From the NCBI RefSeq assembly GCF_000253055.1, contig NC_016070.1, positions 1,710,001 through 1,742,000 of the forward strand: 32,000 bases of DNA, read 5' to 3'. A model generated the notes under the pieces. It searched no databases. It was not told the DNA's origin and saw nothing but the letters and a program-made list of their open reading frames with translations. A program made the translations under genes and the position numbers. Source of the DNA: Thermoproteus tenax Kra 1. Lineage in GTDB: Archaea; Thermoproteota; Thermoprotei; Thermoproteales; Thermoproteaceae. This document shows, piece by piece, positions 1 to 32,000 of the stretch. Every line of letters starts with the position of its first letter. Positions within the stretch are counted from its first letter, which is position 1.

Positions 1-1
1 C

Positions 2-577
2 GAGGACGCAGATATAGAGGTTGTGGCCTATGTGCCAGAGACGGCGAGACATGCAGCGGCTGGATACGCAGAGGGCTTAGGCAGACCTTTAGTCGACGCA
101 GTCCTCAAGAACAGATATTCGGGCCGCATATTCATAAAACCCCCCTATATGAGGAACGCATCGCCCAGCTTCAGAGTCGTTGAGGATTACGTCAAAGGGC
201 GGAGAGTAGCCCTGGTGGACGACTCGCTGATAAGGGGAACCAACCTTAGGGATATAGTCGTCAAGCTCAAGGCTGCAGGCGCCCGGGAGGTCCACGTTAG
301 AATAGCGTCTCCGCCTGTTAAGTGGCCGTGTTTCTTCGGGATGGACTTCCAGAGCAGGTCTGAACTTATGGCCAACGGAAGAGGCCTTGCAGAGATAGCA
401 AGACTGTTGAGGGCGGACTCTCTACGGTACCTCTCCCTCGAGCAGTTCAAGGTCGTCATAGGCGAGAGGGCGTGCTACGGCTGTTTCACTGGCCGATATC
501 CACAGAGGATTAAGGTTGCCCAGCTCGAGAGGGAGATAGCTACATCAAGGGAGAAAGCACTTGGCGCAGAGCCTTAG
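2..577 (+). CDS. purF: Amidophosphoribosyltransferase (PurF), C-terminal part; 5' end lies outside the window
   Basis: The reading frame is open to the window edge. It carries the PRPP-binding loop VALVDDSLIRGTN, the segment SPPVKWPCFFGMDF, and a C-terminal CYGCFTGRYP typical of Fe-S-type PurF. Confidence 0.85.
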   Translation, partial: EDADIEVVAYVPETARHAAAGYAEGLGRPLVDAVLKNRYSGRIFIKPPYMRNASPSFRVVEDYVKGRRVALVDDSLIRGTNLRDIVVKLKAAGAREVHVRIASPPVKWPCFFGMDFQSRSELMANGRGLAEIARLLRADSLRYLSLEQFKVVIGERACYGCFTGRYPQRIKVAQLEREIATSREKALGAEP

Positions 578-1672
578 CCCTCTGGCCTCGGCAACTTTGA
601 GCAAATCATTGACACTAGGCCACTTAAGCCCGTCAGCCTCAAGGGCCATGCGCGCCTCCTCCTCGGTGAGCACGTTCGCCATCATGGCCTCGCGCTCAGG
701 CATCTTGACTCCATACGGGCACTTGCTCCTCAATGGCGGAGAGGCCACGGCTATTGAGATCTCCCGGGCGCCGGCCTTGCGCCTCAACACTTGAACTACG
801 GCCTTGAGAGTGAGGCCCGAGATCACGCTGTCGTCCACCAATAACACCCTCTTGCCCCTCACTAGGTGCTCCACAGGGTTCGCCTTGAGTTGCACCACGG
901 AGAGTCTCGCCCTCATATCGTCCAATAGGGCGCTCCTGCCCCTTGTGGTCTGAACAAACGCGGGAACATACGGCCTCCCTGCCTTGGTCGCCAACAAGGC
1001 CGCGTAGTAGGCCCCTGTCTCTGGCACGCCTACGATGACATCGGCATCAACTGGAGCGAGCAAGGAGGCCAATGCCTCTCTAAGCTCGGCGATAGGCACG
1101 CCGTCGACCTTGCTGTCGAACCTCATCGAGTATATGGCCTCAAGCGCGCACAAGCGCCCTCCGCCTCCTCCGGTGCTCTCGACGCCGTACTGCGTAATTT
1201 TAACGAGCTCGCCCACTTTGAGGCTCCGCCTCAAGTCGCCGCCCAACACATCTATAGTTGCGGTCTCAGTGGCTGCCAGAGCGAGGTCGAAGCCGTAGGC
1301 GCCCAGAGCCAGATGCCATAGATCAGATCTATACAGATACATCTCGCCGCGGTCTGTGAGGGCCACGTAGGTCGTGCTCTCTGGCCGCCCGCCCGGTCTC
1401 ACGTCTTCGTTGCCCATCTTGCACAGTACATAGTCCGGCCCCTCAGTGCAACAGTTTTGCGCCCATACGCAGCCGATAGCCGCGTTGCCCCACAAGCCCA
1501 CCGATCTGCCCGGATCTACCTCTTGTACGCCCTCCTTGTTATAGACATACGCCCTTCTGACATGCCCTCTGTTGCGCATGGACAATATGCCGTAGTGTAC
1601 GTAGGGCCCCAACTCCGTCTCTGGGCCAAAGGCGTATACAGCCAGGAGGCCTGCGCTCATGTCCTCAGCCAA
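545..1672 (-). CDS. PurF-like amidophosphoribosyltransferase paralog with a degenerate glutaminase domain (no N-terminal Cys)
   Basis: PurF-like along its whole length: CALEAIYSMRFDS, ADVIVGVPETG, KRVLLVDDSVISGLT, SPPLRSKCPYGV and a C-terminal CAKCF. The N-terminus is MAEDMSAGLLAVYAFG and the first Cys is at residue 68. The start could instead be the Met at 1660. It is last in the purD-purS-purQ overlap chain. Confidence 0.8.
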   Translation of the reverse strand: MAEDMSAGLLAVYAFGPETELGPYVHYGILSMRNRGHVRRAYVYNKEGVQEVDPGRSVGLWGNAAIGCVWAQNCCTEGPDYVLCKMGNEDVRPGGRPESTTYVALTDRGEMYLYRSDLWHLALGAYGFDLALAATETATIDVLGGDLRRSLKVGELVKITQYGVESTGGGGGRLCALEAIYSMRFDSKVDGVPIAELREALASLLAPVDADVIVGVPETGAYYAALLATKAGRPYVPAFVQTTRGRSALLDDMRARLSVVQLKANPVEHLVRGKRVLLVDDSVISGLTLKAVVQVLRRKAGAREISIAVASPPLRSKCPYGVKMPEREAMMANVLTEEEARMALEADGLKWPSVNDLLKVAEARGLRLCAKCFLP

Positions 1673-2289
1673 AGCTTTAAACTGAGCCAGACTCTAGCCC
1701 CATCTCCGCTCGATACATGGCGATCCACCGCTCTCTCTGGATGCGGCATCATGCCCACGACGTTGCCTGAGGATATGCCGGCTATTAGGTCCATGGAACC
1801 GTTTATATCCTCCACATACTTGACCACAGCCCGAGGCCTTTCCTCATAGACGTAGCGGCCTTCCCCGTGCGCGACCGGCAACCTTATCGTCTCGCCCTCC
1901 TCGTAGAGCAGAGTAAATGGAGTCTTTACGTCTACTACGCGCACTAAGACGTCTCTTGATACGAATCTGGGGGGATCGTTGGGCAATAAGGCTCCGGGCA
2001 GTACGCCCGCCTCAACTAGTATCTGGAATCCGTTACATATCCCCAGTATCGGCGTGCCCCTCTCGGCATCCTCTCTGAGCTCCTCGGCGGCTTTAGTCCT
2101 CGCCGCTATGGCGCCTGCCCTTAGCCTATCCCCATAGCTGAATCCGCCGGCCACTATAACTGCGTCGTAGACGCCCGCCTTGTATTCCTTGTGCCACACG
2201 ATCCTTCCCGTAAGGCCCACAAGCTCTAGAGCCCTGAGGACGTCCCTATCTCCGTTTGTGCCGGGGAAGGCCAGGACGGCTATTTCCAT
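1657..2289 (-). CDS. purQ: Phosphoribosylformylglycinamidine synthase, glutamine amidotransferase subunit PurQ
   Basis: Shows MEIAVLAFPGTNGD, the catalytic LGICNGFQ, and HGEGRY...MMPHPER. I moved the start to the internal ATG at 2289 because the upstream 42 codons of the tracked ORF overlap purS and are not PurQ-like. Confidence 0.9.
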   Translation of the reverse strand: MEIAVLAFPGTNGDRDVLRALELVGLTGRIVWHKEYKAGVYDAVIVAGGFSYGDRLRAGAIAARTKAAEELREDAERGTPILGICNGFQILVEAGVLPGALLPNDPPRFVSRDVLVRVVDVKTPFTLLYEEGETIRLPVAHGEGRYVYEERPRAVVKYVEDINGSMDLIAGISSGNVVGMMPHPERAVDRHVSSGDGARVWLSLKLWLRT

Positions 2290-2540
2290 GGCCCGACCTT
2301 CAACACCTCTATAGAATGCACGTTCGGATTGCCAAGACGGAGCCTCCTGGCCAGATCCACAGCTATGTCGGTTGCAGATCTCTCGTCCTGAGCCTCTACT
2401 ATTAGTCTCAAACACTTGCCCGAGCGGACCGGCACGTTGAGACCTGCCCTCTCGAAGACCTCCCTCTGTATGGTCTCCCCCTCCGGATCTCTTATGTGCT
2501 CCTTGTATCCTATGTTGATGTATACTGCAAACTTAGGCAT
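2280..2540 (-). CDS. purS: Phosphoribosylformylglycinamidine synthase subunit PurS
   Basis: An 86-aa protein with the motif IRDPEGETIQ. It sits directly between purD and purQ and overlaps both slightly. Confidence 0.9.
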   Translation of the reverse strand: MPKFAVYINIGYKEHIRDPEGETIQREVFERAGLNVPVRSGKCLRLIVEAQDERSATDIAVDLARRLRLGNPNVHSIEVLKVGPWK

Positions 2541-3978
2541 AGTCTACTACTGAGATCTTCGCGCCAGGGGCCCAGTCTATCCTCTTGCCTCCTAGCCCCC
2601 TCTCGCGCCTCCATTTATAGACAGCTCTGACCTTCTCGGCCCTATCCCTCATAGATCTCAGATATTCGGCCGAGCCTATGTCGCGTCTATAGAACAACCC
2701 ATCGCCTCTCACGGCTGTAGCGCACCTCTCCGCTCTCTCGTAGGCCTCAGAGGGAGTCCGCCCGGCGGCCAATACCTCGACCGCCCTAGATCCTAGAGTC
2801 ACGTATCCAGCGCTATCTTCTACGGCCGATCCAAAGAAGACGTAACAGCCCTCTCTCTGGACTATGTCCCAATCTATCGTGAACCTCCGCCCGCGGGCCA
2901 TGGCGCGGTCGACAGGGTATCCCAACGGCGCTATGGCCTTCACCACAGTGTACTCGCCCCTGAAGCCCACCTTGAGCCCCCCTAGGCGGCCCGACGCGGC
3001 TCTGGTGAAGAGCTCGTAGGCATCGTCGTCGAGCAGGTACATGACGTTTAGAGCCTCGGGATCTCCGAACCTGCTGTAGAACTCTATGAGGGTCGGCCCA
3101 TAAGCCGTCAACATCATCTGCGCGCTTATTACGCCCCTATACTCCACACCGAACTCCAACTTGACGGCCTCAATAGTCCTCTTGAGGATCTCGGCGGCTT
3201 CGGCCTGCTCCTCCTCGGTCACGTAGTCGAGCGGCGCCACTGTGCCCATGCCTCCGCACTCTGGGCCAAGCCCCAGCTCGAACGCGTGCGGGTTGTCTTG
3301 AACCACGGGGAAGGGCAATACTGAGCTTCCATCGGCCAACGCCTGGACTGTGTACTCTACGCCCCATACGGCCTCCTCAACTAACACTCCACTTTCCACG
3401 TCTCGATAGTTGGCCAACGCATCGACTACATCTGCGAGTCTGCTCCGAGCCAACTGCTCCCTGGCCTCCTCGAGATACTGGCCGGAGGAATATACTACTC
3501 TGACCCCCTTGCCTCCAGCCTGCCTAATCGGCTTTATCGCCACAGAGCCCATGGCCTTAATATAGGAGAGGGCCTCGTTGAGGTCCTTAAACACGGCGAA
3601 GGCGAGCCTTCCAGGTATTTTGTACTTCCACATTATGTTTCTTGCAATATCTTTTCTCATCTCAATCAAGGCTCCCTTGAATGGCGCACCAAGCGTCAGA
3701 AAGCCCCTCTCTATCAGCCTGTCGGAGACTCCGCGGAAAAGGGGCTCCTCTGGCCCTATCACGACTAGATCAGGCGATATCTCCTCGGCGGTTTTCACAG
3801 CTTGCGCCGGGTCTAAGTAATCACCTAAGCGGTAGTCGCCTCCCGTCCTCTTGACGACATCCTTAATGCCTGGGTTCACGTGTTTTCCCATCGCGTAGAC
3901 TCTAACGCCGCTCTTGGACAGAGACCAAGCCAGCGCGTGTTCGCGGGCTCCATCGCCGACAACGAGGACCTTCTCCAT
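2533..3978 (-). CDS. purD: Phosphoribosylamine-glycine ligase (GAR synthetase) PurD
   Basis: Shows MEKVLVVGDGAREHALAW and ATP-grasp segments. I prefer the ATG at 3978 over the GTG at 3990 because a TATTTAAAT box is centred about 25 nt upstream of 3978. Confidence 0.9.
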   Translation of the reverse strand: MEKVLVVGDGAREHALAWSLSKSGVRVYAMGKHVNPGIKDVVKRTGGDYRLGDYLDPAQAVKTAEEISPDLVVIGPEEPLFRGVSDRLIERGFLTLGAPFKGALIEMRKDIARNIMWKYKIPGRLAFAVFKDLNEALSYIKAMGSVAIKPIRQAGGKGVRVVYSSGQYLEEAREQLARSRLADVVDALANYRDVESGVLVEEAVWGVEYTVQALADGSSVLPFPVVQDNPHAFELGLGPECGGMGTVAPLDYVTEEEQAEAAEILKRTIEAVKLEFGVEYRGVISAQMMLTAYGPTLIEFYSRFGDPEALNVMYLLDDDAYELFTRAASGRLGGLKVGFRGEYTVVKAIAPLGYPVDRAMARGRRFTIDWDIVQREGCYVFFGSAVEDSAGYVTLGSRAVEVLAAGRTPSEAYERAERCATAVRGDGLFYRRDIGSAEYLRSMRDRAEKVRAVYKWRRERGLGGKRIDWAPGAKISVVDYA

Positions 3979-3997
3979 ACGCCGTTGCACTGTTGGC

Positions 3998-4008
3998 TAT
4001 ATTTAAAT
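3998..4008 (-). promoter_or_regulatory. TATA-like box for the purD operon
   Basis: A TATATTTAAAT box is centred about 25 nt upstream of the ATG at 3978. Confidence 0.45.
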
Positions 4009-4043
4009 GTTTTCTTAAAATGGTCGCCGAGATCTCCGAGGAA

Positions 4044-4054
4044 CTTTTAAATAG
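4044..4054 (+). promoter_or_regulatory. TATA-like box for purC
   Basis: A CTTTTAAATAG box is centred about 26 nt upstream of the ATG at 4075. Confidence 0.45.
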
Positions 4055-4065
4055 AGATTAAGTAC

Positions 4066-4767
4066 ATGCTTAATATGAACCCGGCCTACGAGGGGAAGGC
4101 GAAGGTAGTATACGACCTCGGCGATAGGCTGTTGATGAAGTTTAAGGATGTAGTGACTGCGGGGGACGGCGCCAGGCGTGACGAGGCGCCTGGGAAAGGC
4201 GCCTTGGCCGCCAAGACCACCGCGATTTTGTTCCAGAAGATCGACGTTCCGCACCACTTTCTATCGTACGAACCCCCCGACTCGATAGTAGTAGAGAAGC
4301 TGCAGATGATACCGCTCGAGGTCATAGTGAGGTTCTTCGCCTACGGGAGCTACCTCAGGAGGATGAGGGTTGAGCCTCTGCGGGAGTTCTCAAGGCCCAT
4401 TGTGGAGTTCCATCTGAAGGACGATACACTGCACGATCCCCTAGTGTTAGAGGACGACATAGTCGAGGCCAAGATGGCGGACAGGGGCGAGTTGGCTCAG
4501 ATGAAGGATATGGCATTGAGAGCGGCAGCTCAGCTCAGAGACTTCTTCGCGTCCAGAGGGCTACAGCTGTTGGATGTCAAATTCGAGTTCGGGAGGAGCT
4601 CCTCGGGCCTGAAGCTGGCAGACGAGATATCGGGCGATACCATAAGGGTCCTATATCATGGAGAACATCTGGATAAAGAGTACTACAGGAAGACTGGCGA
4701 CGTTAGAGGGCTTTTGGAGAGGTACAGAAAGCTATTGGAGCTCATCAGCTTAGAACAACTCCGTTGA
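4066..4767 (+). CDS. purC: SAICAR synthase PurC
   Basis: Shows YEGKAKVVYD and LLDVKFEFG motifs. The in-frame ATG at 4075 may be the true start, since a TTTTAAATA box is centred about 26 nt upstream of it. Confidence 0.9.
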   Translation: MLNMNPAYEGKAKVVYDLGDRLLMKFKDVVTAGDGARRDEAPGKGALAAKTTAILFQKIDVPHHFLSYEPPDSIVVEKLQMIPLEVIVRFFAYGSYLRRMRVEPLREFSRPIVEFHLKDDTLHDPLVLEDDIVEAKMADRGELAQMKDMALRAAAQLRDFFASRGLQLLDVKFEFGRSSSGLKLADEISGDTIRVLYHGEHLDKEYYRKTGDVRGLLERYRKLLELISLEQLR

Positions 4768-5668
4768 CCACTACGGGCCCATCGCTCTTCACTACGCCTA
4801 TAAGCTTTGCGGGGAGACCCAGGCGCTCAAGCTCCCTCAATGCGCCCTCTTTATCCTCGGTGAAGAGCACCATGCCGATGCCCATGTTGAACACTCCGTA
4901 CGCCTCCTCAGGAGCTACCCTCTTGGCCACTTCGCGGGCCCAACATGGAAGCTTAAAGGCAAGCTCGGCGCCTAGATTCCCCAAGACGCGCCTTATCTTC
5001 CTGAACGAGCCTCCTGTGATATGTGCGGCAGATTTTATTATACCGCTCTTCATAAGCTCCAGCACGGGGGAGTAGTCGGCCACGGGCCTTAGAAACAGCT
5101 CGGAGACTCTGTCTCCGCAGAGTGTCTCGTCCAACTTGAACAGCCTCCTCAACAAACTGTAGCCGTTGGCGTGCGGCCCCGTGGACTCCAAGCCTACTAT
5201 GAAATCGCCTGGCTTAACAGCCGCCGTCTCGGCGTATCGAGAGGCCGCTACAGTGCAAACTACGTCGACTCCATTAATCAAATCGGGCAGTATGGCCGTC
5301 TCACCGCCGAGCACTACTGCGCCCACTCGCCTGGCAGCCTCCTTCACCCCTCTCAAGACGTCGGCCGCTAAGTCCTCCAGGCCCGGTCTCAGAGCTATAT
5401 AGTCGACAACGGCCAGAGGCTTGAAACCGTCACATACGACGTCGTTTACGTTGACCATGACGCAGTCCCAGCCGGCGACCTCCATCCTGTCTGCCTCTTG
5501 TAGCCAGATCGTCTTGGTGCCTACGCCGTCCACGTGTAGAGCCAAGTCCCGCAAGTTCCCCCCAATCCAGTTGACGTAGGCTCCTTTGAGGCCTCCCAAG
5601 ATTGTGCCGGCCGCCTTGTGGATCTCCCTCTGTTTATCTAGATCGACGCCGGCCTCTTTATACCTCAT
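4745..5668 (-). CDS. purM: AIR synthase (phosphoribosylformylglycinamidine cyclo-ligase) PurM
   Basis: Shows MRYKEAGVDLDK, HVDGVGTK and HITGGSF. Its start overlaps the folD stop by 4 nt. Confidence 0.9.
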   Translation of the reverse strand: MRYKEAGVDLDKQREIHKAAGTILGGLKGAYVNWIGGNLRDLALHVDGVGTKTIWLQEADRMEVAGWDCVMVNVNDVVCDGFKPLAVVDYIALRPGLEDLAADVLRGVKEAARRVGAVVLGGETAILPDLINGVDVVCTVAASRYAETAAVKPGDFIVGLESTGPHANGYSLLRRLFKLDETLCGDRVSELFLRPVADYSPVLELMKSGIIKSAAHITGGSFRKIRRVLGNLGAELAFKLPCWAREVAKRVAPEEAYGVFNMGIGMVLFTEDKEGALRELERLGLPAKLIGVVKSDGPVVVNGVVLS

Positions 5669-6618
5669 GGCAACTTGGGGGCATCTATGCCTAGAACTCT
5701 CGGCGAGGCGACCTGCTTAGCCACCATATAGCTAGTTATTATGAGGTTTCTAATTATTCTGGACCTAGTCGCCAGCCCGACCCCGCCCACGTTGGGCGTC
5801 AGATAGGAGGCCCTCCTCGCCACATCCTCCTCGTCTACATCGTAGTACCACTTGCCGGTGGCCGGATCAACCTTGCCCCCTACGCCTATAACGACGGCGC
5901 CCTCTTTGATCATATCACCGGTGAGACGCCAAGGAGAGTCCTTATATATCTCAGGGGGCCGCCCCACGGCCGAGATCACTATATCGGCGTGTCTGACGTA
6001 GTATAGCTTGTCTTTGCTCAAGGCATGTAGGACGGTCACTGTTGCGTCCAACTGCATGAGCATTATGGACAAAGGCTTTCCCACGAGCTCTCCCTTGCCT
6101 ACAACGACGACGTCCTTGCCCCTCACATCAATATTGTAGTACTTGAGCATCTCCAGGATTCCCGCCGGAGTGCAGGGGAGAACGTCGCGATCCAGATCGA
6201 AACCGGCCACGAGCCTCTTCTTATTCTCGGGCGTCAGTCCGTCCACATCCTTGAGGGGGCTCAGGCGCTCGAAGATTAGGCTCTCGTTCATCCAAGGGGG
6301 CAGAGGCTTTTGAACTATTATCCCAGTGACGTCGTCCGCGACGTTGAGCCTCTCGATCAGTTCGAGGGCGGCCTTAGTCCTCCTCTCGGGAGGGACATCG
6401 TGTAGCTCGTAGATATAGGCGTCCCCTCCGATCTCCTTGATGTCCCTCAGTTTCAGATTGGCGTATCTCCGTTGCGTCTCGAGCTCCACTGGGTCGTCGT
6501 TGAGGAGTAGGATGGCCAACGTGGGCGTCAGCCCAAGCTCCTCCAGAGCCTTGACGTGTCTCCTGGCCCACTCCTTGGCCGCCTCGTGGAGAGGTCTCCC
6601 CCTAATCCAGTCGGCCAT
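5665..6618 (-). CDS. folD: Bifunctional methylene-tetrahydrofolate dehydrogenase/cyclohydrolase FolD-like
   Basis: Shows TGIIVQKPLP, KDVDGLTP, LPCTPAG, VVVVGKGELVGKP and TPNVGGVG. It is embedded in the purK-purN-folD-purM overlap chain. Confidence 0.85.
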   Translation of the reverse strand: MADWIRGRPLHEAAKEWARRHVKALEELGLTPTLAILLLNDDPVELETQRRYANLKLRDIKEIGGDAYIYELHDVPPERRTKAALELIERLNVADDVTGIIVQKPLPPWMNESLIFERLSPLKDVDGLTPENKKRLVAGFDLDRDVLPCTPAGILEMLKYYNIDVRGKDVVVVGKGELVGKPLSIMLMQLDATVTVLHALSKDKLYYVRHADIVISAVGRPPEIYKDSPWRLTGDMIKEGAVVIGVGGKVDPATGKWYYDVDEEDVARRASYLTPNVGGVGLATRSRIIRNLIITSYMVAKQVASPRVLGIDAPKLP

Positions 6619-7435
6619 AGCCCAGAATGACGCCCAAGTCCTTGCCGGCGTTGCTCCATTCCCTCAGTTGTAGTTCGATGTAGGCCCTCTGCCTTTCCTC
6701 CCAATCCTCCAGCCACTGCCGAGTGTACCTTAGCCTTGCCCTCCAAACTTCGCGCTCCTCCTCTCTGTAGATTACTCTATTGTTCTCCTCGACTACGGTG
6801 GGCACTTTGACCACCTCTCTGTAGATATCCAGTAGCCCGTCCGCCACAGCCTGGAGGACTCTCGAGTAAAGCCTGTGTTCGTAAATCAACACTCTGTCCG
6901 CGATCAGCTCGATCTTGCGCTCGTAGGGCAACTCTAGGGCATAGATATCGCCTATATACACAGGCCATTGGTCCAGAATGGGCCCTCCGTCCACAGATTC
7001 ATCGACCAAGTGAACAGTTGGTCCAGTCACTCTGGCGCCGGATTTGTAGACCTCCATGTGAACCCTCAGTCCATACATCCCCTTGCCTCCAGCGAAGGGC
7101 AACAGCGAGGGGTGTATGTTGAGGACCCTCCATTTGAACTTCTCCAACACGGCGCGTCCCAGAATATAGTCATAGCCGGCGAGGGCCACATAGTCGACTC
7201 CGCTGTCCCTTAGAGCTTGCGCTATTTCCTCCTCCCTTTTAGGCCGCGGCACTCCCTTATGTTTTATGTAGAGCGACTCAATTCCGTATTCCTCTGCGAT
7301 CTTTCGGACTGGCGCATCCTGATCGCTGTAGATCAACAGGGCGATATCCACCCCCCTCAACACGCCGAGCCTTATGTGGTCCACTATAGCCTTAAAGTTC
7401 GTGCCTCGCCACGACGCCAAGATCCCCAGCCTCAT
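6602..7435 (-). CDS. purN: Phosphoribosylglycinamide formyltransferase PurN with a C-terminal extension of about 70 aa
   Basis: Shows GILASWRGTNF, NIHPSLLP, and GPTVHLVDESVDGGPIL. At 277 aa it is longer than the roughly 200 aa usual for PurN. Confidence 0.85.
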   Translation of the reverse strand: MRLGILASWRGTNFKAIVDHIRLGVLRGVDIALLIYSDQDAPVRKIAEEYGIESLYIKHKGVPRPKREEEIAQALRDSGVDYVALAGYDYILGRAVLEKFKWRVLNIHPSLLPFAGGKGMYGLRVHMEVYKSGARVTGPTVHLVDESVDGGPILDQWPVYIGDIYALELPYERKIELIADRVLIYEHRLYSRVLQAVADGLLDIYREVVKVPTVVEENNRVIYREEEREVWRARLRYTRQWLEDWEERQRAYIELQLREWSNAGKDLGVILGYGRLD

Positions 7436-8532
7436 GCCTTGACCGCCATGCGGTCTCTCTCCTTGAGCACAAGGCGGGGGAACCTGCGCCCGTACAACAT
7501 AGCCAAGACCCGTAGTGCCTTCTTCACCGCGTCGCTCACGTCGGCCCCCGTCACGTTCACGTGGCCCATTTTCCTCCTCGGCGTGGCCCGCGCCTTATGG
7601 TACCAGTACACTCTGCCTAATTTCTCAAGCTCAACCCAAGGTATCTCTTCTGCGTTGAGCCCCAGTATGTTCACCATGGCGACGCTAGGCGTATATCTAG
7701 GCAGTCTGAGGCCCAGGCCGAGGACGGCCCTAACGTGGGTCTCAAACTGGCTTACGTCTGTCTCGAGAGTCCAATGGCCTGTGTTGTGGACTCTGGGTGC
7801 TATCTCGTTGACCAATATTCTGCCGTCTCTAGCCTCGAAGAACTCCACGGCCAACACTCCAACGTATTTCCTCGCCTCGGCTATCTTCGCTACGACTTCC
7901 TCGGCCTCCTTCGGCGCTTGCGTTGGGGCAAAGCTCCAGACCAGTATGCCGTCGACGTAGTAGTTCTGGGCCGGCGGATAGTAGTAAATGTCGCCGTCTT
8001 CAGTTCTGGCGGCTACTATTGAGAACTCCCTCTTGATATCCACGAGCTCCTCGACTAATAGCTCACCTCTGAGCTGTCTGATGCGGCCGGCCATGCTGGG
8101 GTATACATACTGGCCCTTACCGTCGTAGCCGCCGGAGGGCTCCTTGACTACAGCTCTTCCGAACGTCTCTGCCATCTTCACTGCCTCTTCTCCTCCCTTA
8201 GCCACAGCCCATCTAGGAGTCGGGATCCCCAGCGAGTTGAGGAAGTTCCTCTCGTCTATTCTGCTCCTCTTTATAGACAAGTACTCAAGCGGCGGCCTCA
8301 GCTTTCCGCGCCTCTCTGCGTATTCGGCCACCCTAAAATCGACGTTCTCAAATTCGAAGGTCACATAGTCCGCCAGATCGACGGCCGCTAGAGGATCCTG
8401 GACTGCTCTGCCGGCCCTCAACGCGGGGGCCTCAGGGTTTTCATCGTAGACGTAAATCTCTGCTGGCAACCGGGCGCTCTCCCAGATCATCATGAGGGCT
8501 AGTTGACCTCCGCCTAAGATCAACAGGCGCAT
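7432..8532 (-). CDS. purK: N5-carboxyaminoimidazole ribonucleotide synthase PurK
   Basis: Shows MRLLILGGGQLALMM, an ATP-grasp core, and APRVHNTGHWT. Confidence 0.9.
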   Translation of the reverse strand: MRLLILGGGQLALMMIWESARLPAEIYVYDENPEAPALRAGRAVQDPLAAVDLADYVTFEFENVDFRVAEYAERRGKLRPPLEYLSIKRSRIDERNFLNSLGIPTPRWAVAKGGEEAVKMAETFGRAVVKEPSGGYDGKGQYVYPSMAGRIRQLRGELLVEELVDIKREFSIVAARTEDGDIYYYPPAQNYYVDGILVWSFAPTQAPKEAEEVVAKIAEARKYVGVLAVEFFEARDGRILVNEIAPRVHNTGHWTLETDVSQFETHVRAVLGLGLRLPRYTPSVAMVNILGLNAEEIPWVELEKLGRVYWYHKARATPRRKMGHVNVTGADVSDAVKKALRVLAMLYGRRFPRLVLKERDRMAVKA

Positions 8533-8620
8533 GGGCAGTTAAAGTCCTGAATTTAAAAATTTCTTTAAAACATATCGGCGTAGCAATAAGCCGAACAAGG
8601 GAAAATGTTTAACTATATGC

Positions 8621-9097
8621 TTAAAACCGCTTAATCAGGCTGCTCTTCAAGACCTCGTCGCGCACCTCTTCCATGAAGCGCCGCACCCTCTCTCTAATCT
8701 CAGGGTATTTTATGCCCAGTATCCTGAGCGCCAAATATGCGGCGTTAGCGGCGTTGCCTATCGCCACAGTGGCCACAGGCACCCCTCTGGGCATCTGCAC
8801 TATCGATAACAATGAGTCAAGGCCCCCCAAGTGCTTAGTGGGCACCGGCACGCCTATGACAGGGAGTACTGTGTGGGACGCCGTCATGCCGGGCAGATGG
8901 GCAGCGCCGCCGGCCCCAGCTATAATTACGTCGAACTCCCTCTCAGCATTTTTGGCGAACTCTGCCATGAAGTCCGGCGTTCTGTGTGCGCTTACTACTC
9001 TGGCCTCGTAGGATACGCCGAACTTCTCCAACACGTCCATGGCCTCCTTCATTACGTCGAGGTCGTGGACGGACCCCATAATTACGGCAACCCTCAT
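8621..9097 (-). CDS. purE: N5-CAIR mutase PurE
   Basis: Shows [27 protein letters not shown] and VIGVPV. I set the start at the ATG at 9097 because a TTTTAT box lies about 25 nt upstream. The 13 codons upstream in the tracked ORF are not PurE-like. Confidence 0.9.
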
Positions 9098-9231
9098 GGG
9101 ATGAAGACGTAGCGCGGATAAAAGGAGATCGCACAAAATAGAGGTTCTACCAATTTAAGCATTTAGTTAATATAGTTGCGGAAATAAGCCCGGCATCATC
9201 CATAAAATTTTAAATAGATATTGGAAATACC

Positions 9232-11334
9232 ATGGGCCTTAGGGACGACGAGTGGCAGCTCATAAGACTAAAGCTGGGGAGAGAGCCCACTAAAGCCGAG
9301 AGAGCCATATTCGAGTCTCACTGGTCTGAGCACTGCTCATACAAGTCTACTCGTTCTTGGCTCAAGCTCCTTCCGACGAAGGCGCCCTGGGTTCTGAGGG
9401 GCCCCGGCCTAGACGCCCCTCTGATAAAAATAACCGACCGCCTCCTTGTCACTTTCAAGATAGAGTCGCACAATCACCCGAGCGCGATAGATCCGTACAA
9501 CGGCGCAGCAACAGGTGTTGGCGGCATAATTAGAGATATACTTACCGTTAGGGCGAAGCCGGTCGCTCTTTTAGTGAACCTACACTTCGGACCCCTTGAC
9601 GATCAACATGCCAGGTGGATCGCGCGAAATGTGGTGAGAGGCATATCCGACTACGGGAACAGAGTCGGAGTGCCGGTAGTTGGCGGCGATACGATCTTCG
9701 ATCAATCGTTCACAAGAAACCCGATAGTCCTCGCCACCTGCGTGGGGGTCGTGGAGGAAGAAGCTGTGCCTAAGGGCGACATAGCGCCGGGCGACTTCCT
9801 CTTAGTGGCCGGCTCCTATACAGACCGTAGCGGGCTTGGAGGGTCGGCGTTTGCGAGCAAGGGCTTGAGCGGCGAGTCGGAGGAGGATCTAGGCGCGGTC
9901 CAGGTGGCAGATCCTCTGATGGGCAAGCTCATCATAGACTTAGTGCAGGAGGCGAGGGGTTGCGTCAAGTACATAAAGGACTTAGGAGGGGGAGGGCTGG
10001 CCACCGCCGCCGTGGAGTTGGCCGAACAGACGGGCCTCGGTCTAGAGTTGGACCTAGACAACGTGCACCTCGCCGATCCCACTATGGAGCCGGCTGAAAT
10101 ACTGGCGTCAGAGACGCAGGAGCGTATGGTGTTTGTAGTAGACGCGAAAGGCCTCGAGTGTCTCAAGAGGCTGGCCGATAAGCTCGATGTACCTATATCC
10201 GTCGTTGGACGCTTCACTGAAGCGCCCGGCGTAATGGTCAGGTGGAAGGGTCAGAAGGTGGCCGAGATACCGCCAGAGCTCTACAGAGCGCCCGACGTGA
10301 GGTGGCCCATGCGTGAGAACAAGAGGAGCGGGACTCTCGAAATCCCCTTTGTGCCCATTGAGAAGACAGCAGAGCTCGTCCTCTCCTCGCCCAATGTGGC
10401 AGACAAGGCCATAATCTATACTCAGTTTGACTCGACCGTCGGCGTTAGGACAGTGTTTAGACCAGGCGAGGCAGATGCCGCTGTAGTGAAACTGTTTGAG
10501 GAGGGCAACATAGGCGTGGCCATCAAGGGCGAGAGCAACCCGAGGTACTCATATCTCGACCCCTATCTAGGTGCAATCAATTCTTTCGTCAAAGCCTATA
10601 GGAACGTGGCCTCCGTTGGCGCAAAGCCATTGGCCGCCGTCGATTCGATAAACGTCGGCAATCCCGAGAAGCCGGATAGATATTGGCAGTTTGTTGAATC
10701 GGTAAGAGGAGTGGCCGATGCGGCGAGAAGCTTGGGAGTGCCAGTCGTAGGAGGGAAGGTGAGCCTATATAACGAGGACGAAGAAGGAAACCCTATAAGG
10801 CCTGTGGTCGCCGTAGTTATATTGGGCAAGCTAGACGACATCGCTCACGCCAGGAGGGCTATATGGCACGACGGAGACGTCGTAAGGATCCTCGGTACAA
10901 CGAGGCCAGAGTTGGGCGGCTCCGAGTACCTGTGGAGGGTATTCGGCGTTGTTGAGGGCGAACCGCCGATCGTGGACTTTAGACAAGAGCTACAGTTGGC
11001 GGAATTGCTCCCCTCCCTGGCCCCCAAGGTCCATGGCATCCACGACGTGGGGCTCGGCGGCGTGTTAGTCGCGCTTGCCAAAATGGCTAGAGCCAGCGGT
11101 GTGGGCGCCGAGATAGACCTATGCAAGATCCCCGCGACGGACGCCAGACTGGACTATCTGGCCTACAGTGAATCCAACGGGAGAGTCCTCATAGCGGCCG
11201 AAGAGGATGCGGACGTGCCCGGCGTGCCTTTAGGCAGAGTCTGGGGGGACAAGCTGGTGGTGAAATGCGGGGAGAACGTGCTATTCGCAATAAAGCTCGA
11301 GAGGCTGAGCGAGCTCATGTCGCTCAAACTATGA
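9232..11334 (+). CDS. purL: Phosphoribosylformylglycinamidine synthase II PurL
   Basis: A 700-aa protein showing [23 protein letters not shown] and a duplicated PurM-like domain architecture. Confidence 0.95.
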
Positions 11335-11340
11335 CCTCCT

Positions 11341-11625
11341 CCCCGCCTTAGGCGGGGTTTCCGCCGTTGGGGCCTCGCCCGCTGCCCCTCCTCGGGGTTA
11401 ATCCGTTCGACGTCGGACAGTACGCCTCTATCCTCTCCTGCGCCGCCGTAGGGAGGAGCTCCAGGCGGACAGCCCGGGCGGAGGGCACTGCGGCGTCCCC
11501 CCGCCGGGGCCGTCTTGCGCTTGGGTTCGCCCCCGCGCGGCGCCCTTGCCCCTCCCTCTCTGCGTCTTCACCAGCTCTGCCATGAAAAAGCAGATTAAAT
11601 CCACCCACCTAGGGGGCGGGGCTTT
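11341..11625. ncRNA. Candidate structured non-coding RNA of unknown identity (GC-rich island)
   Basis: My hand count gives about 73% G+C over 11341-11580, against a background I judge by eye to be in the mid-50s. The only ORFs are low-complexity Arg/Gly/Pro/Ala frames. Several helices are possible: CCCCGCC (11341-11347) pairs with GGCGGGG at 11351-11357 or at 11615-11621, and an imperfect long hairpin spans 11461-11524. Strand and identity are unresolved. Confidence 0.35.
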
Positions 11626-11675
11626 CTGTTGTAAGCTTTTTATATTAAGCGGATCAAGGGACATGCCAGGGGAAT

Positions 11676-12416
11676 GTGCTTGAGGGAGAAGGCCTCAGCT
11701 TTGGCTACGGCAACTTTAGAGTATTTGAAGACGTAAATCTATCTATCGGCGAGAGGGAGATCGCTGCGATCGTAGGCCCTTCCGGGATAGGCAAGTCCAC
11801 TCTGCTCAGAATTCTCGGCGGCTTTCTCAAGCCTAATTCTGGCGTAGTCAGGCTCTTAGGGGAACCTGTCGTCAGACCGACGCCTAAGATAATGCTAGTG
11901 CATCAGTCTATTGTGACGTTCCCTTGGATGACGGCGTTGGAGAACGTGATGTTGGGGCTCCAACATTTGAGGCTCGATAGAGAGGAGGCGGAGAGGGAGG
12001 CTAAGAGGATGTTGGAGTTGGTCGGGCTCAAGGGCTTTGAGAACTTTTATCCGAAGGAGCTGTCGGGCGGAATGAGACAGAGAGTGGCTATAGCCAGGGC
12101 GCTGGCGGCGAGACCATTGGTGTTGCTCATGGACGAGCCCTTCAGCCACTTGGACGAGCTAACGGCGGAGAACCTACGCCACGAGATATACAGTATACTC
12201 TTCGGCGGGGAGACCTCTCTGAAGAGCGTAGTGCTCGTCTCACATAACTTGTACGAGGTGGTGGAGCTGTCCGATGTTGTCTACGTCCTAAATGGGCGTC
12301 CGGCGCACGTAGTGGACATAGTCAGGATAGATCTCCCCAGGCCCCGGAACCCTAAGGAGCCGGAGTTCACTAAGTACGTCGACGCACTCTATGCGGCGCT
12401 TACTGCCAAACTATGA
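11676..12416 (+). CDS. ABC transporter ATP-binding protein, NitT/TauT (nitrate/sulfonate/taurine) type
   Basis: Shows Walker A GPSGIGKST, the signature LSGGMRQR and Walker B LLMDEPFSHLD. It has a GTG start. Confidence 0.85.
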   Translation: MLEGEGLSFGYGNFRVFEDVNLSIGEREIAAIVGPSGIGKSTLLRILGGFLKPNSGVVRLLGEPVVRPTPKIMLVHQSIVTFPWMTALENVMLGLQHLRLDREEAEREAKRMLELVGLKGFENFYPKELSGGMRQRVAIARALAARPLVLLMDEPFSHLDELTAENLRHEIYSILFGGETSLKSVVLVSHNLYEVVELSDVVYVLNGRPAHVVDIVRIDLPRPRNPKEPEFTKYVDALYAALTAKL

Positions 12417-14032
12417 ACGTCTATCTGACTTTAGTCCTGGCCACTCTGGCAACTACGGCTAGAGTTTTCGCATTAATTGGAGCCTCTATAGTCACAGGTT
12501 GGCTGCTTGGCTATCTAGCCATTAAGAGTAGAGTGTTCGAGAACCTCTACACCTCCTTGATTGGAGTATTCGAGTCTGTGCCCGTCTTCAGCTTCTTTCC
12601 GGTCGTTCTAGTTCTATTTGTCAGCGGCATAGGAGGCTATCTCGGAGTGGAGCTGGCGGCCGACTTCCTAGTTTTCACAGCAGTAGTCTGGAACATCTGG
12701 ATCGGCATCTACCAAGCCTTTAAGACAGTCCCGCGAGAGATGTTGGAGGTGGCAGAGAACCTCAGATTCGGCTTCTTAAAGAAAATGAGGTATCTATATA
12801 TCCCCTACTCTATACCGAGGATAGCGGCAAATCTTCTCCCGAGCTTTGCCGATGCTTACTTCTACATAACAGTAAGCGAGGTCTTCTCGGTGGGGTCGTC
12901 CACATATCAAGTGTTCGGGATAGGCTCCGCCATAGCCCAGCTTGCGGCCAGTGGCGCCCCTCTGAGTCTCTACCTCCTAGCATTGGCCATACTGTCCATT
13001 GCTGTGAGCCTCTCCGTTTATGCGATCAGAGAGTTCGCCGACTACGCCGCGGCCAAATACGCAGTTGATACGTCTGTGCCTATAAGAAGGAGGAGGTTCA
13101 TACCGCCCCGGGCCGCAGGTGCCTTCGGTGGATCTCTCGCCCGCATAGCCAGAAACATAGCGACGACTTATAGGCAGATGGCCCGACAGAGGAGGCCCCC
13201 GCCCGAGAGGGAGAGGAACTACGACAAGCTTCTGAGACCTATCGGCATCGTAGTGGGCGTAGTGCTCCTATCCCTGATACTTTATGGCGCAATCGAGGTA
13301 ATAAAGTCAACGCCTTGGCGGACTTGGGAGAGCCTCTTTGCGAGGACCCCATCGGTAATTCCGGCCATCTTGGCTGATTATGCGAGGGTGTTCATCATCG
13401 CCTTGCTCTCTACGGCTCTAGCCGTCACACTCGGCTACTATCTCGTAACTCACCCGAGCATAGAGCGCGTTATGGTGCCCGTGATACAAACGTTCGCCGC
13501 CTATCCCGCCCCTGTGTATTTCCCCATCATCTTCGCCGCTACGTACGCCGCGCTGTACGGGGCGTTGGGCTACTACGCCAACGAGGTCTACGTCATCGCG
13601 CTCGGCTTTATCTCCACGTTCTACTACGTCTTCTATAGCTTTTGGATGGGCCTAAAGGCCGTTCCTCACGAGGTGTGGGAACTTATGGAGAACTTGGACA
13701 TGCCCTATACTAAAAAAATGGCCAAGATACTTCTGCCGGGCACATTGCCCTACCTTATCTCTGGACTATCTTCCACTATAAACAGCGCGTGGGGTGGTCT
13801 CGCTATAGGGGAGTACTGGCCTGACATAATCAGAGGCGAGACGCTTCAGGTTAAGACAGGGCTTATGAAGCTGATCACATACTCGACGGCCCAAGGCGAC
13901 GTGGCCCTCGCCGCATGGGCCTCCCTCTTGTTCGCTGTGATCGTAGTCTTATTCTCTATCTTCTTCACGAGGAGAATGATGGATTTGGCTATGAAGAAGT
14001 ATATAATGGAGGAGGCCGTATTTGCCGCATAG
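12413..14032 (+). CDS. ABC transporter permease, fused tandem of two permease domains
   Basis: A 539-aa polytopic protein with two EAA-type loops (EVAENLRFGFLKKMRYLYIP and ELMENLDMPYTKKMAKILLP). Its start overlaps the ATPase stop by 4 nt. No substrate-binding protein gene is adjacent. Confidence 0.8.
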   Translation: MNVYLTLVLATLATTARVFALIGASIVTGWLLGYLAIKSRVFENLYTSLIGVFESVPVFSFFPVVLVLFVSGIGGYLGVELAADFLVFTAVVWNIWIGIYQAFKTVPREMLEVAENLRFGFLKKMRYLYIPYSIPRIAANLLPSFADAYFYITVSEVFSVGSSTYQVFGIGSAIAQLAASGAPLSLYLLALAILSIAVSLSVYAIREFADYAAAKYAVDTSVPIRRRRFIPPRAAGAFGGSLARIARNIATTYRQMARQRRPPPERERNYDKLLRPIGIVVGVVLLSLILYGAIEVIKSTPWRTWESLFARTPSVIPAILADYARVFIIALLSTALAVTLGYYLVTHPSIERVMVPVIQTFAAYPAPVYFPIIFAATYAALYGALGYYANEVYVIALGFISTFYYVFYSFWMGLKAVPHEVWELMENLDMPYTKKMAKILLPGTLPYLISGLSSTINSAWGGLAIGEYWPDIIRGETLQVKTGLMKLITYSTAQGDVALAAWASLLFAVIVVLFSIFFTRRMMDLAMKKYIMEEAVFAA

Positions 14033-14056
14033 TACACTGAAACTTTCTGCCAACTG

Positions 14057-14069
14057 TACTATAAAAATT
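14057..14069 (+). promoter_or_regulatory. TATA-like box for the TGT-fold/QueF-L pair
   Basis: A TACTATAAAAATT box is centred about 24 nt upstream of the GTG at 14088. Confidence 0.45.
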
Positions 14070-14087
14070 CGTCGGATAAAATGACCA

Positions 14088-15065
14088 GTGAAGATAATTT
14101 TGGGAACGCCGGTGAGGACAGAGCCCAAGCCCTGGCTCTATTTCGAGGTAGAGTCTATAATGGTCAACGCCATGGAGGCCGACGAGAGGGCGAGGGCCAT
14201 CACCGGATTCGAGGGAGAGCTGTGGGTCGACTCGGGCGGCTACCAGGTACTCAAAAGAGGCCTCGAGGTATCGCCCTACGCCTTGGCGGAGAGATACAGA
14301 AGAATTGGTTGCGATGTTTGTCTCTCCCTCGACGTACCGCCGGCACCATCGGACGACCCCGCGACGGCCCAACGCAAGTTTGAAACGTCCTATAGGAACT
14401 GGAGGATCCTCAGATCGGAGCTCCCGGAGGCCCGCATAATGCCCGTGATACACGTGTATCCCGACGAGCGCCTCTTCGCGCGTTGGCTCAGCGCCTACGA
14501 AGATGCCGAGGAGCTCGCCATAGGGGGCGCGGTGCCCTACGTGTTGATAGCCAGAGGAGCTCCGTCGAACTCAAGGGAGCTCGCCATGAGGCTGTTCGCG
14601 ATGGCGAGGGAAAGGTTCGGAGGAAGACTGCATCTATTAGGTATGGGGAGCCCCTCCGTCTCTGCCACGCTGGAGATATTGGGGATAGACAGCGCCGACA
14701 GCGCCACGTGGAGACTGAAAGCTGCGTACGGGAAAGTAGTACTGCCTGGCGGAGGCGAGAGACACGTAACCAGCAGAGACGTTAATTTCGGCAGACGTAA
14801 GGCGAGGGAGGAGGAGCTGGAGGAGCTCTACGCCTATTTGAGATCCTCGGGCTTCCCGCTCCTGGACGGCTACGACGACTTCAAGTCGCGTTTGAGGGCC
14901 AGCTTCGAATACAGAGCGTTGGTCAACGCCTGGGTTATCTTGAGGAGCAGATCTCCTCCTCGCTCGGCTGTGTTCAAGAAGCTTTATTTGTGGGCCTTGG
15001 AATGGGCCCATGGCCCTAAGGCTCGCGAAGAGGCCGAGCAGAGTCAAGCTCAGAGGAAGGGCTGA
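14088..15065 (+). CDS. TGT-fold (tRNA-guanine transglycosylase / DpdA-like) protein, minimal form
   Basis: Shows WVDSGGYQV and LHLLGMGSP...GIDSADSATW, which match the two catalytic-Asp segments of TGT-family TIM barrels. It has only two Cys (CDVC), so I see no C-x-C-x2-C...H zinc site. At 325 aa there is no room for a PUA domain. It has a GTG start about 24 nt downstream of a TATAAAAA box. Confidence 0.65.
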   Translation: MKIILGTPVRTEPKPWLYFEVESIMVNAMEADERARAITGFEGELWVDSGGYQVLKRGLEVSPYALAERYRRIGCDVCLSLDVPPAPSDDPATAQRKFETSYRNWRILRSELPEARIMPVIHVYPDERLFARWLSAYEDAEELAIGGAVPYVLIARGAPSNSRELAMRLFAMARERFGGRLHLLGMGSPSVSATLEILGIDSADSATWRLKAAYGKVVLPGGGERHVTSRDVNFGRRKAREEELEELYAYLRSSGFPLLDGYDDFKSRLRASFEYRALVNAWVILRSRSPPRSAVFKKLYLWALEWAHGPKAREEAEQSQAQRKG

Positions 15066-15342
15066 GGCCATCTGTCCTATCTCCAAGAGCGTAGATCAGT
15101 ACGAGGTCGAGGTTGAGTATATACCGAGAGAGTCGGCGCTTCTCATAGAGAAGTTCCAAGAGATCTTGCAGAGCTATAGAGGAGTCGAGATACTACACGA
15201 GGAGCTAGCCGTGGATATAGCGGAGAAGATAAAGTCAATAATATCTCCCTCGTATATTAAGGTCGTCGTTAAGTCCAACTATAGGGGGATATACATTGAG
15301 GCAATCTACGAGGTAGGCGGACAGCCGGCCATCTACATCTAA
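15010..15342 (+). CDS. QueF-like T-fold protein (crenarchaeal archaeosine synthase type, QueF-L)
   Basis: A 110-aa protein with the QueF layout ICPISKSVD, EVEYIP, IEKFQEILQSYRG and ILHEEL. The QueF NADPH motif E(S/L)K(S/A)hK(L/Y)(Y/F/W) is not conserved. It overlaps the end of the TGT-fold gene by 56 nt. Confidence 0.7.
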   Translation: MALRLAKRPSRVKLRGRAEAICPISKSVDQYEVEVEYIPRESALLIEKFQEILQSYRGVEILHEELAVDIAEKIKSIISPSYIKVVVKSNYRGIYIEAIYEVGGQPAIYI

Positions 15343-15372
15343 GAATTTTTATGGCACCTTCAGTTAGGGCCG

Positions 15373-16251
15373 ATGATCGTGGTGGAGGAGCTTGAGAGAA
15401 AGTTCGGCCAAGTTGAGGCGCTAAGAGGCGTCAGCTTCTCGGCCGGCTCGGGCAAGGTAGTATCGGTGTTGGGCCCCAACGGCGCCGGCAAGACGACCCT
15501 CGTGAGGATCTTGATAACCGAACTGATGCCCACTAGAGGGAGGGCGTTGGTGGCAGGCCACGATGTAGTGAAGGAGGCCGAGGCAGTAAGGAGGAAGATC
15601 GCGGCGGTTCCACAGGAGGGCTCCCCTATAGGCTTTCTAACGCCCATTGAGTTCGTCTACGCCTACTTGCTCCTCAGAGGATATCCGAGGCGGGAGGCGC
15701 GACGAAGGGCAATTGAGGCTATCCGAGAGCTGGGGCTTTCTGAGGTGAAGGACAGAGAGATCCAGTTCTTATCGGGGGGCACCAAGAGGCGCGTCCTGCT
15801 CGCCTCAGTTCTGGCGGCCGACGTAGAGGTGGTGTTCTTAGACGAGCCGACGACGGGCTTAGACGTGATCTCGAGAAGGGTTGTGTGGAACGCGGTTAGC
15901 GCTTTAAGGAGGAGGGGCACCACCGTGTTGCTCACCACTCACTACGTGGAAGAGGCACAAGTTCTCAGCGACCATGTTGTGCTGCTAAATAGAGGGAAGG
16001 TGGTAGACCAAGGCCCTCCCGAGTCTTTGATCGAGAAGGTACCGGGCAAATTTGTGGTAGAGGCATACGCGCCCAGAGAGCTTCCCAACAAGCCCCATAT
16101 GACTATCGGCGATAGGGCGATCTTCTTTTTGGACAAGCCACAAGAGCTCGCCGAGGAGTTGGTCAAGAGCGGGGCCAAGGTGAGCATAAGGGCCAAGTCG
16201 CTTGAGGACTACGTGTTGTTAAAGATAGGGGCGATCCAGGAAGAGACATGA
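15373..16251 (+). CDS. ABC-2 type exporter ATP-binding protein
   Basis: Shows Walker A GPNGAGKTT, the signature LSGGTKRR and Walker B VFLDEPTTGLD. Confidence 0.85.
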   Translation: MIVVEELERKFGQVEALRGVSFSAGSGKVVSVLGPNGAGKTTLVRILITELMPTRGRALVAGHDVVKEAEAVRRKIAAVPQEGSPIGFLTPIEFVYAYLLLRGYPRREARRRAIEAIRELGLSEVKDREIQFLSGGTKRRVLLASVLAADVEVVFLDEPTTGLDVISRRVVWNAVSALRRRGTTVLLTTHYVEEAQVLSDHVVLLNRGKVVDQGPPESLIEKVPGKFVVEAYAPRELPNKPHMTIGDRAIFFLDKPQELAEELVKSGAKVSIRAKSLEDYVLLKIGAIQEET

Positions 16252-16982
16252 AGAAGTTACTTAGAGACATACTAGTCATAGGGTGGCTGAACGGCTGGGT
16301 CCCTCTGTTGAGGGGATGGGTGTGGCTCCTTGCAAATGTCATAACGCCGATCACTTTCTTAATCATCCTGTGGATCTACGGCGGCGAGACAGGCCTCAAG
16401 TGGGGCCTCCTCGGAGGCTTGATATGGACAGTGGCCTCCAACGGGATATCCCTCATCGGCGATGCCACTTTCTATAGAATAGAGATAAAGTTCCAACAAA
16501 TGTTAGTAGCGGCGCCGGTAAGCCCCGTGGCCTACGCCTTGGGCCTCGCGCTGAGCTCGTTCATTTTCGCCGCACCTGCTGTTGCGTTCTTCACAGGCTT
16601 TCTGGCGCTCTTGGGGGGCCTCACGCCGGCGGCGCTCGGGATATCGGCGGTTGTCCTGGCGTTGTTGTGGATCTCGACAGCGGGCTTGGGCTTCGTTGCA
16701 TCGACCTTCATAAACCAGATGAGATACGCGTGGGCGGTGCCCGGCATAATGTCCGCTGTTTTGTCGTCGTTGGCGCCAGTGTACTGGCCTGCCTCAATTC
16801 TCCCAGTAGAGTATCTCGGCTCACTCCTCCCCACAGGTGCTGCGGGGATATTGTGCCAGAGCGCCCTCGGTCTCGCCGAGTACCCCCCTAGCTTGTTGGC
16901 ATCGGCGTGGATCTCACTTTTTGCGTACTCAATAGTCTCGTTGTTGTTAACGGCTAAGGTGGCAAGGTGGAGAGAGCGTTGA
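16248..16982 (+). CDS. ABC-2 type exporter permease
   Basis: A 244-aa protein that is hydrophobic throughout, with about six predicted membrane spans. Its start overlaps the preceding ATPase stop by 4 nt. Confidence 0.75.
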   Translation: MKKLLRDILVIGWLNGWVPLLRGWVWLLANVITPITFLIILWIYGGETGLKWGLLGGLIWTVASNGISLIGDATFYRIEIKFQQMLVAAPVSPVAYALGLALSSFIFAAPAVAFFTGFLALLGGLTPAALGISAVVLALLWISTAGLGFVASTFINQMRYAWAVPGIMSAVLSSLAPVYWPASILPVEYLGSLLPTGAAGILCQSALGLAEYPPSLLASAWISLFAYSIVSLLLTAKVARWRER

Positions 16983-17024
16983 GGCCGACGGCAATACTTT
17001 AAAATTACACCGTGGCGCCCTTAT

Positions 17025-17444
17025 ATGAAGTACAGGCTTATGGACGTATTGGCGTGTCCCTACGACAAGACCTTCCCTCTAAAGCTCATAGTCATCAAGA
17101 GGACGGAACACCCCGAGAGGCAGTATACCTGGCCCCGCAAGCCGTTCTGCGAGGAGTACTGTTCCTATCGCGACCTCAAGATAAAGGAACATCCCAAGCC
17201 CGAGACGTTGCCGTGCGAGGAGTGCCACAGATGGGAGATAGAGACCGGAGTAATGTACTGCCCGGCCTGCGGGAGATGGTATCCAATCATTGAGGAGATA
17301 CCCAGGATGTTGCCGGATGAGCTCAGGAACGAGAAGGAGGAGGTTGAGTTCCTGAAGTCCATCAAGGCTGAGCTTGAGAAGGTCGCCCCAGATCTCGCCA
17401 AGAAGATACTCTACGAGGGGAAGCCCTTCCGCCTTAAAGAGTAG
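17025..17444 (+). CDS. Trm112-like zinc-ribbon protein carrying an inserted second Cys cluster
   Basis: Has the N-terminal LMDVLACPYDK and the C-terminal YCPACGRWYPIIEEIPRMLP, which are the Trm112/DUF343 signature. A roughly 55-aa insert carries CEEYC and CEEC. Confidence 0.6.
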   Translation: MKYRLMDVLACPYDKTFPLKLIVIKRTEHPERQYTWPRKPFCEEYCSYRDLKIKEHPKPETLPCEECHRWEIETGVMYCPACGRWYPIIEEIPRMLPDELRNEKEEVEFLKSIKAELEKVAPDLAKKILYEGKPFRLKE

Positions 17445-18367
17445 TTGAGCTCGTTGAGAAGCGTTTTGAACAAGTCTTTTGGCAAGCGGGCGCCTGCCGC
17501 GCTCGGATGGCCTCCGGCAGGGACCCTATATCGCCGCGAGAAATCTCTGAGGAACTCGTTTAAGTCGAAGCCTGAGGAGCGGAGGCTCAATACGTATATA
17601 TCCTTCCTGGTCTCCAAAGCTATTCCGACAGGCACCTTGGCCGTGCCCTTCGCCAATGTTGCCGCGAGCCCCAACGGGCCTGGCGGATCTATCACATATG
17701 CCACGAGTCCCTCGCGTACGATATTGTTGGGTACCCACTGGGCTAGTCTCTCGTTCTGTCTACTCTGCTCTATGGCTCTAGCCAGGAGCTCTTCGTGGGA
17801 GGACGGAGGCTTGTTCTCAGAAAGATGTCTCACGATATCTCTCTTCAGATCGTGGAGCCGCCTGGCCCCCTCGAGGCCCTGAGAGAGGACGCCTGCCTCG
17901 AAGTATATAACGCGCTTATCCCAACGGCCTAGCGCCTCCTCGACCCAGTCGGTGTTATCAAGGTAATCGCCGATGGCTCCGTAGAGGGCCACGCGGTCGT
18001 ATGTCTCAGGCAGGAGGCCCTCGACATATCTAAAGGCTAGCTCCGAAGCGGCGGCGCCCAGTTTATGGAAAATCTCGACGTTCGGAGGAGGAGAAAAGCT
18101 CGATGGAGGCGGGTGGTGGTCGATGTAGACGATGCGTCCGCGGTACTCCTCGAAGGCCCTCAGTATCTCAGGCGCCGCCCACTCGTCTATAGCGACGTCT
18201 ACTATATACACATCGCCCTTGGCGTACTCCTTAAAGTCGCCGAGAAGGCCGGCCGGATGCGTGAAGTACACATCTATCTGGTCGTAGATGCCGGAATAGG
18301 CAGCCTTGAGCAGAGCTGCTGAACATACGCCGTCGGAGTCCCCGTGGGCTAATATAGTCATCCGCAT
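17411..18367 (-). CDS. DHH/DHHA1 family phosphoesterase (NrnA/RecJ-like)
   Basis: Shows ILAHGDSDGVCS, YIDHHPP and GGHPSAAGA. I set the start at the ATG at 18367 because the longer tracked ORF runs across two tRNA genes. A CTTATTAAG box lies about 24 nt upstream. Confidence 0.8.
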   Translation of the reverse strand: MRMTILAHGDSDGVCSAALLKAAYSGIYDQIDVYFTHPAGLLGDFKEYAKGDVYIVDVAIDEWAAPEILRAFEEYRGRIVYIDHHPPPSSFSPPPNVEIFHKLGAAASELAFRYVEGLLPETYDRVALYGAIGDYLDNTDWVEEALGRWDKRVIYFEAGVLSQGLEGARRLHDLKRDIVRHLSENKPPSSHEELLARAIEQSRQNERLAQWVPNNIVREGLVAYVIDPPGPLGLAATLAKGTAKVPVGIALETRKDIYVLSLRSSGFDLNEFLRDFSRRYRVPAGGHPSAAGARLPKDLFKTLLNELNYSLRRKGFPS

Positions 18368-18398
18368 ACAGCCGACTAGTTCTCCGCTTAATAAGCTA

Positions 18399-18492
18399 CG
18401 GGCCCGGTGGGATTCGAACCCACGACCTACGGCTCGCTCCGGCGGCAACGCCGTAGAAGGCCGCCGCTCTATCCATGCTGAGCTACGGGCCC
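18399..18492 (-). tRNA. tRNA-Arg (anticodon UCU) with an intron of about 19 nt at the canonical 37/38 position
   Basis: The reverse complement folds as GGGCCCG-UA-GCUC..GAGC-G-GCGGC-CUUCUA[CGGCGUUGCCGCCGGAGCG]A-GCCGU-AGGUC-GUGGG-UUCGAAU-CCCAC-CGGGCCC-G. No CCA is encoded. Confidence 0.8.
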
Positions 18493-18550
18493 CAGCGCTA
18501 TCTAAATGTGGCTTTTTATGGTTTCCGCCTTGTTGTGAAGAGAACGCAGG

Positions 18551-18670
18551 CGGGCCCGGTGGGATTCGAACCCACGACCTACGGGTTTCCACGGGCGCCA
18601 CGCGCCCTTAAGAGCCTCGGCGGACTTAGACTGGTTCCACCGCCGCTCTACCAGGCTGAGCTACGGGCCC
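18551..18670 (-). tRNA. tRNA-Lys (anticodon CUU) with two introns, one in the anticodon stem region and one at 37/38
   Basis: The acceptor, D and T arms are canonical. Removing about 24 nt (UGGAACCAGUCUAAGUCCGCCGAG) and about 22 nt (AGGGCGCGUGGCGCCCGUGGAA) restores the stem GCGGG/CCCGU and the loop CUCUUAA. The exact splice positions can slide by 1-2 nt. Confidence 0.7.
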
Positions 18671-18980
18671 CTCCTCCTCTTGTTAACTGGGCTTTTAAAT
18701 ATTCAACCCCCTTAGCTCACAGGCTGTTTGAGTCATGGGTATATTCAAACGCAAGGAGAAAATTAAACGGATGCGGGGACGCAAGAGGAGCTGAATCACT
18801 AATGGATGGGCGATAATAATATTCGGCGTAGTAATATTCGTCCTCAATATGGTACTAGGCGGTACCTTGGCCCTTATAGTTCCCCGTTCTGGTCAGTAGG
18901 CTTCTCGGCCAGTAAACTTTTCTTCATTGGTACGGGCGGGAGGCGCGCGCCGGCCACAGGCGCCGCAGTCGAGCTCAACC

Positions 18981-18987
18981 TTAAAAA
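18981..18987 (+). promoter_or_regulatory. TATA-like box for tRNA-Gly
   Basis: A TTAAAAA box is centred about 25 nt upstream of tRNA position 1 (19009). Confidence 0.45.
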
Positions 18988-19008
18988 CCCTCGAAATTCA
19001 ATCATTAC

Positions 19009-19129
19009 GCGGCGGTAGTCTAGCCTGGTTGGGGCAATCGGCTAGCCCCCAGAGTAGGATGGCGGCCTTCCAAGCCGTTGGCGGGCAGACGCCCGGCGGA
19101 GATCCCGGGTTCGAATCCCGGCCGCCGCA
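19009..19129 (+). tRNA. tRNA-Gly (anticodon UCC) with two non-canonical introns (D-loop and variable region)
   Basis: Has acceptor GCGGCGG/CCGCCGC plus A, anticodon arm GCGGC-CUUCCAA-GCCGU and T arm CCGGG-UUCGAAU-CCCGG. About 25 extra nt sit in the D-loop and about 21 nt between the anticodon stem and the T stem. A TTAAAAA box lies about 25 nt upstream. Confidence 0.75.
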
Positions 19130-19433
19130 TGTGGTCTCTCTAATATGACGTTCAGCGACCTCTGGAGGCTAAGTCAAGAGGGAAGTAGGAAGTGAGATCG
19201 CCGATCGGCATTTATTCGCCCCGACGTGTTTGCAGATCTCAGCTTCGCAGAGATTTTCGGCTTACTTTGTCCATCCCTCATAGCTAGCGGGTATATCGCC
19301 CCAGTACACGCTTTATGTAGACGCATACAGGGCGCTGAAAGTCTAAGCCCGGTGGAATCTGGTTGAGGCGGAGTCCTCGACCGCGGGAATGGTACTGGCC
19401 GCCGGCCTCGCCCCAGTGTGCCCGGGCGAGCCC

Positions 19434-20201
19434 CTAGCGTGCCTCGCTCTGGCTCCGAGCTTTCGCCTCCTTGCGCGTTGAGATAAGCCATACCACTGTC
19501 TGAACCCAACCCGCCAATCTGCCCATCTTCTCCGATGCTTGGGCCCTCAGACAGTTCCTCCTGAGGGGGCACTCCTCGCACACGTAGCGAGCACACAGCT
19601 CTGCGCGGGGCGGAACTCCCTTAAGGCCCAGCTGGGGGGCATACCTTATGAAGTGTTTGTCCACAGGCACAGCAGTAGTATCCCCCGTGAACAAAAGGTA
19701 TAAGTCCGCCACCTTGGCCCCCACTCCTCTTATCCTCACTAAGTCCGACCTGGTTCTGGGCTTTGTCGAGAGGTACTCCCTCAGAGCCTCCGGCAACATC
19801 TTGAGTTGGTAGCTGTTGCCGAGTGCGGGGGCCGCCTCAGCTATATCGTTCAAGTCCTCAGAGCGCGAAAATAAAGCGCGCGTCCACTTGAGCACATTTG
19901 TGTGATAGCTTGTGTTCTGAGTCAAAAATGCTGCGACGAATATCAGCCCCTCATCGCCGGGCGATATAGAGAGCCCGACGCAACCTGCGTATCTCTCCAG
20001 AAGTCTTGTGACGCTCTCCTCGACGTCCTTGCTTAAATCGCCGATGTAGCGCCGTGGGTCGAACCATCTCCCTGAGAGGTGCGGATCATCGGCCACGTTA
20101 ACGCCCTTTCTGACGCCGAACCTCTTCACGTAGGTCTCGCCAGACTTCTCCACTAGTGTTAAAGTGAGACTGGGATAGAGCGTTAAGTCTAAACAGTTCA
20201 T
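19434..20201 (-). CDS. HhH-GPD superfamily DNA glycosylase-like protein (endonuclease III-like, with a C-terminal 4-Cys cluster)
   Basis: Shows FLTQNTSY and the HhH segment RIRGVGAKVADLYLL, followed by VPVDKHF (the EndoIII-like Lys and Asp positions). The C-terminal Cys cluster is C-x4-C-x2-C-x5-C (CARYVCEECPLRRNC). Confidence 0.7.
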   Translation of the reverse strand: MNCLDLTLYPSLTLTLVEKSGETYVKRFGVRKGVNVADDPHLSGRWFDPRRYIGDLSKDVEESVTRLLERYAGCVGLSISPGDEGLIFVAAFLTQNTSYHTNVLKWTRALFSRSEDLNDIAEAAPALGNSYQLKMLPEALREYLSTKPRTRSDLVRIRGVGAKVADLYLLFTGDTTAVPVDKHFIRYAPQLGLKGVPPRAELCARYVCEECPLRRNCLRAQASEKMGRLAGWVQTVVWLISTRKEAKARSQSEAR

Positions 20202-20965
20202 ATCATAGAAACAGGTACCCCCGAGGGGGTCACCGCTCTCGTCGGCTTAAGCCGCCGGGCCCTCATGAGCTTCACCACATGGGGGTAGAGGATAACGTAC
20301 TCGACGTCTATACATTCGGCGAGCTTCGGATGTATTCCGGCCAGAGCTCTCTCGAGCTCTCTGGCGCTTTCCTCCGTTGAGAAACCCAACATGGCGGCTG
20401 GGTATACATCTCTGCAAGGGGCCATTCCGGCATTGACCAAGTTACTGATAGCATCGAGCTGCCGACGAAAGTAGGCGCGGGGAGACATCGTTATCAGCTC
20501 GAACTCCTCCGGCGTCGCGCCCTTAATGGACACCCTCACGACGACGTTGGGAAAGGCGGCTAGCCGCCTTGCTAGCGTATCGTCGATCAAAATGCCGTTA
20601 GTCTCCACGACGAAGATATAGTCATGCGGTATCCCCTTAAGCACGCCTATCAGATGGTCGGCTGCTATCGTGGGCTCGCCCCCAGAGATCCTTAGCTGTG
20701 TGTAGCCCCTCGTCTTTGCGAGCTCCATTAACCTCTCGGCGACTTGTTCGGGCGCCAGAAAATCGCCAACGTCTAGCCTGAAGGACGAATTGCGCCACGC
20801 CCAGCACATGCCACACCTAAGATTGCAACCGACTATGTCGGCGGTCGCTATTCCGCCGTACCAACGGTCGAGCCTAAATCTGAAGTAGCGCCTTAGCGTC
20901 CTCTCTCCCTCCCTCTTCACAGCGAATTTCAACACCAGCTGCGTAAGAGCCTCTGGATCTATCAC
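20198..20965 (-). CDS. Radical SAM protein of unknown specificity
   Basis: Shows GCNLRCGMCW (the CxxxCxxC motif) and ISGGEPT. It has a GTG start about 24 nt downstream of an ATTTAAAA box. Its stop overlaps the start of the downstream glycosylase-like gene (ATGA). Confidence 0.8.
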   Translation of the reverse strand: MIDPEALTQLVLKFAVKREGERTLRRYFRFRLDRWYGGIATADIVGCNLRCGMCWAWRNSSFRLDVGDFLAPEQVAERLMELAKTRGYTQLRISGGEPTIAADHLIGVLKGIPHDYIFVVETNGILIDDTLARRLAAFPNVVVRVSIKGATPEEFELITMSPRAYFRRQLDAISNLVNAGMAPCRDVYPAAMLGFSTEESARELERALAGIHPKLAECIDVEYVILYPHVVKLMRARRLKPTRAVTPSGVPVSMI

Positions 20966-20984
20966 GAACTCTACCTAGCTTGCG

Positions 20985-20992
20985 ATTTAAAA
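20985..20992 (-). promoter_or_regulatory. TATA-like box for the radical SAM/glycosylase operon
   Basis: The sequence TTTTAAAT on the minus strand is centred about 24 nt upstream of the GTG at 20965. Confidence 0.45.
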
Positions 20993-21061
20993 CCTCCTCG
21001 ACGTAGGCCCTTAGTTTTTCGTATTCCACAGTAATTATCGAGAATATTTAAGCGACTTACC

Positions 21062-21237
21062 TCAGAAATTGCTCCCCTTCACAACACCGGCCTTCCCCGG
21101 GGGAGCTCGGAGCGCGCGCCCGAGCCGCGCTGGGCAACCCAGGCGCGCGGGGGCCCGGCCGCGCCCGTGCGTTCGGGCTCGCCGGCTTCTACAGACGGCC
21201 GGATCCCCAAGGCCGGTGGGTTCATGCGAGAGAAATG
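21062..21237 (-). ncRNA. Candidate omega-RNA (reRNA) scaffold / right-end region of an IS200/IS605-type element
   Basis: It lies immediately 3' of the TnpB remnant on the same strand. My hand count gives about 79% G+C over 21071-21220. It is packed with short hairpins, for example GCTCGG/CCGAGC at 21104-21125 and CTGGG-CAA-CCCAG around 21130-21142. The only ORFs here are mirrored low-complexity frames. Confidence 0.35.
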
Positions 21238-21789
21238 TTACGAGGTTAAAAGTAAGATGGACGCCGAAAAAGCGGGTTGTTTTGTCTTCTGGAGTAGCTC
21301 CCAGTACCTCCTCTTTGCCCATATCAGCGGCACGTTGTCTCTGTGGTCTGAGAAGCCGCAGACAGGGCAACGCATAACGCGCCTTCTTTCCTCCTCCATC
21401 TCTGCTCCACAGCGGGGGCAGACAGTTGAGTACAGTCTTTCCTCAAGATACGGCAGTCCGTACCACTGCGCGAGCGCTTGTAGGCGCCTCCTCAGCTGTC
21501 CCAAACCGTCTAGAAAGTGTTTCCTCACTCCGCTCCCGTCGCCCTCCTTCAGTTCCCGATAACTCTCCTCCTCCATCGTGTCCACCACGATCGCGGCCTG
21601 ATGCTCCCTCGCCAGCTTAATTATCTCGCCAACGACGTCTTTAACGACGCCTCTTATCTTTCTATACCGCCGAGACTTGAGGTGGCGGGCTCTCTCCTCG
21701 AGACGTCTCCTTCTGGCGGGGTCCGCCTCCCTCGCGGCCCGCTCGTCGAGACGGCTTATCTCCTCGTGGAGTCTCCTCAGTTCTCTCAC
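21238..21789 (-). pseudogene. tnpB: IS200/IS605-family TnpB (OrfB) C-terminal fragment
   Basis: Has the zinc finger and RuvC-III region (CPRCG...RCPVCGFSDHRDNVPLIWAKRRY), preceded by an Arg-rich helical segment and AAIVVDTMEE. It is only 183 aa, against about 400 aa for intact TnpB. A further TnpB-like piece (VVKAVYVNGDNRFG) lies upstream in another frame, around 21850-21960. Confidence 0.65.
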
Positions 21790-21988
21790 CGCGTCGCCGT
21801 TAGGCAGGTGAACCGGAGTAGTTGAAAGAGTATCTCCTTAACTAGTTTTTCTTCCCCGCGCCGGGCACACACATGGGCCGAGTCCCTGTGGAGCCCAAAG
21901 CGGTTATCGCCGTTGACGTAAACCGCCTTGACCACGGAATTGGTCACAACGAAATGCCCCGCCCTTTAGGGCGGAGGCGGAACGCAGG

Positions 21989-24900
21989 TCACCTCTTGAG
22001 AACCTCCTCGATAAACTCCTCGAATAGCTCGTCCAACACGGCTCTATAGTCCCTCCTGCCGTTCTCCACATCGTCCATGAACCTCTCAATGAGCCTCGTT
22101 CTCTCCTCGCTCACTAACTTCCCGAAATTGCTCTTGAGGTATTGGTAGACCTCTATGCCCCTCTTGGTCGGTATCATGAACTTGCGGCGCCCCCTCACCA
22201 CGACGTATCCCCTTTTTGAGAGCACCTCCAGGATCTTTGCGTAGGTGCTTGGTCTGCCGATACCCCTCTCCTTCATGAGCCGCAACACGTCGGCCTGCGA
22301 CAGGAGCTCTACGTGCCTTTTGGCATACGTTATTTTTATCGGCGACTCGCCCTCCCGCAGAGGCCTTGCCTCTTCAACAGTCCGATACATCCTCAAGAAG
22401 CCCTCCTCCTTTATTTCGACGACCCTCTCTACCTCAGCCTTATATCCGCCGGCCTCTACCTCATATTTCTCCACTCTGACCAACGCCTCGCGCATCTGGC
22501 TTGACATAAACCTCCTGAATATGAGCTCGTATGCTGCATAGTGGTTTCTCGTCAGCCTTATAGTCGGCTGTATTACGCCAGCCGCCACCAGTCCCCGTAG
22601 CTCCTCGGCGTCGATGGGCCTCGTGGGCCTTATCGCCTCGTGGGCGCCCTCCTCGCCGGTCGCCCACGGCCTGGCCTTGAAGAGATCGGCGCCGAACCTC
22701 TTGGATATATACTCCCTCGCTATACCGATGCCTGTGGCAGAGACTCTGGTGCTGTCCGTGCGGTGGTAAGTGATGAAGCCGCTTTCAAAGAGGTCCTGGG
22801 CGATGGCCATGGCCTGCTCAGCAGTTATTCCCAACTTATTCACGGCATCCCTCATGTATTCGTCCGTGGTATAGGGCGGTGGCGGCTGGAGAACCACCTC
22901 TCTGCCCTCAAGCCTCTTTATTCTGACGCGCCCCTCGCTCTTAAGAGCCTTGTAGGAGTCCTCTGGCAACGTCAGTCTAATTGAGCCGTCCTCCAGCTCG
23001 ATCGTTACATCGAACTTCCTCTCCGCCCTAGAGCTCTGATAACGTTCAACGATCCAACCGAGGACAGGGCTCTGTACTCTTCCCGCCGAGAGAAATGCGA
23101 GCCCGTGAGCCTCTTGAACTCTTCTGCTCAGCCCAAATCCTATCCACCTATCCTCAACTCTTCTGACCATCTGGGCCGCCACCATGGGCAAATTGACGTC
23201 CCTAGGCGAGGAGAGGGCATTGACTATGGCTCTCCGGGTCACCTCGTGGAACTCAATCCTCTTGATTGAGCCGACGTAAGGTCTCAACGCTAGATATACG
23301 TCGTACGCTATCTTCTCTCCCTCTGAATCTGGGTCGGTGCCCAACAACACAAGGTCGACCTCAGAGGCCAAGTTCCTAAGAGTTGAGATTATATCGAGGG
23401 GCTGGCAATTCTCCGGTACCTCCGTGTCGTCAACATACGAAGCCCCTGGACACTTATAGATTCTATTATAGACCGGAATATAGCCATCCTCGGTCTTGAA
23501 CACAGCGTAATCCTCTGGGCTATATATCTCCGAGAGGGTGCGCCCCACGGCTCTGAGGACCCTCTCTTTCTCGCTCGGCTCGATCTTCGCCAAACTGGTC
23601 GGAAGTTCGTAGATGTGCCCCATCGTCGCTATTACTGTGAGCATCATATCGCCCGTAGATACCTCGTAGGCCGGCACGCCGCCCACTATAAGCATATTGG
23701 GTCTTCCAAAGAACGACGCAATAGTCCTGGCCTTGGTGGGGGATTCGACCACCAACAACACGCTCTTCATGATATCTCTCGCCGAAAGCTCCTCCGGTTT
23801 GAAGCTGCCCGAAAGTATTCGTCTGATAGTTTCGCGGTCTGAGTCTACCTCCCTCAATATCTTATCTAGATCTGTCTCGGCTAAGTCGTAGAACTTGACT
23901 TCGTCGAACCTTAGCTCCAGCTCCCTCCTGAGCGCGTGCAAGACCTTCTCGTCGTCGACTAGAATAACGCTGAGACCTCTCGAGAGCCCACCTGCGTAGA
24001 GCCTTGACGTTCTGCCACTCCCTTGTATATATGTCGTCACATCGGGCAGTAACACGTAGAGCTGTCCATCTATGTAAGTCAGCTTCACCTCAGTGGAGGT
24101 CTCTATAGCTCTTTTTACATCGTCCCTAGAGAGTATCAAGCCGACGAACTCAACGGCCGACTTGACCACGTTTAATAGATACTCCTCGAAGGAGTTCTTA
24201 GGCCCCTCGGTCAGCACCTTCTCCAGACCTGCAGTATACGGCGCAATCCGCCTTAGTTGTGCAATCAATCTATCGGCCTTGAACTTCAACTCTTGAGGCA
24301 AGACTCCTCTCACGTTGTAGAGAAACGCAAGATAGGCAGGGGCCGAGAACTCGTCCAGCTTTACTCTGAACTTGAACTTGGGTATCCCCACGAAGATCAC
24401 GTATCTGATCACGTGCGGCATATCTATCCCTCTCACTAGCGCCGAGCGGGCAGAGGCGAGGCCCACCAATGCGTCCAATTCTCCTCTCTCGAAGGCCTCT
24501 AACACCTTGCGGCGGGGCCGGAAGAAGTGCTCCGCCTTGATCCCCTCTCCCTTGAGATATTCGACTAGTTCTCTGCCCAGATCTTTATCTTGTACATAGA
24601 TTATGCCGCCAGATCCGAGCCTTTTGACGAGGGCGGCCACCTGCGCCCTCGGATCCTCGGAGAGCTTTGCGTACACGTCGTATACGTTCCTAAGCCCCTC
24701 CGCCCTCCCGCCTACATCGAAGCCCAATAATTCTCTAAATAGGAGTAACCTAGTGGTTCTCCGCGCCTTCGCCAACGCCCCCGAGGCTATAAAGACGCCC
24801 AACTTGAGCCTGGCCTTCAGCCTTCTGAGCTCCTCCCTTTTCCTTTTTATCTCAACGTCGCTCTCCTCGAGCCCCTTTTCATCCCCGCCTAACATCTGCC

Positions 24901-25660
24901 TCGCCCTTTTCTTGTTCAGCTCGATGATATCGAGAGCCAGATTGAGCGCCTCATCGGTAGCCCCCAGAAGCCTCAACAACCTCTCTATGTTCTTGCTCGT
25001 AGCCCTCAAGACGCTGTCTACGTCGTCTGTGGCTATGAAGATGAACTTATACTTTGCCAATACGTCGAAATATTTGGGCAAAAAGGCCGACGTGATAATC
25101 AATATATCGAAATCCCCTTCCTCTATCCTCTTAAGGGCCTCTTCCCTCTCTTGTTCCCTCAACATTGTGTTATAGCTGATTATACGGCCGCTGTAATTAG
25201 CCCTTGCCGAGTAGTCCAACAGCTTTTTGTATGCCTGATAGGCCAGCGCTGACGTGGGGAAGACCAACAAGACCTTGCCCCCTCTGGCCATATACAACGA
25301 TGACACTAAAAGGAAGGTAGTTTTGCCAGAGCCCGTCGGGGCCACTACGGCGAAGCTCTTTCCGGCCGCAAGGCGCTTGGCCCACAGCCTCTGCGCGCCC
25401 CACATGCGGAAACCCACAACTTTCTCAAACAATACGTTCAACTCCTCATATCTCCTTAAGACCTCGTCGAGAGTAGCCAACTCCTTGAGGGAACCCTCGC
25501 TCTTAAGCGCCTGAATAACGCTCTTGAGGTTCTCCAGTTTCAGAGCTCTGGGCAGGCACTCGGAGCAGGGCAAGCCCTGGGCCAGCCTGGACGAGTCCAC
25601 GGCCCCGCCACAGTTGGGGCAACTATGAAGATATATCGCGCGTATAGTCTTGAAGTCCAC
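21989..25660 (-). CDS. rgy: Reverse gyrase
   Basis: A 1223-aa protein. It has an N-terminal zinc finger (CPNCGG...CSEC), the helicase Walker A APTGSGKTT, a Toprim segment LLVVESPTKA, and a type IA active-site region GFITYHRTDST. It has a GTG start. Confidence 0.95.
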   Translation of the reverse strand: MDFKTIRAIYLHSCPNCGGAVDSSRLAQGLPCSECLPRALKLENLKSVIQALKSEGSLKELATLDEVLRRYEELNVLFEKVVGFRMWGAQRLWAKRLAAGKSFAVVAPTGSGKTTFLLVSSLYMARGGKVLLVFPTSALAYQAYKKLLDYSARANYSGRIISYNTMLREQEREEALKRIEEGDFDILIITSAFLPKYFDVLAKYKFIFIATDDVDSVLRATSKNIERLLRLLGATDEALNLALDIIELNKKRARQMLGGDEKGLEESDVEIKRKREELRRLKARLKLGVFIASGALAKARRTTRLLLFRELLGFDVGGRAEGLRNVYDVYAKLSEDPRAQVAALVKRLGSGGIIYVQDKDLGRELVEYLKGEGIKAEHFFRPRRKVLEAFERGELDALVGLASARSALVRGIDMPHVIRYVIFVGIPKFKFRVKLDEFSAPAYLAFLYNVRGVLPQELKFKADRLIAQLRRIAPYTAGLEKVLTEGPKNSFEEYLLNVVKSAVEFVGLILSRDDVKRAIETSTEVKLTYIDGQLYVLLPDVTTYIQGSGRTSRLYAGGLSRGLSVILVDDEKVLHALRRELELRFDEVKFYDLAETDLDKILREVDSDRETIRRILSGSFKPEELSARDIMKSVLLVVESPTKARTIASFFGRPNMLIVGGVPAYEVSTGDMMLTVIATMGHIYELPTSLAKIEPSEKERVLRAVGRTLSEIYSPEDYAVFKTEDGYIPVYNRIYKCPGASYVDDTEVPENCQPLDIISTLRNLASEVDLVLLGTDPDSEGEKIAYDVYLALRPYVGSIKRIEFHEVTRRAIVNALSSPRDVNLPMVAAQMVRRVEDRWIGFGLSRRVQEAHGLAFLSAGRVQSPVLGWIVERYQSSRAERKFDVTIELEDGSIRLTLPEDSYKALKSEGRVRIKRLEGREVVLQPPPPYTTDEYMRDAVNKLGITAEQAMAIAQDLFESGFITYHRTDSTRVSATGIGIAREYISKRFGADLFKARPWATGEEGAHEAIRPTRPIDAEELRGLVAAGVIQPTIRLTRNHYAAYELIFRRFMSSQMREALVRVEKYEVEAGGYKAEVERVVEIKEEGFLRMYRTVEEARPLREGESPIKITYAKRHVELLSQADVLRLMKERGIGRPSTYAKILEVLSKRGYVVVRGRRKFMIPTKRGIEVYQYLKSNFGKLVSEERTRLIERFMDDVENGRRDYRAVLDELFEEFIEEVLKR

Positions 25661-25787
25661 TGATAAACTGATGGGTATAAAAATGCCCTTGTGTGCTCCG
25701 TAGCCTCGGAGTCGCCAAGGCCGGCCCGGCCCCAGATGACGCTGGAACGGGACTGGGGCTCAGGGGGCTCAGGCGCGAAGCTAAAAT

Positions 25788-26678
25788 CTACTTCTTAGCT
25801 TCAGATATCTTCTTGATCAATATCGGCACTATCTTATAAAGGTCCTCAACCACGCCGTAATCGGCGTACTGGAAGATGGGCGCGCTCGGGTCGGAGTTTA
25901 TAGCCGCTATTATCCTCGAGTCAAGTATGCCGGCTATGTGTTGTGGTTGACCTGAGATCCCGATCGCCAGATAGAGCTTGGGGCGCACCTTGTGTCCCGA
26001 CAGGCCGACCCAGTGGTCTTCCGAGAGCCACTTCAGATCAGCCGCTATGGGCCTAGAGCAGCCCACTTGGCCCCCCATTGCTCGCGCCAAATCGAACGCC
26101 ATGGCCAGATCCTCCCTCTTCTTAAACCCCCTTCCCACAGATACAATTATCTCGGCCTCCTCGATCTTGACGCCCCCAGACGCCTTAGGCTCAACGCCGC
26201 CTGTCTTAAACAACTGGATCGGCTGGGGCGTCAACTCGACCACTCTAGAGGGGACCTTTGGGGGCTCCCCCAAGAATTTGCCGGGGGCAACCGTCATGAC
26301 CAGCGGCCTTCTCGCTCTGATAGTAGCTATTGCCTTGTTCCCGAACACATATCTATCGGCTATGACCTCCTCCCCCTCGACTCTAAATGATATGACGTCC
26401 ACCAAGAATGATGCGCCTAGTCTCTGTGCCACGTAGGCGCCCAGCGTTCTTGAATTCTTAGTCGATGGCATAATGACGACATCGTAGTCCTTGGCCAACT
26501 GCAGAACTGCGCCCACTCTAATGCCCAGATCCCGCGGATCGCCTGAGATCTTGTATATCGTCTGTGCCCCCTCCGCCGCCTTCAGCTCGGCGTCGCCCAC
26601 GGCGACGGCCGAGACCTCTCCGACAATGGATGCCGCGTAGAGAGCCTCCTTGTTGGGGAAGACGACGAGAGACCTCAT
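25788..26678 (-). CDS. etfA: Electron transfer flavoprotein alpha subunit
   Basis: Shows the C-terminal FAD-binding signature PKLYLAIGISGQPQHIAGILDSRIIAAINSDPSAPIF. Confidence 0.85.
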   Translation of the reverse strand: MRSLVVFPNKEALYAASIVGEVSAVAVGDAELKAAEGAQTIYKISGDPRDLGIRVGAVLQLAKDYDVVIMPSTKNSRTLGAYVAQRLGASFLVDVISFRVEGEEVIADRYVFGNKAIATIRARRPLVMTVAPGKFLGEPPKVPSRVVELTPQPIQLFKTGGVEPKASGGVKIEEAEIIVSVGRGFKKREDLAMAFDLARAMGGQVGCSRPIAADLKWLSEDHWVGLSGHKVRPKLYLAIGISGQPQHIAGILDSRIIAAINSDPSAPIFQYADYGVVEDLYKIVPILIKKISEAKK

Positions 26679-27451
26679 AGTATCCCCTCCTGTTTTAAAT
26701 ATTGAAGCAGTCTATCTGCCTTCTCCTCCGGGGTCCCGTCCTTTATTATCACCTTCTTCCGCTGTATCACGACCGGTTTATACTCCTTTACTTCAGAGCC
26801 AGACGTAGCTTTTAAGCCCAAGTCGGCCAAAGCCAGTTTGTTCACGGGCTTCTTCATGGCCGCCCTTATGGCGAGCAACGTGGGGATCCTGGGCTGATTT
26901 ATCTCCCTGGTTACCGAGATTACTGCCGGCGGTTGCACCTCGACTAGCTCCACCGAGTCCTCCAGATCCCGTTTGGCCACGACCTTGCCCCCCTCGACTT
27001 TCATCTCTCTTACGTAGGTCACTATGGGCCATCCGAGCTCCGCTGCAACTCTCGGAGGGACCTCCCCAGTGTAGTTGTCCACTGTGGCTTCAGCCGATAG
27101 GACGAGGTCTGCGCCCACCCTCTTGATCACAGCAGCAATGGCCTGCGCAGTGGCCAACTGGTCTGCGTTGACGAGCCCCTCGTCTGCAACCAGGTATGCC
27201 TCGTCGAGTCCCATGGCTAAGACCTCTCTGAGTAAATTCTCTGCCTCTTGGACCCTCTTGGAAAGGGGCGGCCACTTAAGCACTGAGACGGCATAGGCCT
27301 TGTCGTTGCCCTTGAGCTTCAACGCCTCCTCGACGGCGTTGCGATCTATATCGTTGATTTTCAGGGGAGTCTCCTCGATGACGACCCTCCCCTCTCTGAC
27401 TCTAAGTTGACTTGTGTCCAATGCCGGTTTAACTAATACCGCTATCTTCAT
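26675..27451 (-). CDS. etfB: Electron transfer flavoprotein beta subunit
   Basis: Has the MKIAVLVKPALD start and an ETF-beta-like layout. Its stop overlaps the etfA start by 4 nt. Confidence 0.85.
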   Translation of the reverse strand: MKIAVLVKPALDTSQLRVREGRVVIEETPLKINDIDRNAVEEALKLKGNDKAYAVSVLKWPPLSKRVQEAENLLREVLAMGLDEAYLVADEGLVNADQLATAQAIAAVIKRVGADLVLSAEATVDNYTGEVPPRVAAELGWPIVTYVREMKVEGGKVVAKRDLEDSVELVEVQPPAVISVTREINQPRIPTLLAIRAAMKKPVNKLALADLGLKATSGSEVKEYKPVVIQRKKVIIKDGTPEEKADRLLQYLKQEGIL

Positions 27452-27507
27452 TACGAGGCTATGCTATGCCAATTTAATAATATTCTCTCGACTAGTTCGT
27501 AAAAATA

Positions 27508-28584
27508 TTACGCAGTGCGCCAGCGTAGCTTTCTCTCTAAGTATTCGTTGACGTACGGGGCAACTTTCATGCCGGCTCCCAATGCCTTCCCTATCAAAGA
27601 CGGCCCGTGTACTACGTCCCCTGCCGCGAAGACCCCCTCCCTCGTCGTCCGGAACTGCTCGTCAACGTTAATAGTTCCATCGGGATTTAGCTTTATCCCG
27701 GCACAGTTGTCCGGAAACGGCGGAGTGGGCTCCTCCCCTATTGCCAACAGGACAGTATCGAACTCCTCCGAGAACTCGCTGCCCGGGATCGGCTCAGGCC
27801 TGGGCCTCCCGCTCTTATCTGGGGCACCTAACTTCATCTTTGTGAACACTACCCGCTCCACCCTTCCGCTACCCTCGAACTTAACGGGGTTCAACAGTTC
27901 TCTGAACTCTATACCCCTATCTATCAGCTCCTTCTTGATGTTGGCCTCCCCCGCTGGAGCCTCCTTTATAGTGCGCCTGTAGGCCACAACGACTTTCTTG
28001 GCTCCGTGCATCAGCGATTCGATGGCTGCATCAATCGCCGTAAGACCAGCGCCCACCACTAAAACCTTTGAGCCTAGAGGATAGACTTTCTCCTTGGGCA
28101 GATAGCCGAGCTCGTGAGAATAAAGTCTGAACAAGAAGTCCAACGCTTGGTAGACGCCCGGGAGGTCCTCGCCGGGCACGCCCATCTTTCTGCTCCTCCA
28201 TGTGCCGGTGGCTATGACCACGGAATCGTATTCGCCTATCAGTTTATTTATGTCTACAAACTCTTTGGCTAATAGCAAGGCATCGTGTTCTCTCGGCCTC
28301 TCGGCTCCGCAGTACACAAAAGTGGACGTGTGAAACACTACGCCCACTTGTCTCAGCTCTGCGACGCCCTCTCTGACCCCCTCCTTGGAGACTCTAAAGC
28401 TGGGTATGCCGAACATCAAGAGCCCCCCAGGCTCCGGCAGAGCGTCATAGACGTGAACCTCATGGCCGAAACACCTGATCTGGCCGGCGGCTCCCAGCCC
28501 GGCGGGGCCGGCGCCTATGACTGCGACGCGTTTGCCGGTGGGCGGTTTAATTGTATTTGGCTTGCACCGAAGCAAGAACTTCAT
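27508..28584 (-). CDS. GltD/SudA-like FAD/NAD(P)H oxidoreductase lacking the N-terminal Fe-S domain
   Basis: Shows RVAVIGAGPAGLGAAG, ALPEPGGLLMFGIPSFRVSKE, a second Rossmann segment VLVVGAGLTAIDAA, and GVFAAGDVVHG. At 358 aa it begins directly at the first dinucleotide fold. Confidence 0.75.
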   Translation of the reverse strand: MKFLLRCKPNTIKPPTGKRVAVIGAGPAGLGAAGQIRCFGHEVHVYDALPEPGGLLMFGIPSFRVSKEGVREGVAELRQVGVVFHTSTFVYCGAERPREHDALLLAKEFVDINKLIGEYDSVVIATGTWRSRKMGVPGEDLPGVYQALDFLFRLYSHELGYLPKEKVYPLGSKVLVVGAGLTAIDAAIESLMHGAKKVVVAYRRTIKEAPAGEANIKKELIDRGIEFRELLNPVKFEGSGRVERVVFTKMKLGAPDKSGRPRPEPIPGSEFSEEFDTVLLAIGEEPTPPFPDNCAGIKLNPDGTINVDEQFRTTREGVFAAGDVVHGPSLIGKALGAGMKVAPYVNEYLERKLRWRTA

Positions 28585-28614
28585 AGTAAAAGCTATTAGA
28601 GGCCTTAATATTTT

Positions 28615-29181
28615 TCACTTACGCGAAGCACAAAAATCTCTGGAAAATTTAGCCGAAAGGGCGGTGCAGACGAAGTCGAGCGCTATCCTCACAACATCGT
28701 TCTGAGAGAGATATGTAGTGTCAATGACTAAGTCAAACGGCGAGAGGTCGGTTATATCGATATTGTAGATCATCTTATATCTTCGCCTATTTAGCTCTTC
28801 CCTCTCTAGTATCTCCCTCAACGCCTCCTCGTACGTACGCCCATCGCGCAACGCCACCCTCCTAGCTCTTACATCAGCGGCCCCCTTGAGATAAATACAG
28901 ATATCTGCGTAGGGCCTCACGACCCACGCAGTCAAGTGGCCCTCAAGCACTGCATCGCCTCTCTTCGCCTCCTCTATAGCCATTTTGTCGACCTCTCTAT
29001 CTATTTCAAAGTTCTTTTCGGCGTATTTATGGAATTCTATCAAGTCCATTCCATACCTCTGCGCAAGTTCTCTAAATAAAGCTCCGGAAGACCTCAACCT
29101 AAGGCCCAACACGCGCGAGATCTCCCTGGCTACCGAGGTCTTTCCACTGCCCGGTTGGCCCGAAATTGCGACAACTACCAT
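28615..29181 (-). CDS. cmk: Cytidylate kinase, archaeal type
   Basis: Shows the P-loop ISGQPGSGKTS. It has the usual archaeal position directly after rpl34e, and the two genes share a 1-nt TAATG overlap. Confidence 0.8.
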   Translation of the reverse strand: MVVVAISGQPGSGKTSVAREISRVLGLRLRSSGALFRELAQRYGMDLIEFHKYAEKNFEIDREVDKMAIEEAKRGDAVLEGHLTAWVVRPYADICIYLKGAADVRARRVALRDGRTYEEALREILEREELNRRRYKMIYNIDITDLSPFDLVIDTTYLSQNDVVRIALDFVCTALSAKFSRDFCASRK

Positions 29182-29438
29182 TAAGACCTTATCGCCAGCC
29201 TCAGCGCTCGTTGAAGCACTTTATGGGAGACATAGCCGCCGTAGGGTCTAGAGGGAGCTCTTAACCTCTCTCTGCTGGTCTTAACCCTCTTTTCATCCAT
29301 CCCCTGTAGAACCTCGCCTGTTATTGCCCCTCTTGGGGGCGAGGCGAAGCGTTTGTAGTAATGAACTACGGTCCTGCCGCCGGGAGTCCTCCTCTGTACT
29401 CTTCTGAGAGAGCGGGAGCGCAGGGCCGGCTTTACCAT
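29181..29438 (-). CDS. rpl34e: 50S ribosomal protein L34e
   Basis: An 85-aa basic protein containing RSRSLRRVQRRTPGGRTVVHY. Confidence 0.85.
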   Translation of the reverse strand: MVKPALRSRSLRRVQRRTPGGRTVVHYYKRFASPPRGAITGEVLQGMDEKRVKTSRERLRAPSRPYGGYVSHKVLQRALRLAIRS

Positions 29439-29478
29439 GCGGGGTAGGTTCTGGGCTTTTTAAAATGTTTGCGCCGCG

Positions 29479-30144
29479 CTAATAGCTGGGGACAAAGACC
29501 CTCCTATCGCCGAGGCTTAACGTCGCCACTTTGACGCCATATATCTTGGACAATAGATCTACGTCAACCCGCTCAGGCTCCATCTGGACGGCGCGTCCCT
29601 CCCTCAAAAGCACAACCGAGTCCGCTACATTTATGAGGTCTAAGTCGTGTGACGCCACGACGAAGACCTTCGACTTTTTCAGTTTAGCAAGCAAGCCGAT
29701 TATGGAGCTTTTGCGCGCCAGGTCGAGGTTGGCCGTGGGCTCATCCATCAATACGACATCGCCTTCGGCGAGCGCCTTAGCCAGAAGCACCAGCCGTTTC
29801 TCGCCCGTGCTGAGGCGGGAGAAGATACGCCGTTCATAGCCCCCCAAACCGACGGCGCTCAACCAAGCCAGATAGTCCCTAGGCCTTCTTCCATCTCCAG
29901 CCAATAAGACGTCGATTACCCTTAGATCTACGTTGGAGAACTCTGCAGGCACGTAGCTGACAGCCCCTTTCAACTCAACTCTACCTGACGAAGGCCGATA
30001 GATGCCGGCGAGAGTTCTCAATAAGGTCGTCTTCCCGGCCCCATTCGGGCCCAAAATTAAGTTGATGCCGGGTACTATCCTCAATGTAACGTCTTGGAGC
30101 ACGTAGCGGTCGCCCAACTTAACGGTCAGAGACTCTACCCACAT
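29479..30144 (-). CDS. ABC transporter ATP-binding protein, iron-siderophore/cobalamin (FecE/BtuD) type
   Basis: Shows Walker A GPNGAGKTT, the signature LSTGEKRL and Walker B VLMDEPTANLD. It lies downstream of a FecCD-type permease. Confidence 0.85.
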   Translation of the reverse strand: MWVESLTVKLGDRYVLQDVTLRIVPGINLILGPNGAGKTTLLRTLAGIYRPSSGRVELKGAVSYVPAEFSNVDLRVIDVLLAGDGRRPRDYLAWLSAVGLGGYERRIFSRLSTGEKRLVLLAKALAEGDVVLMDEPTANLDLARKSSIIGLLAKLKKSKVFVVASHDLDLINVADSVVLLREGRAVQMEPERVDVDLLSKIYGVKVATLSLGDRRVFVPSY

Positions 30145-31099
30145 TTTTCAACACAAGCAAGATTACGGGCACTGAGAAGATCGAGGTTATTGCCGTCACG
30201 GGCACTGAAAAGCCGAGTGCCCCTCTGGCCAGTATGTCGGAGGCCAACAGCACAGGCGCGCCCACCGCTGCGCTGGAGGGAACCACCTCTCTGGCAGAGC
30301 TGTGCCCCAACATCTGTTTGACGATGTGCGGCACCATTAGTCCCACGAAGCCTATCACTCCGACTTGTGATACTACGAACGACACAGACAGAGATATCAT
30401 AGCTATCCAGAGGGCTCTATACGTGTTGGGTCTCAGCCTCCTCACGTGGGCCAGCTCATCGCTTATAGCGACCAAGTCCATACGCCTGGCCTCCCTTATG
30501 GCAAAAACCGTCATAAGCGCAACTATAGCGGCTAGGACGACGTCAATTCTATACCCCACGTAGTCAATATATCCGAAGAGCCAGAACGTGACCGGGGGTA
30601 TCTGCGGCATAAGCGACGACAGATAAGATAGACCTATAGTCGTAGCCGCCGAGAATAGATAGGAGACGGCGACCCCGCCTATGACGGTGGCATATACATC
30701 GCCTCTGCCTATAGCCAATGTCGTTATGCTGGCCGTTGTTGCGAAAAAGAATGCGAGAGGCACTTGATAAAGGATCAGATAGACAGGGGATAGGCCGGCC
30801 GCCACTAGGGCGTACGCCAACAAGGCCCCGAAGGCGGCGCCAGAGGCCGTGCCGGCTATATATGGATCTAGGAGCGGGTTCCTATATAGAGTCTGCATCA
30901 CAGCGCCCGACATGGAGAGAATGGAGCCTATAAGGGCCGCCGCAATGGCCGTGGGCAACCGTATGTACCAGACAATGACAGCGTAGTTTCCATCGAAGAA
31001 CTTATTCGGAGGTACAAAGACAGAGCCGGTCATTAAAAACGCGAAAAACAAGGGAGGTGTAGCCAGAGCGGATAAAAGTGCTATTCCTTTTGGGCTCAC
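30119..31099 (-). CDS. FecCD/BtuC-family ABC permease
   Basis: A polytopic membrane protein with FecCD-like segments. I prefer the GTG at 31099, which forms a GTGA overlap with the binding-protein stop. The tracked ATG at 31153 would overlap that gene by 58 nt. Confidence 0.8.
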   Translation of the reverse strand: MSPKGIALLSALATPPLFFAFLMTGSVFVPPNKFFDGNYAVIVWYIRLPTAIAAALIGSILSMSGAVMQTLYRNPLLDPYIAGTASGAAFGALLAYALVAAGLSPVYLILYQVPLAFFFATTASITTLAIGRGDVYATVIGGVAVSYLFSAATTIGLSYLSSLMPQIPPVTFWLFGYIDYVGYRIDVVLAAIVALMTVFAIREARRMDLVAISDELAHVRRLRPNTYRALWIAMISLSVSFVVSQVGVIGFVGLMVPHIVKQMLGHSSAREVVPSSAAVGAPVLLASDILARGALGFSVPVTAITSIFSVPVILLVLKNVGRVSDR

Positions 31100-32000
31100 G
31101 GGCTGTTTATCCCTTTTATTAATAAAGTTGCATTGAGACTCTTGAGGAACCACGCGGAGGTCAGACAGTGCGGCGCGTTGCCGGTAAGCACTTTGTGGAG
31201 CATGACCACGGCGTAGACAGACATGAGAGACGGCTCCTCAAGAGCGTCCTCCGGAAGGCCGGAGACCACGTAGACTCTGCCAGACCTATATGCAGCCACT
31301 TTATTGACGCCGGGGATGTTATCTAAAGCTTGCAACGCGTAGGTACAATTGCTCACGCCCATGGCTGAGAGCACGATTACGTCTGGATTTGAGGCTATCA
31401 AGAGCGAAGGCTCGAAGGGCCCCCAGCCCCCTCTCTCTATGGCGTTGATCCCTCCGGCCGCATCAACCACTGCCGATATAAATGTGTTGTTGCCGGCGGC
31501 GTAGAAGGATCCATCAGGATTTATCCAGACTATAACCGCGACGGACGCATTCAAGGGAGCTCCATATATCTCGAGCTCTCTGTTCATCCAAGTTACCAAT
31601 GCTTGGGCCCTCTGCTCTTTATGAAAGATCTTGCCCAGAGCTAGGAGATCCTCCTCTATCCCGGTTATGTTTGCCGCCAAAGTTCCTCTGAGGAAATAGA
31701 CGTTTAGACCTGTCTTGGGCAGATCCCGCGCCCAAAGTGCCTCAAAGCCTGCGTCGGCTAACACTATATCGGGATGTAGGAGCATCACGGTCTCGTTGAA
31801 ACCTGTCGGCGACATGGCATTTATCTTGATAACCTCGGCGTTGGCAGGGAGACAAGATGTGGCGTTCAACTCGCTCAATAGTTGATAGCTAAATTGGTCG
31901 AGGCCGATTATTCTATTACAGAGACCAAGGGCCACTAGCATCTGGGTTATACTGGGCGCTAGCGAGACCACAGTGGCGGGTTCAGAGGATATTACAAGGG
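31096..32000 (-). CDS. Periplasmic-binding-protein-like (FecB/BtuF/TroA class) substrate-binding protein; 5' end lies outside the window
   Basis: The frame stays open upstream of the first tracked start through the window edge (...VVSLAPSITQMLVALGLCNRIIGLD). It is first in a binding protein-permease-ATPase operon. Confidence 0.75.
   Translation of the reverse strand, partial: LVISSEPATVVSLAPSITQMLVALGLCNRIIGLDQFSYQLLSELNATSCLPANAEVIKINAMSPTGFNETVMLLHPDIVLADAGFEALWARDLPKTGLNVYFLRGTLAANITGIEEDLLALGKIFHKEQRAQALVTWMNRELEIYGAPLNASVAVIVWINPDGSFYAAGNNTFISAVVDAAGGINAIERGGWGPFEPSLLIASNPDVIVLSAMGVSNCTYALQALDNIPGVNKVAAYRSGRVYVVSGLPEDALEEPSLMSVYAVVMLHKVLTGNAPHCLTSAWFLKSLNATLLIKGINSP

What the first reader, a model, noticed from the sequence alone, without database searches (positions are those of the whole stretch)
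14088..15342. Minimal zinc-site-less TGT-fold protein overlapping a QueF-like amidinotransferase gene
The 325-aa ORF has the two hallmark TGT-barrel segments. WVDSGGYQV corresponds to DSGGYQ/DSGGFQ in known TGTs. LHLLGMGSP...GIDSADSATW corresponds to GVGxP...FDCVxPTR, which holds the nucleophile Asp. The protein contains only two cysteines (CDVC, in the N-terminal half), so I cannot find the C-x-C-x2-C...H zinc site that follows the second Asp in bacterial TGT and archaeal ArcTGT. It is also too short for the C-terminal tRNA-binding (PUA-type) domains. Its last 56 nt overlap a 110-aa QueF-family T-fold gene without the NADPH motif. That is the QueF-like type known to convert preQ0-tRNA to archaeosine in Crenarchaeota. 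The pair therefore reads as a compact module that inserts a 7-deazaguanine and then amidinates it. Two readings are possible. It could be a lineage-specific stripped-down ArcTGT. Or it could be a DpdA (TgtA5)-like paralog acting on a different nucleic acid such as DNA, in which case QueF-L could generate archaeosine outside tRNA position 15.
Basis: partly seen in the sequence, partly recalled or inferred. Interest (0 to 1): 0.7.

Follow-up and report, generated by a model that had tools for sequence, protein, structure and literature searches.

The report
Virus-type DpdA transglycosylase beside QueF-L
Thermoproteus tenax has a normal tRNA archaeosine enzyme plus a second, stripped-down guanine-swapping enzyme of the kind archaeal viruses are thought to use on DNA, encoded next to an archaeosine-forming enzyme, so its target may be DNA rather than tRNA.

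Summary
ORF 14088-15065 (325 aa) is a real, conserved TGT-fold protein with intact catalytic aspartates, no zinc site and no PUA domain. It overlaps a clear QueF-L ortholog (15010-15342) by 56 nt. The window is T. tenax Kra1, genome 1,710,001-1,742,000.

It is not a stripped-down ArcTGT. The genome paper lists a separate 507-aa tgtA (TTX_1934) about 42 kb upstream. The protein belongs to a discrete zinc-less clade: 142 sequences from Thermoproteales, Pyrodictiaceae, Ignisphaera and Njordarchaeota, none with CxCxxC. The clade includes the DpdA proteins of Sulfolobus viruses STSV1/2 and SIRV. STSV2_15 is 34% identical (E 2e-34). Like bacterial DpdA, the clade has His where ArcTGT has Gln169.

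Other members sit beside HerA-like ATPases or stand-alone DUF5591 (ArcS2-like) genes. A zinc-containing sister clade lies with HerA-like, ~1400-aa and DUF5591 genes in all six loci sampled; NurA was seen in the three whose flank reached it.

The best reading is a cellular, vertically inherited DpdA-type transglycosylase that probably inserts preQ0 into DNA. QueF-L may finish it to archaeosine. The DNA substrate and the QueF-L coupling are inferred, not shown. QueF-L adjacency is limited to the genus Thermoproteus.

The parts
14088..15065 (+). Gene for a 325-aa zinc-less, PUA-less TGT-fold guanine transglycosylase. It is a cellular member of the STSV/SIRV-type DpdA clade (GenBank CCC82589.1 / WP_231818699.1). 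Predicted active site: D48 as general acid/base, D82 and H122 for base recognition, Y52 for stacking, G146-G-A-V-P150, and D204 as nucleophile.
15010..15342 (+). Gene for QueF-L (110 aa), a T-fold amidinotransferase. Its P. calidifontis ortholog converts preQ0-tRNA to archaeosine using ammonium. Catalytic Cys22 is present and there is no NADPH motif.
   Evidence: 5jyx, E 8e-37, full length. (PF14489, 34.9 bits, above the 27.3 cut-off).. Biochemistry of the ortholog is from PMC5485725.
14060..14067 (+). TATA-like box (TATAAAAA) centred about 24 nt upstream of the GTG start. This fits an own promoter and a leaderless transcript. It is an inference from sequence only.
   Evidence: sequence read directly.
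15010..15065 (+). The 56-nt overlap of the two genes, in different frames. The transglycosylase tail encoded here is not conserved in homologs.
   Evidence: Overlaps of about 47-53 nt are also seen in L002, L004 and L006, a gap in L003, and a convergent arrangement in L005.

Best explanation
The 325-aa protein is a second, non-canonical guanine transglycosylase of T. tenax. It is a cellular member of a zinc-less, PUA-less clade of the TGT superfamily. That clade also contains the DpdA proteins of the crenarchaeal viruses STSV1/2 and the rudiviruses.

Most likely mechanism (inferred by homology):
- Asp204 attacks C1' of a target guanine nucleotide, with Asp48 as general acid/base.
- Asp82 and His122 read the Watson-Crick edge, and Tyr52 stacks on the base.
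- Guanine leaves from a covalent enzyme-nucleic acid intermediate.
- preQ0 enters. It is made by QueD, QueE and Gat-QueC, which are encoded elsewhere in the genome.

The most probable substrate is DNA, not tRNA G15, which the separate 507-aa TgtA serves. The neighbouring QueF-L could then convert the inserted nitrile to the formamidine (archaeosine) through its Cys22 thioimide chemistry. The clade looks vertically inherited in Thermoproteales and has lost the nuclease-type partners of its sister clade. It therefore behaves like an 'orphan' modification enzyme rather than a mobile restriction-modification island.

Shown here: the fold, conservation of the catalytic residues, paralogy, clade membership and gene contexts. 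Inferred: activity, DNA as substrate, preQ0 as the incoming base, and QueF-L acting on the product.
For: Paralogy
- TTX_1934 (tgtA) is 507 aa at genome 1,680,673-1,682,196.
- The window maps to genome 1,710,001-1,742,000 through its two tRNA genes.

Clade
- 142 proteins score at least 250 bits against the family HMM, and none has CxCxxC. Of 121 relatives scoring 100-180 bits, 99 keep it.
- D48, D82, H122 and D204 are essentially invariant.

Viral members
- tblastn gives 34% identity, E 2e-34, 88% coverage to STSV1/2.
- STSV2_15 scores 248 bits over HMM positions 1-291.
- STSV2_15 and SIRV2 gp13 nest inside the zinc-less clade in a neighbour-joining tree.
- Hutinet et al. list both as DpdA. STSV2 DNA carries dCDG (PMC10516641).
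- The best BFVD structural match is a rudivirus TGT-like protein, E 3e-17, TM 0.70/0.77.

DpdA-type active site
- H122 aligns with Gln169 of ArcTGT and with His181 of Salmonella DpdA 7ui4. D204 aligns with the DpdA nucleophile Asp256. Residue roles are from PMC10164549.

Context
- A HerA-like ATPase is adjacent in 17 family loci.
- A stand-alone DUF5591 lies immediately downstream in five loci and within a few kb in three more. These DUF5591 proteins are 38-40% identical to the STSV2 ArcS2.
- The HerA-like proteins are homologous to those of the sister-clade operon.
- In the sister clade, 6 of 6 sampled loci carry HerA-like, ~1400-aa, DUF5591 and TGT-like genes. NurA was seen in the three loci whose flank reached it, and QueC/QueT lie nearby in two.

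T. tenax specifics
- QueF-L is adjacent in all six Thermoproteus genomes.
- The preQ0 pathway genes are present in T. tenax.
Against: - No biochemical or nucleoside data exist for any cellular member. Even the viral members were called DpdA by inference.
- Only 0.04% of G in STSV2 DNA is modified, and with dCDG, not preQ0 or G+.
- The protein does not reach the bacterial DpdA models. PADLOC gives no hit, NF041059 gives none, and 7ui4 gives only E 0.19. By profile score it is nearer ArcTGT than bacterial DpdA.
- T. tenax itself has no HerA-like, NurA or DUF5591 gene beside it.
- Lineage-wide vertical conservation and the Trm112-like neighbour would also fit a housekeeping RNA-modification role.
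- QueF-L is known to act on preQ0-tRNA (PMC5485725). It is 3-8 kb away in Pyrobaculum, absent from the neighbourhood elsewhere, and inverted in Thermoproteus sp. AZ2.
Confidence: 0.55

Rival explanations
1. RNA-directed paralog. The enzyme inserts preQ0 (or G+ base) into an RNA site other than the one served by TgtA, for example another tRNA position or rRNA. QueF-L then finishes it. On this view it is a housekeeping RNA-modification enzyme of Thermoproteota.
For: - Identity falls with taxonomic distance and synteny is kept within genera, which suggests a core gene.
- A Trm112-like gene is a recurrent neighbour in Thermoproteaceae, in 9 loci.
- The known substrate of QueF-L is preQ0-tRNA.
- Profile scores are higher to ArcTGT than to bacterial DpdA.
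Against: - It has no PUA or other tRNA-binding domain and is only 325 aa.
- It has the DpdA-type His instead of Gln.
- Its nearest relatives with any experimental link are viral DpdAs.
- Partners elsewhere in the clade and sister clade are DNA enzymes (HerA-like, NurA) and PUA-less ArcS2-type proteins.
Confidence: 0.25
2. Stripped-down ArcTGT. The protein is the lineage's tRNA G15 transglycosylase, having lost the zinc site and C-terminal domains.
For: ArcTGT is the best PDB and NCBIfam match. The catalytic Asp residues and the GGxVP motif are kept.
Against: - A separate 507-aa tgtA (TTX_1934, arCOG00989) exists in the same genome. P. arsenaticum has its ortholog, and the closely related P. 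oguniense carries the zinc-less family member.
- The score is 48 bits against a 350-bit equivalog cut-off.
- His replaces Gln169.
Confidence: 0.03
3. Non-transglycosylase role. The protein could be a base- or nucleoside-binding partner or scaffold for QueF-L or TgtA, comparable to QTRT2 in eukaryotic TGT. Or it could be a 7-deazaguanine salvage glycosylase acting on nucleosides or nucleotides.
For: - Loss of the zinc subdomain, which mediates dimerisation in TGTs (PMC5699537).
- Tight gene overlap with QueF-L in T. tenax.
- Surrounding ABC transporters and purine biosynthesis genes.
Against: - All three catalytic Asp residues, His122 and the stacking aromatic residue are invariant across 142 sequences. 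That is not expected for a scaffold.
- The QueF-L linkage is genus-specific.
Confidence: 0.1

Closest known systems
Viral DpdA of Sulfolobus viruses STSV1/STSV2 (STSV2_15, YP_007348259) and rudiviruses (SIRV2 gp13, NP_666547), as classed by Hutinet et al. 2019 and Cui et al. 2023
   Same: - Same zinc-less, PUA-less architecture of about 290-325 aa.
- Full-length homology: 34% identity, E 2e-34. STSV2_15 scores 248 bits against the family HMM.
- Shared motifs: WVDSGGYQ, LDxP, PVIH, GGxVP, HxLG, DSxDS, (W/Y)RxKA, PGxGER, RxLVNAW.
- In STSV2 the next gene is a DUF5591-only ArcS2. It is 38-40% identical to the DUF5591 genes found next to cellular clade members.
   Different: - The T. tenax gene is chromosomal, syntenic within its genus and apparently vertically inherited.
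- Its tailoring partner is QueF-L rather than ArcS2.
- No nucleoside data exist for the cellular hosts.
- The viral hosts (Sulfolobales) do not appear among the 80 cellular loci kept by the scan.
Bacterial DpdA (TgtA5) of the Dpd restriction-modification system (Salmonella Montevideo, PDB 7ui4)
   Same: - TGT barrel and three catalytic or recognition Asp residues.
- His at the position of TGT Gln (His181 aligns with H122). The nucleophile Asp256 aligns with D204.
- No PUA domain.
- It works with an ATPase (DpdB). Many clade members have an adjacent HerA-like ATPase instead.
   Different: - Sequence similarity is marginal: E 0.19, and no hit to NF041059 or PADLOC DpdA.
- There is no DpdB, DpdC or DpdD-K.
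- Bacterial DpdA is about 400 aa; the reviews read here describe a zinc-binding motif in a supplementary domain.
- Bacterial Dpd lies in mobile islands.
Archaeal tRNA-guanine(15) transglycosylase ArcTGT/TgtA (P. horikoshii 1iq8; T. tenax TTX_1934)
   Same: Best PDB match by sequence and fold. It shares the catalytic Asp95, Asp130 and Asp249 equivalents, the GGxVP motif that is also present in ArcTGT (IGGVVP) and Salmonella DpdA (MGGMVP), and the same presumed double-displacement chemistry.
   Different: - No zinc site and no C1, C2 or PUA domains.
- His replaces Gln169.
- 48 bits against a 350-bit cut-off.
- It is a paralog alongside the real TgtA.
Phage DpdA plus amidotransferase pairs (phage 9g DpdA1 with Gat-QueC giving dG+; Vibrio phage nt-1 DpdA2 with ArcS2 giving dG+; Dp-1 DpdA with QueF-like giving dPreQ1)
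   Same: The logic is the same: a PUA-less TGT-like transglycosylase is encoded next to a preQ0-tailoring enzyme. Phage 9g DpdA also lacks two of the four zinc ligands (PMC5699537; PMC6884629; PMC10516641).
   Different: Those are viral anti-restriction modules carrying their own preQ0 pathway genes. Here the pair is cellular. Its QueF-L is the orthologous archaeal tRNA G+ synthase, and whether it acts on DNA is untested.

Membership tests
ArcTGT / TgtA (TIGR00432, arCOG00989) | Score at or above the curated equivalog cut-off (350 bits) | tested here: not met
   48.1 bits, E 5.6e-13, covering only model positions 71-260.
ArcTGT / TgtA (TIGR00432, arCOG00989) | C-x-C-x2-C...H zinc-binding subdomain after the barrel | tested here: not met
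   The only cysteines are C75 and C78. No conserved Cys in the alignment. 0 of 142 clade members have CxCxxC.
ArcTGT / TgtA (TIGR00432, arCOG00989) | C-terminal C1, C2 and PUA tRNA-binding domains | tested here: not met
   The protein is 325 aa. There are no PUA or other Pfam hits. The AF2 model ends in helices after the barrel.
ArcTGT / TgtA (TIGR00432, arCOG00989) | Gln at the base-recognition position (Gln169 in P. horikoshii, Gln203 in Z. mobilis) | tested here: not met
   His122 aligns with Gln169. His is present in 141 of 142 clade members.
ArcTGT / TgtA (TIGR00432, arCOG00989) | It is the genome's tgtA ortholog | tested here: not met
   TTX_1934 (507 aa) is annotated as tgtA in arCOG00989.
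TGT superfamily (fold and chemistry) | TIM-barrel TGT fold with the general acid/base Asp, the recognition Asp and the nucleophile Asp | tested here: met
   AF2 pLDDT 93. Foldseek matches 1iq8 at E 9e-13 and many TGTs at about 1e-10. D48, D82 and D204 align with Asp95, Asp130 and Asp249 and are invariant. Note that Pfam PF01702 scores 20.1 bits, below its 26.3 gathering score.
DpdA (DNA-guanine transglycosylases, broad sense) | His replacing the TGT Gln at the Watson-Crick recognition position (His181 of Salmonella DpdA) | tested here: met
   'viHv' aligns with 'VAHG' of 7ui4, and 'DstDsst' with 'TSIDSTT', which contains Asp256. Residue roles are from PMC10164549.
DpdA (DNA-guanine transglycosylases, broad sense) | Homology to a protein already classed as DpdA in a virus whose DNA carries a 7-deazaguanine | tested here: met
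   STSV2_15 (YP_007348259): 34% identity, E 2e-34; 248 bits against the family HMM; listed as DpdA. STSV2 DNA contains dCDG.
DpdA (DNA-guanine transglycosylases, broad sense) | Genomic linkage to 7-deazaguanine synthesis or tailoring genes and to DNA-metabolism genes | tested here: met
   QueF-L in Thermoproteus; DUF5591, HerA-like ATPase and FolE in other lineages; NurA, HerA-like, QueC and QueT in the sister clade. In T. tenax itself the only such neighbour is QueF-L.
DpdA (DNA-guanine transglycosylases, broad sense) | Guanine-for-preQ0 exchange in DNA, or a 7-deazaguanine deoxynucleoside in the organism's DNA | not testable with these tools
   This needs LC-MS/MS of genomic DNA and in vitro exchange assays.
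Bacterial DpdA (NF041059, PADLOC DpdA) | Match to the curated bDpdA models, and presence of dpdB and dpdC | tested here: not met
   No PADLOC hit. NF041059 is not among the NCBIfam hits at E<=1. 7ui4 gives E 0.19. No DpdB- or DpdC-like neighbour was seen.
DpdA4 (DUF6610, PF20314) of haloarchaeal viruses | Match to PF20314 | tested here: not met
   TGT is the only Pfam hit.
ArcS N-terminal TGT-like domain (NF040592) | Match to the ArcS model, with fused DUF5591 and PUA domains | tested here: not met
   No ArcS hit at E<=1. There is no DUF5591 or PUA in the protein.
QueF-L (archaeosine synthase, T-fold), for the 110-aa protein | Full-length similarity to the characterised QueF-L, the catalytic Cys, absence of the QueF NADPH motif, and unimodular size | tested here: met
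   5jyx at E 8e-37, residues 3-110 against 2-109. PF14489 at 34.9 bits, above the 27.3 cut-off. C22 is present and there is no E(S/L)K(S/A)xK(L/Y)(Y/F/W) motif.

The most novel reading that the evidence does not exclude
Chromosomal DNA of Thermoproteales, and of other hyperthermophilic Thermoproteota that carry this gene, contains a 7-deazaguanine (dPreQ0 or 2'-deoxyarchaeosine). It would be installed by a vertically inherited 'orphan' DpdA-type enzyme. In Thermoproteus, QueF-L would work on DNA as well as tRNA. This clade would then be the reduced descendant of a widespread, undescribed archaeal module of NurA, a HerA-like ATPase, a ~1400-aa protein, ArcS2 and DpdA, which would be a 7-deazaguanine-based restriction-modification system.
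Probability: 0.35. Interest if true: 0.8.

Novelty: new variant of a known kind. Interest (0 to 1): 0.62.

Why it matters
7-Deazaguanines in DNA are documented for bacteria (Dpd islands) and for viruses. I found no report for the chromosome of a cellular archaeon. One paper only suggests a haloarchaeal host DpdA.

If this clade acts on DNA, several things follow:
- A whole order of hyperthermophiles would carry archaeosine-type bases in its genome as a stable trait.
- QueF-L would gain a second substrate.
- The crenarchaeal viral DpdAs would have a clear cellular source.

The work also turns up a conserved gene set in Korarchaeia, Bathyarchaeia, Methanomethylicia and Asgard archaea: a HerA-like ATPase, a ~1400-aa protein, DUF5591 and a TGT-like gene, with NurA where the flank allowed it to be seen. 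It looks like an archaeal counterpart of the bacterial Dpd system, and I could not find it described.

All of this can be tested directly by nucleoside LC-MS/MS on DNA from cultivable strains (T. tenax, Pyrobaculum).

If the target is RNA instead, the clade would be a new RNA 7-deazaguanine insertion enzyme, which is also of interest.

Tried and rejected
- PADLOC scan of both window proteins: no hit.
- Pfam TGT scores below its gathering threshold, so the family was defined from my own alignment instead.
- I looked for a second TGT-like gene in the window and in 81 fetched loci with ArcTGT and relatives as tblastn queries. None was found. The canonical tgtA was finally found in the supplementary table of the genome paper.
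- I tried to find the 325-aa gene's own row in that table. The stored file is cut before genome position 1.72 Mb.
- Phillips 2010, Phillips 2012 and Mei 2017 are not held. What they say about crenarchaeal TGT paralogs could not be checked.
- The viral-contig scan with family patterns found nothing, because the patterns were too strict for the viral variants. tblastn against the phage collection succeeded instead.
- The radical SAM neighbour was tested as QueE or RaSEA. There is no equivalog match in NCBIfam and no QueE among the PDB hits, so it is left unassigned.
- NurA and the ~1400-aa protein of the sister operon were sought next to zinc-less clade members. BLAST found none within 6 kb.
- No HerA-like gene is in the window.
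- Rejected: a spurious ORF or an unrelated TIM barrel (homologs at E down to 1e-150, with invariant TGT catalytic residues).
- Rejected: a provirus origin. G+C is even across the region and synteny is kept within the genus.
- I did not use the third large protein search, because no remaining question justified it.
Full report
**1. Observation**

The window is Thermoproteus tenax Kra1.
- The 325-aa product is 100% identical to WP_231818699.1. The original annotation, CCC82589.1, is a 317-aa version with a later start.
- The two tRNA genes at 18399-18492 and 18551-18670 coincide with TTX_trna_24 and TTX_trna_23 of the genome paper. This places the window at genome 1,710,001-1,742,000.

The stated features are all present.
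- ORF 14088-15065 (GTG start, 325 aa) and ORF 15010-15342 (ATG start, 110 aa) overlap by 56 nt in different frames.
- The motifs WVDSGGYQV, LHLLGMGSP and GIDSADSATW are present.
- The only cysteines are C75 and C78, and there is no zinc motif.
- Gene callers on three independent assemblies predict the same pair.
- A TATAAAAA box lies about 24 nt upstream of the GTG.
- The tail that creates the overlap is not conserved in homologs.

**2. The 110-aa protein**

It is an ortholog of the structurally and biochemically characterised P. calidifontis QueF-L.
- It matches 5jyx at E 8e-37 over the full length.
- Pfam QueF scores above its threshold.
- Cys22 is present and the NADPH motif is absent.
- The ortholog converts preQ0-tRNA to archaeosine with ammonium (PMC5485725).

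**3. The 325-aa protein is a TGT-fold enzyme but not ArcTGT**

Its links to known models are weak but specific.
- TIGR00432: 48 bits against a 350-bit cut-off.
- Pfam TGT: 20 bits against a 26.3-bit cut-off.
- 1iq8: E 2e-11.

The AF2 model is confident (pLDDT 93). Foldseek's best PDB match is ArcTGT, followed by bacterial and eukaryotic TGTs.

In the 1iq8 alignment, D48, D82 and D204 fall on Asp95, Asp130 and Asp249. IGGAVP falls on IGGVVP. H122 falls on Gln169.

The genome paper's annotation table lists a separate tgtA: TTX_1934, at 1,680,673-1,682,196, 507 aa, arCOG00989. [quoted passage not shown] The same table shows QueD, QueE and Gat-QueC. The 325-aa protein is therefore a paralog, and the 'stripped-down sole ArcTGT' reading fails.

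**4. The family**

A word-indexed search found 167 relatives. A full HMMER scan with the family profile found 1407 representatives at E<=1e-3. A scan of species-representative genomes found 109 loci, in Thermoproteales, Pyrodictiaceae, other Desulfurococcales, Ignisphaera and Njordarchaeota.

Scores against the family HMM are bimodal.
- 142 sequences score at least 250 bits, and none has CxCxxC.
- 121 sequences score 100-180 bits, and 99 of them keep CxCxxC.

Across the zinc-less clade, D48, S49, D82, H122, H182, D204, W208, K211, E224, R276 and N280 are essentially invariant. The zinc-containing sister group shares the His (115 of 121).

Within Thermoproteales, identity falls with taxonomic distance and local synteny is kept. 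This points to vertical inheritance.

**5. Link to viral DpdA**

tblastn against phage and archaeal-virus genomes gave two groups of hits.
- STSV1, STSV2 and STSV4: 34% identity, E 2e-34, 88% coverage.
- About 25 rudiviruses, at E about 1e-12.

Further support:
- STSV2_15 scores 248 bits over nearly the whole family HMM and keeps its signature motifs.
- In a neighbour-joining tree, STSV2_15 and SIRV2 gp13 sit inside the zinc-less clade, apart from the zinc-containing group. This is a rough method.
- Hutinet et al. 2019 list exactly these proteins (YP_007348259, NP_666547) as DpdA, and STSV2_16 as ArcS.
- Cui et al. 2023 found dCDG at 0.04% of G in STSV2 DNA. They renamed the DUF5591-only protein ArcS2.
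- The best structural match among viral models is a rudivirus TGT-like protein: E 3e-17, TM 0.70/0.77.
- PHROG 887 scores 77 bits, more than any cellular model.

**6. DpdA-type active site**

In Salmonella DpdA, Asp95 and Asp256 are catalytic, and Asp130 and His181 read the base (PMC10164549). An earlier paper names a conserved histidine as a DpdA hallmark.

The overall match to 7ui4 is weak (E 0.19). Even so, the local alignment puts the family's invariant His on 'VAHG' and its nucleophile Asp on 'TSIDSTT'. With the 20-residue tag offset these are His181 and Asp256.

The review read here states that phage 9g DpdA lacks two of the four zinc ligands. Loss of zinc ligands therefore has a precedent in DpdAs.

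**7. Gene context**

I clustered ORFs from 80 loci.
- QueF-L is adjacent only in Thermoproteus, in 6 of 6 genomes. It is co-directional in five and convergent in sp. AZ2. In some Pyrobaculum it lies 3-8 kb away.
- A HerA-like (DUF87) ATPase is adjacent in 17 loci, from Vulcanisaeta, Caldivirga, other Thermoproteales, a Desulfurococcales genome and a Njordarchaeota genome.
- A stand-alone DUF5591 lies immediately downstream in five loci and within a few kb in three more. It is 38-40% identical to STSV2 ArcS2. Three of the eight carry the exact PC-X3-KPY-X2-S-X2-H motif.
- In Pyrodictiaceae a radical SAM gene lies just upstream and FolE about 3 kb upstream.

The zinc-containing sister clade occurs in Korarchaeia, Bathyarchaeia, Methanomethylicia, Aenigmatarchaeota and Asgard archaea.
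- In 6 of 6 sampled loci it lies in the order HerA-like, ~1400-aa protein, DUF5591, TGT-like. NurA lies upstream in the three loci where the flank reached it. QueC and QueT, toxin-antitoxin genes and PLD nucleases are nearby.
- Its HerA-like ATPase is homologous over the full length to the one next to zinc-less members, E about 1e-22.
- The ~1400-aa protein gives only sub-threshold hints of a P-loop NTPase and a restriction-endonuclease fold.
- NurA and the large protein are not found next to zinc-less members.

I found no paper describing this module.

**8. Interpretation**

The evidence places the T. tenax protein firmly in a DpdA-type clade. I put about 0.9 on clade membership and paralogy.

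DNA is the most likely substrate (about 0.5-0.55), for four reasons:
- the viral members;
- the DpdA-type His;
- the absence of RNA-binding domains;
- the DNA-enzyme partners elsewhere in the clade and in the sister clade.

An RNA target remains a serious rival (about 0.25). The gene behaves like a core gene, sits near a Trm112-like gene, and its neighbour QueF-L is a proven tRNA enzyme.

QueF-L acting on the product of this enzyme is an attractive idea, but only genus-level adjacency supports it. T. tenax also has Gat-QueC.

**9. Novelty**

DpdA enzymes and DpdA-plus-amidotransferase pairs are known in bacteria and viruses. What appears new is:
- a cellular, vertically inherited, zinc-less clade in Thermoproteota;
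- its pairing with QueF-L;
- its relation to a conserved module of HerA-like ATPase, ~1400-aa protein, ArcS2-like and DpdA-like genes (with NurA in three of six loci).

I therefore rate it a new variant of a known kind, of moderate to high interest. It is directly testable by nucleoside mass spectrometry.

Noticed in passing
window 18399-18492 (-) and 18551-18670 (-): There are two intron-containing tRNA genes: Arg-TCT, and a second that the genome paper calls Lys-CTT. The mechanical 396-aa ORF 17411-18601 (-) runs across them. The real DHH/DHHA1 gene is the 318-aa version, 17411-18367.
   Followed up: yes
window 20198-20965 (-): A 255-aa radical SAM protein (CX3CX2C) falls in the same BLAST cluster as the radical SAM gene directly upstream of the zinc-less TGT-like gene in 14 Pyrodictiaceae loci. 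It has no NCBIfam equivalog. It differs from the annotated QueE candidate (TTX_0291, 215 aa, encoded elsewhere), matches no NCBIfam equivalog (best about 49 bits), and no QueE chain appears among its PDB hits. Its function is unknown.
   Followed up: partly
window 11676-17444 (+): Seven co-directional, tightly spaced genes: ABC ATPase, BPD-type permease, TGT-like, QueF-L, ABC ATPase, ABC-2 permease, Trm112-like. The adjacency of QueF-L to the ABC-2 pair is also kept in Pyrobaculum (L010, L041). Trm112-like is a recurrent neighbour in 9 Thermoproteaceae loci. Whether the transporters move 7-deazapurines is untested.
   Followed up: partly
L086, L088, L090, L093, L094, L095 (sister-clade loci): A conserved gene set: HerA-like ATPase (about 545 aa), a ~1400-aa protein, DUF5591 (about 255 aa) and a zinc-containing TGT-like gene (about 345 aa), in 6 of 6 loci sampled from diverse archaea. 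NurA is seen in the three loci with enough flank. QueC/QueT, toxin-antitoxin genes or PLD nucleases lie nearby. It looks like an undescribed 7-deazaguanine DNA modification-restriction system.
   Followed up: partly
T. tenax genome outside the window (TTX_0505, TTX_1934, TTX_1939; PMC3189178 supplement): T. tenax encodes both Gat-QueC and QueF-L, so it has two candidate archaeosine synthases alongside its two transglycosylases. The canonical tgtA is only 507 aa, against 582 aa in P. horikoshii. A stand-alone PUA-domain protein lies about 3 kb downstream of it.
   Followed up: no
L005 10936-11265 (-), Thermoproteus sp. AZ2: QueF-L is inverted relative to the TGT-like gene (convergent, 4-nt overlap), and the upstream ABC genes are inverted too. 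Co-transcription of the pair is therefore not universal in the genus.
   Followed up: yes
L032, L033, L034, L046 (Vulcanisaeta JCM draft genomes): The HerA-like ATPase next to the TGT-like gene is split into two or three ORFs. This could be pseudogenisation or frameshift errors in the draft assemblies.
   Followed up: no
window 2533-11334, 21238-27451: Purine biosynthesis genes lie upstream: purD 2533-3990 (-), purK 7432-8532 (-), purL 9232-11334 (+). Downstream are a TnpB-like fragment at 21238-21789 (-), reverse gyrase at 21989-25660 (-), and ETF alpha and beta at 25788-27451 (-).
   Followed up: partly
Pyrobaculum loci L007-L012, L041: Two conserved genes without Pfam matches lie divergently upstream of the TGT-like gene. 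One is about 160 aa. The other is about 350 aa and looks like an amidohydrolase by eye, but was not scanned against any family library.
   Followed up: no
window 14088 versus 14112: The original GenBank annotation (CCC82589.1, 317 aa) starts 8 codons later than RefSeq. Homolog alignments, which begin MKI/MRV...LG, support the 325-aa GTG start.
   Followed up: yes

Follow-up and report, generated by a model that had tools for sequence, protein, structure and literature searches.

Spore photoproduct lyase (SPL) provides the precedent for attack by a 5'-dA radical on a DNA lesion that has been flipped out. When the thymidine-hypermodification system of phage M6 was reported, only two radical-SAM enzymes were known to act on DNA, SPL and gp53 of that phage, the latter clustered with an HhH-fold protein (PMC8989533). 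In the phage system, aGPT-Pplase, which has an HhH glycosylase-like fold, and the radical-SAM isomerase gp53 work on DNA bases (PMC8989533). In bacteria, a gene association of a SplB-like radical-SAM protein, DUF4130 and a uracil-DNA glycosylase has been predicted by Aravind and co-workers to act on DNA bases (PMC3765255). Archaea have an obligate complex, the archaeosine synthase ArcS-RaSEA, in which a base-handling enzyme is joined by a small radical-SAM 'lyase' subunit (PMC11298593). Here we analyze an archaeal gene pair that encodes a radical-SAM protein and a DNA glycosylase of the HhH-GPD superfamily. We found no description of a radical-SAM/HhH-GPD pair in the searchable full-text literature, and the pairing appears to be undescribed.

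The pair lies in a stretch of 32,000 nucleotides of Thermoproteus tenax Kra 1 (NC_016070.1, positions 1,710,001 to 1,742,000), hereafter the window, in which all positions are numbered. Both genes are on the minus strand. The radical-SAM gene (20198..20965) encodes 255 aa from a GTG start, and the HhH-GPD superfamily gene (19434..20201), hereafter the glycosylase gene, encodes 255 aa from an ATG start. No spacer separates them: the first gene's stop codon runs over the start codon of the second in an ATGA of four shared bases (20198..20201, minus strand). Both lengths and the overlap had been given in an earlier reading of the letters without database searches (the sequence-only reading), and the ORF list and the minus-strand sequence bear them out; the motifs quoted there (GCNLRCGMCW, ISGGEPT, GVGAKVAD, VPVDKHF and C-x4-C-x2-C-x5-C) are present at the expected places in the translations. 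The start codons of both ORFs agree with the N-termini of homologues (MIDPE... and MNCL.LTLYPS). On inspection of the sequence, the sole promoter-like element that both genes can use is a TATA-like box, TTTTAAAT, at 20985..20992 (minus strand), approximately 20 nt 5' of the GTG start, which agrees with the earlier claim of one box for the pair. Such a TATA-to-start spacing fits a leaderless archaeal transcript. From the ATGA overlap and the single TATA-like box, we predict that the two genes are co-transcribed and translationally coupled. The flanks are also as first described: on one side are two intron-containing tRNA genes (18399-18492 and 18551-18670) and a sub-threshold tRNA-like match (19009-19128), and on the other is a truncated TnpB/Cas12f-like ORF (21238-21789). 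A Trm112 homologue is found near the pair, and a divergent TGT-like gene, with an orthologue in an apparent Pyrodictium operon, lies 4.4 kb away.

The radical-SAM protein matches the Pfam model PF04055 (Radical_SAM) with 67.9 bits (E 1.6e-18), above the gathering cut-off of 29.5. Its CX3CX2C motif, CNLRCGMC, is the predicted [4Fe-4S] cluster site (residues 47-54; 20804..20827, minus strand), and its 'GGE' SAM-binding motif is SGGEPT (residues 94-99; 20669..20686, minus strand). Alignment of 25 homologues showed C47, C51 and C54 to be invariant, together with S94, G95, G96, E97 and P98, and revealed no further conserved Cys outside CX3CX2C. An AF2 model (pLDDT 92.5) matched radical-SAM cores in the PDB, and the partial TIM-barrel fold, the two motifs and the Pfam score agree in placing the protein in the superfamily. 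The family carries a conserved N-terminal extension of approximately 45 aa (RFRxxRWYGGIAT), and the protein ends after the core, without a C-terminal auxiliary Fe-S domain. As judged from its sequence, it is a minimal single-cluster enzyme with no auxiliary domain and about the size of PFL-AE.

We compared this protein with radical-SAM families of known substrate. All NCBIfam matches, among the 25 listed, were far under their cut-offs, including those for MoaA (best score 47.1 bits against 325.25), the SPASM/twitch maturases (ScmF, 49.3 against 400), QueE (TIGR03365, 22.2 against 206.1), PFL-AE (TIGR02493, 21.6 against 231.75) and prokaryotic viperin (NF038283, 26.7 against 180). Structure and context agreed with these scores: PDB QueE aligned with a TMq of 0.45, the auxiliary-cluster domain and extra conserved Cys of a SPASM/twitch maturase are missing, and the gene conserved beside it encodes an HhH protein in place of the glycyl-radical enzyme that PFL-AE would have as partner. 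A PADLOC match to pVip (30 bits) is weak and generic and falls over the cluster-binding region. For SPL/SplB we obtained no match in Pfam (E<=0.1) or among the 25 NCBIfam matches listed, and the resemblance of the model to the SPL structure 4fhe (TMq 0.56) is generic. The best whole-length structural match was PFL-AE 3cb8 (TMq 0.61, TMt 0.63). Sequence and structure searches thus give generic cores and nothing that likens the protein specifically to SPL or to another enzyme acting on DNA. Whether the protein belongs to a family with a known substrate was a question raised at the outset, and it fits none.

The glycosylase carries an HhH, Lys and Asp segment, SDLVRIRGVGAKVADLYLLFTGDTTAVPVDKH (19653..19748, minus strand), in which we predict K163 to be the Schiff-base nucleophile and D181 to be the catalytic Asp. 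This segment aligns to Endonuclease III (EndoIII; PDB 9nzc, E 3e-5). Downstream is CARYVCEECPLRRNC (19551..19595, minus strand), a C203-x4-C208-x2-C211-x5-C217 loop and predicted [4Fe-4S] site whose position in the alignment coincides with that of the EndoIII Cys loop. The Nth-type set of catalytic Lys, Asp and C-terminal four-Cys loop is therefore complete, with a predicted cluster site. Among 97 homologues, K163 and D181 are identical in all, and the four loop Cys are kept in 96-97. The tripeptide SYQ (residues 130-132; 19806..19814, minus strand), which aligns near the EndoIII 'GLYRN' and which we take, from EndoIII and OGG1 structures, to be the DNA-inserting wedge loop, is also well kept (S in 95, Y in 92 and Q in 86 of the 97).

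Fold and pocket point to OGG1. The AF2 model (pLDDT 96.4) found OGG1 as its best Foldseek match (TM ~0.65, probability 1.0), and the KVAD, PVDxH and GWxQxxx[Y/F/W] motifs align to human OGG1. By profile-to-PDB alignment, GWVQTVVW (19488..19511, minus strand) is the counterpart of AGWAQAVLF in the human enzyme, which we take to hold Q315 and F319 of the 8-oxoG pocket; Q234 and an aromatic residue at position 238 are each found in 96/97 homologues. The model and the alignment thus show an OGG1-type two-domain fold and equivalents of pocket residues, presumably those of K249, D268, Q315 and F319. The extra N-terminal domain seen in the sequence-only reading is real: it is part of the high-confidence model and of the whole-protein match to the two-domain OGG1 fold. 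The EndoIII-like label given there survives for the Cys loop and fails for the fold and pocket motifs, which are nearer to OGG1. Because the Lys, Asp, four Cys and Gln/aromatic residues are kept on an OGG1 fold, sequence and model predict an active glycosylase. That its substrate is of the guanine type is a guess from two aligned pocket residues, at approximately 15% overall identity.

HhH-GPD proteins have a two-lobed helical fold in which a helix-hairpin-helix precedes a Gly/Pro-rich loop and a catalytic Asp some 18-20 residues beyond the Lys position. GVGAKVAD...VPVDKH and the two-lobed OGG1-type match identify the protein as an HhH-GPD member by motif and fold. It is outside the current sequence model: the Pfam HhH-GPD model gave no match at E<=0.1, and the hits obtained were sub-threshold ones to HHH, WhiB and HRDC. 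We had asked whether it might be a plain Nth orthologue, and it is not, with 28.3 bits against a TIGR01083 cut-off of 211.7, over residues 139-193 only, in addition to the missing Pfam match. The OGG family model likewise does not take it in (TIGR00588, 24.5 bits against 397.85). A search of 1.84 billion representatives at E<=1e-30 yielded 134 clusters, and the glycosylase forms a small archaeal family of its own. Both proteins of the pair are basic (median pI 9.0 and 9.2).

The pair is widely conserved. A scan with the glycosylase profile showed the radical-SAM gene adjacent in 30/49 GTDB species-level loci. An independent scan with the radical-SAM profile gave 80 metagenome loci, of which 69 had flank enough for the adjacency test; the glycosylase gene was adjacent in 59 of these. 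Of the 135 non-redundant loci that were fetched, 93 carry the pair. Adjacent pairs occur in Thermoproteaceae, Thermofilaceae, Desulfurococcaceae, Fervidicoccaceae, Bathyarchaeia, Methanomethylicia and Aigarchaeota/Caldarchaeales, so that adjacency is not confined to this genome: it holds, in several arrangements, for at least seven archaeal lineages of family to class rank. Both co-directional orders are found, each with start/stop overlaps, as well as genes on opposite strands. The Pyrobaculum aerophilum pair has the same 4-bp overlap, according to the gene calls, in a completely different neighbourhood; at Pyrobaculum-type loci the tblastn matches of both genes abut, consistent with an ATGA-type junction. 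In the reverse order, the genes overlap by 13 bp in Thermogladius, 1 bp in Methanomethylicia and 4 bp in Bathyarchaeia. The earlier view of the two genes as a single unit is upheld by this adjacency across lineages, in both orders and with overlaps. Since the pair is conserved in 93/135 loci from many lineages, chance is excluded as the source of the pairing. The genes are apart in approximately a quarter of loci (Ignisphaera, 'Sulfolobales' MAGs, Pyrodictium and Infirmifilum). An alignment of homologues showed that solo glycosylases keep every catalytic residue; hence, where the radical-SAM gene is not adjacent, the glycosylase may work alone.

All-against-all clustering of neighbours in the 135 loci revealed no third universal partner, and the radical-SAM/glycosylase partner is the sole widely shared neighbour. 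One apparent shared cluster consisted merely of ABC-transporter ATPases. Dcd, HAD, MFS, DUF488 and SplB-like genes are each confined to particular lineages; for DUF488, no characterised function was found in the literature searched. In Aigarchaeota/Caldarchaeales, the pair is flanked by a SplB/DUF1848-like radical-SAM gene and a dCTP-deaminase-like gene. In Pyrobaculum it has ribosomal-protein genes on one side and a class-I (Tyr/Trp-type) tRNA synthetase gene on the other, with eIF6 and SRP54-family genes nearby. This fixed core-genome position shows that the accessory-element setting first described for the window does not hold in general. Two observations on these genes speak against a DNA target: the MFS transporter, HAD hydrolase and dCTP-deaminase-like neighbours, which recur, point toward nucleotide or small-molecule metabolism instead, and with the translation genes that adjoin the pair in Pyrobaculum and at several further loci, RNA would be as fitting a target.

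A distant clade of the glycosylase domain is fused to a TFIIB cyclin repeat. We considered the long members (532-564 aa) as possible Rosetta-stone fusions of the two proteins; they carry the TFIIB repeat, not a radical-SAM domain. One such fused member lies in a locus (L136) that also holds a BrxC/D-like ATPase gene, two TGT-like genes and one for a YaaA-like DUF6884 protein (PMC11701544), a gene set of the kind looked for in Dpd-type 7-deazaguanine DNA modification systems, where a DpdA (TGT-like) gene is clustered with an ATPase gene and a DpdC/YaaA-like gene. Members of the main family have a divergent TGT-like gene in their vicinity only in this window and in one Pyrodictium locus. A TGT-like link, seen in three loci, is not general. 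Relatives of either gene were absent from IMG/VR viral contigs, the glycosylase model had no significant match among viral protein structures, and PADLOC had no defence-family match to the glycosylase besides its weak generic pVip match to the radical-SAM protein. We therefore rejected a viral or defence origin for the pair.

In our preferred reading, to which we give a probability of roughly 0.45, the proteins act as a complex on a guanine-type lesion or modification in DNA. The complex itself would follow from the gene linkage. The glycosylase subunit would use its HhH and Fe-S loop to bind duplex DNA, and would flip a guanine-type damaged or modified base. The small partial barrel of the radical-SAM subunit is expected to be open, as in enzymes with macromolecular substrates, and its 5'-deoxyadenosyl radical would attack the flipped nucleotide at the base or the sugar link, converting or uncoupling something beyond the reach of hydrolytic chemistry. 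The Lys/Asp site might afterwards excise the base, nick the strand by beta-elimination and pass the site to base-excision repair. A macromolecular substrate for the radical-SAM enzyme is suggested because PFL-AE is its best structural match (SPL reaches 0.56) and it has no conserved Cys beyond CX3CX2C. That the two proteins belong to a single conserved system which works on DNA in Thermoproteota (TACK archaea) we regard as close to an even chance, and somewhat short of it. The more specific proposal, a radical-SAM-dependent DNA base-processing machine in which an OGG1-like Fe-S glycosylase is bound to a radical-SAM enzyme, as a new class beside SPL and gp53, is tentative and on balance doubtful. 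In such a machine the radical step would be one of which ordinary base-excision repair is incapable: perhaps the opening of a sugar-to-base cross-link such as 8,5'-cyclopurine, a class of lesion that forms preferentially at low oxygen, or alternatively a step on 7-deazaguanine bases in DNA, linked to the nearby TGT-like genes.

DNA is not the only substrate that the pair might serve. The proteins could belong to a small-molecule pathway for the salvage or remodelling of a modified purine nucleotide or nucleoside, such as a 7-deazaguanine compound. In it, the HhH protein would work as an N-glycosidase on nucleotides and free a base for the radical-SAM enzyme to trim or convert; the precursor would be brought in by a transporter, and the product would be inserted in nucleic acid by a TGT-type enzyme. 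An MFS gene directly follows the pair in 11 Aigarchaeota-type loci, and in Pyrodictium one overlaps the glycosylase gene in an apparent PadR, TGT-like, MFS and HhH operon, whose TGT-like gene is orthologous to that in the window. A HAD hydrolase gene is directly upstream of the glycosylase gene in six Methanomethylicia, Bathyarchaeia and Culexarchaeum loci (with a few-base overlap in three), and a dCTP-deaminase-like gene adjoins the pair in 13. The chemistry has parallels in eukaryotic Qng1/DUF2419, a glycosylase-fold enzyme that acts on queuosine monophosphate, and in bacterial QueL, a radical-SAM queuine lyase. However, every metabolic neighbour is confined to one or two lineages, whereas the pair is general, and the TGT-like link amounts to three loci. 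The glycosylase also keeps features suited to duplex DNA, namely the HhH, a glycosylase/lyase-type Lys, SYQ near the EndoIII wedge loop and an EndoIII-type Fe-S loop, and one clade carries the fused TFIIB repeat, which binds DNA/TBP. We favor DNA over a small-molecule target because of this fusion, the SplB-like and dCTP-deaminase-like flanks and the basic pI of both proteins, and consider the small-molecule pathway unlikely.

Three further explanations differ in what the radical-SAM enzyme would act on, if anything shared. It might be an activase or maturase that equips the glycosylase with a radical, a post-translational modification or a cluster, leaving the glycosylase alone to work on DNA. 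The nearest whole-length structure, PFL-AE 3cb8, has a protein loop as its substrate, the enzyme is very small and without an auxiliary domain, and strict one-to-one linkage with overlaps suits a dedicated protein substrate; against this, the PFL-AE family score is 21.6 bits where 231.75 is required, and on inspection the glycosylase, small, helical and unlike known glycyl-radical enzymes, shows no glycyl-radical-type motif. That solo glycosylases keep all conserved residues neither demands nor rules out a maturase encoded elsewhere. We judge this explanation improbable. The same holds, a shade more firmly, for an RNA target, by which the pair would modify or repair tRNA or rRNA in the style of ArcS-RaSEA, a nucleic-acid-binding subunit presenting the base to an obligately bound radical-SAM enzyme. 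On tRNA, ArcS-RaSEA offers a documented case of a base-handling enzyme in complex with a radical-SAM lyase (PMC11298593). The pair has the ribosomal-protein, eIF6, SRP54-family and synthetase genes as neighbours in Pyrobaculum, tRNA genes and the Trm112 homologue beside it in this window, and, at other loci, nearby genes for aminoacyl-tRNA synthetases or the CCA-adding enzyme. Because these translation neighbours differ by lineage and no genes are commoner in genomes at large, the association is weak, and across lineages no neighbour is shared but the partner. Lys/beta-elimination chemistry also suits 2'-deoxyribose over ribose, and we know of no HhH-GPD enzyme that acts on RNA. Finally, the functions could be unrelated, with genes merely packed together and a linkage that is historical. 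Archaeal genomes are compact with common gene overlaps, and the two genes are apart in Ignisphaera, 'Sulfolobales' MAGs, Pyrodictium and Infirmifilum. Yet adjacency outlasts gene-order inversion and strand changes, and holds between lineages whose glycosylases are just 25-35% identical, while all other neighbours turn over; we think this very improbable indeed.

If a DNA-directed complex is correct, the radical-SAM protein would be a third DNA-acting radical-SAM enzyme, a chromosomal one tied to a base-excision enzyme, in hot-spring and vent archaea, with new chemistry for DNA repair or modification. Should the 8,5'-cyclopurine or 7-deazaguanine version be true, it would reveal a thermophile-associated repair or epigenetic pathway across TACK archaea, in which nucleotide-excision repair is, to our knowledge, still poorly understood. 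If instead one of the rival explanations holds, the pair would still mark an unknown route of nucleotide salvage or RNA modification. Mechanism aside, the analysis defines a new radical-SAM family and a new, sharply delimited HhH-GPD family with an OGG1 fold and a predicted Fe-S loop, and the two-gene system is small enough for in vitro reconstitution.

Among known glycosylases, eukaryotic and clostridial OGG1 is the closest in fold, with a TM of ~0.65 over the whole protein including the N-terminal domain and with the KVAD Lys, the PVDxH Asp and the C-terminal GWxQxxx-aromatic pocket helix all aligned. It differs in its low identity (approximately 15%; 24.5 bits against the OGG cut-off of 397.85) and in having a single Cys where the glycosylase described here has a four-Cys loop; the latter also has a shorter N-terminal domain and a linked radical-SAM gene. 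With EndoIII/Nth, MutY and MIG, the protein shares the HhH-Lys-Asp segment (9nzc, E 3e-5) and the C-terminal four-Cys loop, which is spaced C-x6-C-x2-C-x5-C in EndoIII and C-x4-C-x2-C-x5-C here. Two features set it apart from EndoIII/Nth, the additional N-terminal domain and the OGG1-type pocket helix, and it belongs to a separate small family.

The radical-SAM protein shares superfamily and partial-barrel core with SPL/SplB, but is approximately 85 aa shorter than the SPL chain, and a genuinely SplB/DUF1848-like gene is present as a separate neighbour in Aigarchaeota loci. PFL-AE (244-245 aa), likewise a minimal single-cluster partial barrel, gives the best reciprocal TM (0.61/0.63); the RFRxxRWYGGIAT extension is specific to the family described here, and no glycyl-radical enzyme was seen among the conserved neighbours of the pair. 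Of the two-component systems, the bacterial association (PMC3765255) likewise links a radical-SAM enzyme to a DNA glycosylase by neighbourhood, but joins SplB-like and uracil-DNA glycosylase proteins, whereas the archaeal pair joins a non-SPL minimal radical-SAM protein to an HhH-GPD protein; DUF4130 was not identified among the neighbour families checked around the pair. The phage M6 system depends in addition on a PLP enzyme and a 5-hmU DNA kinase, and its gp53 is SPL-like. By comparison, the present pair is absent from viral contigs, and its HhH protein keeps the excision-type Lys and Asp. ArcS-RaSEA is euryarchaeal, with a TGT-paralogue partner and a tRNA substrate, where the pair described here has an HhH partner. 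Compared by description, it offers a model for how the pair could work.

On the minus strand of the window, a radical-SAM (rSAM) gene with a GTG start (20198..20965, 255 aa) lies directly upstream of a gene for a glycosylase of the HhH-GPD superfamily with an ATG start (19434..20201, also 255 aa). The ORF list and the raw sequence confirmed both reading frames, as well as the four bases that they have in common in an ATGA overlap (20198-20201, minus strand). The sequence-only reading had assigned a single TATA-like box to the pair, and this agrees with what we found: a TTTTAAAT box is located on the minus strand at 20985-20992, about 20 nt 5' of the GTG start, and the window sequence leaves no space for a second promoter between the two genes. 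The motifs quoted in that reading were likewise each in place: the upstream protein has CNLRCGMC and SGGEPT, the downstream one GVGAKVAD, VPVDKH and C-x4-C-x2-C-x5-C. A scan of the window for bacterial-type promoters and terminators returned nothing meaningful, as expected for an archaeal host. We conclude that both genes share one transcript and are coupled in translation.

The upstream protein falls within the radical-SAM superfamily (PF04055, 67.9 bits in Pfam). No family of known substrate reached its NCBIfam cut-off: the best scores among the curated families were 49 bits for ScmF, 47 for MoaA, 27 for viperin, 22 for QueE and 22 for PFL-AE, all far under cut-offs of 180-650. An alignment of 25 homologues revealed a common N-terminal signature, RFRxxRWYGGIATxDxxGCNLRCxxCWxW, together with SGGEPT, ETNG and RxSxKG. 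Because no Cys outside the cluster motif was conserved in this alignment, we regard the protein as a single-cluster enzyme without an auxiliary domain. Its AF2 model (pLDDT 92.5) matched generic radical-SAM cores only; the best reciprocal structural match was a 244-aa PFL activating enzyme (TM 0.61/0.63), and SPL gave a TM of 0.56.

The Pfam HhH-GPD model does not pick up the downstream protein, which is no plain Nth (28 bits versus a cut-off of 211.7) and also falls short of the OGG family cut-off (24.5 bits versus 397.85). The best PDB matches of its AF2 model (pLDDT 96.4, pTM 0.92) were mouse, human and clostridial OGG1 (TM ~0.65, 15% identity), and the match spans the whole protein, including the N-terminal domain. 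Alignment of the family profile to PDB sequences yielded three correspondences with human OGG1: KVAD with TKVAD, the segment containing the catalytic Lys; PVDxH with PVDVH, the segment containing the catalytic Asp; and the C-terminal aGWvQTvaY with AGWAQAVLF, whose Gln and Phe line the 8-oxoG pocket. A four-Cys loop similar to the Fe-S cluster loop of EndoIII occupies the place of a single Cys in the aligned OGG1 segment. The earlier description of this protein as EndoIII-like therefore holds for its Fe-S loop but not for its fold, which is that of OGG1, in a family of its own. Among 97 non-identical homologues, K163 and D181 were invariant, the four Cys were kept in 96-97, Q234 was kept in 96, and position 238 was aromatic in 96. 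Such conservation is what one would expect of an active bifunctional glycosylase/lyase that contains an Fe-S cluster. An exhaustive search of 1.84 billion representatives with the family profile gave 134 clusters at E<=1e-30, which makes this a small family with sharp limits.

The pairing extends well beyond T. tenax. In P. aerophilum, the two genes have the identical 4-bp overlap in a wholly different neighbourhood, which comprises ribosomal-protein genes, eIF6, an SRP54-family gene and a class-I (Tyr/Trp-type) tRNA synthetase. An rSAM orthologue (~50% identical) comes after a gene for a 304-305-aa protein without a Pfam match in three further cases, with overlaps of 13 bp in Thermogladius, 1 bp in a Methanomethylicia MAG and 4 bp in a Bathyarchaeia contig. 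Direct comparison with the window glycosylase, made for two of the three proteins, identified both as homologues, one with 28% identity over its full length (E 1e-30) and the other with 31% over the C-terminal two-thirds (E 2e-18); hence, the pair occurs in both gene orders. When we scanned one genome per GTDB species with the glycosylase profile, the rSAM gene was adjacent in 30 of 49 loci, and 7 of the other 19 stop at a contig edge. The rSAM gene precedes the HhH gene in Thermoproteaceae, and the HhH gene comes first in Thermofilaceae, Desulfurococcaceae/Staphylothermus, Bathyarchaeia, Methanomethylicia, Aigarchaeota/Caldarchaeales/Geocrenenecus and one Nitrososphaerales MAG. The genes are on opposite strands in one Thermofilaceae MAG. 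A reciprocal scan of metagenome contigs with the rSAM profile, from which the best 80 loci were retained, placed a glycosylase gene next to the rSAM gene in 59; 10 lacked one with 900 bp or more of sequence on each side, and the other 11 had too little flank. The two genes are divergent and 50 bp apart in a Fervidicoccaceae MAG.

All-against-all clustering of ORFs from 135 loci revealed the partner gene as the sole neighbour common across lineages. The two genes are non-adjacent in 'Sulfolobales' MAGs, Pyrodictium, Infirmifilum and Ignisphaera, the last of which has both genes lying apart, and solo glycosylases retain all catalytic residues. An adjacency that outlasts order inversion and strand change while the rest of the neighbourhood turns over argues for a functional link. 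We regard this as strong evidence, and the link is probably physical as well. The sequence-only reading had taken the pair for a functionally joined, undescribed module, as opposed to an adjacency in one genome, an rSAM enzyme of known substrate or a plain Nth, and this proposal stood up as far as its tests could be run. Its description of the pair as accessory fails outside the T. tenax genome. The pair was absent from viral contigs, defence families gave no match beyond a weak generic radical-SAM one, and viral protein structures gave no significant match; the pair is neither mobile nor defensive.

The flanks in the window are as originally described, with tRNA genes on one side and a truncated TnpB/Cas12f-like ORF on the other. 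ARAGORN found an intron-containing Arg-TCT tRNA gene at 18399-18492 and missed a second intron-containing tRNA gene at 18551-18670; a sub-threshold tRNA-like match lies at 19009-19128 (plus strand). A 396-aa ORF listed at 17411-18601 reads across the tRNA genes, and the true gene in this region is probably a DHH/DHHA1 phosphoesterase with a start near 18373. Beside the tRNA genes is also a 139-aa Trm112 homologue (17025-17444, plus strand), whose Trm112 match is split by an inserted region. The TnpB/Cas12f-like ORF (183 aa, within 21060-21789, minus strand) has the TNB zinc-ribbon as its sole remaining domain. It is followed, just upstream of the pair's promoter, by a very GC-rich stretch of ~180 nt (21060-21237) that may be what is left of an IS right end or of an omega-RNA. 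Reverse gyrase (21989-25660, minus strand; zf_Rg, DEAD, Toprim and Topoisom_bac domains), ~1 kb past the IS remnant, marks the host as a hyperthermophile. A purine-biosynthesis cluster with PurD-, PurM-, FolD-, PurK- and PurL-type genes occupies the window's left third (1-11334).

Fusions and neighbour genes provide clues to function. Three distant family members (P0352, P0357 and P0358; 532-564 aa) are fusions in which a TFIIB cyclin repeat lies C-terminal to the glycosylase domain. At one locus (L136:1-7736, the P0358 locus), the TFIIB-fused gene comes after genes for a TGT-like protein and a BrxC/D-like AAA ATPase, and this single locus also encodes a second TGT-like protein, wHTH proteins and a YaaA-like DUF6884 protein. 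YaaA belongs to one family with DpdC of the 7-deazaguanine DNA-modification system. DUF6884 has been related by the Pfam authors to the DNA-binding protein YaaA (PMC11701544). The locus resembles a 7-deazaguanine DNA-modification island of the Dpd type in an uncultured archaeon. A divergent TGT-like gene is also present in the window (14088-15065, plus strand, 325 aa), 4.4 kb from the pair; its product is under the Pfam TGT cut-off and scores 48 bits against a TgtA cut-off of 350. A 42% identical orthologue is encoded in a Pyrodictium MAG (L033:1775-2866), in an apparent operon with the order PadR, divergent TGT-like, MFS, HhH homologue. We found no additional TGT-like links beyond the window, L033 and L136. 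The window protein may be a base-exchange enzyme tied to the pair's system, or its proximity may be due to chance, since it is seen in the window and L033 only.

Other neighbours recur within particular lineages. The extended Aigarchaeota/Caldarchaeales-type cluster (L040, L042, L046, L051, L090, L092, L093, L096 and L142) consists of a divergent SplB/DUF1848-like radical-SAM gene followed by Dcd-like (dCTP deaminase), HhH, rSAM, MFS and DUF488 genes. The 'Sulfolobales' MAGs (L019-L025) have a Dcd-like gene convergent with the solo HhH gene, 1-8 bp apart in four of five loci. A 178-aa DUF488 gene follows the rSAM gene by 3-35 bp in nine loci without a glycosylase neighbour (L099, L108, L114, L115, L118, L120, L121, L128 and L130), several of them on contigs too short upstream to exclude one; the DUF488 protein had no solved-structure match. 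Six loci from Methanomethylicia, Bathyarchaeia and Culexarchaeum (L005, L006, L029, L034, L038 and L073) carry a HAD-family hydrolase gene directly upstream of the HhH gene, with an overlap of a few bases in three. Both families of the pair are basic, with median pI values of 9.0 and 9.2.

Our leading reading, to which as a whole mechanism we assign a probability of about 45%, is that the rSAM enzyme and the glycosylase form a complex that processes a guanine-type base in DNA. The two proteins would assemble on DNA, and the glycosylase would flip a guanine-type base, as the OGG1-like Gln/aromatic pocket suggests. The substrate would be duplex DNA, as indicated by an SYQ stretch that aligns close to the EndoIII wedge loop, the HhH and the Fe-S loop. 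The rSAM subunit, whose small partial barrel is like those of enzymes with macromolecular substrates, would then abstract a hydrogen from the flipped nucleotide, after which the Lys/Asp site would carry out base excision and strand nicking. This scheme is a reasoned guess.

The same neighbourhoods can be read in other ways. Small-molecule salvage by the pair would fit its neighbours of the MFS, HAD, Dcd and TGT-like types and has an analogy in Qng1/QueL, but we consider it unlikely. The resemblance to PFL-AE would suit an rSAM protein that acts as a protein-directed activase, which we find improbable. An RNA target, to which the translation-gene neighbours and an analogy with ArcS-RaSEA (PMC11298593) would point, seems to us slightly less probable again. 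Coincidental linkage would have to account for the retention of the pair in both gene orders, and we give it very little credence.

We consider the pair of fairly high interest, since it is small, is open to experiment and may lead to new radical chemistry on DNA in hyperthermophilic archaea. A full-text literature search found no description of the rSAM-glycosylase pair, and we rate its novelty as new families within two known superfamilies plus a new conserved association. Two precedents are comparable. A bacterial gene association combines an SplB-like radical-SAM enzyme with DUF4130 and UDG (PMC3765255), and in the thymidine-hypermodification cluster of phage M6 the radical-SAM isomerase gp53, which is SPL-like, acts together with the HhH-fold aGPT-Pplase (PMC8989533). 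According to the phage M6 paper, no radical-SAM enzyme other than SPL had been linked to DNA before gp53. Both resemble the archaeal pair in joining a radical-SAM enzyme to a glycosylase or glycosylase-fold protein, but the families differ. Unlike the SplB-like and gp53 partners, the rSAM protein of the pair is not SPL-like; its HhH protein is OGG1-like and keeps the excision-type residues; and its distribution is archaeal and chromosomal, whereas the precedents are bacterial and phage-borne.
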